From: an uncultured Bacillales bacterium
GTDB lineage: Bacteria > Bacillota_I > Bacilli_A > RFN20 > CAG-288
Assembly: GCA_905211645.1 (NCBI GenBank)
Contig: CAJMBK010000007.1
Location: 159 to 64,158, forward strand
Reading direction: 5' to 3'
Length of the DNA: 64,000 nucleotides
The translations under genes were made by a program, and so were the position numbers. Shown one piece after another: positions 1 through 64,000 of this stretch. A model generated the notes under the pieces. It did no database searches and had not been told where the DNA came from. It saw nothing but the letters and a program-made list of their open reading frames with translations. The number at the start of each line of letters is the position of its first letter. Positions within the stretch are counted from its first letter, which is position 1.

Positions 1-1
1 A

Positions 2-277
2 TCATCGATGTATGACACTCCTAGTCAAAAATACTCACTCGATTTGAATGGTTCAATGGGTAAATTTGTTGATACTTCAGCTGCTAAGTACGGTATGATT
101 TTGAATCTTACTAAATTTGATATGGATGTTAATGGCATCTTGGCAGATTCAGTTTCATTCACTTCCACTCCTATAGCTACTGAAGACAAAGTTGAGTTAT
201 TAATTAATAACGATTTCTACTTCGCATTAGTTGATAAAAACAACACACCTATGTTTGTTGGACATCAATCTTTATAG
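2..277 (+). CDS. 3' end of a gene cut by the window edge; C-terminus looks serpin-like
   Basis: The frame of the ATG at 8 stays open to the window start. Stop TAG at 275-277, followed by a hairpin terminator. The tail VNGILADSV...LINNDFYFALVDKNNTPMFVGHQ aligns by eye with the serpin hinge/RCL and the C-terminal consensus DRPFlFxIrdxxTxxxLFmG. Confidence 0.35.
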   Translation, partial: SSMYDTPSQKYSLDLNGSMGKFVDTSAAKYGMILNLTKFDMDVNGILADSVSFTSTPIATEDKVELLINNDFYFALVDKNNTPMFVGHQSL

Positions 278-299
278 ATATAAGCGTACCTCCTTCACA

Positions 300-329
300 A
301 TAGACACTTTTAGTAAAGTGTCTATTTTT
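300..329 (+). terminator. rho-independent terminator
   Basis: ATAGACACTTT-tagt-AAAGTGTCTAT perfect 11-bp stem followed by TTTTT. Confidence 0.75.
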
Positions 330-537
330 AATTAAAATGAACAATTTATAAAATTAGAAATTAAATATAATATTGATAAAGTTGCTTTTGTGTATAAAAT
401 GTGAAAATTAAAGCGATTACATCCTTCCAATATCTTAGGTTTTTTTACTTTTAACATTGTATAATAAGAAAGCAAATATTTAATTATGCCGGTGGGCCTG
501 GATATTTGGAATTTATCATAATATTTAAGGAGACTCT

Positions 538-2262
538 ATGAAGAAAATTGATGGTGTGCTTTTTAAGCAAATGATTATATCTGCTAATAATAATTTATTT
601 AATAATTATCCTGAGATTAACCAATTGAACGTTTTCCCTGTTCCAGATGGTGATACAGGTACCAATATGAATTTAACTTTGACAAGCGGTACAAGTATGG
701 TTTGTCAAAAGAATGAAAAGAATATTTACTTAGTCGCAAAAACCTTCAAAGAAGGACTTTTGATGGGTGCTAGAGGTAACTCTGGCGTTATCTTATCCCA
801 AATTTTCAGAGGCTTTGCTGATAGCTTAAAAGATAAAGCTGAAGCCGATTGCTTCGACATTGTCGATGCATTCGTCAATGCAAAAGATGTTGCATATCAA
901 AACGTCATCAAACCTACAGAAGGTACAATTTTAACCGTCGTTAGAGATGCTGCTGAGACTTTACAAGAAAAAGTCACAGAGAATATGCCAATCGACGAAG
1001 TTTTCGATATCTACTTACAAGAAGCTAAAGAATCCTTAGCAAGAACACCTGATTTATTACCTGTTTTAAGGGATGCTGGTGTTGTTGACTCAGGTGGTGC
1101 AGGTTATGTTAAAATCATCGAAGGTATGGCTAAGGCATTGCATAACGATATCGTTGAAAGAATTATGCCTGATGTTGTTTCTTCCTCTGGTCAAACAGAA
1201 TTTGAATTTGCACCTCAAGGTGAAGCAACTAACGTCCAATCCCGTTTCAAACACGAAGAATTTGGTTACTGCACTGAATTCATCTTACGTTTACCTAAGC
1301 AAGAAGATATCATCAAATTAGGTAAGAAAGTCTACAACAAGAAACGTGTTGATGGTGTTTTATGTGCACATGGTAACTCCATTGTTTCCGTTCACGATGA
1401 TGATTTAGTTAAGGTTCATATCCACACCAGAAATCCTGGTTACATCTTAACTTACGCACAGCAATTTGGTGAATTTATTAAGATTAAAATCGAAAATATG
1501 GCTGAACAACATTCACATTTGATCGAAGAAAATCATGGTTCTACCAATGAACTTGAAGTTAAGACCGCAGCTCCAAGTGAAAAGAAGAAAGAACCTAAAG
1601 AATACGCACTTATCGCAGTTGCAAACGGCGAAGGTATAAAATCTATCTTTAAAGATTTAGGCGTTGATGAAATTGTTTCCGGTGGTCAAACAATGAACCC
1701 ATCCACAGAAGATTTCGTTAAAGCATGCAGAGAATGCAACGCTAAGAATATCTACATCTTCCCTAACAACTCAAATATCATCATGGCAGCAACTCAAGCC
1801 AGTGATGTTTTAGAAGGTGAATGTAAAGTTAACGTCATCCCAAGTAAGTCTATTCCAGCAGGTATTGCAGCATGTTTAGTTTTCAATCCAACCGCTTCTG
1901 TTGAAGCAAACTTGGAAGAGATGAACGGTGAACTCGAAAATATTAAAACTGGTGAAGTTACCTTCTCAGTTAGAGACACCTGCATCGATGGCACCGAAGT
2001 TCATAACGGTGACTTCATGGGTATCTCTAAGAAGAAGATTCTTGTCTCCGTCAAAGATAAAGTTGAAGCACTCAAGACTTTGATTGCAGGCATGGTTGAT
2101 GAAGATAGCTCACTTTTAACAATTTACTTCGGTGAAGATTTAACACAAGAAGAAATTGAAAGAGTTAACGCACTTGTTGCTGAATACGAAGAAAAAGGCT
2201 TTGAAGTTCAAACCTTCAACGGTGGTCAACCAGTCTATTCATTCTACGTCGCAGTTGAGTAA
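538..2262 (+). CDS. yloV: DAK2/DhaL-domain fusion protein (YloV family)
   Basis: SD AAGGAG 6 nt upstream of the ATG. N-terminal DhaL motif PVPDGDTGTNM, NSGVILSQ, and a C-terminal YloV-type domain. 574 aa is the typical length. Confidence 0.85.
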   Translation: MKKIDGVLFKQMIISANNNLFNNYPEINQLNVFPVPDGDTGTNMNLTLTSGTSMVCQKNEKNIYLVAKTFKEGLLMGARGNSGVILSQIFRGFADSLKDKAEADCFDIVDAFVNAKDVAYQNVIKPTEGTILTVVRDAAETLQEKVTENMPIDEVFDIYLQEAKESLARTPDLLPVLRDAGVVDSGGAGYVKIIEGMAKALHNDIVERIMPDVVSSSGQTEFEFAPQGEATNVQSRFKHEEFGYCTEFILRLPKQEDIIKLGKKVYNKKRVDGVLCAHGNSIVSVHDDDLVKVHIHTRNPGYILTYAQQFGEFIKIKIENMAEQHSHLIEENHGSTNELEVKTAAPSEKKKEPKEYALIAVANGEGIKSIFKDLGVDEIVSGGQTMNPSTEDFVKACRECNAKNIYIFPNNSNIIMAATQASDVLEGECKVNVIPSKSIPAGIAACLVFNPTASVEANLEEMNGELENIKTGEVTFSVRDTCIDGTEVHNGDFMGISKKKILVSVKDKVEALKTLIAGMVDEDSSLLTIYFGEDLTQEEIERVNALVAEYEEKGFEVQTFNGGQPVYSFYVAVE

Positions 2263-2266
2263 ATTT

Positions 2267-2292
2267 AAAGGCTCTTAGGAGCCTTTTTCTTT
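2267..2292 (+). terminator. rho-independent terminator after yloV
   Basis: AAAGGCTC-ttag-GAGCCTTT stem followed by TTCTTT. Confidence 0.7.
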
Positions 2293-2385
2293 GGTTTAAG
2301 TGATTAGACTTAAAAATCTTTGATTCGATTTAACACTATTTATTTAATTTGTATTAATATAAATCTATATTTTTTATAATAATGA

Positions 2386-3414
2386 ATGATGAAATCTAGA
2401 TTAAAAATGCTCTTAGAAAATAAGAGGGAAAACATTTTAAAATCTCATTTGAACAAGATAAACGAGAGTAAATACAAAGTTTTAAATTTCCTCATTTTGA
2501 TTGTTGCGGGATTTATTAACGGCTTAGGTTCAGGTCTCTTTTTGTCATGTGCTAAGCTCTTGGATGGTGGTATTTCCGGTACTGCCATGCTTTTGAATTA
2601 TCTGGTTTCATTCAATGCACCTAGTTACAGTTTCATTTTCAGTTTGACATTCTTCTTAGTCATTTTGAATATTCCATTCTTTATCGTCGGTGTTAAAAAG
2701 ATCGGCTGGCAGATGTTAATTTACTCATTTGTGGCAATCTTTTCTTACTCAATTGCAGTTATGATTTACACTGGAAATAACGGTTCTTGGTACACTCCAC
2801 TTACTGAAGTTGGTCCTTTTGCTGATTTGAATAAACCAGAATACAGTTTAGTCTGTGCAATCTTTGGTGGACTGTTCTCTGGAATTGGGTCAGGATTGAC
2901 CGTCAAATTTGGTGGTGCTATGGATGGAGTTGACGTTTTATCTGTCATGGTTCATAAGAAACTCAACATGACAGTTGGTCAAGTTTGTATGTGCTACAAC
3001 GCAATCTTATTTGTACTTTTTGCTTCAGTTAATGACTACACCGATCCTTCAATTAATAACCTCATCGGTTGTTTACTCTCATTGTTAAGTTACTACATCA
3101 ACTTGAAAGCAATCGATTTTATCAACGAAGGTTTATCTAAATCCATCATGTGTATTATTATCACCGAGAAATATGGTGAAGTTAGTGATGCTATCAACTC
3201 TAAGTTAGGTAGATCAGTCACTTTCATCAAGAGTAAAGGTTATTTCACTGGAAAAGATAATGAGATGATCTATTCAGTTGTTAACAGATTTGAAGTTAAC
3301 AGATTAAGAATCCTTATCTCTGAGATTGATCCTGATGCTTTTGTCACATTCACAGAAGTCAGTGAACTTGTTGGCAGAAAGGTTTATTTCAAGAGGAGAA
3401 AACGTGATAAATAA
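2386..3414 (+). CDS. YitT-family membrane protein with C-terminal DUF2179-like domain
   Basis: Multiple TM helices with GG-rich loops (GGISGTAML, GGAMDGVDVLS). Soluble tail of about 80 aa (IIITEKYGEVSDAINSKLGRSVTFIKSKGYFTG...FVTFTEV) is typical of YitT/DUF2179. Confidence 0.75.
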   Translation: MMKSRLKMLLENKRENILKSHLNKINESKYKVLNFLILIVAGFINGLGSGLFLSCAKLLDGGISGTAMLLNYLVSFNAPSYSFIFSLTFFLVILNIPFFIVGVKKIGWQMLIYSFVAIFSYSIAVMIYTGNNGSWYTPLTEVGPFADLNKPEYSLVCAIFGGLFSGIGSGLTVKFGGAMDGVDVLSVMVHKKLNMTVGQVCMCYNAILFVLFASVNDYTDPSINNLIGCLLSLLSYYINLKAIDFINEGLSKSIMCIIITEKYGEVSDAINSKLGRSVTFIKSKGYFTGKDNEMIYSVVNRFEVNRLRILISEIDPDAFVTFTEVSELVGRKVYFKRRKRDK

Positions 3415-4600
3415 GTTTTTGTTTTTGGATTTTGAATCAGGGTTTTACAACAGTATCTGCTCAGCAGGTTATGTTTTGACAGATACTAATTTTACCTTGC
3501 TTGCAAAGGAAGATTTAATTTGTAATCCAGAAGCTCCTTTATTCAAAATTCCTAAAAATTCTAAGAAACATTTCAGTTACGCTTACTCTCCAGAAGTTTT
3601 CAAAAGCAAGGGAAACTTTACAACAATTTATAAAAAACTCTACAAGTTGCTAAATGATGAAAATACTATTGTTTTTGGCTTCTCTTTTGAAAACGATTTG
3701 AACTTCTTGCTTTCAACTTTGGATAGGTACAGACTTAACAAACCTAAGTTTACTTATTATGATGTACAAGATATTTTCTTTAAATTGGATAAGTCTTATC
3801 CAAATAGAAGCGGTATTCCTTCACTAGGAAATTTGAACCATTTCTTCAACACAGGTTTAGTTCAAAACACACATAAATCTGATGATGACGCTTTCATGAC
3901 AATGAAGGTTTTTGAAAATATCTTAAAAACTATCAAGATGAGTTTCACTGATGTGGTCAATTTATTACATTTACAAGGTTCAACATTTAAAGATTTTGAG
4001 CAGAGTGTTATTCAAAGAGCACAGAAGAACTTTGATGAATTGAAAGACGCTTATAATCAATATCGTCAAAGCATTCATATGGATATCTTAAAGCATATTT
4101 CTGAGTATCTTGTTGAATCTAATAAAGATAATAAAGTGATCAAATATTACACTTATCCAATTGAAAACTTGGAAAATGATGCACTTCTTGCTATCAATTT
4201 AATCTATAACTTATCTCACTTTAATTACAAGTTAACATTCACTCCAATTGACGGAGTTGATGTAATTGATAACGTCAATTTCTTAGAGCAGAAAGCGCGA
4301 ATCAAATTCAAAAATAAGTGGCATTTCAAGGGTTTTCAGATAAATAAAGTCAATCCTTATGTTACATTCTTATCAAAGATTGATCCATTCTCTTACTATG
4401 TTTTAACTACATTCTACTCGCTTAAACATGTTTCAAGTTTGATAATTTACATTAATCATTTCAAGAAATTTATGTTTAAGTACCGTTCAAATTTAGTTAA
4501 AAAGGATGAGGAAGCAACTCAAATTCAAACTGAGAATGAAAATGCATACTTTGACTACATCACATTTAGAGAAAATTTGAAGAAAGATCACAAGAATTAA
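3404..4600 (+). CDS. DEDDh 3'-5' exonuclease (KapD/ERI-1-like N-domain) with an uncharacterised C-terminal half of about 220 aa
   Basis: GTG at 3404 lies 5 nt after AGGAG (3394-3398). The longer ORF from 3326 overlaps the YitT gene and has no SD. Exo motifs: I FLFLDFES, II GFSFENDLNFL, III HKSDDDAFMT (H-x4-D). I do not recognise the C-terminal half. Confidence 0.65.
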   Translation: MINKFLFLDFESGFYNSICSAGYVLTDTNFTLLAKEDLICNPEAPLFKIPKNSKKHFSYAYSPEVFKSKGNFTTIYKKLYKLLNDENTIVFGFSFENDLNFLLSTLDRYRLNKPKFTYYDVQDIFFKLDKSYPNRSGIPSLGNLNHFFNTGLVQNTHKSDDDAFMTMKVFENILKTIKMSFTDVVNLLHLQGSTFKDFEQSVIQRAQKNFDELKDAYNQYRQSIHMDILKHISEYLVESNKDNKVIKYYTYPIENLENDALLAINLIYNLSHFNYKLTFTPIDGVDVIDNVNFLEQKARIKFKNKWHFKGFQINKVNPYVTFLSKIDPFSYYVLTTFYSLKHVSSLIIYINHFKKFMFKYRSNLVKKDEEATQIQTENENAYFDYITFRENLKKDHKN

Positions 4601-4602
4601 TA

Positions 4603-4628
4603 TTTTTTATATCTTTAGATATAAAAAA
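4603..4628. terminator. AT-rich perfect palindrome, possible weak terminator
   Basis: TTTTTTATATCT-tt-AGATATAAAAAA, 12+12 nt perfect inverted repeat directly after the stop at 4600. Confidence 0.35.
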
Positions 4629-4678
4629 AGTGAACAATCAATCTTATTATTAGATAATAAAAAAGCGAGGTTTTGATT

Positions 4679-5671
4679 ATGATTAAAATTTGTTTAGATA
4701 TCGAAGGTTCCGATTTAGGTAACAAAGAACTTTGCCAAGGCTGTTTGGACTATTTAAAAGACAACAAGGATGTTTGTCTTGTTTTAGTTGGTAAAACAGC
4801 AGAATATGAAAATCTCTTTGCAGATTACAAAGATAGAGTTGAATTTGTCACTGCAGAAGATGTTGTTCCAATGGAAGTTTCACCATTAGCTTTGCTTAGA
4901 ATGCAAAAATCCAGCATGGTTATGGGTTTGAAAAGAGCTAACCAAGATGATTGTGATGCTTTTGTTACTTGTGGTTCCTCAGGTGGTTTTATCACCGGTG
5001 CTCAACTCATAATCAAAAAGATTCCTCACGTTTGTAGAGCAGCATTCACATCTCCATTTGTCACCAAGATTAAAGATAAACAAACTGTTATTCTTGATAT
5101 CGGTGCAAGTAACGAAAATACCGTTGAAGAAATGGCTTGCTTTGCAAGATTAGGTAGAAATTACTGCCGTTGTGTTTTGGGTATTGAAAATCCTTCTGTC
5201 TACTTGCTTTCCAACGGTGCTGAAGAAGGTAAGGGCAGTAAAATTGTTGTTGATACATACAAATATTTGAAAGAAACCAATTTCCCTAACTTCTGTGGAA
5301 ATGTTGAAGCAAGAGACGCTTTGGATGGCACTCATGATGTCATCGTCTGCCAAGGATTTGACGGAAATATTCTTTTGAAATCTTCCGAAGGTGTCGCTAG
5401 CATGATGAATGACATGATCAAGAAAGCATTCAAGAAGAATTTATTTACAAAGATTGGTTACCTTTTAGCTAAGAAAGGTTTCGATGAGATGAAAGCCAGT
5501 ATGGATTACAAGAAAATTGGCGGTGCAATTTTATTAGGTGTTAATAAAGTCTGCGTTAAAAGTCATGGTAATTCCAACGCTTACGCTTTCTACCATGCAA
5601 TTGATTTAGCTTACAGAATGGCTAAGAACCATGTTGTTGAAGATATTAAAAAGGAATTTGAAAATAATTAG
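4679..5671 (+). CDS. plsX: phosphate acyltransferase PlsX
   Basis: GAGG at 4667-4670 lies 8 nt before ATG 4679; the TTG at 4673 is too close to the SD. Motifs IEGSDLG, AFVTCGSSGG, HGNS. Length about 330 aa. Confidence 0.9.
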   Translation: MIKICLDIEGSDLGNKELCQGCLDYLKDNKDVCLVLVGKTAEYENLFADYKDRVEFVTAEDVVPMEVSPLALLRMQKSSMVMGLKRANQDDCDAFVTCGSSGGFITGAQLIIKKIPHVCRAAFTSPFVTKIKDKQTVILDIGASNENTVEEMACFARLGRNYCRCVLGIENPSVYLLSNGAEEGKGSKIVVDTYKYLKETNFPNFCGNVEARDALDGTHDVIVCQGFDGNILLKSSEGVASMMNDMIKKAFKKNLFTKIGYLLAKKGFDEMKASMDYKKIGGAILLGVNKVCVKSHGNSNAYAFYHAIDLAYRMAKNHVVEDIKKEFENN

Positions 5672-6373
5672 TTGAAGATGAAATTAGTAGATTTACTTAA
5701 AGAGATGAATATTCCATATAAAGATTTGTCTTTGTATGAACAAGCATTTACCCATAAATCTTTTTCAAACGAATACAATATGCAAAATAACACAGAGTGT
5801 TTAGATTACGATCGTTTGGAATTTTTAGGCGATGCTATTATTTATTCATCTATCGCAAGACTTTTATACACAAAGTTTCCTAAATACGATTCTGGTAAGC
5901 TTTCTAAAATAAGGAAATTCTTGATTGAAGGCACAACTTTAACTGTTATTGCTAAGAATTACAACTTTGAAAAATACATTCGTTATTCCAAAGGTGAACT
6001 TGGTAACAGTGCTAATCATAACAAAGTTCAAGAAGACGTTTTTGAAGCGCTTATTGGAGCAATCACCATCGATTTAGGTGAAACTTTTGCTTTCAAATTT
6101 GTTATCGATATTTTAGGTGATTATCTCACCGAAAATTTAGAAACTTCCTACAAGGAAGATGCGAAGAGTGAACTTCAAATTGTTGTTGAAAAAGAACTTA
6201 AGGTTCAACCTATTTACAGAGTTGAAACAATCGAATTAGGTAAGAATAAACAGATATTTAAAGCATCTTGCTATATTGGCAACATCTTAATTGGTTCCGG
6301 TTCCGGTCCAAGCAAGAAAGCAGCAGAAAAAGAAGCTGCAAAGGATGCTTTAACTAATTACGTTAAAAGATAG
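5672..6373 (+). CDS. rnc: ribonuclease III
   Basis: RNase III signature AFTHKSF...LEFLGDAI, plus a C-terminal dsRBD with GSGSGPSKKAAEKEAA. The start could be ATG 5678 rather than TTG 5672. Confidence 0.92.
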   Translation: MKMKLVDLLKEMNIPYKDLSLYEQAFTHKSFSNEYNMQNNTECLDYDRLEFLGDAIIYSSIARLLYTKFPKYDSGKLSKIRKFLIEGTTLTVIAKNYNFEKYIRYSKGELGNSANHNKVQEDVFEALIGAITIDLGETFAFKFVIDILGDYLTENLETSYKEDAKSELQIVVEKELKVQPIYRVETIELGKNKQIFKASCYIGNILIGSGSGPSKKAAEKEAAKDALTNYVKR

Positions 6374-6388
6374 AAACGAGGATTTAGA

Positions 6389-7669
6389 ATGGGTTTAATT
6401 AATTGGTTAAAAAAGAAATTCTCTAAAGACGAAGAACAGAAAAAAGATGAAAAAGAAGAGGTAGTTGAAGAGACTAAAGAAGAAACTTCAGAACCTACTA
6501 TAGAAGATGGTAACTTAGAAAAGTTGCCTGAAGATTTTGACATTTCCGATATCTTAAAAGACAAGGAAGAACTCGACAAGGCTTCTCAAGATGGTAAGGA
6601 TAAAAATGGTCTTACTAAGAAAGAAAGAGAAAAAGAAAAAGAGAGAAAGCTTGTTGAAGACTTAAAAGCAAAGAGAAAAGAACAAGAAGAGAAGAAAAAA
6701 TTAGAGAAGAAACAACAGAAAGAATATCAAAAGACTGTTGATAATAAATATATCGCTGGTTTGGATAAATCCAGACAAGGTTTCACAAACAAATTAAACA
6801 AATTAGCCAAGGAGCATCAAATTGCTAACCAAGAATATTTTGATGGTTTGGAAAGAATTTTAGTAGAAGCAGATGTCGGTATTCGCTTAACTCTTGAGCT
6901 TCTTGATCAAGTTGAAAAGGAATGTAAGACAAAAGGTATCTACAACACCAGTGAAATCAATGAACTTTTAATCGATAAGATGTTCGTTGGTTACATCAAC
7001 CAAGGTGGTTCCTTCAAAACAGATATCGATTTTGTTGAAAATGGTCCAACAGTTTTACTTATTGTCGGTGTTAATGGAACTGGTAAAACCACAACTATTG
7101 CTAAATTAGGCAAACGCTACAAAGAGATGGGTAAGAAAGTTTTATTCGTTGCAGCTGACACATTTAGAGCCGGTGCTATCGACCAATTAGCTCTATGGGC
7201 GGATAGAGTTGGTGTTGATATCTACAAGAAAAATGAAGGTGCAGACCCTGCTTCAGTTTGCTTTGAAGGTTTAACTAAAGCAAAGAATGAAAACTACGAT
7301 TTAGTTATCATCGATACAGCAGGTAGATTACACAATAAATCTTATTTGATGGATGAACTTGGTAAAGTTATCCGTGTCATCAAGAAAGTTATCCCAGAAG
7401 CACCACATGAAACCTTCTTAGTTTTGGACGCAAATACCGGTCAAAACGGTATTGAACAAGCCAAAGTTTTCAAAGAAGTTTGTGATATTTCTGGTGTTGT
7501 CATCACCAAGATGGATGGAACCAGTAAAGGTGGTATAATTTTAAGCATTCGAGACATGCTTTCCGTTCCAGTCAGATTCATCGGTTTAGGTGAAAAGATG
7601 GATGATTTGAAAGAATTCGATCTCGATCAATATTTGTATGGTCTTTTAGTTGGAGAAAACGAGGATTAA
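6389..7669 (+). CDS. ftsY: signal recognition particle receptor FtsY with a K/E-rich acidic N-terminal A-domain
   Basis: SD ACGAGGA upstream. NG domain motifs GVNGTGKTTTIAKL, DTAGR, TKMDGTSKGG. Confidence 0.95.
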   Translation: MGLINWLKKKFSKDEEQKKDEKEEVVEETKEETSEPTIEDGNLEKLPEDFDISDILKDKEELDKASQDGKDKNGLTKKEREKEKERKLVEDLKAKRKEQEEKKKLEKKQQKEYQKTVDNKYIAGLDKSRQGFTNKLNKLAKEHQIANQEYFDGLERILVEADVGIRLTLELLDQVEKECKTKGIYNTSEINELLIDKMFVGYINQGGSFKTDIDFVENGPTVLLIVGVNGTGKTTTIAKLGKRYKEMGKKVLFVAADTFRAGAIDQLALWADRVGVDIYKKNEGADPASVCFEGLTKAKNENYDLVIIDTAGRLHNKSYLMDELGKVIRVIKKVIPEAPHETFLVLDANTGQNGIEQAKVFKEVCDISGVVITKMDGTSKGGIILSIRDMLSVPVRFIGLGEKMDDLKEFDLDQYLYGLLVGENED

Positions 7670-7923
7670 TGAGTTTTATCTTATTGTTGCTAGGATTTTT
7701 TATTGTTAACATGTTGGTATCAAATATCGTTTCTGGTTTGATACCTAACTACTTACTAGCTAGTGTTGTCACAGACCTAGTTATAGCTTTGTTAATCACT
7801 TTTTTACTTGCTCCAAGAGATCCTTTTACCGGTAAAAGAAATTGGGAAAGAACGGCTACGTATTTTCTTTATACAGCCAGTTTTTTCATCCTCATCGATT
7901 TGATAACTATCGTATTGTTCTAG
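7669..7923 (+). CDS. small hydrophobic protein (3 predicted TM helices), unknown function
   Basis: Its ATG overlaps the ftsY stop (TAATG). Its stop lies 1 nt before the ylxM ATG. 84 aa, strongly hydrophobic. Confidence 0.55.
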   Translation: MSFILLLLGFFIVNMLVSNIVSGLIPNYLLASVVTDLVIALLITFLLAPRDPFTGKRNWERTATYFLYTASFFILIDLITIVLF

Positions 7924-7924
7924 T

Positions 7925-8233
7925 ATGGAAAAAAACTTAGAAAAGACACTATTTCTCTCCGAACTTCTTGAGCTTTACGGAAATTTGCTAAGCGAGAAAA
8001 CGGTTTTAAGACTTGATTATTACTTGAATCAAGATTATTCTCTTTCGGAGATTGCAGAACTTGAAAACACATCTCGTAACGCAATCTTTGAATCAATTTC
8101 TAAAGGTATTGAAAAGCTCAACAAATTGGAAGATAAACTCAATTTCAGAGCAAAAATTGATGAAATCTTAGATAAGCTAGAAAAAGATGGTTATCAAGAT
8201 ATTGAAAGTATTTCTAACATTTTAATTAGATAG
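7925..8233 (+). CDS. ylxM: YlxM/UPF0122 HTH protein upstream of ffh
   Basis: About 100 aa. The SLSEIAELENTSRNAIFESI HTH region matches B. subtilis YlxM ([20 protein letters not shown]). Conserved position immediately 5' of ffh. Confidence 0.85.
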   Translation: MEKNLEKTLFLSELLELYGNLLSEKTVLRLDYYLNQDYSLSEIAELENTSRNAIFESISKGIEKLNKLEDKLNFRAKIDEILDKLEKDGYQDIESISNILIR

Positions 8234-8241
8234 GAGATTAT

Positions 8242-9585
8242 ATGGCATTTGAAAGTTTAAGCGATAAGTTCCAGGGTATTTTCAAAGGAATTCGTGGTCA
8301 TAAGGTTTTGACCGAAGAAAATATCAACGACGTCATCAAAGAGATTAGAATCGCTTTGTTAGACGCTGACGTCAACTACGAAGTTGCTTCAGAATTCGTT
8401 GATACTTTAGCAAAAGAAGCAGTTGGTCAACAGGTTTTTAAGAAATTATCACCTGGTGAAACCATGATTAAAATCACCTACGATGCTTTGGTTAAACTCC
8501 TAGGTGATGGTGATAATGATGTTTGTTTCAACATTGCAAAACCTACTGTAATCATGCTCGTCGGTTTGCAAGGTACCGGTAAAACAACCGCAATTGCTAA
8601 GTTAGCAAACTTGTATCAAAAGGTTAATAAAAAGAAAGTCTTGCTTGTTGCAGGTGATATCTACAGACCTGCTGCTATTGAGCAATTAAATACTTTAGCA
8701 GGTCAAACTCAAACTGATATCTACATAGATAGAGACGAAAAAGATGTTGCTAAGATCGCCAAAGCTGCATATCAAAAAGCACTTGATGAAAAATACGATG
8801 TCGTTTTAATCGATACCGCTGGTCGTTTGGAAATTGATGATGTTTTGATGGACGAACTTGTCAGAATCGAAAAGGCTGTCCCACTTGATGAAGAACTCCT
8901 TTTAGTTGACGCAATGGTCGGTCAAAACGCAGTTAATGTTGCTAAGACATTCCACGAGAAAGTTCGTTTAACCGGTATTATCATGTCCAAGCTCGATGGT
9001 GACGCAAGAGGCGGTGCTGCCTTATCCATCAAGAGAATGACCGGTTTACCAATTAAATACGCCTCTGTTGGTGAAAAGATTTCCGACTTGGAAAACTTCC
9101 ACCCAGAAGGTATGGCAAACCGTATCTTAGGTCAAGGTGATATCATCGGTGTTATCGAAGAAATCCAAAACAATATCGATGAAGCTCAAGCCATGAAGAC
9201 TTCAAAACGTTTGATGAATGGCTTATTCGATTTAACCGATATGCTTTCCATTCTTAAACAGATGAAGAAATTCTCTATGAGTAAACTTTTAAGAATGATT
9301 CCTGGTATGCCTAAATTCTCTGATGAAGATATCAAGAAACTTGAAGTTGAACTTAAACGTGTTGAAACAATCATCAACTCCATGACTATTCAAGAAAGAA
9401 AGAAACCAGAAATCATCAAACAGAATAGAAAGATGAGAATCGCTAAAGGTTCCGGTATGAAAGAAAAGGATGTTAGCTTAGTTTTGGATAAATATTTTGA
9501 GATGAGCAAGCAGATGAAATCCATGAAAAATGGTCAAATGAATCCTGCCGCTTTGAGCCAAATGATGAAAAATATAAGAAAGTGA
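8242..9585 (+). CDS. ffh: signal recognition particle protein Ffh
   Basis: SD GGAG upstream. Motifs GLQGTGKTTAIAKL, DTAGR, SKLDGDARGG, and a Met-rich M-domain. TGA stop. Confidence 0.97.
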   Translation: MAFESLSDKFQGIFKGIRGHKVLTEENINDVIKEIRIALLDADVNYEVASEFVDTLAKEAVGQQVFKKLSPGETMIKITYDALVKLLGDGDNDVCFNIAKPTVIMLVGLQGTGKTTAIAKLANLYQKVNKKKVLLVAGDIYRPAAIEQLNTLAGQTQTDIYIDRDEKDVAKIAKAAYQKALDEKYDVVLIDTAGRLEIDDVLMDELVRIEKAVPLDEELLLVDAMVGQNAVNVAKTFHEKVRLTGIIMSKLDGDARGGAALSIKRMTGLPIKYASVGEKISDLENFHPEGMANRILGQGDIIGVIEEIQNNIDEAQAMKTSKRLMNGLFDLTDMLSILKQMKKFSMSKLLRMIPGMPKFSDEDIKKLEVELKRVETIINSMTIQERKKPEIIKQNRKMRIAKGSGMKEKDVSLVLDKYFEMSKQMKSMKNGQMNPAALSQMMKNIRK

Positions 9586-9712
9586 TTCTAAGTTAATTTA
9601 TTTCTTGATTATTGAATAAAAAATTTGTAAGATATTAGTGCATTTAAAGGATATATACTTTAAATGTATGTCGGCTCTATTTTTTACCCTAAATAGAACG
9701 GCACCTCCTTTC

Positions 9713-9751
9713 GCTAGAAGGTTTACCCCCCTGTTCCTTCTAGCTTTTTTT
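9713..9751 (+). terminator. rho-independent terminator for the ffh operon
   Basis: GCTAGAAGG...CCTTCTAGC 9-bp stem followed by T7. Confidence 0.75.
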
Positions 9752-9758
9752 AAACAGA

Positions 9759-9789
9759 AATCCCAGGAAGATTGTTACCTCCTGGGATT
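9759..9789 (-). terminator. hairpin downstream of trmD (terminator candidate)
   Basis: AATCCCAGGA / TCCTGGGATT perfect 10-bp stem 3 nt after the trmD stop. The U-tract on the minus strand is weak (TCTGTTT). Confidence 0.5.
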
Positions 9790-9792
9790 GCT

Positions 9793-10509
9793 TTATTTCT
9801 TTTTGTAATTGTTGAGTAATTTCATATCTTCCTTAGTGAAGATATGTTTTTTATATAAATCGGGACGGATTCTCTTTGTTTTATTTAATGCGTCCAATCT
9901 TCTTTGACTTGAGATTGTTTTATGATTTCCTTTTAAAAGGTAATCAGGAACTTCATGACCTTCATAATTTGTTGGGTAGGTGAATTGATCGTATTCTAAG
10001 AGATTATCGTTGTAGGATTCTTCGTTTGTTGAATCTTTTGTGATGACACCATCAATCAATCTCACAATTGAATCAGCAACAATTAGTGAACTTGCTTCAC
10101 CACCTGTTAAGACATAATCACCAATTGAAATCTGTTCATCGACGTAGTGAATAATTCTTGAATCAACACCTTCGTAATGTCCACAGATTAATGTTATCTC
10201 ATCTTTCTTAGAAAGTTCGATTGCTTTATCTTGTGTGTATAAAGGAGCGTCTGCGGCAAGAAGTATCTTGTAGGTATCCATAAGATTATTCTGTCTTAAA
10301 CAGTCTAAAATAGGCTGCAATTGCATGACTAATCCGGCACCGCCACCTAATGGATGATCATCAACTCTTTTAGTCTTGGATAATGAGTAGTCTCGGATAT
10401 TGAATAATCTAAATTCAACCTTACCTTTTAAGATAGCTTTCTTGATGATGGAAACCTTGAAAAATGATTCAAAATACTCAGGAAAGATGGTGACAATATT
10501 GATTATCAT
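9793..10509 (-). CDS. trmD: tRNA (guanine37-N1)-methyltransferase TrmD
   Basis: N-terminus IVTIFPEYFESF, plus DDHPLGGGAGLVM, GHYEGVDSR, SIGDYVLTGGE. Overlaps the rimM stop. Confidence 0.95.
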   Translation of the reverse strand: MIINIVTIFPEYFESFFKVSIIKKAILKGKVEFRLFNIRDYSLSKTKRVDDHPLGGGAGLVMQLQPILDCLRQNNLMDTYKILLAADAPLYTQDKAIELSKKDEITLICGHYEGVDSRIIHYVDEQISIGDYVLTGGEASSLIVADSIVRLIDGVITKDSTNEESYNDNLLEYDQFTYPTNYEGHEVPDYLLKGNHKTISSQRRLDALNKTKRIRPDLYKKHIFTKEDMKLLNNYKKK

Positions 10510-11003
10510 ACGTTTAAAGTTTCCTCACCGAGAGCAGTTAAAATTACTCGTTTATTCTCTAGATCGATATCTTTGATAAAGATGCCCATTTGAACTGGAA
10601 TGTCCTTATTTTGACTTGTTATAATGTGGCATATTCCAAGGTCTTCTCTTGTGGAAGCAACTTTATCAATAACTTCTAAGTTTTCACTACAAATATCCAT
10701 ATCTTTGAAGTCATCAAAGTAGAAAGTACCTTCGATTCTTTCGCAGTCCATATAGATGTCGTAGTTGATATATTTTTCAACTTGGTTGATATCGTCAATT
10801 CCTTTCAAAAACAAGTGGATAACCTTATCATTTTTAACTTTGTAGTAGTCAACTACAAAGGTTTTTTCACGTCCGTTGTCGTTGATAATAATCTTGTTGC
10901 CTTCTTTAAATCTTTCTTCTGGGTAACTTGTTGTGATGACAACTTTTAAGCCGCCGTTGATGCCGAATGTGTTGACGATATGACCTACTCTTTTTCTTTC
11001 CAT
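10506..11003 (-). CDS. rimM: 16S rRNA processing protein RimM
   Basis: VGHIVNTFGINGGLKV...YPEERF N-terminal motif. SD GGAGG upstream. Position between the KH gene and trmD. Confidence 0.88.
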   Translation of the reverse strand: MERKRVGHIVNTFGINGGLKVVITTSYPEERFKEGNKIIINDNGREKTFVVDYYKVKNDKVIHLFLKGIDDINQVEKYINYDIYMDCERIEGTFYFDDFKDMDICSENLEVIDKVASTREDLGICHIITSQNKDIPVQMGIFIKDIDLENKRVILTALGEETLNV

Positions 11004-11041
11004 ATTTAACCTCCAATTGGGGATTTGGTACTAAATAATAA

Positions 11042-11067
11042 AAAGTTACCACACCAGTGGTAACTTT
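11042..11067 (-). promoter_or_regulatory. intra-operon hairpin between the KH-protein gene and rimM
   Basis: AAAGTTACCAC-tggt-GTGGTAACTTT perfect 11-bp stem followed on the minus strand by TTATTATTT. Confidence 0.4.
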
Positions 11068-11082
11068 AGATTTTTACATTAA

Positions 11083-11364
11083 TTAAGCTTCTTCAGACTC
11101 GTTTAAAGATTCGAACTTGAGCATGACTTTCTTGTGGCTGCTTCTTGCGATGGAATTTACAAGTTCTCTGATAGCATTTGCATTAACTCCGTGGTTTGTA
11201 AGAAGTTTGGCAAGATCAGATGAGTCGACACAAACGACGTATTTTTGTACCTTGTTATTCAAATCTTCTTCAGTGTCTGTTCTTTTGATAAAAAGAGCTT
11301 CCTTAACAGAAAGAAGTGGTTCGATTACGGTCTTAATAACCTCACTAAATTCAATATTTTCCAC
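11083..11364 (-). CDS. KH-domain RNA-binding protein (YlqC family)
   Basis: GTG start 3 nt after AAGGAGAAGG. About 90 aa. Conserved position between rpsP and rimM. Confidence 0.75.
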   Translation of the reverse strand: MENIEFSEVIKTVIEPLLSVKEALFIKRTDTEEDLNNKVQKYVVCVDSSDLAKLLTNHGVNANAIRELVNSIARSSHKKVMLKFESLNESEEA

Positions 11365-11400
11365 AATCCTTCTCCTTTACAATCTACTTAATTATAACAA

Positions 11401-11850
11401 TTAAGCAGCTGCTTCTTCAGTGTTTTCAACTGGTTGTTTGTCTTGTCTCTTAGCTAAACGTTTTGCTTTATGTCTTGCAATTCTTGCTTCTTCAAGTTTA
11501 GCCTTGTTGGACTTAGCAGCTTGTTTAGCCTTGCCAGAGGTCTTGTTGTTTTCCTTAGAAACCTTTTCAACCTTTTGAGCACCCTTCTTGGTTGCAACGA
11601 ATTTTGCCCAGATACCGGTCTTCTTGAAAAGTGTTCTGACAGATTCAGATGGTTGAGCACCTAATGAGAGCCACTTTAATGCGGATTCTTCATTGATCTT
11701 CAATCTGTTGTTATCTGTGTTATCGATTGGATCGAAGTTACCGATTTCTTCGATGTTTTGACCTCTAGGGGTGTTACGTGAATCGGAGACGACGATTCTG
11801 TATGTCATATCATTTTTTCTACCAAGTCTCTTTAATCTAATTTTAACCAT
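11401..11850 (-). CDS. rpsP: 30S ribosomal protein S16 with a Lys/Ala-rich C-terminal extension of about 60 aa
   Basis: MVKIRLKRLGRK...YRIVVSDSRNTPRG is the canonical S16 N-terminus. SD AAGGAG upstream. Confidence 0.95.
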   Translation of the reverse strand: MVKIRLKRLGRKNDMTYRIVVSDSRNTPRGQNIEEIGNFDPIDNTDNNRLKINEESALKWLSLGAQPSESVRTLFKKTGIWAKFVATKKGAQKVEKVSKENNKTSGKAKQAAKSNKAKLEEARIARHKAKRLAKRQDKQPVENTEEAAA

Positions 11851-11883
11851 ATGTAATTTTTCTCCTTTTTACAAAGCTCAAAT

Positions 11884-11912
11884 AGTATAGAAATTTATAA
11901 TATGCCTGTCAA
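11884..11912 (-). promoter_or_regulatory. sigma-A type promoter for rpsP
   Basis: Minus strand reads TTGACA - 17 nt - TATACT, about 30 nt upstream of the rpsP ATG and just downstream of the rplS terminator. Confidence 0.6.
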
Positions 11913-11942
11913 GTATTTTATATTGACACTATCAATTTTACA

Positions 11943-11969
11943 ATAAGAAAAGCTCCCATGCTGGGAGCC
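11943..11969 (-). terminator. rho-independent terminator after rplS
   Basis: Minus strand reads GCTCCCA-gca-TGGGAGC followed by TTTTCTTATT. Confidence 0.7.
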
Positions 11970-11982
11970 TAGATTACTTTAA

Positions 11983-12339
11983 TTACTTGTTGTTAAGAGT
12001 TTCTTTCAAACGTGCGCTCTTACCAGAGAGGTTACGAATGTAGAAAATCTTCTTACGACGGACTTTACCGGACTTGACAACTTGAATTGAAGCGATTGTT
12101 GGTGAATTGACCAAGAAATTACGTTCAACACCGACACCGTAGGAAATCTTTCTAACAATGAAAGTTTTGCTGACGCCAGAACCTCTGAAACCGATGCAAA
12201 GACCTTCGAAGACTTGGATACGTTCCTTATTACCTTCACGGATCTTGACGGATACTCTTAAAGTATCACCGGTTTTGAAACTTGGGATATCGTGTCTTAA
12301 TTGAGTTTGAGTAACTTCATTAACTAAATTTAAGTTCAT
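11983..12339 (-). CDS. rplS: 50S ribosomal protein L19
   Basis: [32 protein letters not shown] is the canonical L19 core. SD AAGGAG upstream. Confidence 0.96.
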
Positions 12340-12464
12340 CGATTTTCTCCTTTATACTAATCTTTGCTTTTAACTGTTCACAATCTTGGATTGGCGGAAC
12401 AAAGCTATGCAACTAAAGTTGCTCATTAAGTTTAGCAAATTTGAAAATCTAAGTAAATGGAAAT

Positions 12465-14257
12465 TTAATCGCTGATGTAGGAGATGTAGTTTTGATTGTA
12501 TATTATACCCTTGATAGTGTAAGTTTCACCAACTGTCAAATCTTCAGGAAGATTCTTAATTATGTAGGCGACGCCATTTGGACCTTCGATCTTATTCTTT
12601 GCAGTTGCAGTTCCTGTTAAAGATACGAATTTAGCGTTTAAAACATTGGTGTATGTTTCGTCAAATTCTGCTGTAATTTCGGTGTATGTGATATCAACAT
12701 CGAGGTCTTCATTGAGAACAACAGCAGTAGCATTTGAGCTATTGTAGATATTTAATTTACCACTAGCAAATGCCTTAGAGAATAAACAAAGCATTACTGT
12801 ATCGCCGATATTTAATTGGTTGTAAACAAAGTCTTTGAAAGCAACGCTCAATCCGCCGGTTCCATCATACACAACATAGTGACTACTTGCATGACCTTTT
12901 GCAACGATTTTTGCTTTGATGTAGGTTGCTTCACCTTGAACAAGACCATCCTCATTTGCCTGAGCAAGTGTTTTGTAAGGAAGTTTATCGATATCATCAT
13001 CAAGAACCAAAACTGTCATAGTATCAAGTAAATTAAAGATAGAATTGTATAATTTAATAGTTTGATAACCGTAATAGTCTTTGGTTAAAATCTCATTGTC
13101 ACTTACGTTAATGACAATTTCTCTAGTTGCAGTAATTAATTCAGTATTAGTTCTAATTTTACTGACATCTTCTGGTTTTAAATTATTGATGAAATCGGTC
13201 AAAGTGTAAGTTGAATTTGCGTGCAATATCACTGAATCTTCTTTGAAAGTAATAGGAGCAGCCTTAACGTTGATTGTGTAACTTGCAGTAACTGATTCAT
13301 CTCCTTTGGAAGTAACTTTCAAAGTGGTTATACCTTCTGCTAAACCAGTAACAATACCATTCACATCAACCTCTGCAATAGTGCCATCTTCAATTTCAAA
13401 GTTAAGATTGGCATTGCTTGCTTCTGAAGGTGTTAATGTAGGTTTTATTTTATAAGTTTCACCGATTTCGATATCGATTGTATCTGTTTCAGTTTCGATG
13501 TCGGTGACTACTGTTTCTCTGGGAAGAATCTTGATATCAAGTGAGCAATCTGAATCTTCTGTCCAGTATGCTGACCATTTAGGCTGAGCTAAAACATTGA
13601 CTTTACCAACACCTAGTGCAGTAACTGTGACACTTCTATTTTCATCATCCATTGTTAATTCAGCTATGTTTACAGCTGACTCATATTTATTTTGGAGTTG
13701 AATACCTTCTGAAGCATCTAAAGGCTCAACGTCAAAAGTGAAAGTCTTAGTTTCACCAACTTTCATTTCAACAGTAGCGTGGACGGATTGTCCGGTGGAA
13801 TGTTCAGAAATTGAATGGATGTATTTACCCAAATCTTTTGTAGCACCGCAGCGGCATTCAAAGTAAACATGGCCTGTTTCTTCATCAAGTTTTGTTCCTG
13901 TTGGATAAGGAACTTCGTGCTGTTGCATCTTGATTTCAGCGTCACATCTATCACATTTGAAGAAGTGGTAACTCTTATCGTATTCAGAACCTTCGTGATA
14001 GTGATAGACACCATCTGTATTGACGTGTCCACCTAAATCTGGAATAGTTTCATACTCCTTGTGACCGCACTTTTTACAAGTTCTTTCTTTTTGACCTTCG
14101 GTTGTGCAACCCGCTTCTCTCGTGACAACCCATTCACCATACTCATGATTGGTGCATTCCTCAACTACTGAAGTGCTTGCGCTATCTTCAGGACCACAGG
14201 AATTGAGGGGGGGGTTATCAGACATAAGGAAGCGACTAAAATTAGTTTCTTTTTCAT
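12465..14257 (-). CDS. surface lipoprotein with a Cys-rich N-terminal region and bacterial Ig-like (Big_2) domains; the frame is broken at a C8 tract inside the signal peptide
   Basis: ATG 14257 lies 9 nt after GGAG and encodes MKKKLILVASLCLITPP. This frame stops at 14165. The 586-aa body (12465..14225) is in the +1 frame and its ATG has no SD. With 9 C instead of 8 the product reads MKKKLILVASLCLITPPPLNSCGPED... (signal peptide plus a lipobox-like LNSC). Big_2-like segments include IVTGLAEGITTLKVTSKGDESVTASYTINV. Confidence 0.7.
14207..14214. repeat. G8 (C8 on the coding strand) homopolymer, candidate slipped-strand phase-variation tract
   Basis: attgaGGGGGGGGttatc. It is the longest G/C run I noticed in this AT-rich window and lies exactly at the frame break of the lipoprotein gene. 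Confidence 0.8.
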
Positions 14258-14501
14258 ACGTCTGTTCTCCTTTTTATATTATCTATATTATAGGTGACGG
14301 ATAGATTTTTGTCGCTTACGACTATAATGTATTAAGAGCAAAAAACTTGCTATTGATTTCCAAATTTCAATTTGATACTCTATTAAGGTATATGGGCTAA
14401 GTATGCAATTTTTTACTAGCCTTATGTTAATTAACGTGGGAGAAGATGTAACTCTTCATTAACCACGCCAAGACATTTCAAATTAGGAGGAAAAAAGTCT
14501 C

Positions 14502-14921
14502 ATGGCAGCTAAAAAAGTTACAAGAGTCATGAAGGTCATGGCTATGGGCGGTGAAGCAAGCCCTGCAAAGCTTGGTCAAAAATTAGGTCCTTATGGTATC
14601 GGTCCTAAATTCTGTCAAGATTTCAATGCAAAAACTTCAGATCGTAGAGGTGAATTAGTCCCTTGCATCCTCACCATCTATGAAGACAGAACATTCAATG
14701 TTGAATTGAAGACATCTCCTGTCACTTTCTTATTGAAGAAAGCCGCTGGTATCGAAAAAGGTAGCCACAACAAGGCTCAAGGCATCGTCGGTCACGTTTC
14801 CCGTGAAGAAGTCGAAAAGATTGCAAACTACAAGATGCCAGATCTTAACGTTGATTCCTTAGAAGCAGCAGTCCGTTGCATCGAAGGTACCGCTAAGAGC
14901 ATGGGTATTCAAATTGATTAA
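14502..14921 (+). CDS. rplK: 50S ribosomal protein L11
   Basis: SD AGGAGG upstream. 139 aa. L11-like core with TFNVELKTSPVTFLLKKAAGIEKGS and a C-terminal MGIQID. Confidence 0.93.
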   Translation: MAAKKVTRVMKVMAMGGEASPAKLGQKLGPYGIGPKFCQDFNAKTSDRRGELVPCILTIYEDRTFNVELKTSPVTFLLKKAAGIEKGSHNKAQGIVGHVSREEVEKIANYKMPDLNVDSLEAAVRCIEGTAKSMGIQID

Positions 14922-14936
14922 TGAGGTGATGGAAGT

Positions 14937-15623
14937 ATGAAAAGAAGTAAAAAATATTTAGAAGCTAAAAAGCTTATTGATGCAAGCAGAGTTTATTCAA
15001 TTGCTGAAGCTAGTGAATTAGTTAAGAAAACTTCTACCACTAAGTTCGATGCTTCTGTCGAATTGACATTCAAACTCAACGTCGATACAAAGCAAGCAGA
15101 CCAACAATTACGTGGTACAATCGTTTTACCTCATGGTAACGGTAAGACCAAGAAAATCTTAGCTATCACAAATACAAAGCAAGAAGAAGCTAAGGCTGCT
15201 GGTGCTGATTTCGTCGGTGCAGCTGATATGTTAGAAAAGATTCAAAAAGAAAACTGGTTCGGTTTCGACATCATCGTCGCAACTCCAGATATGATGGGTC
15301 AACTCGGTAAGATGGGTAAGATCTTAGGTCCTAAAGGTTTGATGCCAAACCCAAAGACTGGTACAGTTACTCCTAATATCGGTGCTGCTATCACAGAAAT
15401 CAAGAACGGTAAGATCACATACCGTACAGATAAAGAAGGTAACGTCCAAGTTACAGTCGCAAAAGTTAGCTTCGACTCTGACAAGATTGTCGAAAACATC
15501 AAGACTGTTGTCGCCTTAATTTTGAAGGTTAAACCTGTCGCTGTTAAAGGTACATACATCCAAAGTATGACAGTTTCAACAACAATGGGTCCTTCTATCA
15601 GAGTTTCTAGCGATCTCAAGTAA
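14937..15623 (+). CDS. rplA: 50S ribosomal protein L1
   Basis: SD GAGGTGAT upstream. [16 protein letters not shown] is the L1 signature. Confidence 0.96.
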
Positions 15624-15646
15624 TAAATCGCTAATTTAAGTTTGAT

Positions 15647-15727
15647 GCACTCAATATACCGAAGACCGTAACTGTCTTATGACTTAATTTGTTACGCAGG
15701 AAACTGTTTCTGAAAGTATATTGTTGC
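15647..15727 (+). promoter_or_regulatory. structured rplJ 5' leader (candidate L10 autoregulatory leader)
   Basis: Closing helix CAATATAC (15652-59) / GTATATTG (15716-23) plus GCA/TGC. It encloses an inner CGTAAC (15667-72) / GTTACG (15691-96) stem. Located about 30 nt 5' of the rplJ SD. Confidence 0.35.
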
Positions 15728-15758
15728 AATATATATTAGAAATAGGAGGATAAAAGAC

Positions 15759-16247
15759 ATGAACTCTAAAGTTTTAGAGAGTAAGAAAGCTATCGTCGCA
15801 GGTCTTAATGAACATCTCGATGGTTCCAACTGCGTCATCGTCGTTTCTTATCAAGGATTACCTGTCAGCTCCATGACCCAATTAAGAAAAGGTCTTAAAA
15901 AGGTCGGCGCTAAGATGGAAATCCACAAGAATACCCTTCTCCGCAGAGCAATCGATGGTGAAGGTTATCAAGCTCTCGATTCAATTTTAAAGGGTCCAAA
16001 CGCTTTGATCACATCACACGAAAGTACAAGTGCTTTACCTGTTCTCCAACAATTTGCTAAGAAGAACAAAGCTCTTGTTATCAAGGGTGCTGTCATCGAA
16101 AGAACATACTGCGATCCTGCAAAAATCGAAGCTTTAGCTAATGTCGGTGGCAAAGAAGGTGCACTCAGCATGCTCCTCTCTGTATTGGAAGCTCCAATCA
16201 GACAATTTGCTGTCGCATGTAAAGCTGTCGCTGAAAAGCAACAATAA
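15759..16247 (+). CDS. rplJ: 50S ribosomal protein L10
   Basis: SD AGGAGG upstream. 162 aa. Position between rplA and rplL. L10-like N-terminus. Confidence 0.93.
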   Translation: MNSKVLESKKAIVAGLNEHLDGSNCVIVVSYQGLPVSSMTQLRKGLKKVGAKMEIHKNTLLRRAIDGEGYQALDSILKGPNALITSHESTSALPVLQQFAKKNKALVIKGAVIERTYCDPAKIEALANVGGKEGALSMLLSVLEAPIRQFAVACKAVAEKQQ

Positions 16248-16303
16248 TCATTTAAAACTAATCAAACAAACAATTTATTACTAGAAAGGAAATAGTTAAA
16301 ATT

Positions 16304-16675
16304 ATGGCAAAGTTAACAAAAGAAGAGATCATTTCCTCTTTAAAAGAAATGACAGTTGTCGAAGTTTTTGATTTAGTCAAAGCTATCGAAGATGAATTCG
16401 GCGTTACAGCCGCTGCTGCTGTTGCTGCTGCTCCTGTCGCTGCTGCTGCAGAAGAAGAAGGTCCAAGCGAAGTCAACTTAATCCTCAAGAGTGTTGGCGC
16501 AAGCAAGGTCCCAGTTATCAAGGCTGTCCAAGCTATCACAGGTCTTGGCTTAATGGATGCTAAGAAGTTAGTTGATGGCGCTCCATGTGCAGTTAAAGAA
16601 AAGATTTCCCCTGCAGAAGCTGAAGAACACAAGAAGACTTTAGAAGCTGCTGGTGCAGAAGTTGAAATCAAGTAA
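16304..16675 (+). CDS. rplL: 50S ribosomal protein L7/L12
   Basis: Ala-rich hinge [17 protein letters not shown] and C-terminal domain [15 protein letters not shown]...AEVEIK. Confidence 0.97.
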
Positions 16676-16714
16676 TTCTTCTAATTTATTTCGATAAAAT
16701 TTAACCAAAAAACG

Positions 16715-16751
16715 CCTTTCCATCCCTCTTTCGGGGTGGTAAGGTTTTCTT
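16715..16751 (+). terminator. rplL-rpoB intergenic attenuator/terminator hairpin
   Basis: CCTTTCCATCCC-tctttc-GGGGTGGTAAGG (11 of 12 positions paired) followed by TTTTCTT. Confidence 0.55.
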
Positions 16752-16830
16752 GGTTTATATACGGGGGTGTAGTTTCCCTTCAATTTGCTACAAATTATCC
16801 TATGTTTTAATAGGAGCAGAGAGGAATTTT

Positions 16831-19800
16831 ATGGCAGAAAATAAATTAGATTTAAGCACAATTAAAGTTGTTGATGGCAGATATAATTTTTCCAAGATCG
16901 ATGCAATTGAACTTCCAAACTTATGCAAGATTCAAATCGATTCTTTCAAGAAGTTCAGAGAGCAAGGTATCATCGATGTTTTCAAGGATTTCTTCCCAAT
17001 TAACAACACTGATCCTAAGGTTAAGATTGATAAGAGTATCGATGAGTTAGTCGAGCTCGATTTTTTGAATTGTTCATGGGATGAACCTAAGAATTCCATC
17101 GAAACCTGCAAATCATCAGGTTTAACCTATTCATCTGCATTACACGCAACATTACAACTTAAAAAACCTGGCGGTGAAATCACCGAAGGTCAAATTTATA
17201 TGGGTGATTACCCAGTTATGACTCCAACCGGCACCTTCATTATCAACGGTACCGAAAGAGTTATTGTCAGCCAAATTGTCAGATCTCCAGGCGCATACAT
17301 CGCCAAAGTTCTACAAGATAAAACCGGTGATTACGCTTACGAAGCTGATATTATCCCTGCTAGAGGTACCTGGCTTGAATTTTTAACCGATCCTAAGAAC
17401 GGTTTAACCTGCCGTATCGACAAGCAGAAGAAAGTTCCAAGTTTAACAATGCTCAGAGCAATCGGTTTAACTTCCGATAGCCAAATTCGTGAGATGTTCG
17501 GTTCCGATATCGCAGCTCTCAACGATACTTTGGAAAAATATCCTGCATTCGATCCAAACGGTAAACCAGAACTTAAAGATCATAACTTTATTCAAAAGAA
17601 AGCTATCGCTGATATTTTCAATAAGTTACGTCCAGGTGAACCTACAAACCCAGATAACCAACTTCAAAATCTCCAACAGAGATTCTTCGATCACAGACAT
17701 TACGATTTAGGTAATGCTGGTCGTTATAAACTCAAAGACAAATTGGGTATCTACAACAGATTAGCTAACCGTATTTTAGCTGAAGACTTAATTGACAGCG
17801 AAGGTGAGTTAATCTATGAAAAAGGTGAGCTTTTAACAAAAGAAATTGTTGCTAAACTCAAGAAGGATAAATTCTTCGAACAAGGTGCAATGGCTTACCA
17901 TTTCAACAACAATCCTCAATTGGATGAATACAATACCGTCAACCGTGTCCAAGTCTATCTTAATGAAAAGATGGATAAGGTCATCAATGTTATCGGTACT
18001 GATTTAAATATTGAAGCACCAAATATCACACAACCTGATATTGTTGCTTTATTCTCATACTTTTTGAATGTTATCGAAGGTTTAGGTGATACTGATGATA
18101 TCGACCACTTAGGTAACAGACGTGTCAAATGTGTTGGTGAACTCATTCAAAATTACTTCCGTCAAGGTTTAACAAGAATGGAGAAAAATGTCAGAGAAAA
18201 GATGACATCACAAGATATCGTCAACCTCTCTGTTTCCAACATCATGAACATTAAACCTTTGAACAGTGTCGTTCGTGATTTCTTCTCACAATCACAACTT
18301 TCACAAATTATCGACCAAACCAACCCTCTTGCTGAACTTGCAAACAAGAGAAGAATTTCAGCTTTAGGTCCTGGTGGTATTCAAAGAGACAGAGCTTCCA
18401 TGGAAGTCCGTGACGTTCACTTCACTCACTACGGTAGAATTTGTCCTATCGAAACACCTGAAGGTCAAAACATCGGTTTAATTTCAAACTTAGCATGTTA
18501 CGCTGAAGTCAATGATCATGGTTTCATCGAAACTCCTTACAGAAGAGTTGATACCAAAACTCATTGCTTAACAGATATTATCGACAAACTTTCTGCTGCT
18601 GCAGAAAAGAACCATAAGATCGCCCAAGCAAACGTTAAAGTTGACCCAGTCACACGTAAGCTTTTAGGTGATAAAGTCGTCTGCCGTTTCAACGGTGAAA
18701 ACGTTTTAGTTCCAGTTGAAGAAGTCGATTACATCGACGTCTCTCCTAAACAGATCGTTTCCATCGCTACCGCTTGTATTCCATTCCTTGAAAACGATGA
18801 CATCCACAGAGCTATGATGGGTGCTAACATGCAACGTCAAGCTTTGTCACTTTTAAGACCACATGCTCCTTATGTTGGTACCGGTATGGAAACAAGAATC
18901 GCTAAAGACTCCGGTTGCGGTGTTTTAGCAGATTGCAACGGTACAGTTAAGTATGTAGATGCATTCGAAATTGTTGTTTTAGATGACAGCAATAAAGAAC
19001 ATGTTTACAAACTTAGAAAGTTCGAAAGAGCTAACCAAGGTACATGTATCAATCAATCTCCTATCGTCAAGGTTGGCGATAGAGTCACTGAAGGTCAAGT
19101 TATCGCTGATGGTCCAGCAATGGAAAACGGTGAACTTGCATTAGGTCAAAACGTTTTGATTGCCTTCATGAACTGGCATGGTTACAACTATGAAGACGCT
19201 GTTATCATGTCCGAAAGATTAGTTAAAGAAGATATCTACACTTCTATCCACATCGAAGAATATGTCGTTGATAGAAGAAAGACCAAACTTGGCGAAGAAA
19301 CCTTCACCAGAGACGTTCCAAACATCTCTGAAGACGCCAAGACTTATCTTGATGATAACGGTATCATCATTCCTGGTGCCGAAGTCAAAGAAGGTGGTAT
19401 CTTAGTTGGTAAGACAACCCCTAGAGGTGAAACCCAACAAAGTTCCGTTGACAAATTGCTCAACGCTATCTTCTCAGATAAGAATAAAGAAGGTAAAGAT
19501 TCATCACTTAGAATCCCACACGGCGGTGCCGGTATCGTTTTAGCCGTCAAGAAATTCTCCCGTGCAAATAAAGACGAATTACAAGCAGGTGTCTTGGAAA
19601 CTGTCAAGGTTTACGTTGCTCAAAAACGTAAGATCTCCGAAGGTGACAAGATGTCCGGTCGTCACGGTAACAAAGGTGTTATCTCTAAGATTATGCCAGT
19701 TGAAGATATGCCATATTTATCCGATGGTACACCTATTGATATCTTATTATCACCTTTAGGTGTCCCTTCCCGTATGAATATCGGTCAGATCTTGGAAGTT

Positions 19801-20499
19801 CACTTAGGTTTAGCTTGTAAGAAGCTCAACATCAAAGTTGCAACTCCTGTCTTCGATGGTGTTTCTAACGATGAATTAACTCAAATTATGGATATGGCAG
19901 GCATCTCCAAAGATGGTAAGTCTGTCTTGTACGATGGAATCACTGGTGAAAGATTCGACAACAGAATCAACGTCGGTGTCATGTACATGATTAAACTTGT
20001 CCACATGGTCGATGATAAACTCCATGCCCGTTCAATCGGACCATACTCACTCGTTACACAACAACCTTTGGGTGGTAAAGCTCAAAACGGTGGTCAACGT
20101 TTCGGTGAAATGGAAGTTTGGGCTTTGGAAGCTTACGGTGCCGCATACACCTTACAAGAAATGTTAACTATCAAGTCCGATGACATGGTCGGTAGAAACC
20201 GTGCCTACTACGCCATCCTCAAGGGTGATAGAATCCCTAAACCAAATATGCCTGAATCATTCCGTGTTTTGATTAAGGAATTACAAGGTTTAGCAATCAA
20301 CGTTACCTTGAAACAAAACGATGGTACTGAAGTTGATGTTAACACTATCTCTGCTGAAAATGCAAAGCAACAACATGATTATCAACAAAGAATCAAGAAG
20401 ATTTCCCCTGCTAGAAAAGAAGAACAAGAGGAAGAGACTCGTGCTGCTGCTGAAGAAGATGAAGACTTCCATCCTGCATTCAAGGATGATGAAGAATAA
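16831..20499 (+). CDS. rpoB: DNA-directed RNA polymerase beta subunit
   Basis: ATG 16831 follows GGAGCAGAGAGG. The TTG-initiated 5' extension from 16750 lies in the attenuator tail. Conserved blocks include GPGGIQRDRA and HGNKGVISKI. Confidence 0.97.
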   Translation: MAENKLDLSTIKVVDGRYNFSKIDAIELPNLCKIQIDSFKKFREQGIIDVFKDFFPINNTDPKVKIDKSIDELVELDFLNCSWDEPKNSIETCKSSGLTYSSALHATLQLKKPGGEITEGQIYMGDYPVMTPTGTFIINGTERVIVSQIVRSPGAYIAKVLQDKTGDYAYEADIIPARGTWLEFLTDPKNGLTCRIDKQKKVPSLTMLRAIGLTSDSQIREMFGSDIAALNDTLEKYPAFDPNGKPELKDHNFIQKKAIADIFNKLRPGEPTNPDNQLQNLQQRFFDHRHYDLGNAGRYKLKDKLGIYNRLANRILAEDLIDSEGELIYEKGELLTKEIVAKLKKDKFFEQGAMAYHFNNNPQLDEYNTVNRVQVYLNEKMDKVINVIGTDLNIEAPNITQPDIVALFSYFLNVIEGLGDTDDIDHLGNRRVKCVGELIQNYFRQGLTRMEKNVREKMTSQDIVNLSVSNIMNIKPLNSVVRDFFSQSQLSQIIDQTNPLAELANKRRISALGPGGIQRDRASMEVRDVHFTHYGRICPIETPEGQNIGLISNLACYAEVNDHGFIETPYRRVDTKTHCLTDIIDKLSAAAEKNHKIAQANVKVDPVTRKLLGDKVVCRFNGENVLVPVEEVDYIDVSPKQIVSIATACIPFLENDDIHRAMMGANMQRQALSLLRPHAPYVGTGMETRIAKDSGCGVLADCNGTVKYVDAFEIVVLDDSNKEHVYKLRKFERANQGTCINQSPIVKVGDRVTEGQVIADGPAMENGELALGQNVLIAFMNWHGYNYEDAVIMSERLVKEDIYTSIHIEEYVVDRRKTKLGEETFTRDVPNISEDAKTYLDDNGIIIPGAEVKEGGILVGKTTPRGETQQSSVDKLLNAIFSDKNKEGKDSSLRIPHGGAGIVLAVKKFSRANKDELQAGVLETVKVYVAQKRKISEGDKMSGRHGNKGVISKIMPVEDMPYLSDGTPIDILLSPLGVPSRMNIGQILEVHLGLACKKLNIKVATPVFDGVSNDELTQIMDMAGISKDGKSVLYDGITGERFDNRINVGVMYMIKLVHMVDDKLHARSIGPYSLVTQQPLGGKAQNGGQRFGEMEVWALEAYGAAYTLQEMLTIKSDDMVGRNRAYYAILKGDRIPKPNMPESFRVLIKELQGLAINVTLKQNDGTEVDVNTISAENAKQQHDYQQRIKKISPARKEEQEEETRAAAEEDEDFHPAFKDDEE

Positions 20500-20516
20500 T
20501 AAGGAGGAGATAATAA

Positions 20517-24530
<4,014 letters not shown>

Positions 24531-24555
24531 TTAAATAACTAAGTATTGTAACTAC

Positions 24556-24588
24556 AATGGTGATTGATTTCTCAATCACCATTTTTTA
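24556..24588 (+). terminator. rho-independent terminator after rpoC
   Basis: AATGGTGATTGA-tttc-TCAATCACCATT followed by TTTT. Confidence 0.8.
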
Positions 24589-24593
24589 TTGCA

Positions 24594-24633
24594 CAAAAAA
24601 AGATGTTACAAGAATATTGATCATGTAACATCT
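24594..24633 (-). terminator. rho-independent terminator for the minus-strand gene at 24642..25388
   Basis: AGATGTTACA...TGTAACATCT 10-bp stem followed on the minus strand by T7. Confidence 0.7.
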
Positions 24634-24641
24634 AATTAATT

Positions 24642-25388
24642 TTAGTATCCAAATTGAATCTTAACTTCCTTTTGAAGTTTATGAGGGGTTAAGCTGTCTA
24701 ATGCATGTATACCATCTCTTGTAACTAAGTCACAGATTACTGTTCCGTAGTGACTTGCTTCAAAGATATCTTTAGGTTTAATTTCATAACCGTAGATGAA
24801 GCCAGCAAGGAAGATAGAAGAGTAAAGATATAATTCATCATCGTTTTTATCGATAAATAATTTTATGTAATTTTTATCTTCACGAGTGTAGACTGTGATT
24901 TCACCATCAGATTTGAAAATAATGGCAACTGTATCACTAATTTTAGAAACTTGATCTGCCATGTTTGTCTTTAAAACATGCTTGTTTCTGGAGATAATCA
25001 TGGTTCCCTTGGTATTTTTACCAATGGAGATGAAATCGTAATCGGTGGAATGGTAGTTTGCTAAATCGACGTAGACATTTTCGTTAAGTTCTTTGGCAAC
25101 AGCGATAATATCGTAGTTGTAATCCATTGGATTGATGATGACAAATTTGGATCTCTTGATGGCTGCACTGACAACTTCAGTATCCATCTTTTCATCGCAT
25201 TCATAAATTGTAAAGTTATCTAAAGTAGCAAGATATTTTCTTTTTTCTTCGTTCAAAGGTTCGTACTTATTGGAGTGAAATAAGTTAACTTTGTATCCGA
25301 GTTTACTAAAAATTATACCTTTGCATAAGATGTTATCGTTATTTGGGGTTAGAAATTTATCCACACCGATAATAGTGACTTCTTCCAT
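24642..25388 (-). CDS. hypothetical protein, weakly PfkB/ribokinase-like with degenerate catalytic motifs
   Basis: ATG 25388 (MEEVTIIGV) is preferred over the upstream TTG. The N-terminal ...KGIIFSKLGYKVNLF and C-terminal SSIFLAGFIYGY...ASHYGTV resemble PfkB-family blocks. The DxxGAGD anion-hole motif is not present. Confidence 0.3.
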   Translation of the reverse strand: MEEVTIIGVDKFLTPNNDNILCKGIIFSKLGYKVNLFHSNKYEPLNEEKRKYLATLDNFTIYECDEKMDTEVVSAAIKRSKFVIINPMDYNYDIIAVAKELNENVYVDLANYHSTDYDFISIGKNTKGTMIISRNKHVLKTNMADQVSKISDTVAIIFKSDGEITVYTREDKNYIKLFIDKNDDELYLYSSIFLAGFIYGYEIKPKDIFEASHYGTVICDLVTRDGIHALDSLTPHKLQKEVKIQFGY

Positions 25389-25596
25389 AAAAAAACCTCT
25401 ACTCAATAATTTTAACACAATAAAAAATTCAATAAGAGTATTATTAAATAGGATGAGAGAAAATTTGGTAACAAGTTTACAATTTATTTTGAATTGTTAC
25501 AGACAGTGTAGTTATTCTAATTTCTAACATTCCTAATGTCATAACTAATTCATTTGATAATATACCCAAAATAATTAGTTAATTTTATTGCTTAAA

Positions 25597-25625
25597 TTGT
25601 TTCAGTCAACTTAATTAGTTATAAT
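25597..25625 (+). promoter_or_regulatory. candidate sigma-A promoter
   Basis: TTGTTT - 17 nt - TATAAT, about 90 nt upstream of the ATG at 25717. Confidence 0.4.
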
Positions 25626-25716
25626 CAAAACAGTAACTCTCCGAGTGGAAAGAGGCAAATAAAATGGTAATTATCTCTTCTTTTTAAATAATTTGTTTTA
25701 AAAAGGAGGAATAATA

Positions 25717-26646
25717 ATGACTAAAACTCAAAAATTGCGCAATTCTATTTCACTGAATCTACTACCACTAATTATTTTTGCAGTTCTATCCAATTACTTA
25801 GTGTATGACTATAAAAGAAGTGCCATCAGCTTTTTGGATACTGCCACTTTTATTGACCAGGTTGAATATCCTTACCTTATTGTAGGTATCGTTTCATATA
25901 TTTTAGTAATCGGTTTTTATTGGATTTATTCATATAAAATCGAATCGATAAACAAGGATTTAGTTTTGAAAGCTTACAATTTATTTATCATTATCTTTTC
26001 GATAAAAATGATGTATGAGCTGATTTCCTATGTAACATATATTAAACTTGTGGATCCATTTATGATCACAATCCTCGTTTTTATCAATGCAGCTAATATT
26101 ATCAATCTAATTCTGATGTACTTTTATAAAAAAGATAAAAAGTTGGATTGGAGCAAAAAAGAAACAATATTTTTATTTTTAATTGTTTTCTATGACTTAT
26201 TTTCATATCTAACATACAGAGTTCCAATTCTAGCGACTGAATATTATGGTGCTACTCTTGATGCTGAGTCATATATGATTTTGTTTTACACATTGCATTT
26301 AGCAATATTATTAACTCTTTTAATCATCTTAATATATATCTTCGCTTCAAAAAAGTTTTCTTTAAACTATAAAATTGTCTACAATTCGATTTTATTGTCA
26401 ATTTTAGCTTTTAATTATCACTACGTAGTGGTAGCAACTGGTGGCGGTGATACCGGAAAACTTTACAGTGATTTGTGGACTTATTTCTTTTTGATGTTTA
26501 TTCCTGATTTTTCACTTTATTTCACTTTGATTCCTATTTCACTTGTAATTGTGAATGTCGTCTTTTTAGGAATTTGTGAAGCAAGAAAGTATAAGGAACT
26601 TAAAAAACTAGACTTAGATAATAATAACGTGACTTCATCTGAGTAA
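25717..26646 (+). CDS. polytopic membrane protein, unknown function
   Basis: SD AAGGAGG upstream. 309 aa with about 8 hydrophobic segments. No motif recognised. Confidence 0.6.
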   Translation: MTKTQKLRNSISLNLLPLIIFAVLSNYLVYDYKRSAISFLDTATFIDQVEYPYLIVGIVSYILVIGFYWIYSYKIESINKDLVLKAYNLFIIIFSIKMMYELISYVTYIKLVDPFMITILVFINAANIINLILMYFYKKDKKLDWSKKETIFLFLIVFYDLFSYLTYRVPILATEYYGATLDAESYMILFYTLHLAILLTLLIILIYIFASKKFSLNYKIVYNSILLSILAFNYHYVVVATGGGDTGKLYSDLWTYFFLMFIPDFSLYFTLIPISLVIVNVVFLGICEARKYKELKKLDLDNNNVTSSE

Positions 26647-26806
26647 TTCAATACCAAAACGATATTAAAAACACATTAAAATACACGGGAAATAACGCTT
26701 AAATTTTCATTAAAATTGTAATTAAAATAGTTTTTTTGCATAATAAATTGAGAGTTTTTGATAACTCTAAGTTTTTTATATCTTAAAAACTAATAGGAGG
26801 TTTTTC

Positions 26807-29521
26807 ATGGACTATAACAATGGTCAAAAGAATGAAAATAACAAGCCAAATCCTCAGCAACCACGTAAAAAATACACTAGTTTATTAGTTGGTATTTTCA
26901 TATTTGCCGCATTAATTGGACTTATTATCTATTTCCTTGTTAGAAACAGCAACAATAGCTTTGCTGGTTCTTACGGTGCTGGTGAGTTCGTTCATACTCA
27001 ACAAGCTGATCCAGAAAATCCAGATAAGGAACAGACAGTCTACTCCGGTAAAATTGTTGAGCTTTTAATGGATGATACTCCAGAAAGCCAACCAACATAT
27101 GGTGAAGTCAAACAGTTAACTGGTGCATTATCCACTGATAAAGCTTATTATTATTTCAACGCTACCGTTGCTACTAAGGTTACTGATTCCAAGGGAACAA
27201 CAAGATATGTTGATTACAAGTATGAATTCCAAATCGATGCAAATACCGATTATCCATACTTTATCAATTTCTTGTCAACTCAAGCTACACAGGCTCAAAA
27301 AGTTTTTGTATTGACAATTCCCCAGACAAACAATAACTCTTGGATTTCTTCGCTCATCTTCTTTGCAATTATCATTGTACTTGGATGGTTCTTATTCAGA
27401 AATTTATCCAAAAACATGAATTCAATGATGGGTGGACAAGGTGGAATCTTCTCCGCCGGTCAATCCAGAGCCAAGAAAGCTACATCAAGTAAAGTTAAAT
27501 TTACTGATGTCGCAGGTTGTGATGAAGTTAAACAAGAATTAGTTGAAATCGTCGACTACTTCACTAATAGCAAGAAATACACAGCTTTAGGTGCTAAATT
27601 ACCTAAAGGTGTCCTTTTAGTTGGTCCTCCAGGAACAGGTAAGACTTTACTTGCAAAAGCAGTTGCAGGTGAAGCAAATGTTCCTTTTTATTCCATCTCC
27701 GGTTCCGACTTCGTTGAAATGTACGTCGGTGTCGGTGCTAGCCGTGTCAGAGACATGTTCAAGACTGCAAAGGAGAATTCTCCTTGCTTAATCTTCATCG
27801 ATGAAATCGATGCTGTCGGTAGACAAAGAGGTGCAGGTCTTGGTGGCGGTAACGATGAAAGAGAGCAAACATTGAACCAATTGTTAGTTGAAATGGATGG
27901 TTTCGATGAGAATTCAGGTGTTATCATCATGGCTGCAACTAACAGACAAGACGTCTTGGATCCTGCTTTATTACGTCCAGGTCGTTTCGACAGAGTCATC
28001 ACAGTTGACTACCCAGACAAGGAAGGTCGTGAACAGATTCTTAAAGTTCACTCCAGAGACAAGAAACTTGCTAAGGATGTCGACTTTGATAGTATCGCTA
28101 AGAATACAGTCGGTTTTGCTGGTGCTGATTTAGCAAACGTCATGAACGAAGCTGCTATCTTGGCTGTTAGAGCAAACAGAACTGTTATCACAAACAAAGA
28201 TATCGATGAAGCTATCGATAGAAGAATCGCTGGTCCTGCTAAATCTAACAAGCATTTGGCAGAGAAAGAACGTTGGCAAGTTGCTTACCATGAATCCGGT
28301 CACGCCATCATCGGATTGAAACTTGAACATTCCAATAAGGTTCAAAAGATTACCATTGTCCCTAGAGGCAGAACAGGTGGTCACGTCTTAATGACTCCTG
28401 AAAACGATAGATTCTTAGTGACTGAAAAAGAATTACTTGCTGAAATCACTGGTTTCTTAGGTGGTAGATCCTCAGAAGAAGTCTTTATCGGTGACGTTTC
28501 AACCGGTGCTAGTAACGATTTCCAACAAGCTACCAACTTAGCTCGTGATATGGTTACTAGATACGGTATGAGTAAACTCGGTTGTGTCCAATACGACCAA
28601 TCCGAAGGTAATGTCTTCTTAGGTAGAGATTACGGTAACGTTCAAAGAAATTACTCTGATAAAGTCGCAATGGAAATTGATGCTGAAGTCAGAAGAATCA
28701 TCGATGAATGCCACGCAGAAGCTATCAGAATCATCACTGAAAACAGAGAAGATGTTGAACTCCTTGCTAAGACTGTTTACGAATACGAAACAATTAACGC
28801 AAGTCAAATCGCTTATCTCTTAGAGCATAGACATATGCCTCCAGTTGATGAGCATCTCTCTTCAGAAAAGACTAAGTTTGATAACTATCAACCAGAGAAT
28901 AAGAATAACATTGAACTTGTTAAGAACAATGTTATGAATAAGATTTATCACGATGTTGATGTCTCATTTGCAAACAATCCTTCAAGCATCTTGCTTGTCG
29001 CTAGTAACAAGTCTGCAGCTCCATTAACAGTTGAAGAGATGAAGACTAACGCCAAGAATTTAGGTGTCAAAGGTAAGACTGCTGCAATCTTCTTAACTTT
29101 GGATGAAGTTTACCATCTTGGTATGACTATCGAAGAATTAGTTAGCCACTTAAAGAGCTATTCTTCACTTGAATGCTTTGTCATTTACGGTGATGAAACT
29201 AGTGTCATCGCTTTGAAGAACAAGTTCAATAAACCTAAAGCAACAAGTTCTTCCGATACTGGTTCTAACAGTTCAAATGTTACTTCCAACTCCGCTTTCT
29301 ACAAAGAGAATAAACCAAATTTGGATGATTTAGGCTTTGTTAGAAATCCTAAAAAGGAAGAAACAACTGAGGATACTACTGAATCTGAAGAAAAGAATGA
29401 AACTGAAACAACTTCTGAAGTAACTGAAGTTAAAGAAGTTGAAAATCCTAAAGCTGAGGATGAAGAAGTAAAACCTGAAGATAAACCTTCAGAAAATGAT
29501 GAAAATTCATCAAATAAGTAA
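26807..29521 (+). CDS. ftsH: ATP-dependent zinc metalloprotease FtsH with enlarged extracytoplasmic loop and a C-terminal extension of about 230 aa
   Basis: SD AGGAGG upstream. Two TM helices, Walker A GPPGTGKT, Walker [13 protein letters not shown] region [20 protein letters not shown], and zinc site HESGHA. Confidence 0.96.
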
Positions 29522-29530
29522 AAATTAAAT

Positions 29531-29567
29531 AAATCTGCAAGAAATTTTGTGTTCTTGCAGATTTTTT
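29531..29567 (+). terminator. rho-independent terminator after ftsH
   Basis: AAATCTGCAAGAA...TTCTTGCAGATTT 13-bp stem followed by TTT. Confidence 0.8.
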
Positions 29568-29582
29568 AGTATTTTGTTATTG

Positions 29583-30740
29583 ATGAAGGAAATATTTGTT
29601 TGTGAAAATTGTGGAAATACTGATTTAAGATATTTAGGGCAAATAGGGGATAAGTTGTACTGTAGAAGATGTTTAGATTTTGATTACAGACAGGCTAAAG
29701 AAGGTAAAAATATCGATCAAGGTAAGGTGAAATTAACTATCACCTATCCTTTGACTGAAAAGCAGCAGGAAGTTAGTGATTTAGTTGTTTCTTCAATTCA
29801 TGATAAAAGAAATGTTTTGATTCATGCTGTGACTGGCGCTGGTAAAACAGAACTTGTTTTTAATGTAATTTTAGATTCTTTGAAAAAGAATCAACGTGTT
29901 GGGTTTGCTACTCCAAGAAAAGATGTTGTAATCGATCTTTTACCTAGATTTAAGGAAGCATTTAAAGAATTAGATGTCATTGCAGTTTATGGTGATAATA
30001 ATGAAATTTTGGAAGGTGATTTAATTATTTTAACCACACATCAACTGTGCCATTACAAGAAATATTTTGACTTACTTATTATTGATGAGATTGATGCTTT
30101 TCCATTCAAAGGTGATTTTGTTTTGAATTCTTTTTTTGAAAATTCGCTGACTAAGCATGCAAATTATATTCTTTTAACTGCAACTATCGATGAGAAAGAT
30201 AAAAAGGAATTTCTTGCTAAAGGTAATGTAATCGTCTCACTAAATGAAAGGTTTCATAAGAAAGATTTGATAGTTCCTAAGTTTTATTTCACACCAACAT
30301 CGAAGTATATTCAACCGATTGTTCATCTAAAAAGGTTGGTTGAAAATGGAAGAAAAGTTATTGTTTTTGCACCTACAATTGCCTTGTGTTATTCATTCTA
30401 CAAAGTAGCAAAATACTTTGTTAAAAATGGAGAATCCGTTTCTTCGAAAAAGAAAACACGTGCGGAAATTATCGAAAGTTTCAAAAAAGGAGAATTAAGT
30501 TATTTAGTTTCGACATCAATCTTAGAAAGAGGAGTTACTATCAAAGATTTGGATGTAATTTTAATTGATATTGATAATCCAATTTATTCATGGCAAGCTA
30601 TTGTTCAAATTGCAGGCAGAGTTGGCAGAAAACTAAATTCTGAATATGGAGAGGTATTACTTTTTGGTTTTAAAAGGACAAAAGAGGTTGATATAGCAAT
30701 TGAAACAATTAAAAAGCACAATCGAGAGAAGAATATGTAA
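29583..30740 (+). CDS. comFA: ComFA-like DEAD/DEAH-box helicase (competence protein ComFA family)
   Basis: ATG 29583 lies after the ftsH terminator (MKEIFVCENCG...CRRC zinc finger). Walker A TGAGKTE, DEID box, C-terminal helicase motif QIAGRVGR. Confidence 0.8.
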   Translation: MKEIFVCENCGNTDLRYLGQIGDKLYCRRCLDFDYRQAKEGKNIDQGKVKLTITYPLTEKQQEVSDLVVSSIHDKRNVLIHAVTGAGKTELVFNVILDSLKKNQRVGFATPRKDVVIDLLPRFKEAFKELDVIAVYGDNNEILEGDLIILTTHQLCHYKKYFDLLIIDEIDAFPFKGDFVLNSFFENSLTKHANYILLTATIDEKDKKEFLAKGNVIVSLNERFHKKDLIVPKFYFTPTSKYIQPIVHLKRLVENGRKVIVFAPTIALCYSFYKVAKYFVKNGESVSSKKKTRAEIIESFKKGELSYLVSTSILERGVTIKDLDVILIDIDNPIYSWQAIVQIAGRVGRKLNSEYGEVLLFGFKRTKEVDIAIETIKKHNREKNM

Positions 30741-31347
30741 AGTTTGCTGTAATTATTTCACGATTAATCCTCTTTATTACATTTTCAATAAAGAGTTTTT
30801 ACTCTGCCCACAATGCTTAGATATATTTAAAGTAGATTTGACTAAGTTTGAATTTTATAATCACACCTGCTATTACATTTATGATTATCAATATAAGGAA
30901 AGAATCAAAGCACTTCTTCAAAACTATAAGAATAAATACGATTACGAGTTAAAAGATGTTTTTCTTTTTCCGGTTCTGCATATCTTAAAAGTGATGTTTC
31001 ATGGATACAATATTGTTTTCTGTCCAAGTTCAGAAGAAAAAGTCAAAGAACGAGGCTTTAATCACTTAATTTCAATGTTCGATACATTGAATTTGGATAA
31101 AATCGACTGCTTAGTTAAGACAAAAAATGTTGAGCAGAAAGAATCAGATAAGCATAAAAGAGAAGAAATTTATAAATATATTGACTGTAACGATAAGATT
31201 AAAGGTATCACAGGTAAGAAAATTCTTCTTGTCGATGATCTTTTTACAACCGGTTCAACAGTAAAAGCATGCCTGGATGTTTTAGATAAATATCATCCAA
31301 AGAAAATAAAGGTTTTAGTTGTCATGATGAATAAGAATAATTGGTGA
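30700..31347 (+). CDS. comFC: ComFC-like phosphoribosyltransferase-domain protein
   Basis: N-terminal CKVCC...CPQC zinc finger and PRT motif ILLVDDLFTTGST. Overlaps the comFA 3' end. The TTG start is uncertain. TGA stop. Confidence 0.8.
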   Translation: MKQLKSTIERRICKVCCNYFTINPLYYIFNKEFLLCPQCLDIFKVDLTKFEFYNHTCYYIYDYQYKERIKALLQNYKNKYDYELKDVFLFPVLHILKVMFHGYNIVFCPSSEEKVKERGFNHLISMFDTLNLDKIDCLVKTKNVEQKESDKHKREEIYKYIDCNDKIKGITGKKILLVDDLFTTGSTVKACLDVLDKYHPKKIKVLVVMMNKNNW

Positions 31348-31430
31348 CAAATTAGACTATTGTTTAAAATATATATACATTTTATTTAAAAAGTTATAAA
31401 ATGTTTGTAACATATTAAAGGAGATTTTCA

Positions 31431-31991
31431 ATGAAAACTTTGAAGTGTTTAGAAGGATTTGTTCCAAATAAAGCAGATATTTACACTGCTGATGAAATGA
31501 GAGAGATCAATGTTAAGATGCTCGCAGAAAGAGGTGTCACAGTAGAAGATATCGCTGCTTTAAGTTACGCTGCTCAAAGCAAATACATCGATGGTTTAAC
31601 AATGGATGAAATGAGAGAATCAGTTTTGGATATTCTTTCAAAGAGAGATCAATTCCATGCAATCTTGTTAGCAATCAACATCGATATGGCCGCTGAACAA
31701 GGTTTATTGATGGAACCATTACAATCAATTTTGATGCATGATTTAGGTTTATTTGGCTTAGATGAAAGTATTGCAATCGCAATTGCAGGTAACTATGGTC
31801 AAATCGGTGTTACAAACTTCGGTTACTTGGATGTCTCCAAACCTGGTAAAATCAATATCTTACAACGTGATAAGAAACACTGCCACTGCTTCTTAGATGA
31901 TGTCGTTGGTGCATTAGCAGCAGTTAGTGCTATCAGAGTTGCTCAAAATCACGCAGTTAATGACTCAGTCGTTAAAAAAGAAACAAAATAA
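31431..31991 (+). CDS. YutG/PgpA-family protein (phosphatidylglycerophosphatase A-like)
   Basis: SD AAGGAG upstream. LAERGVTVEDIAAL, GLFGLDE, GQIGVTNFGYLD and FLDDVVGALAA align by eye with B. subtilis YutG. Confidence 0.7.
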   Translation: MKTLKCLEGFVPNKADIYTADEMREINVKMLAERGVTVEDIAALSYAAQSKYIDGLTMDEMRESVLDILSKRDQFHAILLAINIDMAAEQGLLMEPLQSILMHDLGLFGLDESIAIAIAGNYGQIGVTNFGYLDVSKPGKINILQRDKKHCHCFLDDVVGALAAVSAIRVAQNHAVNDSVVKKETK

Positions 31992-32015
31992 TTAGTTAAA
32001 TTTGTAATTCACTTA

Positions 32016-32048
32016 AGCAGGTAATTTTAGATAATTATCTGCTTTTTT
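32016..32048 (+). terminator. rho-independent terminator
   Basis: AGCAGGTAATT-ttagat-AATTATCTGCT (one G-U pair) followed by TTTTT. Confidence 0.7.
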
Positions 32049-32111
32049 CTTATTATATATTGGGTGAATATACAAAAAACTTTTTTATAATTAATCAAAG
32101 GAGAGCTTATT

Positions 32112-32192
32112 ATGACTAGAATTAAACACTTTGAAGTTTGTGTTCAACCGATTAATAGGTTTTTCTTGGGTAAAATTAGAAATTTCGCATGA
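32112..32192 (+). CDS. possible 26-aa small ORF (MTRIKHFEVCVQPINRFFLGKIRNFA)
   Basis: Strong SD AAAGGAGAG 7 nt upstream of the ATG. TGA stop 45 nt before the next gene's start. Too short for the supplied ORF track. Confidence 0.25.
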   Translation: MTRIKHFEVCVQPINRFFLGKIRNFA

Positions 32193-32237
32193 TCATGTAG
32201 TGTGATTATGCGTTTTTTAATTGAAAAGGAGAATAAT

Positions 32238-33380
32238 ATGTATATAAGTCAGCAGCAACGATATCTAAGATCCACGATTACTGCTTTATCATTAATCTGT
32301 TCTCTTTTAGTAATTTTTACAGCAGCATTATCGCTAATTCCATTATTTCTATTTGTAAATCTTCTTTTAGTTTTACTCTCTGTTGGTTTTGTAGTTAGAT
32401 ATCTTAGATATTATAAGAGAATGAAAGATATATGGCTTAAACCAGTTAATGATATTCGTTCATTCACCTCATTATCATTTGCAAGTTTTGTATGTTTAAT
32501 TCTTACGTATTTTCCTTATTCATTTACTGGATTAATTCATCTAACAGTAATATTAGAATTATTTCATCTTGTAACATTAGTGCCGATGTTTATTCTTTAT
32601 AATGATTTTAAGAAAACGGATTGTAAACTAGATAAACATTCTCTAAATCTGGTCAAAGCTAATGTTATCTTTGTAGGACTAATAAATCTTATTTATGGTG
32701 TACTATCTTCTTTTTTGATACGAAATATTTTCACGATTATTTATCTCTATTTTCCTTTAAGCATAAGTACAGCATGGGTATTAATTTTTTGTTTCACAGT
32801 TCTTAATAGAGAATATGAAAATGTATATAAAAATCAGGAGACTAAGGGTTTAATCCTTTTTATTGTAGGTATTATCTTAGTAGCAATTGGTAATGTAATT
32901 TGTTTTAAGTTTGAAGAATCTTTAGTACCACATATTTTAATTGCAATATTTTCTTTATTGCAATTTGTTGGAATTATCTGTCTTTGCATTTCTTTTGTCT
33001 TTGGAATACCCAAAGGAAAAGAAAAATTGTATAAGATTTTGGATATTTGTGCTCTTGGAGTAGTTATTACTACAAATGCAGCTGTAAATACGGTTCTTAA
33101 AGGGGATTACGTAAATTTGATTGTTATGGATAATTTATTCATGAATATTGGTGTTCTATTTGCTGTTGCAGTATTCTTATGCTTAAAAGACAGACAAAGT
33201 AATAACTTACCTTATTTCTGCCTAATACTTTTATTCTATTTTGCAAATTGTTACTCAGGATTTGCTATTGTTCCTTCCTGGTTAATAATGGCTGTAACAT
33301 CAATAGTTTTCATTGTTCGAATTTTGATAAGCAGAAAGAAAGCAACAAGTTCTAATAGGCAGATTCCCGCTAATGTCTAA
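32238..33380 (+). CDS. polytopic membrane protein, unknown function
   Basis: ATG 32238 follows AAGGAG with a 6-nt spacer. About 380 aa with about 10 hydrophobic segments. Confidence 0.6.
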   Translation: MYISQQQRYLRSTITALSLICSLLVIFTAALSLIPLFLFVNLLLVLLSVGFVVRYLRYYKRMKDIWLKPVNDIRSFTSLSFASFVCLILTYFPYSFTGLIHLTVILELFHLVTLVPMFILYNDFKKTDCKLDKHSLNLVKANVIFVGLINLIYGVLSSFLIRNIFTIIYLYFPLSISTAWVLIFCFTVLNREYENVYKNQETKGLILFIVGIILVAIGNVICFKFEESLVPHILIAIFSLLQFVGIICLCISFVFGIPKGKEKLYKILDICALGVVITTNAAVNTVLKGDYVNLIVMDNLFMNIGVLFAVAVFLCLKDRQSNNLPYFCLILLFYFANCYSGFAIVPSWLIMAVTSIVFIVRILISRKKATSSNRQIPANV

Positions 33381-33426
33381 CTATTTTTGACAAAGAAGAT
33401 TATTGATATTGTTTGTAAAATTGTAA

Positions 33427-33462
33427 AAACCTCTATTTGTTAAAATAACAACTAGAGGTTTT
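33427..33462 (+). terminator. terminator hairpin whose 3' arm contains the SD of the next gene
   Basis: AAACCTCTA...TAGAGGTTT 9-bp stem plus T. The GAGG at 33455-58 is the only SD-like element before ATG 33466. Confidence 0.55.
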
Positions 33463-33465
33463 ACT

Positions 33466-34224
33466 ATGGCACAAATTAAAGCGATATTTTTCGATTGTTG
33501 GAACACAATCATCAAGTATTTAGAAAGAGAAGAAAATTTCTTTTCAAAAGAGATCTACGATCTTTATATCGATGATGAATCTAAAAAAGAAAATAATGTT
33601 TCCAGAGAAGAATTTGCTACTTTATATTCTAACTTTTTACGTGAGTTTTATCACACCAATGAAAAATACGAACTTAGAGTTGAACAAGAAGTTAATTACG
33701 CTTTAGTTTATTTCAATTTAAAACTCAAAGATGGTGAAAATCTTAGTGAAGTCTGTGAGAAAGTCTCTCGTCACTACATCCCCGTTAAGATGGATGGAAT
33801 TGATGTTTTACTTGATTACTGCAAAGCTAACAACATCAAGATGTACGTTTTATCAAATACTGAATTTTCTTATGATATGACTTACTACCACATTAAAAAT
33901 TGTTACGGTGGTAAATTCCCCTTCGATGGATTACTTGTTTCATCTGATGTTGGAGTCAAAAAACCAAGTCCATTATTCTTCAATTTAGGTTTAAGAAAAT
34001 TTGGCTATTCAAAGGATGAAGTAATCTATGTTGGTGATAACTTCTTCTGCGATGTTTACGGCAGTAACAATGCGGAATTCAGACATTCAATTCATTTCAA
34101 TCCTAATAAGTTGGATATTAGAAGTTTTACTAGAAATAACACCATCGATATTGATAAGCAAAAATACATTTCAATTTCCAACTATCAAGAACTTGTTGAT
34201 TTATTAGAAAAAGAGGCAATTTAA
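33466..34224 (+). CDS. HAD-superfamily hydrolase
   Basis: Motif I variant FFDCWNT, motif II LSNT, and motif IV YVGDNFFCDVYG. Confidence 0.7.
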   Translation: MAQIKAIFFDCWNTIIKYLEREENFFSKEIYDLYIDDESKKENNVSREEFATLYSNFLREFYHTNEKYELRVEQEVNYALVYFNLKLKDGENLSEVCEKVSRHYIPVKMDGIDVLLDYCKANNIKMYVLSNTEFSYDMTYYHIKNCYGGKFPFDGLLVSSDVGVKKPSPLFFNLGLRKFGYSKDEVIYVGDNFFCDVYGSNNAEFRHSIHFNPNKLDIRSFTRNNTIDIDKQKYISISNYQELVDLLEKEAI

Positions 34225-34226
34225 TT

Positions 34227-35012
34227 ATGGATAGAAATTTATTTTATTACCAAACAGAAGTAAGTTTTTCCTACTCTGATTTTGATATCTATGATCATAT
34301 CTTCCCAAAAAGTATCTTGCAAGTATTCCAAGATATCGCTGGTGAACACGCTAACTATTTAAATGTTGGTTACAAAGCGTTCTTATCTAAGAATCTTATC
34401 TGGGTTTTGACTAGATTAGGTTATGAAGTTATTAAACCTATCAAACCTTTTAGAACTTACATCGCTAAAACTCACCCAGTTAGACCAAAACTTTTGAATA
34501 TTCAAAGAGATTTTGAATTAATCGATAAAGAAACTGGTGAAGTTTGTGTCAAAGGTAGCTCTCTTTGGGCAATTGTAAACATCGAAACAAGAAGACTTGT
34601 TCGCCCAACCCCTGATATGGGAGATATCTTCACCAAAGATTTTGAATATCTTGACGAAGATAAGAATATGCCTTTACTTAAATCAATCTCTAAAGATATC
34701 AACGCTGAAGAAGTCAGCTTAGTTCAAAAGGTTATCTTCCCATATTTGGATCATAACCTTCATATGAATAACACAAACTACTCATCTTTAGTATTAGCTG
34801 TTTTAGATTTACAAAAGGATGAATACGTTTCTTCAATTCAAATTAATTATGAGAAGGAATGTGCCTTGAACGATTCACTTTATATATATAAGGAAAATAT
34901 ATCCGATTACAATGATGGTGTCAGAACCGTCAAAGTTCTTGGTAAGAAGAATGAAGATGAAGTCTCCTTCATCTCAATTGTTTCAGTAAAGAAGGTTGAT
35001 AATGAATTATAA
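34227..35012 (+). CDS. acyl-ACP thioesterase family protein
   Basis: Double hot-dog layout. N-terminus YQTEVSFSYSDFD, IWVLTRLGYEV, SLWAIVNIETRRLVRP, and HMNNTNY in the second half. Confidence 0.75.
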   Translation: MDRNLFYYQTEVSFSYSDFDIYDHIFPKSILQVFQDIAGEHANYLNVGYKAFLSKNLIWVLTRLGYEVIKPIKPFRTYIAKTHPVRPKLLNIQRDFELIDKETGEVCVKGSSLWAIVNIETRRLVRPTPDMGDIFTKDFEYLDEDKNMPLLKSISKDINAEEVSLVQKVIFPYLDHNLHMNNTNYSSLVLAVLDLQKDEYVSSIQINYEKECALNDSLYIYKENISDYNDGVRTVKVLGKKNEDEVSFISIVSVKKVDNEL

Positions 35013-35367
35013 AATTTACAATTACTTTTCACTCAAACCAATTTTAATCACAATCGGTTTGTTTCTAATTCCAGTTATTGTTTCAGTTCCAATGGTTGCA
35101 GTCAGTTTAACAAACATGGATGAAACATTAAAAAGGTATTCCACCAACTCAGTTTATCTAATTGGCGCCATCTTTTTCCTTGTCTTTTTCCTTTTGTATG
35201 GTGCATTTGCAAAAAGCTACAGAAAAAAGACTAAAGATTACTCTGTAAAGATTCCATTTGAGGATCAAAATAAGAGGATGATGTTCACTTCTCCGGTCAT
35301 TGTAGTCACAATTTTGACATTTATCTTAGGAATAGTGGAAGAAATTATCCTTTTTTACCTTTTTTAG
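35002..35367 (+). CDS. small membrane protein, unknown function
   Basis: ATG 35002 overlaps the thioesterase 3' end. 3 hydrophobic segments. Confidence 0.5.
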   Translation: MNYKIYNYFSLKPILITIGLFLIPVIVSVPMVAVSLTNMDETLKRYSTNSVYLIGAIFFLVFFLLYGAFAKSYRKKTKDYSVKIPFEDQNKRMMFTSPVIVVTILTFILGIVEEIILFYLF

Positions 35368-35545
35368 CAAAAAAATTTTATAGTTGAGTATGGTTGTGTA
35401 AGCCCTTACTTATACAAATTTTTATTAATTTTGCCGGTTTTCTTAAAAAGTGCTTGAAAAAACAAATAAATTTAGGAAAATCGCCATTTTTTAAAAAAAT
35501 CATTTGTATATAATTTTCATAGTTCATATAAAGGAGGAGTTATAT

Positions 35546-38314
35546 ATGAAAAATTTAAAGAAGTCCCTTTCACTTATTTTCCTTTCTTCTTTATCACTTA
35601 CTTCTTGTAGTGGTATTCCAAGCGAATGGGCTGATGGTATCGACTGGGCAGAAGCAGAGCCAGGCGAAACTACATACAAAACATTAACAGATAAAGCTCG
35701 TAAAGCTGAATATAAGACATATTATTCATATATGCCTAACAGCTGGAACACAGCAACAACCTTCCAAGCTGAAGATGCTTACTATTTATCTAATGTTGTC
35801 GACTCTTTAATCGAAGTTGACCAATACAACAGAATCGTTCCTGCTCTTGCAACTGAAGTTCCTTCCCTTACAAACGGTGGAATCAAAGTTGTCGATGATC
35901 ATTATGAAATCACATTGACCATCAAAGATGATGTATGGTGGGTTGAAAATGATGGCTTCGGTGAAAAGAAAGTTGAAAAAGTTAAAGCTGAAGACTTCGT
36001 TACTGCAATGAAGATCAATTTGAACTTCGCTTCACGTTCAAATTCATCCTACTTGCCTCAAATGTTCTTAGCTGGTGCTTCCGATTATTATTATGCAACA
36101 TATTACATGGCTCAATATGAAACTGCAGAAGATAAGAAAGGTGCAACAAATGCTAAGGAATTCGCAGCTGTATTGTTAGGTTGCACAACTCAGGACATCG
36201 ATCAAATCTTAACATTCGAAGGCGTTGGTGTTAAAGCTGATGGCAATAAAGTTACATACATCTTAACCGGTAAGCAAGAATACTTCCTTTCCGTTTTAAC
36301 ATATACTCCATTCTTACCTGTTCCAACAGAATTCTACAATGCTCACACTGGTACATTCGGTAAGGATCCTAAGAATATTCTCTCCTGTGGTGCATATGTT
36401 GTTGATGGTTCCTATAAACAAGGTGTTTCCAAGGAAGTTATCTTAAATAAGAACTTAAACTATTATGATAAGAACCACGTCATGAACGGTCGTGTTCACA
36501 TCATGCTCTATCCTGAAGATTCCGATGAAACAACATTAAGAAAGTTGTTCGAATCAGGCACAATTGATTCATTCGGCGTTGATACATCCGATATCGAAGG
36601 TGTTAAGAAGTATATTACTGGTGAATCTGGTAAAGGTACTATCTTGAGTCCTGATAACAAATACTCAACAAGTATCGACAGTCCAGGTGAAGGTTCCACA
36701 ATGGCCTACAACCTCAACACTCACAGAACAGTTTACAAAGGTTCATTGTTCGATACAGAAGGTGCAGATCACTTCGATAATGCATTGATGAAATCTAACA
36801 ACAACTTGGATTTAGTTGATGACCCACTCAATGAATCCACAGAAGAACAAAAACTTCCTTCCGCTCTTGTCAATACAAACTTAGCATTATCCTACTCACC
36901 TAAGTTACGTGAAGCTGTCTTAACTTCTCTTGACTACTCAACATATTGGGTTAATAATCTCAAGACATACGATTCATACCAAGATCGTAGATTGAATGTT
37001 AATACATACACACCTCATGGTTTTATTACAACAGATGAACCAGCTGCTAATGGTGGTCATGACTATGTCGACTTCCTTGAAGAAGCATGGGTTAATGAAC
37101 GTGTTCTTGGTAAAGAAATCACTGTTGAAGGTGGTAAAGTTGTTAAAGAAACCTATGGTGCAACAGTTTTAGGCAAAGATAGCGTTACATTAAGTGAATT
37201 AGTTAAGTCTGAAAATGCAGATGCTAAAGCATATGCTCAAACATTGATTGACGCAGCACAAGACTTATTCTCACCTGGTGCAATGGGTCTTTACAACTTG
37301 ATTCCTGCTGTTGATGAAGAGCAAGGTAAGTTCACTGGTTTCGCAGTCGAATCCACTGAAGTTGGTCACTACGATGCTACAATCGGTAAGACTGGTGATA
37401 CAATTAGCTCCGCAGTTTCAACAGGTGCTGCTTTATCCGGTTCTTCTGAAGAAGGCGAGAGCGAAACTTGGTATAAATCACGTTCACGTGATACAGCATA
37501 TCTCTCCAAGTTAGTTAGTGAAGGTATTGCTGAAGCTCAAGCTAACCTTACAGCTGCAGGTCTTAATTGGCAAATTCAAACTCCTATCATCATCGAAGCT
37601 CCTACACTTAACTTCTCCGATGATCAAACCCAATTACAAGCTGCTTTCTTAAACCGTTCAAATGCTAATATTAATGGTGGTAAATACATCAGTGCTACTG
37701 ATGATATTGCTCCTGCTCAATACCGTGACGTTGGTGTTGGTGAAGCAAGTGATACTATCAAAGCAAATGATGCTCAAGTTCTCTTTGTCCAATCCACAAA
37801 AGGACTCATTCCTGATAGTCAAACATATTCAACCATCAACTCAACATACAACTGCACATTATTAGCTTCTGGTTGGATTCCAGATTACTCTGATGCTAAG
37901 ACATATGCAGATACAGTTAGAGCTAACGGTGACCTTTCTGGCTTACTCGGTCTTTCTTACGATACTAACTCTTCTGATAGTATTAATGCAAAACGTGTTA
38001 AGAGTATCACTGATGATTATCAAACATTGATTGACGAAGCTGACGCTCAAGTTGGTTCCGCAAACCGTGCTAGAGGTTATGCTGCTGCTGAAACCGATTT
38101 ACTCTTCGATAATTACTTATTAAGACCTTTATACAACAGAGGTCAAGGTATCACTGTTCAAGTCAGAAGAACACTTCCTAAGGGTGCAACAACACTTGCT
38201 TGGGGTCTCAACTCAACCAAGTTGAAAGGTGTCCAAGTCTTCGATGAGACTTTAACATCAGACATCGTCAAAGGTGTTTATGATGAAATCACAGCAATTA
38301 GAAATGCTGCTTAA
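35546..38314 (+). CDS. oppA: oligopeptide ABC transporter substrate-binding lipoprotein (family 5 SBP), oversized at 922 aa
   Basis: ATG 35546 follows AAGGAGGAG. Signal peptide MKNLKKSLSLIFLSSLSLTSC with lipobox LTSC. Family-5 signature-like TLTIKDDVWW. Lies directly 5' of oppBCDF. Confidence 0.8.
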   Translation: MKNLKKSLSLIFLSSLSLTSCSGIPSEWADGIDWAEAEPGETTYKTLTDKARKAEYKTYYSYMPNSWNTATTFQAEDAYYLSNVVDSLIEVDQYNRIVPALATEVPSLTNGGIKVVDDHYEITLTIKDDVWWVENDGFGEKKVEKVKAEDFVTAMKINLNFASRSNSSYLPQMFLAGASDYYYATYYMAQYETAEDKKGATNAKEFAAVLLGCTTQDIDQILTFEGVGVKADGNKVTYILTGKQEYFLSVLTYTPFLPVPTEFYNAHTGTFGKDPKNILSCGAYVVDGSYKQGVSKEVILNKNLNYYDKNHVMNGRVHIMLYPEDSDETTLRKLFESGTIDSFGVDTSDIEGVKKYITGESGKGTILSPDNKYSTSIDSPGEGSTMAYNLNTHRTVYKGSLFDTEGADHFDNALMKSNNNLDLVDDPLNESTEEQKLPSALVNTNLALSYSPKLREAVLTSLDYSTYWVNNLKTYDSYQDRRLNVNTYTPHGFITTDEPAANGGHDYVDFLEEAWVNERVLGKEITVEGGKVVKETYGATVLGKDSVTLSELVKSENADAKAYAQTLIDAAQDLFSPGAMGLYNLIPAVDEEQGKFTGFAVESTEVGHYDATIGKTGDTISSAVSTGAALSGSSEEGESETWYKSRSRDTAYLSKLVSEGIAEAQANLTAAGLNWQIQTPIIIEAPTLNFSDDQTQLQAAFLNRSNANINGGKYISATDDIAPAQYRDVGVGEASDTIKANDAQVLFVQSTKGLIPDSQTYSTINSTYNCTLLASGWIPDYSDAKTYADTVRANGDLSGLLGLSYDTNSSDSINAKRVKSITDDYQTLIDEADAQVGSANRARGYAAAETDLLFDNYLLRPLYNRGQGITVQVRRTLPKGATTLAWGLNSTKLKGVQVFDETLTSDIVKGVYDEITAIRNAA

Positions 38315-38384
38315 TTAAACTGTTTAAATAATATTAAGGTATTAATTTAAAGAATAGAAATCTATAATTATTATTGATAAAATA

Positions 38385-38422
38385 TTATGGCTAGTTTAAG
38401 CTGAACTAGCCATAATTTATTT
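38385..38422 (+). terminator. oppA-oppB intergenic hairpin (partial terminator / attenuator)
   Basis: TTATGGCTAGTT...AACTAGCCATAA perfect 12-bp stem followed by TTTATTT. Confidence 0.65.
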
Positions 38423-38438
38423 ATGAGGAGGTATATAA

Positions 38439-39629
38439 ATGAGAGATTTGGATCTTGGGATTCAAAAAATCATCGTTATCAGTTTATATACTGTAATTGT
38501 CGGTCTCATAGTTGCTTTCGTTGTAACTGCAATCTTAGTTAGAAAGAAAGTTATTTTGAAGTATTCCAATTCCGGTATAAAAAGATTTTTTGGTAACTCT
38601 TTACTTTATTACTCTTTAAGAAGAATCGGTTCAGCGATTATTACGATGTTCCTTGCAATCATCGTTACCTACTTCTTGTTGAGATTTAACTACAATCCTA
38701 ACAACTTCTGTGACGGAATTTTTATTAAGTTCCCAGTTGCTATTAGACCTCAGCTTTGTGACCAAATGCTCACAGCAATGGGCTACACCGGTTCCACTTT
38801 TGAGCAATTGTTAAGATTCATCTATAACGTTATTCCTTTCCCTAAAGAAATATCTGACTTCCAATCCACAGACTTAAATGGTAATGCAGCATATGTTTAT
38901 TGGGGTATTATCAATTTTGGTAACGGTTATCAAACCGGTAAAACAACCTTAACCCCACTCATTCAAGATATGATTGGTGATTATATCGGTTTATCCTTAG
39001 TCATTGGTGCTATCGGTTTCATCATCAGCGAACTTTTAGGTTATCCATTCGGTGTTTTACTTGCCAAATACAAGAACAAATGGTTCGATAAAGTTGGTAA
39101 TGCCTGTATCATCTTAGTCTTTGCTATCCCATCTGTTGTTTTCTACTACTTGTTCAAACAAGCATTCGATGCAATGGGATTCCCAATGCTTTACACATCG
39201 ACTAACTTTGCTTCATTAATTGCTCCTGGTCTTATCATGGGTCTTGGTTCATTCTGGTCTATCGCTTTATGGGTTAGACGTTACATGGTTGACGAATTCG
39301 GCTCCGATTACGTTAAATTCGCACGTTCTAAGGGTGTTCCTGAGAACAAGATTATGTATAAGCACGTTTTAAGAAACGCTATCATTCCACTTGTCAGATC
39401 CTTCCCAGCATCCATCTTATACTGCTTAGTTGGTTCATTCTTCATCGAATCCATCTACAGCGTTCCAGGTATCGGTTACCAATTATACGATGCCTTGACT
39501 AAGAACAATTTCCCTGCTGTTCAAGGTTTCACTATCTTCTCAGCATTTATTTCAGTTATCGCTTCAGTTAGTGGTGATATTCTTACCGCAGTTTGCGACC
39601 CTAGAATTTCATTCACTGCAAATGATTAA
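38439..39629 (+). CDS. oppB: oligopeptide ABC transporter permease OppB
   Basis: SD GAGGAGG upstream. Permease motif FARSKGVPENKIMYKHVLRNAIIPL. Confidence 0.9.
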   Translation: MRDLDLGIQKIIVISLYTVIVGLIVAFVVTAILVRKKVILKYSNSGIKRFFGNSLLYYSLRRIGSAIITMFLAIIVTYFLLRFNYNPNNFCDGIFIKFPVAIRPQLCDQMLTAMGYTGSTFEQLLRFIYNVIPFPKEISDFQSTDLNGNAAYVYWGIINFGNGYQTGKTTLTPLIQDMIGDYIGLSLVIGAIGFIISELLGYPFGVLLAKYKNKWFDKVGNACIILVFAIPSVVFYYLFKQAFDAMGFPMLYTSTNFASLIAPGLIMGLGSFWSIALWVRRYMVDEFGSDYVKFARSKGVPENKIMYKHVLRNAIIPLVRSFPASILYCLVGSFFIESIYSVPGIGYQLYDALTKNNFPAVQGFTIFSAFISVIASVSGDILTAVCDPRISFTAND

Positions 39630-39640
39630 AGGAGGTTAAT

Positions 39641-40597
39641 ATGCAAAAGGTTATAAATGATAAGTTTATTAAATCTAATGACGAAGAACTTTTTGAAATT
39701 ATTGGCGTCCAAAACGAAAGCATCGATGCTTTATCAACTGCTCCTTATTCATATTGGACTGAAGTTTTCAAAACATTAGCTCACAACAAAGGTGTTTGGA
39801 TCTGTTTATTCTTATTCCTCGTTGTTATCTTCTTCGCTATTTTTGGTAACAACTGGTGCTACTATGATCCAAACCAACTTCTTACAAATAAATATGAAGG
39901 ACCATCTGTTGAACACTGGTTCGGTGTCGGTTCCAAATGGGACTTATGGACTGTTACCTGGTCAGGTGCTAGAACATCCCTTATCCTTTCAGTCTTAGTC
40001 TCTTTAATCAACATCGCTTTAGGTCTTATCATCGGTTCTGTCTGGGGTTACTTCCCTAAGATTGACCCTATCATGATTGAAATTAGAAACTTCTTCACTA
40101 ACGTTCCAGCCCTCTTGTTGAACGTTATGTTTATGAAGCTGTTCCTGAAAGCGAGCGTGGATGCCTTCTGGGCTGTCACATTCTGTTTGTGCTTCACAGG
40201 TTGGCTCGGTTTAGCTTCCACAATCAGAAACCAAATCATCATCATCAGAAATCGTGACTTCAACATTGCTTCTAAGACTTTAGGTAGTAAGTCAGTCACT
40301 ATGATTATTCACAACATGCTTCCACAAATCATCGCTGTTGTTGTTACCTTAGTTGCTAACTCAATCCCAGCCGCCATCGACGGTGAAGTCTCATTATCAT
40401 TCTTCGGTTTGTCCGTTTCTAACCCAATCGAACCTACATTAGGTTACGTTATTAACACTGGTGCTAAAGACAGTAACTGGCCAACATCACCACATATTGT
40501 TATGTTGCCTGCTCTGGTCACCATCTTAATTACAATCACATGTTACTACATCGGTTTCGCTATCGCTGACGCTGCCGATCCTAGAACACATAGATAG
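39641..40597 (+). CDS. oppC: oligopeptide ABC transporter permease OppC
   Basis: SD AAGGAGG upstream. 6 TM segments. ASKTLGSKSVTMIIHNMLPQ motif. Confidence 0.9.
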   Translation: MQKVINDKFIKSNDEELFEIIGVQNESIDALSTAPYSYWTEVFKTLAHNKGVWICLFLFLVVIFFAIFGNNWCYYDPNQLLTNKYEGPSVEHWFGVGSKWDLWTVTWSGARTSLILSVLVSLINIALGLIIGSVWGYFPKIDPIMIEIRNFFTNVPALLLNVMFMKLFLKASVDAFWAVTFCLCFTGWLGLASTIRNQIIIIRNRDFNIASKTLGSKSVTMIIHNMLPQIIAVVVTLVANSIPAAIDGEVSLSFFGLSVSNPIEPTLGYVINTGAKDSNWPTSPHIVMLPALVTILITITCYYIGFAIADAADPRTHR

Positions 40598-40609
40598 GAG
40601 GAATTAAAT

Positions 40610-43426
40610 ATGGAAAAGAAATTTTATACCTCCGAATTGATTGAAGAAAAATTAAATCAATCTTCTGATAGAAAAGCACTTATTGAAAAAGTCTACTGTG
40701 ATTTGGATTTAAGTAAAACTCTTAAACCAAGAAAAGTAGATGATGCAGAAAACCTTTCTGAAGATGTCTTGGATATCTCAAACTTGAACGTTTACTTCAA
40801 GACTCACGGTCATGATAACCATGTTATTCGTGGCATTGATTTGAAGATTAAACGTGGTGAAACATTCGCTATCGTCGGTGAATCTGGTTCCGGTAAATCC
40901 GTTTTCACAAAGACTTTATCCGGTATGAACGAAGCCAACGGTAAGATTAAGAAAGGTAAAATCCTTTTAAAGGGAATCAAGATTGCTGACCCTAAGATCG
41001 TCAAGAGAAACTTCTCCGATGAAGATCATAGAAAAGACGTCTTGAAAGCTATGCATGAACGTTCAGCCGAATCTTGTGCTGAAAAAGCATTGAAAGAATT
41101 CGATAAAGCTCACGAAAAGAAGCTCAAATCTTTATATGCTCAATTCAATAAGAACGATACTGAACATTTAGTTAACCTTAAAAACGAAAAGTTAACTACA
41201 ACATATAATAACAGACTTGAATATCTCGACTTATTCACAACTGACAAAGTTTCCAAAGCCTTAGCAGTTAAAGCTAAAGAAGGTTTAGTTAAGCAAAACG
41301 TTGTTTCCAAGTTCTCCAGATCTGTTAACAGAATTGTTTTACCAAGAGAAGTTGCAGTCGCTGAATCTGTTTCTGCAGATACAATTGCTAAGAACTTTGA
41401 TGCTTTTATGGAAAAAGAAGGAGTCAAAGCTTTAGTTAGCACATATGAAAAAGGTTTAGAAACTATTTCCTCCTACTCATATGACGAGATTATGAAAGCT
41501 AAATATGCAAGTTTGGATTGCTATATTTCTGCAGTCAAACTTCATAATCGAATTAAGTCTTTTATCAATGCTGAAATTGCAAATATTAAGAAGTTACCAA
41601 CTTCTAAAGGTGCAAATAATGCAGGTGCACACAGCAAAGCTCTTGAAGTCTACATGACTTTAGTTGATATTTACACCAAATCTATCAGCTACAGAAATGA
41701 TGTTATCAATCATTTCGAAGATACTTTGATTGACTTAGTCAATGCAGAAGAACAAAAGCAAAGAGAAATCGCTGCTGAAACTGCAAAGACAAATCTTGAA
41801 GCCTACAAACAAGAATTAGAAGTAACTGCAAGTGAAAGACAAAAAGTTATTGAAGACTTGAATGCACAAATCAATGCAATCAATGATGAATCTAAGGCTC
41901 AAAGAGAAGCTTTAGCTGCAGAATGGTCTGCAAAGTGTTCAGAACAAGAAGAGAAAAATAAAGAAATTTTATCTTACCCAATCTTCTCCGATGAAGAAAG
42001 AAAGTTCATGAAGACCTTTACAACTAAAGATTTATTAGTTGTCCTTGATGAAAAAGTTCAACTTATCGAACTTTTACTCCATCGTGAAGAGTACATTTCT
42101 CAAGTTGAAAATTACAAGACAAAGTGTTTGGAAGCTTATGAAACAAATGACCACAAGAACCTTGTAACATATGCAAAACTTCTTGATATCAATTTGAACC
42201 AAGATTTCACTGATATCACAAACTTTAAGAAGAGAGCACATGAACTTGAGATTGATATTGAAAAACGTAATGCATCCTTGGATAAGAATTCAGAAACTTA
42301 CCAAACTCGTTACGATTTGCTCGAAACTGAGTTCAAAGGTAAGATGGCTGCATTAGATCGTGACATTGAATTTACAGAAACTAAGATTCAAAAGAAAATC
42401 AAGAATGCAAATATCTTCGATTCCAAGATTCTTTCCGATATTGATCAAGATATTTTTGAAGTTAGAAACTTTGTTAAACATTCCACAAGAACATTTAGAA
42501 AGTTATTCAGAAATATCAAGTTCAATCACGATATGGTCAGAAATCTTAAGGCTAGAGGTATCATCACCAATGAATACGTCGACCTTGCTAAATTCAAGAC
42601 CAACAAGGAATGGTCAATGATCAGAGGTAGTAGAATCGCTACTATTTTCCAAGATCCTATGACATCCTTAAATCCTTTAATTTCAATCGGTGAACAAATC
42701 TCTGAAGTTTTAAGACTTCACCACAATTTGTCCCGTGAAGAAGCTAAGAAGGAAGCAATTAACTTATTAGCAAAGGTTAAGATTCCTCAACCAGAACAAA
42801 GATACAAGGAATATCCATTCCAATATTCCGGTGGTATGAGACAGAGAGTTGTTATCGCAATTGCTCTTGCCTGTAGACCTGATATCTTAATTTGTGACGA
42901 ACCTACAACCGCTTTGGACGTTACTGTTCAAGCTCAAATTTTGAAGCTCATCAAGGATATTCAAAAAGAATACCACTTCACAACAATCTTCATCACTCAC
43001 GATTTAGGTGTTGTCGCTGGTGTTGCTGATAGAATTGGTGTTATGTACGGTGGCCAAATCGTTGAATACGGCACTGATGAAGATATCTTCTACAGACCTG
43101 CTCACCCATACACATGGGCACTTCTTTCTTCATTACCACAGCTTGCTGTCAGTGATGAACCATTAACTTACATTAAAGGTAACCCACCATCATTTGGTAA
43201 GGAAATTGAAGGTGACGCATTTGCTCCTAGAAGTAACTATGCTATGAAGATTGACTTCATCATGGAACCTCCAATGACACAAGTTTCCGAGACACACTTT
43301 GCTAAGACATGGTTGCTCGACCCTAGAGCTCCTAAGGTTAAGAAACCTGTTATCATCAGAAATCTTGAACAAAGAATGCAAGAAACTGCTAAAGAATTCT
43401 TAGTTGCAGAGAAAGGAGAGAACTAA
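40610..43426 (+). CDS. oppD: oligopeptide ABC transporter ATP-binding protein OppD with an internal helical insertion of about 550 aa
   Basis: SD AGGAGG upstream. Walker A GESGSGKS (about residue 92), Q-loop [11 protein letters not shown] (about residue 676), signature YSGGMRQR, Walker [13 protein letters not shown], and an oligopeptide C-terminal domain. Confidence 0.9.
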
Positions 43427-43427
43427 T

Positions 43428-44429
43428 ATGGCAGAAAAGACAGAATTAGCTCCTTTAACTAGCAACGATACATTAGGTAATAACAACTCTGAAAATATCG
43501 TTGAGATGAAGCACGTTAGAATCGGCTTCAAATCCGGTACTAAGATGAGAGTTGTTATCGATGACTTAAATTTGAACATCAAACGTGGTGAAATCTTAGG
43601 CTTGGTCGGTGAATCTGGTTCTGGTAAGACCACAATCGGTCGTGCCATCATCAGAATTGTTCCTACTATGTCTGGTTCCATCCTCTACAACGGTATTCAA
43701 ATTAACGGTAAGATTCCTTACTCCCTCGAAAGAGAACTTAAGACAAAGATCCAAATGATCTACCAAGATCCATCTGCTTCTTTGAATGAGCGTGCTAATA
43801 TCGACTACATCGTTTCCGAAGGTTTAAGAGCCTTCCACATGTATGAAAATGAGCAAGACCGTTTGAAGAAAGTCAGTGACATCATCAACCGTGTTGGTTT
43901 ACGTCCTGAACACTTAAAACGTTTCCCTCATGAGTTCTCCGGTGGTCAAAGACAAAGAATCGGTATCGCTAGAAGTATTGTTATGAATCCAGAAATGATC
44001 ATTGCTGACGAACCTATCTCAGCTCTTGACGTTTCCATCCGTGCTCAAGTTTTGAACCTTATCAAGAGTTTCCAAACTGAGAACAAGATGACAGTTTTAT
44101 TCATCGCTCACGACTTATCAGTTGTTAAGTACATCTCCGATAGAATTGCTGTTATTTATCAAGGTCAAATCGTTGAAATTGCATCCAGTGATGAACTCTT
44201 CGATTTACCATTACATCCATATACACAATCACTTTTAACTGCTATTCCAATTCCAGATCCACACATTGAGAAGAATAAGGTCATCAAGACTTACAAGAAT
44301 ACTGGTGATCCTTCCAAGACTAAGCTCTACGAAGTTTATCCAAATCACTTTGTCCGTTGCTTACCAAATGATTTAGAATCCTACAAAGAGAAGGCAGAAG
44401 CTTTCCACAAGTCTAAAAAGACTAAATAA
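43428..44429 (+). CDS. oppF: oligopeptide ABC transporter ATP-binding protein OppF
   Basis: ATG 43428 follows GGAGAG and lies 1 nt after the oppD stop. Motifs GESGSGKTT, IYQDPSASLN, FSGGQRQR, IIADEPISALD. Confidence 0.93.
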   Translation: MAEKTELAPLTSNDTLGNNNSENIVEMKHVRIGFKSGTKMRVVIDDLNLNIKRGEILGLVGESGSGKTTIGRAIIRIVPTMSGSILYNGIQINGKIPYSLERELKTKIQMIYQDPSASLNERANIDYIVSEGLRAFHMYENEQDRLKKVSDIINRVGLRPEHLKRFPHEFSGGQRQRIGIARSIVMNPEMIIADEPISALDVSIRAQVLNLIKSFQTENKMTVLFIAHDLSVVKYISDRIAVIYQGQIVEIASSDELFDLPLHPYTQSLLTAIPIPDPHIEKNKVIKTYKNTGDPSKTKLYEVYPNHFVRCLPNDLESYKEKAEAFHKSKKTK

Positions 44430-44438
44430 TGTTTCTAC

Positions 44439-44485
44439 AAGGCTATTGCAAACCTAAAAATATGGGACTTTGCATAGCCTTTTTT
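44439..44485 (+). terminator. rho-independent terminator after the opp operon
   Basis: AAGGCTATTGCAAA...TTTGCATAGCCTT (one bulge) followed by TTTT. Confidence 0.75.
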
Positions 44486-44695
44486 CAATGTAATTAAATT
44501 TTTAAGACCTGAAATTTTGCCCTTGACACAAAAAATATAATGTCATGTTAGAAAATATTTTTAAATACATTTTTGATAAATTATAAAAGTTGTTTAGTTG
44601 TAAACGCTTTATATTTGGTGCGAACTTTTCCAACGATGACATTATTGAATGTTCATTTTTACACATACTTACAATTTAATAAGTGATTGTAAAAG

Positions 44696-44724
44696 TTGTC
44701 AATTGAATTTAATTAAAATAAAAT
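44696..44724 (+). promoter_or_regulatory. candidate sigma-A promoter
   Basis: TTGTCA - 17 nt - TAAAAT, about 45 nt upstream of the ATG at 44772. Confidence 0.4.
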
Positions 44725-44771
44725 AAGTATATTAGTAATATTAAACCTAAAAAATTTTAGGGAGGATAGTT

Positions 44772-47700
44772 ATGGCTAAAGATAAACCAGCTAATTCAGC
44801 GGTAAAATTAAAAAATGCTGATAAGCGCCAATTTGCTTACACTAAGGATGGACGTTTAGTTCCTACTCAAACCAAAGATGAACTCAAAAAACGTTTTGCA
44901 TCCAAGCGTTACATGAAGAAAAAGAGTGCCTTCCCACGTGGTTTTGCAATTTTTATCTTCGTTTTAGTTCTTATCTTTTTAACATTGAGAGCTGTTGACA
45001 TCATTTTCTACAATGATATGCAACAATTCTTGAAAGACATTTTCGATAAAGTCTTCCATTTCTTCGACAGATTAGATAACTTCTTATTCGGTGCATACAA
45101 AGGGCAGTTAGTTTTCACTGTTCACGGCGTCGACATCGATAAGATGACTTTGTATGGCTTTATTTACCTAGTATTCTTAGGTATTTCATTGTCACTTATC
45201 TTCTTCTTTGTTTTCTCATTCTTCTCCTGGATCAATAGAAAAGTCAAAGCTAGAAGAGAAGCAAAAGCTAACATTGACAACTATCTTGATGGAGTTAAAA
45301 CAAATGCATTAAGCAACAACTATGTCGTTAGTAAGAAAGGTGTCCTTTTACCAGTTTATTCCGCAACTGAAATGCGTGATGTCTTCTCATATGAAAGATA
45401 CAAGAGAAGAGCACCAGTCTTCCGAATTGTAATTGGTATCGTCTTATTACTTGTCGCATTATTACTCACAGTTTTGAAATTTGGCCAATACTTTGCAATC
45501 AATGGAAAGACAGGCATTGCTTTCTTTGATTTCTTCATGGAGAACTCATTCTTCTCTAAATTTATCCCACAGTTCTTGAATTCAATGCAGATGTATGACA
45601 AAGTCGCTGCTAAATTCATCCCTGATATTACAATTTTGAACAATGTCATCAACGGTATGTCTTTGACATTAGCCGATTTCATGGCATGCGTCTTCATGTT
45701 CTGCACACTTATTGCAGTCATCGCATTCGTTATTACAATCTTTACAATCATCAACTTATTCTTCAAAGATACTCGTTCCAGAGCTAAAGCAAAGAAAGCC
45801 AAGAAGAGATATCTTAAAGAAATCGATTCCGCTCAAGTATATGAGACTGAAAAGAATGCAGTCTTAGCAAGTTCAGTCTTAGAAACACCTCAAGTCAAAT
45901 ACTCTGTTGCTGATGACGATGTTGTCAAGATTAACGGTGTTCCTTACATCCCACTTCTTGATAGAGCAATCGAACAAGAACTTTCTAGAAACGATGATGT
46001 TTCATCTGTTAATGGTGAACATGTTGTCGATATCTTAAATGACCAAAGAGAATCTGGTGATATTGAAGAAGAAGCAGAAGTTGTTGCTCCTGAATTACCT
46101 GTTGATATCACAACTATCGCTAAATACTCCAAGAAAGAATCCGCATTCTTGGATATGGTTTCACTTAAAGGTGAAATGTACTTTGATGAAGATAATATTC
46201 TTCAAATCAAAGAATACGAAGATGAGAAAGAACTTTATCCTCATACATCAGAAACTGCTGTCGAAAACGATACATTCATCATGTCTCGTCCATTCGACGA
46301 AGCTTTGTTACAAGAAAAAGTCGAAATTTCTCAAAAGGCTCCATTCTCCTTACTTAATGAAAGAGATGTTGCAGAAAAATCTATCGATTATGCCTTAGAG
46401 AACCAAGGCATGTACACCAGAGAAGATTTCGTCACATTGAACAATGTCGAACCTTTCGAAATCGAAGCAGTTACTGACTATCCAATCGACTCGCTTGATG
46501 AATATCTCGATGATAAGCATGCTAAGGATCAACTTGATGAAGAAGAAAATCCTTTAATCAATCAAGATGTTATTGAAGAAGATATCGACGAATTATTACC
46601 TTTACTTGTCAAAGACGAGGAAAGACATGTTGTTCACGATATTGATCTTACATCCACACGTCCTGAATTACCTGATGAAGATGCAGTTGAAAATCCTGTT
46701 CTCGAACAATCTGAACAATTGGCTAACTACATTTACATCGGTGATGATGAATACGAAATTGTTTCACTTGAAGAAGTCGAACCTCTTGCACCTGCAGATG
46801 TTCCTTTAACTGATGATGAAATTCAAGCTCTCTTTGCTAAAGCTGATGTTGTCACATCAACTCCTGATAACTTATCCGATTTGGATGACTTACTCAGCGA
46901 AGAAGTTAGTGAAGAAAATCCTGTTGCTGAATCAGCTGAAGAGACAGTTGCTTCTGAAGACACAAGCTTAGTCATGCTTGAAGAGGTTGAACCTCTTGAT
47001 GAAGACTATGAAGAACTCGAAGAGAACTCTGTCTTAGCACAAGAAGAATATGACGATTCTTTGGATGAAGAAGAAGTTGCCTATGTTGAAGAAGCAATTC
47101 CTGCTGAAACTGAAGAAGAAGTATTCGAAGAACCTGAAGAAGAACAATTATCATTTGACTTTTACGCAAACGATGAATTTGTTGATAATCCAATGATTCC
47201 TCAAGAGGAAGATGTTGACGAAGAAGAAGTCAATGAAGTAGTACCTCAAGAAGAAGTTGAACCTCTTGTTGATGAAGATGCTAACGCAATCATTCCTCAA
47301 GATGAAGTCGATGAAGAACTTGAAGAACTCAACGAAGATTACACACCTCTTGTTTACGCTGTCGATAGAGTTGGTGAAACTGAACCTGTTGAAGAAGAAT
47401 TAGCCGACGAAGTTGAAGAAGCTTTGGAAGATAATCCATTACTTGAACAAGAAGAAATCGATGATAACCCAATCTTAGAACAAGAAGAGATTGAGGAAGA
47501 AGTTGAAGAGTTACAAGACTATGTACCTCTTGAAGCTGCAAGTAAAGAAAGTGTTACTCAACCTGATGAGACTTTAGGCGAAGATCCTTACAAGGATGAT
47601 GAATTAGAAGATAATCCACTCATTCCTCAAAACGATCTTATCGAAGATATCGAATCCAAGTCCATTTCCACAAATGGTGTTTCCTCCAAGGTTAAACCTA

Positions 47701-48491
47701 TTTCTTCATTATCATTCACACCTACAAACCGTGGTCCTCGTCCAACCTTAATTACTCCTATTCAAGTAACTAAGAAGGAAGAACCTACACCTGTAGTTGA
47801 AGAAGAAGCTCCTGAAATCAAACCTTTAGTTACAACCCCATTACATCAAATTACTGATCAAAGTAAGAAGAAAGATGTCAAACTCTATAAGATTAAGAAG
47901 GTTAGATTTGACCTCAAGTCTTATAAGACTAAGACATACGAAGGTGATTTAACTCCTGAACAAGCCTTTGCAATGGGTGTTAGAAAGGTTAACCCAGTTA
48001 TCGATCCTACAGCAGTTAGCAACAACAAGTTACCTGCCTGGAAGAGAAAGAGACTTGAAAAGGCCAATGAAGAATTCAGAAAGAAAGGTTATACAACCGA
48101 CAAGAGCTTAATCAAAGACTTTGCCTTACAATCCAACAAAGATGTTGATAAGACCAAGTTTGATAAGTCTCCTTCACAATTCTCATCCTTACGTGAATAC
48201 AATAAGGCTAAGAAGGAATTCTACGAAAATCTTAATAAGACAAGTAGTGAAGAGAAAGAGACTGCTACAAGCGAAAAACCTAGCGAACCTATCCGTTTGG
48301 TTAAACCTATCAACTTAGTTAAGCCTGTCACTCCTACAACTGCTTCTAATGAGTCTAAGAAGGAAGAGACTTCAACTGAAGACAAACCTAAACAGTTTGT
48401 ACCTCTCAAGTTCAAAGGTAACGTAAATCAAAAACCTAAACCAAATATTAAATTGGTTGATCCTATCAAGAAGAATAATTCTGATAAATAA
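44772..48491 (+). CDS. large membrane-anchored protein with a duplicated N-terminal TM module, a D/E-rich repeat region of about 450 aa and a basic C-terminal region; unknown function
   Basis: SD GGGAGGA upstream. 1239-aa uninterrupted ORF flanked by terminators. See findings for the internal structure. Confidence 0.75.
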   Translation: MAKDKPANSAVKLKNADKRQFAYTKDGRLVPTQTKDELKKRFASKRYMKKKSAFPRGFAIFIFVLVLIFLTLRAVDIIFYNDMQQFLKDIFDKVFHFFDRLDNFLFGAYKGQLVFTVHGVDIDKMTLYGFIYLVFLGISLSLIFFFVFSFFSWINRKVKARREAKANIDNYLDGVKTNALSNNYVVSKKGVLLPVYSATEMRDVFSYERYKRRAPVFRIVIGIVLLLVALLLTVLKFGQYFAINGKTGIAFFDFFMENSFFSKFIPQFLNSMQMYDKVAAKFIPDITILNNVINGMSLTLADFMACVFMFCTLIAVIAFVITIFTIINLFFKDTRSRAKAKKAKKRYLKEIDSAQVYETEKNAVLASSVLETPQVKYSVADDDVVKINGVPYIPLLDRAIEQELSRNDDVSSVNGEHVVDILNDQRESGDIEEEAEVVAPELPVDITTIAKYSKKESAFLDMVSLKGEMYFDEDNILQIKEYEDEKELYPHTSETAVENDTFIMSRPFDEALLQEKVEISQKAPFSLLNERDVAEKSIDYALENQGMYTREDFVTLNNVEPFEIEAVTDYPIDSLDEYLDDKHAKDQLDEEENPLINQDVIEEDIDELLPLLVKDEERHVVHDIDLTSTRPELPDEDAVENPVLEQSEQLANYIYIGDDEYEIVSLEEVEPLAPADVPLTDDEIQALFAKADVVTSTPDNLSDLDDLLSEEVSEENPVAESAEETVASEDTSLVMLEEVEPLDEDYEELEENSVLAQEEYDDSLDEEEVAYVEEAIPAETEEEVFEEPEEEQLSFDFYANDEFVDNPMIPQEEDVDEEEVNEVVPQEEVEPLVDEDANAIIPQDEVDEELEELNEDYTPLVYAVDRVGETEPVEEELADEVEEALEDNPLLEQEEIDDNPILEQEEIEEEVEELQDYVPLEAASKESVTQPDETLGEDPYKDDELEDNPLIPQNDLIEDIESKSISTNGVSSKVKPISSLSFTPTNRGPRPTLITPIQVTKKEEPTPVVEEEAPEIKPLVTTPLHQITDQSKKKDVKLYKIKKVRFDLKSYKTKTYEGDLTPEQAFAMGVRKVNPVIDPTAVSNNKLPAWKRKRLEKANEEFRKKGYTTDKSLIKDFALQSNKDVDKTKFDKSPSQFSSLREYNKAKKEFYENLNKTSSEEKETATSEKPSEPIRLVKPINLVKPVTPTTASNESKKEETSTEDKPKQFVPLKFKGNVNQKPKPNIKLVDPIKKNNSDK

Positions 48492-48501
48492 TGAGCATAT
48501 T

Positions 48502-48539
48502 AAAACGGAAGTTTGATGAAAATCTTGCTTCCGTTTTTT
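48502..48539. terminator. bidirectional terminator between convergent genes
   Basis: AAAACGGAAG...CTTCCGTTTT 10-bp stem flanked by A- and T-runs. Confidence 0.75.
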
Positions 48540-48550
48540 AATGTTTAAAT

Positions 48551-49831
48551 TTATTTATTAGTTTCAGAACTATCAGTTACTTCAAATAAGCCTTCTTTAA
48601 CGCCAAGGTTAACGATGGCTTTTGTGGAATTTGAAATTTTCTGAGATGAAGTTTGTAATTCATCATAAGATTTTTGAAGTGAAGAAATAGTTGTTCCTAA
48701 CTTTTCGTATCTTTCATTAAAACGTCTAACATCATCGCTTAAAGTGTTGATCTTTTGAACGATAACTTTAACGTTTTTACTTATGTTGTAATTGATTGAA
48801 AGAGTTTGAATGTTTGCTAATATTGGTTGCAATAAAGAAGGTGAAGCAAGAATAACCTTATTCTTCCTTGCATACTCAACAACATTCTTGAATAAAGTTT
48901 CTTCATTAACGATGAAGAAATAGATGGAGTCATTTGGAATAAACATCAAAGCATAATCTGGTGTAACGTCTTTGATAATGTAGTCTTGAGCAATCTTTGC
49001 AACTTGATTTCTTAATTCGTTTTTAAATGTATTTAATTCATCTTTATTCAATTCTTTTGAGGTATCTTGAATATAATCAGTGATTAAGTTACTGTAAGAA
49101 TTAAATGAGAATTTAGAGTCGATACAAAGAATGTTATTCTTTTCATGTGGGAGATAAATGACGCAGTCTGGTTTGACATCGCACTTCTTATCGCCTTTTT
49201 TAATTGTTATCACCTTTTGGAACTCATAGACGTCTTTTGTGTCACCAAAAGTAGCTGAGACAATTGTTTCCAAGGCAATCTCTCCGAATCTTCCACGTGT
49301 TTGAGAATTGGTTAAAACGCTATTTAATTTAACAACTTCGGTTGAAAGATTATCTAAGTTTCTTTGAGCTGTGGTGATTTCTCCAAGAGCCTTATTAACC
49401 TTTTCTAAGTTGTTAGTAGTATCTTTGAAACCTTCATCGAATTTTTGCTTAACATTCTCTTTCAAATTCTCTTGGAACTGACGGAATGTTTCTTTAAATT
49501 CGTTGTTAGATTTAGCAATCTTATCATTGAATTCAGAGTTGTTATTATTAATTTTTTCAATGATATCAGCATTTTTTCTATTGATACTTTCAACGTTTTG
49601 ACTATTTAAATCATTAACTAATTTGACTATGCTATTTTTATACATCTCGATGTTAGTATTCAAATTATTGTTGATTGAATCCTTTAAATCGTTGATATTT
49701 TCAGCGGTGATTTGATTGGTGGTAGGTGTCACAGCTTTATTCTTTTTAGTCATAAAAACGATTAAAAAGATAACCAAACCTAAGATAATTACGCAAGCTA
49801 TAGATGAGATGATAATTGATGCAAGTTCCAT
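48551..49831 (-). CDS. rmuC: DNA recombination protein RmuC
   Basis: SD AAGGAGG upstream. N-terminal TM helix, long coiled coil, then the RmuC nuclease-like core RGRFGEIALETIV...PDCVIYLP...CIDSKF...MFIPNDS. Confidence 0.85.
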   Translation of the reverse strand: MELASIIISSIACVIILGLVIFLIVFMTKKNKAVTPTTNQITAENINDLKDSINNNLNTNIEMYKNSIVKLVNDLNSQNVESINRKNADIIEKINNNNSEFNDKIAKSNNEFKETFRQFQENLKENVKQKFDEGFKDTTNNLEKVNKALGEITTAQRNLDNLSTEVVKLNSVLTNSQTRGRFGEIALETIVSATFGDTKDVYEFQKVITIKKGDKKCDVKPDCVIYLPHEKNNILCIDSKFSFNSYSNLITDYIQDTSKELNKDELNTFKNELRNQVAKIAQDYIIKDVTPDYALMFIPNDSIYFFIVNEETLFKNVVEYARKNKVILASPSLLQPILANIQTLSINYNISKNVKVIVQKINTLSDDVRRFNERYEKLGTTISSLQKSYDELQTSSQKISNSTKAIVNLGVKEGLFEVTDSSETNK

Positions 49832-50005
49832 ATATTCCTCCTTACTTACACAATACTAAATTTTTTCAAATATTATAAATTTTTCTGCAACTTTTTAAAA
49901 ATTTTTCGAAAATCATCTTAAGCACTTTTAAAAACGCATAGTTTCTAATATCATTTGCACATTATTTTAAAAATGTATAAAATGGTATGGTTTTTGGAGG
50001 TTTTT

Positions 50006-51253
50006 ATGTCTAAAGTAAAAGAAAAGAAGAAAATGAAGCTCTGGAAGAAGATTCTTTTAATCAGTGGAGTAACTATTTTATCCATTGGTGTTATCGGTGT
50101 TGTTGGAATCTTCTCATTGTGGGGAAACGAAATTTCTTCAGTATGTTCAATTAGAAAATTAGTTGAAACCAAGGAGGAAAATAAGTCCGGTCCTGTCTAT
50201 GAGATGACAATCCATGGTGGTTATTACTTTGATAAATTCATCGAACAAGGTGGTGTCAGTTCAGATAATGAGTTAATCGATTTTATCGTTGATAATATTT
50301 CAAAAGGTATTTTACCTATCAGTATTTCTGCTCCTACAATCGGTTGTGCATCATTCACCGCAATCAATGAAAACGGTGAAAGAATCATGGGTAGAAACTA
50401 CGATTTCTCCACAACAGCATCTATGATTGTTAAAACTGATCCAGGTGATGGTAGATACAAATCTATTTCAAGTGTTGACTTACAATTTTTAGGTATCGAT
50501 GAAGAACCTTATGCAGATAGTTTAGCAAGTAAATTCTTATCCCTTGCTGTTCCTTACATCCCATTAGATGGTATCAATGAAAAAGGTGTTGCTTGCTCAA
50601 TTTTAATGTCCTATCAAGGTGATGGTGATGAAACAGTTCCTACCAATCAACAAACTGAAAAGCCAGATTTAACATCCACAACAATGTTAAGAATGATTTT
50701 GGATTATGCAGGTAGCGTTGATGAAGCAATCGATATGGTTTCTAAATATGATTTGCACGATTCTGCAAACACCTCATTTCACTACATGATTGCTGATTCA
50801 ACTGGTGATAGTGCAATCTTAGAATGGGTTTCTAATGATGTTAATACTGACACTGATGGTTCCAAACGTGTTTTAAATGTCATCAGAAATGACGATGATG
50901 CTGCTTTAGGTGAAAAAGAAGGCGCAGATGATTTCCAATATGTCACAAACTTCTTAGTCACACCAGATTATTACAATAATGATGAAGAAAAAGGTGGATT
51001 TGACCGTTATAACAAGATTCAAGAAATGATTAATCCTGATGGCACCAATACCGAAGGTAAAATCACCAATGATAATGTATTGGATATTTTAGAAACTGTT
51101 GGTAGAAGAAAATGGGATAAAGCAAATGGTGACTCCGATTCAAACGGTATCACAGTTTATTCAACTTTATTCAATTTAACTAACAAGGAAATGATCTTTG
51201 TTTCCAACGAAGAATTTGATAATCCTGCTAGTATTTTCACTTACAAGTTATAA
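50006..51253 (+). CDS. membrane-anchored Ntn-hydrolase (linear amide C-N hydrolase; choloylglycine hydrolase / peptidase C45-like)
   Basis: ATG 50006 follows GGAGG. N-terminal TM anchor. Candidate nucleophile in APTIGCASFTA followed by GRNYDF. Confidence 0.6.
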   Translation: MSKVKEKKKMKLWKKILLISGVTILSIGVIGVVGIFSLWGNEISSVCSIRKLVETKEENKSGPVYEMTIHGGYYFDKFIEQGGVSSDNELIDFIVDNISKGILPISISAPTIGCASFTAINENGERIMGRNYDFSTTASMIVKTDPGDGRYKSISSVDLQFLGIDEEPYADSLASKFLSLAVPYIPLDGINEKGVACSILMSYQGDGDETVPTNQQTEKPDLTSTTMLRMILDYAGSVDEAIDMVSKYDLHDSANTSFHYMIADSTGDSAILEWVSNDVNTDTDGSKRVLNVIRNDDDAALGEKEGADDFQYVTNFLVTPDYYNNDEEKGGFDRYNKIQEMINPDGTNTEGKITNDNVLDILETVGRRKWDKANGDSDSNGITVYSTLFNLTNKEMIFVSNEEFDNPASIFTYKL

Positions 51254-51277
51254 CCTTTTAAATAATATTCTCCATTT

Positions 51278-51309
51278 AACCTAAGCCAATGAATTTGGTT
51301 TAGGTTTTT
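51278..51309 (+). terminator. rho-independent terminator
   Basis: AACCTAAGCCAA-tgaat-TTGGTTTAGGTT (one G-U pair) followed by TTT. Confidence 0.75.
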
Positions 51310-51368
51310 CTATGTATATAATTTATTAGATAGTCTAGATTTAGTAAAATTATTTTGAGGTTTTAAAG

Positions 51369-53819
51369 ATGGACATTAGTAATTTTATCTACGTTAAAAA
51401 CTACAGAATTAGCTTAATTTCTAAGTACGCAATTAGAATTGAAAAAGATGATAACAAAGAGTTTTGTGATTATAAAACTCAATTTGCTTTCAATAGAAAC
51501 TACAAATTAAATAATCCAGAATTTGAATTGACTGAAAATGATAATTCTTTCTCTTTGAAAGTCTATGTTGATAAGAAGAGATTCTACACAGTAACAATTA
51601 AAGATAATTTTGAAGATAGTCATATTATTTTCAGCGATAAACCACATGAAAAACATCTTTTAAAGGATAATACTTCAATTAATGGAACCTACGACACCGT
51701 CGATAGAATGGATGGTGAAGAACTTGTTACAGGAGAACCAAATACCTATTTTAAAGGTTTGGTAACTAAGACAGGTTACTTTGTTTTACATGATGAAGAG
51801 AGTTATCTTTTGGATGATAATTTAACTGTTTTAAATAAGAGAAATAACGATGAAATTGACTGCTATCTCTTTATTTCCTACTACTCAATTGATGAGATGT
51901 TTAAAGGATATTTTGAAATTAGCAACTTTCCACCACTACTTCCAAGATTTGTCTTTGGAAACTGGTATTCTCGCTTCTATCCTTACACTGATAAAGAGTA
52001 TATCTATCTCATGGATAAGTTCGATGAGGATGATATTCCTTTCACTGTTGCAATTATTGACATGGATTGGCACTACTCCTGGACTAATAATCATAATATT
52101 TACGATGATACAGGAATTCCAGAAGAAGAATTCTTCAGAAAAGGTGAAGATGGAAAGCTTCATTACATTCCTTCAAACTACAGAGATGAAATTAAGGATG
52201 AAAACTGGAGATATGGTTGGACAGGTTATACATTTAACAAGAAATTATTCCCAAATCCTAAGGAATTTTTAAGTGAACTTAAAAAGAGAAATCTTGCAGT
52301 TGGCTTAAATTTACACCCTGCCGATGGCGTTGCATTCTATGAAGATTGCTATAAGAAATTTGCGGATAGTTTAAATTTTGATACCACTAATAAAGAAAGT
52401 ATTCGCTTTGATTTCACTGATAAAAATTACGTTGATAAATACTTTGAAAATGTTTTAGATCCATACATAAATGAAGGTGTCGATTTCTGGTGGGTTGATT
52501 GGCAACAAGGTCCAAATTCAAACTATCCAGGTTTAACTCCACTTTGGCTTTGCAACCATTACTTCTATCAAAACTCACTCAAACATTTGGATAAGGGTTT
52601 GATTCTTTCAAGATTTTCATCTTATGGAGGCCACAGATATCCTCTTGGTTTCTCAGGTGATGCTTACATCACTTTCAAATCTTTGAAGTATTTAATTAAG
52701 ATGACTTTAGGTGCATCCGATTGCGGATTCCCATATTTTTCACACGATATTGGTGGTCATATGTTTGGTGAAAAAGATGGTGATTTGTATCTTAAATTCG
52801 TTCAATTTGGTGTTTTCTCACCTGTAAACAGATTGCATTGCACCTGTTCAGATATTCTTTCTAAAGAGACTAAAATCTATCGTGGTGGATATGAAAATCT
52901 TTTAAATGATTGTTTAAGATTAAGACATAGGATGATTCCTTATATCTACTCTTATTCTTATAGAACTACTAATGAAGGTCGTAGCTTAATTAGACCTATT
53001 TACTACGAGAATTTAACAAGATATTCCGAAGAAAAATACATGTATGAATATATCTTTGCTGACAATTTATTAGTTGCTCCTTTCTTTGATAGAGAAAAGC
53101 ATGATGGTAACTCCAGAATGGTCGAATTCTTCGATGCAAAAGGCTATGATTCTTACTTTGATATCACCTATGGTTATAAATATAAAGCAGATAAAACTGT
53201 TAAGATTTATAGAGATAGGGGTGATTTACCAGTCTTTATTAAAAACGGTGGTTATTTCATCTTAAATGGTGAAAAACACACTGGTAATTCATTGAAGAAT
53301 CCTTCAATTTATAAAGCAATCACAACATTTGGTGATGGTAACTACACAATTATTGAAGATAATGATGATAAATCCACTTCAACTTTAGTCTTTGATAGTA
53401 AAGCTGATATTAAGAAAGATGTTTTAACAGTTTCAGTTGAAAATAATACTGATGAAGATAAAACAATCAAATATTCTTTCTTAGATATCTTCAAAATCAA
53501 AGAAATTAAGTTTAAAAATTGCACTGGAATTTATCATTTAGAAGGTGAAAACTTAGAAGTAGAAGTTAAGGTTGGTTCTATGCAGAAATCATCTGTAACA
53601 ATTAATATTTCTAAGTTTACTTCTGAACTAGAAGAGGTAATTTTCTACATCAAGAGAAGAATGAAATACATCGATGATGATAATGAAGCAAGAAATAATC
53701 TTTATTACTCATTGGATAATTCACAATCGTTCTCAAATTTAGTTAAACTCATCAAACAATCTTCATTGAAGAGCACAAATAAATTGAAACTTTTCGAAAT
53801 TATAAAAGGAATTAAGTAG
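51369..53819 (+). CDS. glycoside hydrolase family 31 (alpha-glucosidase/alpha-xylosidase-like)
   Basis: Catalytic-region blocks IIDMDWH, GVDFWWVDWQQG and FSHDIGGH. Confidence 0.75.
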   Translation: MDISNFIYVKNYRISLISKYAIRIEKDDNKEFCDYKTQFAFNRNYKLNNPEFELTENDNSFSLKVYVDKKRFYTVTIKDNFEDSHIIFSDKPHEKHLLKDNTSINGTYDTVDRMDGEELVTGEPNTYFKGLVTKTGYFVLHDEESYLLDDNLTVLNKRNNDEIDCYLFISYYSIDEMFKGYFEISNFPPLLPRFVFGNWYSRFYPYTDKEYIYLMDKFDEDDIPFTVAIIDMDWHYSWTNNHNIYDDTGIPEEEFFRKGEDGKLHYIPSNYRDEIKDENWRYGWTGYTFNKKLFPNPKEFLSELKKRNLAVGLNLHPADGVAFYEDCYKKFADSLNFDTTNKESIRFDFTDKNYVDKYFENVLDPYINEGVDFWWVDWQQGPNSNYPGLTPLWLCNHYFYQNSLKHLDKGLILSRFSSYGGHRYPLGFSGDAYITFKSLKYLIKMTLGASDCGFPYFSHDIGGHMFGEKDGDLYLKFVQFGVFSPVNRLHCTCSDILSKETKIYRGGYENLLNDCLRLRHRMIPYIYSYSYRTTNEGRSLIRPIYYENLTRYSEEKYMYEYIFADNLLVAPFFDREKHDGNSRMVEFFDAKGYDSYFDITYGYKYKADKTVKIYRDRGDLPVFIKNGGYFILNGEKHTGNSLKNPSIYKAITTFGDGNYTIIEDNDDKSTSTLVFDSKADIKKDVLTVSVENNTDEDKTIKYSFLDIFKIKEIKFKNCTGIYHLEGENLEVEVKVGSMQKSSVTINISKFTSELEEVIFYIKRRMKYIDDDNEARNNLYYSLDNSQSFSNLVKLIKQSSLKSTNKLKLFEIIKGIK

Positions 53820-53820
53820 T

Positions 53821-54795
53821 ATGGAAAATAGGATCATCAATATTGGCTTTCTTGGTGCTGGTAAAATGGCTGCAGCTTTTGCAGATAGTTTGAATTCTTA
53901 TAACAGAAAAAAAGGCTATCGTTTCTCATTATATGGAGTTAGTGCAAGAGATGTTTCTAGAGCCGAAGAATTCAAAAATACTCATGGTTTTAAGAAGACC
54001 TATGAAACTTATTTGGATATGGCTCAAGATCCAAATATTGATGTAATTTATATCAATACTACAATTGCTCAACATTATGAGCAAATTAAAATGTGCTTAG
54101 AAAATAACAAGAATTGTTTCGTAGAAAAAGCTTTTACAAATAACGCAGATGAACTTAAAGAATTAGTTGAATTAGCAAGAAGCAAGAACTTATATTTAGG
54201 TGAAGCAATTTGGACTAGATTTATGCCTTATATCGATGATATTAAGAGAGATATCAAGTCCGATTTAATCGGTTATGTCTTCAATATTCAATCAAATTTA
54301 GGCTATTCAATCAGTCACATTGAAAGACTTCAAAGAAAAGATTTAGGTGGAGGAGCCATGAAAGATGTCGGTGTTTATCCACTTAATTTCTCACTTATTT
54401 TTGCTGATAGCAAAGTTAGAGATATTCATGTCGATAAAACTTACACAAAGAGTGATGTTGATGAATCAGAATGGTTCACACTTTTCTTTGAAAATGGAAT
54501 CGTTGCAAATAACTTCTCAACAATGCTCACTCAAACTTCAAGAAAAGGTTTTATTTACGGCAGCAAAGGTTACATCGAAGTTTTTAATATTAACAACCCT
54601 GAAAAATACGAAGTACATGATGAACATGGAAATTTAATAAAAGTTGTTCGATACGATGATAGAGAACTTGTGGGTTATGAGTATGAAATTCAATGTTTGT
54701 ATGATGACTTACTTTCTGGTCACAAAGAACCACGTCTTATGCCACTTGAAAAATCCATCGAAGTCATGGAATTAGTCGACAAAATTCTTGCATAA
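53821..54795 (+). CDS. Gfo/Idh/MocA-family NAD(P)-dependent oxidoreductase
   Basis: Rossmann motif IGFLGAGKMA. EKAF motif followed by ...WTRFMP. Starts 1 nt after the GH31 stop. Confidence 0.8.
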   Translation: MENRIINIGFLGAGKMAAAFADSLNSYNRKKGYRFSLYGVSARDVSRAEEFKNTHGFKKTYETYLDMAQDPNIDVIYINTTIAQHYEQIKMCLENNKNCFVEKAFTNNADELKELVELARSKNLYLGEAIWTRFMPYIDDIKRDIKSDLIGYVFNIQSNLGYSISHIERLQRKDLGGGAMKDVGVYPLNFSLIFADSKVRDIHVDKTYTKSDVDESEWFTLFFENGIVANNFSTMLTQTSRKGFIYGSKGYIEVFNINNPEKYEVHDEHGNLIKVVRYDDRELVGYEYEIQCLYDDLLSGHKEPRLMPLEKSIEVMELVDKILA

Positions 54796-54796
54796 T

Positions 54797-54833
54797 AAAA
54801 ATCTTCTTAGAGTCATTTCTAAGAAGATTTTTT
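54797..54833. terminator. bidirectional terminator between the oxidoreductase gene and glgA
   Basis: AAAATCTTCTTAG...CTAAGAAGATTTT 13-bp stem flanked by A/T runs. Confidence 0.8.
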
Positions 54834-54840
54834 AGTTGAA

Positions 54841-56259
54841 TTACTTCATCATTTCGTTGAATAATTTGATGTATTCGTTGATGGTGTTCTTCCAAGAAGA
54901 ATCATATTCCATAGCGTTTTTAATCATTTTTTGGAATTCTTCTTTATTTTGAGAAACACGATATGCCCAAATAAACATCTTATTCAAATCATCGTAGTCG
55001 TTGTAGTTGAATGTGAAACCAGTTGGATCTTTGTAGGTACCAAAACTTTTAACTGTATCAATTAAACCACCGACGTTACTAACAATTGGTAATGCACCAT
55101 AACGCATTGCAATAAGTTGAGAGATACCGCAAGGTTCGAAGGCACTAGGCATCAAATAAAAGTCACTTGCTGCATAAATTAAGTGTGCCATTTTATCCGA
55201 ATAACCACGATAGATATGGACATTTTCAGGATAGAGATATCTGAAATGTTCAAATCGATTTTCGTAGTAACTATCACCTGAACCTAAAACGATGAGTTTA
55301 CCACCTGTAACTGCGATTAAAGGAATTAAATCAATAATCTTTTGAACACCTTTTTGGTCAGTTAAACGGGAAACAACACCGTAAACTAAAGGTCTGTGGT
55401 TAGCATCGAAATCGAAAAGTAATGTCTTACCAATTTCTTTTAAGGCCGCAACTTTACCTTTTTCTCTTGTTTCATAGTTGAAAGTGACAGGAATCTTAGT
55501 ATCTTTTGTAGGATCGAATTCAGAGTGATCCAAACCGTTTGTGATACCGGAGAAATCCTTTTCTCTCATGTGGATGATATAGCCAAGACCATTGAAGCAA
55601 GTCATATCAGCAAGTAATTCTCTTGCGTGATTCTTACTGACTGTATTAACTTTATCTGCACAGACAATACCTGCTTTTAAGTAGGCAACTTGGTCATTAA
55701 ATTTAACAATACCAGAATCGAAATAGTAGTAATCAAGGTTGAAGAAATCTTTTAAAGATTGTCTTGATGTGTAACCTTGGAAAAGTGGATTATGGATTGT
55801 AAGTAAGGTTTTAACTCTTAAATTGTTGTGACGGCATAAAAGAGGTAACATACCCATTTGCCAGTCATTGCATTGCATGATGTCAAAGGCATCATCTGAT
55901 CTTTTTAAGAATTCGATAACAGCTAAATTGAATGCTGCATAACGTAATGGATCATCAAAATAACCGTACAATCTGTCACGATAGAAAAATTGATTCTGTT
56001 CAACAAAGAAGTAATTAACTCCATTTTCATGAAGTCTAAAAATTCTTGTGTCAACGTTATGATAATTGGTATAAACTTGGAAATGATGAACTTCCTCTAA
56101 AGGTAAATGCTTATTTTGAATCACTTCATAATAAGGAAGAATGACATCAGTTTGTATACCTAATTTTGTTAATTCGTAACTAAGTGAAAATGCAATATCA
56201 CCTAAACCACCAGTTTTGCAATAAGGTTTGCATTCACTAGTTGCAATTAAAACTCTCAT
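54841..56259 (-). CDS. glgA: glycogen synthase GlgA
   Basis: N-terminus SECKPYCKTGGLGD. C-terminal GT5 blocks MPSAFEPCGISQL and VGGL.DTV. Its ATG overlaps the glgD stop (TAATG). Confidence 0.93.
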   Translation of the reverse strand: MRVLIATSECKPYCKTGGLGDIAFSLSYELTKLGIQTDVILPYYEVIQNKHLPLEEVHHFQVYTNYHNVDTRIFRLHENGVNYFFVEQNQFFYRDRLYGYFDDPLRYAAFNLAVIEFLKRSDDAFDIMQCNDWQMGMLPLLCRHNNLRVKTLLTIHNPLFQGYTSRQSLKDFFNLDYYYFDSGIVKFNDQVAYLKAGIVCADKVNTVSKNHARELLADMTCFNGLGYIIHMREKDFSGITNGLDHSEFDPTKDTKIPVTFNYETREKGKVAALKEIGKTLLFDFDANHRPLVYGVVSRLTDQKGVQKIIDLIPLIAVTGGKLIVLGSGDSYYENRFEHFRYLYPENVHIYRGYSDKMAHLIYAASDFYLMPSAFEPCGISQLIAMRYGALPIVSNVGGLIDTVKSFGTYKDPTGFTFNYNDYDDLNKMFIWAYRVSQNKEEFQKMIKNAMEYDSSWKNTINEYIKLFNEMMK

Positions 56260-57368
56260 TAGATGATATCTCCCTTCTTGATGAAGACAGGTCTTTCTTC
56301 TGTTCCAACAAGATATTTAACATGTAAAACTGTACAAGTTTTATCGATAACTGCATGGTCAATCTTGCAATCTGGGTAGATATGAGTATCGGAAAGGATG
56401 ACGGAATTTGATATTTCACAACCTTTTTCGATGATGACATTTCTTCCGATGACGCAGTTTGTAACTTTACCATCAATAACAGCACCGTTAGCAACGACAG
56501 AATGAGTAACTTTGGCGTTTTCCTTATAAAGTGCTGGAGGTGTGTCGTAAGTCTTGGTGTAGATTGGCCAATTAGGTGTGATAAATTTAGCGGAATTTGT
56601 TGGATCGATGAGATAAAGTGAATTTCTTAAGTATGATGAAAGCGAATCAAACGCTAAGATATCACCTTCAAATTCATATGTTTTAACAACTAAATCTTCA
56701 AGTAAGTAGTTGATGGTATCAAAAAGAGAGAAGTAAGCGGAAATCTTTGTTGAATAGTTGATTAAATTCAACATAGTTTGCTTATCCATGATACAAACTT
56801 CGGTGAAAAGTTCGAACTTATCATCTACACCTAAATTCTTTTTAAGTGAGAAAACACGACCTTTTTCACTAGCTTCAACTTCGTATTTGTTGATGTATTT
56901 ATCTTTACCACCTTCGATTTTCTTAGTCATCAAAGTGATAGCAGCTTTATTTTTAATATGTGCTTCAACAAGTTTGTTGAAATCAAATTTCATAAGAATA
57001 TCTGCTGGTGCAAAGATGACATAATCAATTTGATCATCTTCGTAAACCCAGGAGTTTTCAATGAGGTTATTGATGTCGTGATTGTATTCTTCGACTTCAG
57101 TTTTCTCGTTGTACATGATGGATAATTTACCAATCTTGGTGTTATCGTTCCACCAGTGACCTAAACCGATGTGTCTAACTAAAGATCTGAGGTTTGATTT
57201 AACCAAAACACCCATCTTGTCGATATCGGAGTTTGAAAAGTTTGATAATGGGAAGTCAATGAAGTTGTAACGACCTAAAAATGATGTACTTGCTAATGAT
57301 CTATTCTTATTCAAGCCCTCAATACGAGGTGAATTATGAAGATTGACAATACCTAAAATTCTTTTCAT
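56259..57368 (-). CDS. glgD: glucose-1-phosphate adenylyltransferase regulatory subunit GlgD
   Basis: GlgC paralogue lacking the GGxGTRL loop. C-terminal left-handed beta-helix repeats. Lies between glgC and glgA. Confidence 0.85.
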   Translation of the reverse strand: MKRILGIVNLHNSPRIEGLNKNRSLASTSFLGRYNFIDFPLSNFSNSDIDKMGVLVKSNLRSLVRHIGLGHWWNDNTKIGKLSIMYNEKTEVEEYNHDINNLIENSWVYEDDQIDYVIFAPADILMKFDFNKLVEAHIKNKAAITLMTKKIEGGKDKYINKYEVEASEKGRVFSLKKNLGVDDKFELFTEVCIMDKQTMLNLINYSTKISAYFSLFDTINYLLEDLVVKTYEFEGDILAFDSLSSYLRNSLYLIDPTNSAKFITPNWPIYTKTYDTPPALYKENAKVTHSVVANGAVIDGKVTNCVIGRNVIIEKGCEISNSVILSDTHIYPDCKIDHAVIDKTCTVLHVKYLVGTEERPVFIKKGDII

Positions 57369-57372
57369 ACCC

Positions 57373-58491
57373 TTACTCCTTATTTACAAAGATAACTTTC
57401 TCTTGTTGAGAACCATCGTAGTTATTGACAACAGTTAATTCAGGTGAAACTAAGCAGTGGTTAATCTTGACACCGGCTTTGATTCTTGTACCCTGCATGA
57501 CAACTGAATCAACAACTTCAGCACCTTCCTCGATGACAACATCAGTGAAGATAACTGAGTGTTTAACTGTACCGTAAATTTGTGCTCCCTGATTGATCAT
57601 TGATGATTCAACGATGGAATTATCACCGCAATACATTGGTAATGAGTGTGTATCTTCAGAGAAAATCTTGAGGTTCTTATCAAAGATGTCAAGTTGACTT
57701 GAACCGTTTAATAAGTCCATATTTGCGTCATAAAGTGATTGGATAGTACCGACGTCTTTCCAATAACCTTTGAATGTGTAGGTGTAGATTTGTTTCTTAA
57801 CAGTGTTGAGTAAGTATGGGATGATATTCTTACCGAAATCGTGTTCGGAATTTTCATCTTTACTATCTTTAATCAAAGCATCTCTTAAAACTTTGTAGTT
57901 GAAAATGTAGATACCCATACTTGCAAGTGTTGAGATTGGTTTCTTAGGTTTTTCAACGAATTCAACAACTTTGCCAGCACCATCTGTATTCAAAATACCA
58001 AATCTTGAAGCTTCTTTGATATCAACTTCGTAAGATGCGATTGTACAATCTGCCTTATGATCTTTGTGGTATTGAAGCATCTCTTCAAAGTCCATCTTGT
58101 AGATGTGGTCACCAGAAAGAATAAGAACGTACTCAGGTTTTAATGAGTCGAGCCAATCGATATTTTGGTAGATTGCGTCTGCAGTGCCTTTGTACCAAGT
58201 TGCACCTTCATCGGTTTCTCTAGGTGGTAACATTGTTGTGATGGATCTGTTTCCATCGATACCCCATTTGCTACCGTTACCGATGTAAAGGTTCATTTGG
58301 ACTGATTCGTATTGGGTTAAAACACCAACAGAATCGATTGATGAATTTGCAATGGATGAGAGTGGAAAGTCGATAATTCTAAATTTACCACCGAATGAGA
58401 CGACAGGTTTAGCAATCTTTCTTGTTAAAGATTCCAAACGTGTGCCTTTACCACCTGCGAGTAACATTGCAACCATTTCATTGTGTTTCAT
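57373..58491 (-). CDS. glgC: glucose-1-phosphate adenylyltransferase GlgC
   Basis: SD GGAGGAG upstream. Motifs LAGGKGTRL, FGGKFRIIDF, WYKGTADA and LILSGDHIY. Confidence 0.95.
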   Translation of the reverse strand: MKHNEMVAMLLAGGKGTRLESLTRKIAKPVVSFGGKFRIIDFPLSSIANSSIDSVGVLTQYESVQMNLYIGNGSKWGIDGNRSITTMLPPRETDEGATWYKGTADAIYQNIDWLDSLKPEYVLILSGDHIYKMDFEEMLQYHKDHKADCTIASYEVDIKEASRFGILNTDGAGKVVEFVEKPKKPISTLASMGIYIFNYKVLRDALIKDSKDENSEHDFGKNIIPYLLNTVKKQIYTYTFKGYWKDVGTIQSLYDANMDLLNGSSQLDIFDKNLKIFSEDTHSLPMYCGDNSIVESSMINQGAQIYGTVKHSVIFTDVVIEEGAEVVDSVVMQGTRIKAGVKINHCLVSPELTVVNNYDGSQQEKVIFVNKE

Positions 58492-58518
58492 ATATTCTCC
58501 TCCTTTTAAATTGTTGTA

Positions 58519-58545
58519 TAAAAAATCTGCCTATTACGGCAGATT
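58519..58545 (-). terminator. terminator hairpin only about 27 nt upstream of the glgC start
   Basis: Minus strand reads AATCTGCC-gtaata-GGCAGATT followed by TTTTTT. Lies 7 nt after the stop of the upstream gene. Confidence 0.65.
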
Positions 58546-58552
58546 GAAAAAA

Positions 58553-59677
58553 CTATGCTCTAACAGCGGTGCTATTTTCTTTGTATGTGATGAATTCGTT
58601 TCTCTTGTTGTCAAAGACCAAACTAACAGCTAATGCTTTAACTTTTTCTAACAATGTGTTCAAAGTCAAAGCTTGAGTCTCTAAATAATCATCAGGAAGT
58701 TTCTTGGAGAACTTCTTAGCAAGTTGAAGTTCAAGCTTATCAAAATAGACTTGTAATTCTCCTCTTTCGATTGTGACACAAACGCCGCAATTGACGAAAT
58801 TAGCTAAATCAGCTAAAGCGGCAAAAAACTTCTTATCAACAACTTTTAAGATACCTTTGCCAACTGATGAGTAGCAAACAAAAGGTGTATTTGCACCAAA
58901 ATCTGGTGTTTTATATTTATCAACTATATTTTCATCAAACATGCTCAATTCGGATGAAAGACTACCGAAGTTTCTGAATTGGATGAAACCATCATTGACA
59001 CAATTTGGAATTGTTGCATTCAAAACGGTACCAAAAGATTTACCATTTTCATCTTTGAAGCTAGCGATATAACCTTTCAAAAATGAAGTGTCTGCAAATG
59101 TGAATTTAACTTTTGCGATATCTTTTAATGAACTGTTAACAGTGACGGAATTGTTGAAATCTTTGATTTCAGTTGTAGATGACTTTTTAACTTTTTCTGA
59201 GGAAACGTTAACTTGATAATATTTATCAGTAACATTACCTAAAGTTTGCAAATAGATTCTTGCGTATTTCTTCTTTAGAATTGGTTTTAAGCATGCGTGC
59301 CAAATTAAGCAGAAAATCATGGATAAAACAGAAATACCAATTGTTGTCAACCAACGATACAATACTGATAAGTTGAGTTTTCCATCGACGATGAGTTGAC
59401 CGAGTGAATACAAACCGATTGATTGATCAAAGTAAGGAATGTATTTTGCCCAGACTGTGATCCATTCCATTGGTTGCCACTCAGCATAATGAGATGTCTC
59501 AGTGATAAAGAATGGATAGCAGTAATGTCCGATAGAGTGGATGACACAGATTTGAATGAAGTATCCACAGAATGCGGAGAATAGGAAGATACCGAAAGTG
59601 GTCCAACCAAGAACTTTATTTAAATGTCTACGTTTCTTCTCTAAAAGAAAGGTACTATCAATAATTTTTTTAGCCAT
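58553..59677 (-). CDS. membrane protein (4 N-terminal TM helices plus a soluble domain of about 220 aa), unknown function; possibly DUF3137-like
   Basis: SD AAGAGG upstream. Hydrophobic segments within residues 20-130. The C-terminal pattern ...FVCYSSVGKGILKVVDKKFFAALADL...VCVTIERGELQVYF recalls DUF3137-type proteins (recognition by memory only). Confidence 0.5.
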   Translation of the reverse strand: MAKKIIDSTFLLEKKRRHLNKVLGWTTFGIFLFSAFCGYFIQICVIHSIGHYCYPFFITETSHYAEWQPMEWITVWAKYIPYFDQSIGLYSLGQLIVDGKLNLSVLYRWLTTIGISVLSMIFCLIWHACLKPILKKKYARIYLQTLGNVTDKYYQVNVSSEKVKKSSTTEIKDFNNSVTVNSSLKDIAKVKFTFADTSFLKGYIASFKDENGKSFGTVLNATIPNCVNDGFIQFRNFGSLSSELSMFDENIVDKYKTPDFGANTPFVCYSSVGKGILKVVDKKFFAALADLANFVNCGVCVTIERGELQVYFDKLELQLAKKFSKKLPDDYLETQALTLNTLLEKVKALAVSLVFDNKRNEFITYKENSTAVRA

Positions 59678-59818
59678 AAGAAACCTCTTTTCAATATTAT
59701 AATTAAATAAAAAACCGCTTGCATTAAAAATATTAACGTAAATTTATAGGAATCATCTAACTCATCAAAAAGTCAAAATCTGCCGATTTTATGGGATATA
59801 TTTTTAATTAGAAGCAAG

Positions 59819-59844
59819 AAAAAACTCTCGGAAATCCGAGAGTT
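59819..59844 (-). terminator. rho-independent terminator immediately after the MksB/JetC-like gene
   Basis: Minus strand reads AACTCTCGG-attt-CCGAGAGTT followed by TTTTTT. Lies 17 nt after the stop at 59862. Confidence 0.8.
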
Positions 59845-59861
59845 AGTATCAATAATTAGTT

Positions 59862-62800
59862 TTAGTTATTTTCATCCTTATTTTCATTGACTAAATCAGC
59901 GAAAACGGATGTAATCTTTGTCTCAGGTTTTGTCATATCCTTGTAGACATCGATGTAGGATCTGGAACCCTTCTTTTCATCATGGATTGCAACAAGGATG
60001 AGGTCAACGTAGTTAACAAGGTCACGTAATTTTTCACTAGGTGTGGATAAGATTGCTTGTAAACCGAATTGCTTGAGAAGTAAGCAAGCTTGGTTGATTC
60101 TTCCTGCGTCCATCTTGGAGAAGGCTTCGTCGAAGATGACCAAACGGATGGTATCGTTATTATTTGCTTGGCTAACACGGTAGAGTTGAGCAAATGAAGC
60201 TAAGATTGAGATGTAGAAAGGTGTTTGAGATTCACCACCTGATGTTGATTTGAAGGTGTAAGCTAAGGATGTAGTTTCACCGGTATCACCTTTTTTAACT
60301 AACAAGTCGAAGACAAGGTATGTTGTGTAATCGGTGAACTTATCGATATTCTTCATGATGATTTCTTTTTCGTCACGGTTTGTTGCACCGGTGTCTGAAA
60401 TCATGTTGAAGAGTTCTTCCATCTTATCACGGTATTTCTCTAAGTATTCATCTTCAGCATCACCAATCTTCAAAAGTAAGTCATCCATGATCATGTCGTA
60501 GTAATCACCGAATGCTCTGTTAGGAACAACTGAAAATTCGTATGAGTCACGACCGAAGTGACAATCTTTCAAAGCCAAATTCAAATCATCGATTTGAGAT
60601 TTAACAGTGGTGATTGAGTTTCTTAACTTGTAGATAAAGTCATCTCTGAACTCTTTGATAGCCTTGGAGTGAGCAGTTTGGATCTTCTGTTGATAGTCAG
60701 GAAGTTTGACATCAGAGAGTTCCAAGAGTTCCTTATCGAAATCTTCATTGGAAGTTTCGTTGGTGACATCGTAGCTGACACTGTACTTAGTGTTGTAATT
60801 TGCTCTGGCCTGTAAAAGTTGACTTCTTGCGGATTGAAGCTTGATAGCAACTTGTCTGTTTCTCTTGGAGATTTCAGTTGCAAGTTTATCGATACCGAAT
60901 TCGGAACAAATCTTTTGGAACTCAGGTTCGAAGATATTATCAACATCTTCTTTCTTGTAGTCGTGTTCGAGTTTGTAACGAACTCTTTCAAGATCATCTT
61001 TGATCTTAGGATATTCAACTTCTCTCAAGTTTCTGATGTTGTTGTAAGCAGCACCTTTTTCAAGGAGTAAGGCTTCGTTTTGCTTTTGCAAATCGGTGAT
61101 ATCCTTTTCAAAGTTGCTAATTTGTTCATCCAAAGCGGAAACATCGGAGAGATTACCTTCATGAAGTTGGTTATCCAAACTTTCGACTCTTCTTTCCAAA
61201 TCTTCAACTTTAGCAAAGTTAGCAATCTTTTCAAGGATTGAATTTGCTTCGTAATCGGAAATAACTTGATTGGTGACGATATTTTGAATGAGTTCGGCAA
61301 TATCGTTTAAAATTGAGACTTCCTTTTCAAGTTTATTACGTTCTTGATGGTAGGAGAATTGAGTCTTTTCATCGATCTTAGTACCCAAGAAGGTGTAGTC
61401 ACCTTTTCTCTTATCGAGGTACCATGATGAGAAGTTTCTATAACCGGTGCAGTTTGCTAAAAGACCGAAACCAGCTTCACGAGCTTCTTCGAAGGTATCA
61501 CACTTTTTGATTCTTCCGAGTAAGAAGTCGGTGTAGGCTCTTGCACCAGCGTGATCAGTTTTAATAAGTTTTGCAACTGAGTCTGGATTTGATGGAGGAT
61601 TGGATTTGACAATCTTCTCACTATCGATAATTGCGATGGAGTAGAAGTTGTAGTTTTCACAGATTCTACCTAACAATTTTGAAGCTTCGTTGTAGTATTT
61701 TTCGTTGACGAAGAGATTCAATCTTTGTGGTGAGATTGCACATTCGATAGCTCTTGTCCAGGCTTTATCGGTAATATCGACTAAGTCGCAGTAGATTTGG
61801 ACTTTAGCGTCATGATATCTATCTTTAAGTTGTCTCTCAAAGTCATCTTTAACTTGAGTGTAGATTTGAGGGAAAACCTTTTGACCACCGGAAAGGGTAG
61901 CGATGGAATTTTCGATCTCATTCATCTCATTCGCTTTTTCAGAAATGAAATTACGGATGATAGAAGTGATGTTAGTACCGTCATTTCTTAAAGTTTCCAT
62001 CTCTTCTTTGTAGGATAAAAGTGTATCTTCAGTGATGCATTTTGAAGCGATGTAGCTAGCAATTTGCTTGGAGTGAGCAAGGAATTGTTGACAGTTGGAA
62101 ACAAATTCGATGTATGAGTTATGCAAGGATGCATTAACAGAGGAGAAGTCATAATTTGCATACTTGTTGATGAAGTTTGTGAGTGGGGTGATGTAATTAT
62201 CAACATATCTTTGCAAAGAATCATAAGCATCTTGATAATCTCTGGTGTAAATAACGATGGTATTTGTTAATTGATTCTTACTTGTGTTGAGTTTTTCAGT
62301 TAAAGAATAACCGGATGATTGAAGTTTCTTAGCAAGGTAACCTTCCTTTTGACTTTGCAAATCTTGGATTGTTGCTAAGTTATTTTCGTAGATTCTATCG
62401 TTATTCTTGATCTTATTATCGTTTGCACGAATTTGATCGTCGATTTGATTCAAAGTCTTATTCAATCTTTCGAAGTCGACTCTATCATTGATGTAAGTAA
62501 AACTTGATAAAGAGTTCTTCAAAGAGGTGAATTCTTGATATTTTTGACCGATATCAGTCAATTCTTCAATTTGAGTTTGAATCTTCTTAGCGGCGATTTC
62601 AAGAAGTTTATAGTTTTCGATATTCTTCTGCATGGAAGTGATATCGATCTTATTTTCAACGTCGCAGACGAATTCAGTGATGAATTGAGAGATGTTGGAA
62701 ATTGGTTTAAAACCGACTGCTTTCTTGAACAAATTGAAGTATTTTGTAGGTAATTGACCGAATAATTCCTTGATGAATTGTTGATATGAAAGGTTTGTAT

Positions 62801-63323
62801 CAAAGAATTTGTAGTCATCTTTATCGTAAGTTCTCTTGCAGTAATCAGAGAGCTCTCTAATTGTTAAAGGTCTAACAATCTGTTGAGCATCAGTTAAATC
62901 TGCATTTGTGAAGTTGTGCTCTGGGAACTTATCGTTGATATAGAAGAATGATTGGCTCTTTTCAGTATCGATGACATCGAAAACGATACCGACAGTGAAG
63001 TGCTTATCGGTTTTATCATCGTAGAATTGACAGGCGATGTAGGAGGAGAAACGACCGCTTCTTAAGCAGATTTCTTCACCGTTTGCCTTTTTACCAGTTT
63101 CACAACGGAGATAACCCATAAGGGTTCTGGATGATTTTTCACTAGCAGCTTTATTGAAGTTATTACCGGTTGTATCACCTAAGAAGATGATTTGTAAAGC
63201 ATCGATAATAGTTGATTTACCAGTACCGTTTGCACCGGTTAAGAAGGTGATATTTTCAATATTTGTTGTGGTATTTGTGAATAAATGCCAGTTGATTAAA
63301 CGTAATTTTTCTAATTTTTTCAT
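59862..63323 (-). CDS. mksB: SMC-like ATPase of the MksB/JetC (MukB-like) type
   Basis: 1153 aa. N-terminal head LINWHLF...FLTGANGTGKST (Walker A), about 800 aa of heptad-like E/K/L/N/Q-rich sequence, then a C-terminal head with TSGGESQ (signature) and RLVIFDEAFSKMD (Walker B). Preceded at 12 nt by an MksE/JetB-like gene. Confidence 0.75.
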   Translation of the reverse strand: MKKLEKLRLINWHLFTNTTTNIENITFLTGANGTGKSTIIDALQIIFLGDTTGNNFNKAASEKSSRTLMGYLRCETGKKANGEEICLRSGRFSSYIACQFYDDKTDKHFTVGIVFDVIDTEKSQSFFYINDKFPEHNFTNADLTDAQQIVRPLTIRELSDYCKRTYDKDDYKFFDTNLSYQQFIKELFGQLPTKYFNLFKKAVGFKPISNISQFITEFVCDVENKIDITSMQKNIENYKLLEIAAKKIQTQIEELTDIGQKYQEFTSLKNSLSSFTYINDRVDFERLNKTLNQIDDQIRANDNKIKNNDRIYENNLATIQDLQSQKEGYLAKKLQSSGYSLTEKLNTSKNQLTNTIVIYTRDYQDAYDSLQRYVDNYITPLTNFINKYANYDFSSVNASLHNSYIEFVSNCQQFLAHSKQIASYIASKCITEDTLLSYKEEMETLRNDGTNITSIIRNFISEKANEMNEIENSIATLSGGQKVFPQIYTQVKDDFERQLKDRYHDAKVQIYCDLVDITDKAWTRAIECAISPQRLNLFVNEKYYNEASKLLGRICENYNFYSIAIIDSEKIVKSNPPSNPDSVAKLIKTDHAGARAYTDFLLGRIKKCDTFEEAREAGFGLLANCTGYRNFSSWYLDKRKGDYTFLGTKIDEKTQFSYHQERNKLEKEVSILNDIAELIQNIVTNQVISDYEANSILEKIANFAKVEDLERRVESLDNQLHEGNLSDVSALDEQISNFEKDITDLQKQNEALLLEKGAAYNNIRNLREVEYPKIKDDLERVRYKLEHDYKKEDVDNIFEPEFQKICSEFGIDKLATEISKRNRQVAIKLQSARSQLLQARANYNTKYSVSYDVTNETSNEDFDKELLELSDVKLPDYQQKIQTAHSKAIKEFRDDFIYKLRNSITTVKSQIDDLNLALKDCHFGRDSYEFSVVPNRAFGDYYDMIMDDLLLKIGDAEDEYLEKYRDKMEELFNMISDTGATNRDEKEIIMKNIDKFTDYTTYLVFDLLVKKGDTGETTSLAYTFKSTSGGESQTPFYISILASFAQLYRVSQANNNDTIRLVIFDEAFSKMDAGRINQACLLLKQFGLQAILSTPSEKLRDLVNYVDLILVAIHDEKKGSRSYIDVYKDMTKPETKITSVFADLVNENKDENN

Positions 63324-63335
63324 GTTGATACCGCC

Positions 63336-64000
63336 TTATTCGTTCTCACCGAAGATTCCTTGTAAATCCTCTACTTCGGCATTTTCATCAGTATCGATTT
63401 CTTCAGAGGAAAGTTTATTTCTTAAAAGGTTAACTTTCTCTGGATTGATACAGAACTTGATAGGTGGGAGAATGAAGAATGAGAAGTTGATATCGTAGAA
63501 GTTATGTTCGCACTTTAAAACGATATTGTAGTTGGATAAAAGTCTTAAACTCATTGCTAATTGTTGAAAAGTAATCTTCTTATTAGCAGTGGAAAGACCT
63601 AAATCCTTCAAAGTCATCTTCAAAGTTGAAGAGTTCATAAAGACTCTAGTTTGATTTGGATTTTCAGCAATCTTCTTGTCGTAATAACTTCTTAAAGCGT
63701 AAACAAGTAAAGTTGTTGCTGTATCGATTCTTAAGTGATTCTTATTTTGGAGTGATCTTGTGTAGTAAACACCTAAATTTTCATCAACTTCGAGAGCGAC
63801 ATCCATGTATGAAAGATAGTCTTCAAAGAGTGAGAAGTGTTTCTCGATAAAGGTGTAATCGTAGTTGATTTTATCGGTAGAAGTGTTTCTATCGTAACGC
63901 ATTTTGGTGATGAAACATTGATATAAAAGGTTGTTCAATGTGTTTCTGAAATCACTTTTATCTGCTGAACTCATTTTTTCATATTCTTCAACAAAGTTCA
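63336..64000 (-). CDS. mksE: MksE/JetB-like (DUF4194-type) protein; 5' end possibly beyond the window
   Basis: At least 212 aa with an acidic tail (SSEEIDTDENAEVEDL). The pattern HFSLFEDYLSYMDVALEVDENLGVYY...LRIDTATTLLVYALRSYYD fits DUF4194. The same frame stays open from ATG 63974 to the window edge, so the start is uncertain. Confidence 0.6.
   Translation of the reverse strand, partial: NFVEEYEKMSSADKSDFRNTLNNLLYQCFITKMRYDRNTSTDKINYDYTFIEKHFSLFEDYLSYMDVALEVDENLGVYYTRSLQNKNHLRIDTATTLLVYALRSYYDKKIAENPNQTRVFMNSSTLKMTLKDLGLSTANKKITFQQLAMSLRLLSNYNIVLKCEHNFYDINFSFFILPPIKFCINPEKVNLLRNKLSSEEIDTDENAEVEDLQGIFGENE

What the first reader, a model, noticed from the sequence alone, without database searches (positions are those of the whole stretch)
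14165..14257. G8/C8 tract splits a lipoprotein signal peptide from its 586-aa Ig-like surface protein body (phase-variation candidate)
On the minus strand, ATG 14257 is preceded by GGAG at a 9-nt spacing and encodes MKKKLILVASLCLITPP. The codons for the prolines are a C8 run (G8 at 14207-14214 on the + strand). In the assembled sequence this frame stops after 30 codons (TAG at 14165-14167). The long ORF (12465..14225) is in the +1 frame and begins at an ATG with no SD. Adding one C (C9) fuses the two. The result is MKKKLILVASLCLITPPPLNS-CGPEDSAS..., a textbook n-region, h-region and lipobox-like LNSC, followed by the Cys-rich and Big_2 domains. A G/C homopolymer this long is conspicuous in an AT-rich genome. 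It also sits where slipped-strand mispairing switches surface lipoproteins ON and OFF in Mycoplasma and other host-associated bacteria. The alternative explanation is a homopolymer length error in the assembly.
Basis: partly seen in the sequence, partly recalled or inferred. Interest (0 to 1): 0.75.

Follow-up and report, generated by a model that had tools for sequence, protein, structure and literature searches.

The report
Poly-C switch in gut-bacterium surface protein
A run of eight C's sits between the export signal and the body of a surface protein gene of an uncultured human-gut bacterium. Related strains carry 6, 7, 8 or 9 C's at the same spot, so this is a classic slippage-type on/off (phase-variation) site, caught here in the off state, and not an assembly error.

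Summary
G8 lies at 14207-14214 (C8 on the coding minus strand). It separates a promoter/SD/ATG-driven signal peptide (ATG 14257) from an intact 586-codon body (12465-14225). C6, C9 or C12 fuse the two parts. One detail is wrong: C9 gives ...ITPPLNSC (two Pro), not PPP.

Related human-gut assemblies of the same species carry C6, C7, C8, C9 and an interrupted in-frame C4-T-C4. The 43-nt signal-peptide sequence is identical in all of them. The 562-codon body is intact in all 17 loci (dN/dS about 0.25). Tract states are scattered over the gene tree. C8 recurs in independent assemblies, so an assembly error is unlikely.

CCC is 1.1% of Pro codons, and no other homopolymer of 8 or more of any base exists in the 64 kb.

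Best reading: a slipped-strand, translational phase-variation site on a probable lipoprotein with Ig-like (Big_2) domains. The closest published parallel is Gardnerella nanH3.

Reversible switching within one population was not tested because no reads are available. The lipobox (LNSC) is non-canonical.

A second, unexplained class of alleles has foreign DNA at the 5' end.

This is a new member of a known kind and of moderate interest.

The parts
14207..14214 (-). Poly-C tract (C8 here), the hypermutable switch. It supplies the last base of Thr ACC, two CCC Pro codons, and, in the body frame, the first base of Leu CTC.
   Evidence: for the sequence. Lengths 6, 7, 8, 9 and C4TC4 in related loci. 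CCC is 1.1% of Pro codons.
14215..14257 (-). Start codon plus the n- and h-regions of the signal peptide (MKKKLILVASLCLI, then the first two bases of Thr15, whose third base is the first C of the tract). The reading frame is that of ATG 14257.
   Evidence: The 43 nt are identical in every related locus that contains them.
14165..14257 (-). The 30-codon truncated product of the C8 (OFF) state, ending at TAG 14165-14167.
14267..14270 (-). Shine-Dalgarno GGAG, 9 nt upstream of ATG 14257.
   Evidence: Conserved in relatives.
14287..14315 (-). Promoter-like site: GCGACA, 17 nt, TATAAT.
   Evidence: 10 of 12 matches. TATAAT is conserved in all related loci. Function is inferred.
14196..14207 (-). 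Lipobox-like L-N-S-C in the body frame, with Cys codon TGT at 14196-14198. It is in frame with the signal peptide only at C6, C9 or C12.
   Evidence: LNSC is conserved in all cluster members. Comparators are LTSC in another lipoprotein of the window and in homologue P0014.
12465..14225 (-). Body ORF (586 codons as callable in the C8 state): Cys-rich modules, Ig-like domains and an orphan C-terminal region.
   Evidence: Intact with no indels in 17 loci and 11 haplotypes; dN/dS mean 0.25.
13821..14168 (-). Cys-rich repeated module region (about residues 20-135 of the 586-aa ORF): C..HEYGEW.V...A.C...G...R.C..CG.
   Evidence: phmmer hits to this module in many large surface proteins. In P0014 it directly follows a lipoprotein signal peptide ...TLTSC.
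13293..13508 (-). Big_2 (PF02368) Ig-like domain. The AlphaFold model shows beta domains at about residues 148-235, 240-325 and 326-410.
   Evidence: E = 5.6e-11, 42.7 bits against a cut-off of 22.8. (pLDDT 70-90 in this region only).

Best explanation
The C-run is a hypermutable homopolymer, a contingency locus. It lies between the signal-peptide core and the lipobox-like LNSC of a lineage-specific surface protein in an uncultured Bacilli bacterium of the human gut.

Slipped-strand mispairing during replication adds or removes C's.
- C6, C9 (and C12): translation from ATG 14257 reads through into the body. The product is an exported, probably lipid-anchored protein with Cys-rich modules and Ig-like domains (ON).
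- C7, C8, C10: translation stops after 22-30 codons. The body has no ribosome-binding site or export signal of its own (OFF).

The window shows the OFF (C8) state.

Shown here: the anatomy; the frame logic; tract-length polymorphism between strains with conserved flanks; recurrence of states across the gene tree; an intact, constrained body in OFF alleles; and an interrupted C4TC4 allele that should be a stabilised ON form.

Inferred: slippage as the mechanism; reversibility within a lineage; surface exposure and lipidation; and the selective agent (for example antibody, phage or niche).
For: 1. Frame logic.

2. Expression signals belong to ATG 14257, not to ATG 14225.

3. The 90%-identity protein cluster has 24 members, of 597 aa (ITPPLNSC), 596 aa (ITPLNSC), 586 aa (MSDNPPLNSC, which is C8) and 487 aa.

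4. DNA of related loci:
- C6: L003, L094.
- C7: L099.
- C8: window (= L086, L101), L087, L091, L092, L093, L103.
- C9: L001, L002, L088-L090, L100.
- C4-T-C4 (in frame): L097, L102.

5. The 43 nt upstream of the tract, the SD and the -10 hexamer are conserved in ON and OFF alleles alike.

6. The body is 1686 nt with no indel or stop in 17 loci and 11 haplotypes. Divergence is 1.1-3.9% and dN/dS is 0.09-0.42, mean 0.25.

7. On the NJ tree the 5' state needs at least 6 changes on 11 tips, the same as random shuffling of states. Tree length is 0.094 substitutions per site, so the tract changes tens of times faster than an average site.

8. The closest pair with different tracts differs at only 2 of 870 flanking positions: L099 (C7) against L097 (C4TC4).

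9. Haplotypes with identical flanks always show the same tract, and the window's C8 product is on record from ENA, Logan and NCBI. The calls are therefore reproducible, not noise.

10. CCC is 1.1% of Pro codons, and no other homopolymer of 8 or more exists in 64 kb.

11. Homologue P0014 has a lipoprotein signal peptide (…TLTSC) directly followed by the same Cys-rich module.

12. Published precedent with the same architecture: in Gardnerella nanH3 a poly-C of 8-14 lies right after the signal peptide, the gene is ON at C9 or C12, and OFF alleles are annotated without the signal peptide (bioRxiv 10.1101/2020.09.16.300947).
Against: - No read-level data, so mixed tract lengths within one sample and reversibility are untested.
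- Haplotypes with identical flanks never differ in tract length. The rate is therefore not so high that every sample differs. Some of these loci may be re-assemblies of the same samples.
- In-frame alleles are not clearly enriched: about 8 in-frame against 5-6 out-of-frame distinct proteins (these are not independent samples).
- LNSC has Asn at position -2, outside the usual lipobox consensus (consensus recalled from memory).
- Recombination between strains could inflate the apparent number of independent tract changes.
- Only one such tract could be examined. The rest of the genome was not available.
Confidence: 0.72

Rival explanations
1. Fixed loss-of-function. The tract is merely a mutational hot spot. 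In the window's strain the gene is a young pseudogene with no adaptive, reversible switching.
For: - C8 is the commonest state (5 haplotypes).
- Haplotypes with identical flanks keep the same tract.
- Four further samples carry a different 5' disruption: foreign DNA with a TAG just before the Cys codon. Loss of this protein therefore recurs and is tolerated.
Against: - No OFF allele has a second lesion in 562 codons, and dN/dS is 0.25.
- Promoter, SD and signal-peptide sequence are fully conserved in OFF alleles.
- OFF and ON states interleave on the tree.
- A tract made of very rare CCC codons persists in a genome that otherwise has no homopolymer of 8 or more.
Confidence: 0.15
2. Homopolymer length error in sequencing or assembly. 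The real sequence is C9 and the gene is simply intact.
For: Homopolymers are the classic site of indel errors. The source is a metagenome assembly.
Against: - The identical 586-aa (C8) product is on record from NCBI, ENA (MEGAHIT k127 contig) and Logan, with six contigs read that carry it.
- C8 recurs in four other haplotypes from other samples.
- C6 differs from C9 by 3 nt and occurs in two haplotypes.
- Where haplotypes with identical flanks come from several loci, samples or assemblers, the tract call agrees.
Confidence: 0.05
3. Recoding. The C8 allele is still expressed. In the frame of ATG 14257 the run forms a C_CCC_CCC slippery heptamer. A -1 ribosomal frameshift, or RNA-polymerase slippage that adds one C, would give exactly the C9 protein. 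Tract length would then set the expression level rather than ON or OFF.
For: - The heptamer and the identity of the resulting product follow directly from the sequence.
- The 106 nt starting 11 nt upstream of the tract (14225-14120, minus strand) fold better than shuffles (MFE -33.2 kcal/mol, z = -2.9).
Against: - The predicted hairpin starts inside the tract, with no 5-9 nt spacer.
- Many relatives are directly in frame (C6, C9, C4TC4), and C7 would need the opposite shift. A frameshift requirement is therefore not conserved.
- There are no experimental data.
Confidence: 0.08

Closest known systems
Gardnerella piotii nanH3 sialidase poly-C tract (Kurukulasuriya, Patterson & Hill; bioRxiv 10.1101/2020.09.16.300947, read)
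   Same: A cytosine homopolymer lies immediately after the signal-peptide-coding region of a cell-surface protein gene. The gene is full length at C9 or C12 and truncated otherwise. OFF alleles are annotated as a protein lacking the signal peptide. The host is a human-associated Gram-positive bacterium.
   Different: - There the tract is 8-14 C's about 100 nt into the ORF. Here it is 6-9 C's at nt 44, upstream of the lipobox-like LNSC motif.
- The product there is a sialidase with a C-terminal membrane anchor. Here it is an Ig-like, Cys-rich probable lipoprotein of unknown function.
- Within-culture length heterogeneity was shown there by clone sequencing. Here only between-strain polymorphism is shown.
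- The host there is Actinomycetota, here Bacilli.
Neisseria opa genes: CTCTT repeats in the signal-peptide-coding region (Murphy et al. 1989, listed as ref. 118 in PMC11868660; mechanism details from my own knowledge)
   Same: A translational ON/OFF switch by slipped-strand mispairing inside the leader-peptide coding sequence of a surface protein.
   Different: The repeat is a pentanucleotide, not a homopolymer. Opa is a multigene family of Gram-negative outer-membrane proteins. Here there is a single-copy gene with no close paralogue.
Mycoplasma variable surface lipoproteins switched by homopolymer or SSR tracts: vlp of M. hyorhinis, maa2 of M. arthritidis, vmm of M. mycoides (as summarised in PMC2268961)
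   Same: A low-GC, host-associated lineage related to Bacilli. The switched product is a surface lipoprotein. The tract changes by slippage.
   Different: Those tracts lie in the promoter spacer and act on transcription. Here the tract is inside the ORF and acts on translation. Those genes often belong to families and combine with site-specific inversion.
General class: N-terminal coding homopolymers as contingency loci (PMC3315296, read; PMC2831843, title and abstract opening only, in the listing)
   Same: An SSR placed near the N-terminus, so that a frameshift abolishes the whole protein, and variable among strains of one species.
   Different: Those surveys cover cultured, mostly pathogenic species. 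This case is an uncultured human-gut commensal lineage, seen only in metagenomes.

Membership tests
SSR-mediated translational phase variation (contingency locus) | A homopolymer or SSR long enough to slip (about 7-8 or more for G/C) inside the 5' part of the ORF | tested here: met
   C8 at nt 44-51 of the ORF from ATG 14257.
SSR-mediated translational phase variation (contingency locus) | Length changes toggle between a full-length and a truncated product | tested here: met
   C6, C9 and C12 give 596-598 aa. C7, C8, C10 and C11 give 22-31 aa.
SSR-mediated translational phase variation (contingency locus) | Tract length is polymorphic among close relatives while the flanks are conserved | tested here: met
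   C6, C7, C8, C9 and C4TC4 occur in loci at most about 4% divergent. The 43 nt upstream are identical.
SSR-mediated translational phase variation (contingency locus) | Recurrent, independent changes of state rather than one ancestral event | tested here: met
   At least 6 state changes on an 11-tip NJ tree, equal to random shuffles. My hand count on that tree gives at least 4 for the tract-only states. Recombination could inflate these counts.
SSR-mediated translational phase variation (contingency locus) | OFF alleles are otherwise intact (not decaying) | tested here: met
   The 562-codon body has no stop or indel in all 17 loci. dN/dS mean is 0.25.
SSR-mediated translational phase variation (contingency locus) | High-frequency, reversible switching within a clonal population | not testable with these tools
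   Needs read pile-ups, amplicons or cultures. Only consensus assemblies are available.
Bacterial lipoprotein (Lgt/LspA substrate) | N-terminal basic n-region followed by an uncharged hydrophobic h-region | tested here: met
   MKKK followed by LILVASLCLIT.
Bacterial lipoprotein (Lgt/LspA substrate) | Lipobox [LVI][ASTVI][GAS]C at the end of the signal peptide (consensus recalled from memory) | tested here: inconclusive
   L-N-S-C fits at positions -3, -1 and +1. Asn at -2 does not fit. The motif is conserved in all alleles. The same organism uses LTSC (ATG 35546), and homologue P0014 has TLTSC directly before the same module. No SignalP or LipoP was available.
Bacterial lipoprotein (Lgt/LspA substrate) | Diacylglyceryl modification of the Cys and cleavage by signal peptidase II | not testable with these tools
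   Experimental.
Big_2 (PF02368) Ig-like domain surface proteins | A Pfam match above the gathering score | tested here: met
   42.7 bits against a cut-off of 22.8, E = 5.6e-11. Thousands of Big_2-repeat relatives.
Invertible-promoter (inverton) phase variation | Inverted repeats flanking the promoter or 5' region | tested here: not met
   No inverted-repeat pair brackets the promoter and 5' region (14165-14320) in the repeat scan of 12300-14600. The foreign 5' ends of L004, L005, L095 and L096 remain unexplained.
Programmed -1 ribosomal frameshift site | Slippery heptamer X_XXY_YYZ in the upstream frame | tested here: met
   C_CCC_CCC in the frame of ATG 14257 in the C8 allele. This is a formal match only.
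Programmed -1 ribosomal frameshift site | The frameshift requirement is conserved among relatives | tested here: not met
   C6, C9 and C4TC4 alleles are directly in frame. C7 would need the opposite shift.

The most novel reading that the evidence does not exclude
The gene may be a multi-mode contingency locus of a prevalent, uncultured human-gut Bacilli lineage. Expression would be tuned in three ways:
- by tract length (C6 or C9 ON, C7 or C8 OFF, C4TC4 locked ON);
- by low-level -1 frameshifting or transcriptional slippage on the C8 heptamer, which would make 'OFF' leaky;
- by a second, recombinational event that replaces the 5' end with a multi-copy sequence (the foreign ends in four samples).

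That would mark the protein as a major target of host- or phage-imposed selection in a commensal.
Probability: 0.12. Interest if true: 0.6.

Novelty: new member of a known kind. Interest (0 to 1): 0.42.

Why it matters
Phase variation in human-gut commensals is known mainly from invertible promoters in Bacteroidota. Slippage-type switches are documented mostly in cultured pathogens.

Here public metagenome assemblies alone show such a switch in an uncultured gut Bacilli lineage. They capture ON, OFF and interrupted ('locked') alleles. This marks the protein as a likely target of fluctuating selection, for example by IgA, phage or adhesion niche.

There is also a practical point. Gene callers annotate the OFF allele as a signal-less 586-aa or 487-aa protein. 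Surface-proteome and pangenome analyses of MAGs will therefore misclassify it.

Tried and rejected
1. Relatives of the protein in GTDB representative genomes and JGI metagenome contigs: none found. An RpoB scan gave only a distant relative (77% identity, 'uncultured Bacilli bacterium', L006). There the rplS-rplK gap holds unrelated genes. The gene is therefore lineage-specific, and no orthologue outside the species could be compared.

2. Function of the body:
- Pfam finds only Big_2.
- A PDB sequence search finds only a Big_2-like stretch.
- phmmer against 1.8 billion representatives finds no full-length relative.
- The AlphaFold model is poor (mean pLDDT 51), and the N-terminal region and residues 411-586 are unmodelled. 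I ran no fold search because the matches would be meaningless.

3. The 487-aa cluster members first looked like C7 or C10 alleles. Three of them (P0018, P0023, P0024; loci L004/L005, L096, L095) turned out to be a different thing: the body joined to foreign sequence. One real C7 allele was found later (L099).

4. Origin of the foreign 5' end: it is absent from the window, from viral contigs and from JGI metagenome contigs. A simple local inversion is rejected because no exact inverted copy exists. Forward homology to the normal 5' end is no better than shuffles.

5. An invertible promoter in the window: no flanking inverted repeats.

6. Rfam: nothing reaches the gathering score anywhere in the window.

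7. Enrichment of in-frame alleles: too few and too non-independent to test.
Full report
**1. What is in the window**

On the minus strand, a promoter-like site is followed by GGAG (14270-14267), a 9-nt spacer and ATG 14257. The promoter-like site is GCGACA, 17 nt, TATAAT, at 14315..14287.

The ORF reads MKKKLILVASLCLITPP and runs into a C8 tract, which is G8 at 14207-14214 on the + strand. In this frame it stops after 30 codons at TAG 14165-14167.

The 586-codon ORF 12465..14225 is in another frame. Its ATG has no SD and its N-terminus (MSDNPPLNSC...) has no export signal.

I replaced the tract in silico:
- C6, C9 and C12 fuse the two parts into proteins of 596-598 aa.
- C7 and C10 stop after 22-23 codons.
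- C8 and C11 stop after 30-31 codons.

**2. Is it more than chance?**

A G8/C8 occurs in 5 of 100 dinucleotide-preserving shuffles, so the tract alone is weak evidence. Three further facts strengthen it.
- It is the only G/C run of 7 or more in the window.
- It is the only homopolymer of 8 or more of any base. A8/T8 is absent, although shuffles give 39 +/- 8.5 matches. This genome therefore purges long runs.
- It is built from CCC, which is 6 of 533 (1.1%) Pro codons in 34 long ORFs. CCC is used in none of the 9 other Pro-Pro pairs.

**3. Source and relatives**

The window's own 586-aa product lies on a human-gut metagenome contig (ERR321532, PRJEB4336).

The closest GTDB representative by RpoB is an 'uncultured Bacilli bacterium' at 77% identity. 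Erysipelotrichaceae and Solobacterium follow at 63%. In that relative the rplS-rplK gap holds unrelated genes. No relative of the protein exists in GTDB representatives or JGI metagenomes. The gene is therefore lineage-specific.

A search of 5.8 billion proteins with the C9-fused sequence found one cluster at 90% identity or more. It has 24 members in four length classes:
- 597 aa (…ITPPLNSC)
- 596 aa (…ITPLNSC)
- 586 aa (MSDNPPLNSC, the C8 signature)
- 487 aa

**4. Tract lengths in DNA**

I fetched the encoding contigs and read the tract in each.

| State | Loci |
|---|---|
| C6 | L003, L094 |
| C7 | L099 |
| C8 | window (= L086, L101), L087, L091, L092, L093, L103 |
| C9 | L001, L002, L088 (= L098), L089, L090, L100 |
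| C4-T-C4 (in frame, ACC CCT CCC CTC) | L097, L102 |

The 43 nt from the ATG to the tract are identical in all of these loci. The SD and the TATAAT are conserved.

Loci whose flanking sequence is identical always carry the same tract. The window's C8 product is on record from NCBI, ENA and Logan. The calls are therefore reproducible, and an assembler artefact is unlikely. Some of these loci may be re-assemblies of the same samples, so the number of independent observations is smaller than the number of loci.

The closest pair with different tracts is L099 (C7) against L097 (C4TC4). They differ at 2 of 870 flanking positions.

**5. Is the OFF allele decaying?**

No.
- From TNHEY to the stop, the body is 1686 nt with no indel and no stop in all 17 loci. 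These comprise 11 haplotypes.
- Pairwise divergence is 1.1-3.9%. dN/dS is 0.09-0.42, with a mean of 0.25.
- On an NJ tree of the body, the 5' states need at least 6 changes on 11 tips, the same as random shuffling of states.
- For the tract-only states my hand count on that tree gives at least 4 changes on 8 tips. C7 and C4TC4 add more.
- Tree length is 0.094 substitutions per site. The tract therefore changes tens of times faster than an average site. Recombination could inflate this figure.

**6. What the protein is**

- The fused N-terminus has a basic n-region, an 11-residue uncharged h-region, Pro-Pro, and L-N-S-C.
- LNSC fits a lipobox at positions -3, -1 and +1, but Asn at -2 is unusual (consensus recalled from memory).
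- The same organism has a clear lipoprotein with LTSC (ATG 35546).
- Homologue P0014 has …TLTSC directly followed by the same Cys-rich module, KKCSHEYGEWTVTKEATCT..ERTCSSCG. This supports the fused reading.
- Downstream lie Cys-rich modules that recur in very large surface proteins, a Pfam Big_2 domain and further Ig-like beta domains.
- The last 175 residues or so have no relatives and no confident model.
- The function is unknown. The domain content suggests an adhesin or binding protein, but this is inference.

**7. Mechanism**

The best-supported reading is slipped-strand mispairing at the C-run. It toggles translation between an exported surface protein and a 22-30-aa stub. The window is in the OFF state.

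The C4TC4 allele is what a stabilised ON form would look like. It is in frame and synonymous, and its longest run is 4.

Slippage, reversibility, lipidation and the selective agent are all inferred.

**8. Rivals**

- *Young pseudogene at a hot spot (0.15).* This fits the frequency of C8 and the stable tract in haplotypes with identical flanks. It does not fit the intact, constrained body, the conserved expression signals, or the retention of a rare-codon tract.
- *Assembly error (0.05).* This is contradicted by the concordant C8 product on record from ENA, Logan and NCBI, and by the C6 alleles, which differ from C9 by 3 nt.
- *Recoding (0.08).* In the C8 frame the run is a C_CCC_CCC heptamer, and a -1 shift would give exactly the C9 protein. 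The local RNA folds better than shuffles (z = -2.9). However, the hairpin has no spacer, and in-frame alleles show that a frameshift requirement is not conserved.

**9. A second allele class, unexplained**

In L004, L005, L095 and L096 (four samples, three haplotypes) the body is joined to foreign sequence:

AGGAGATTTATCACCCCTTAAATTAATCTGTGTCTACTTTTTCTTGACTAGTGCAC

- The junction lies at three different positions, offset by 0, +18 and +27 nt. A TAG sits just before the Cys codon.
- All contigs end inside this sequence. The three Logan contigs end at the same base and keep exactly 30 nt of it, which is k-1 if Logan's k is 31 (recalled from memory). A de Bruijn assembler leaves this pattern at the edge of a multi-copy sequence. 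That reading is inference.
- The piece is absent from the window, from viral contigs and from JGI contigs.
- Its forward strand is no more similar to the normal 5' end than shuffles are. Its reverse complement resembles the gene's own SD region: GAAAAAGTAGACACAGAT against GAAAAAGGAGA-ACAGAT, a score reached by about 0.1% of 2000 shuffles.
- It could be a mobile-element end or one arm of a recombination system.

**10. Comparison with known systems**

The architecture matches Gardnerella nanH3 almost point for point. There a poly-C lies directly after the signal peptide, the gene is ON at C9 or C12, and OFF alleles are annotated without a signal peptide.

It also resembles Neisseria opa, which has CTCTT repeats in the leader peptide (reference listed).

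It differs from the Mycoplasma vlp, maa2 and vmm switches, which act in promoter spacers.

N-terminal SSR enrichment as a signature of phase variation is established.

**11. Verdict**

This is a new member of a known kind, in an uncultured human-gut commensal. Interest is moderate (0.42). Read-level proof of switching is still needed.

Noticed in passing
L004 1-30, L005 1-30, L095 1-30, L096 1-56 (equivalent to window about 14150-14180, minus strand): In four samples the gene body is joined to foreign sequence ending ...CTTGACTAGTGCAC. The junction lies at three different positions, and a TAG sits just before the Cys codon. All contigs stop inside the foreign piece. The three Logan contigs stop at the same base and keep exactly 30 nt of it, which suggests a multi-copy element or a recombination site. 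The reverse complement of the piece resembles the gene's SD region.
   Followed up: partly
L097 and L102 (equivalent to window 14207-14214): An interrupted tract, CCCCTCCCC. It is in frame and synonymous (CCC to CCT), so it should be a slippage-resistant 'locked ON' allele. Its flanks differ at only 2 of 870 positions from the C7 allele L099.
   Followed up: partly
window 1-64000: There is no A8 or T8 anywhere, although dinucleotide-preserving shuffles give 39 +/- 8.5 matches. The longest A/T run is 7. The genome appears to purge homopolymers of 8 or more, with the G8 as the sole exception.
   Followed up: partly
window 1-64000: No Rfam family reaches its gathering score on either strand. This includes the ribosomal-protein leaders one might expect next to rplK-rplA, rplJ-rplL or rplS.
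   Followed up: no
window 35504-44429 (+): An Opp-like operon. It encodes a 936-aa protein with a canonical lipoprotein signal (MKNLKKSLSLIFLSSLSLTSC, from ATG 35546) and no Pfam hit. Two unscanned ORFs of 396 and 318 aa follow in the position where permeases would sit, and then an unusually long 938-aa ATPase (ABC_tran plus oligo_HPY). The layout is reminiscent of Mollicutes.
   Followed up: no
window 44772-48491 (+) and 32202-33380 (+): ORFs of 1239 aa and 392 aa with no Pfam match at E <= 1e-5.
   Followed up: no
window 14120-14225 (-): The RNA (or single-stranded DNA) around the tract folds better than shuffles (MFE -33.2 kcal/mol, z = -2.9). The fold includes a 9-bp pairing, UGAUAACCC with GGGUUGUCA, that uses the first C's of the tract. 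It also includes a hairpin, CCUCAA...UUGAGG, that starts in the last C's. Its relevance to slippage or frameshifting is unknown.
   Followed up: no
L006 2773-5674 compared with window 12340-14501: In the nearest available relative (RpoB 77% identity), the gap between rplS and rplK holds two small membrane-protein ORFs and an ORF resembling an aldehyde dehydrogenase (judged from its sequence; no domain search run), not the surface-protein gene. The phase-variable gene is therefore a lineage-specific insertion between two ribosomal-protein operons.
   Followed up: partly
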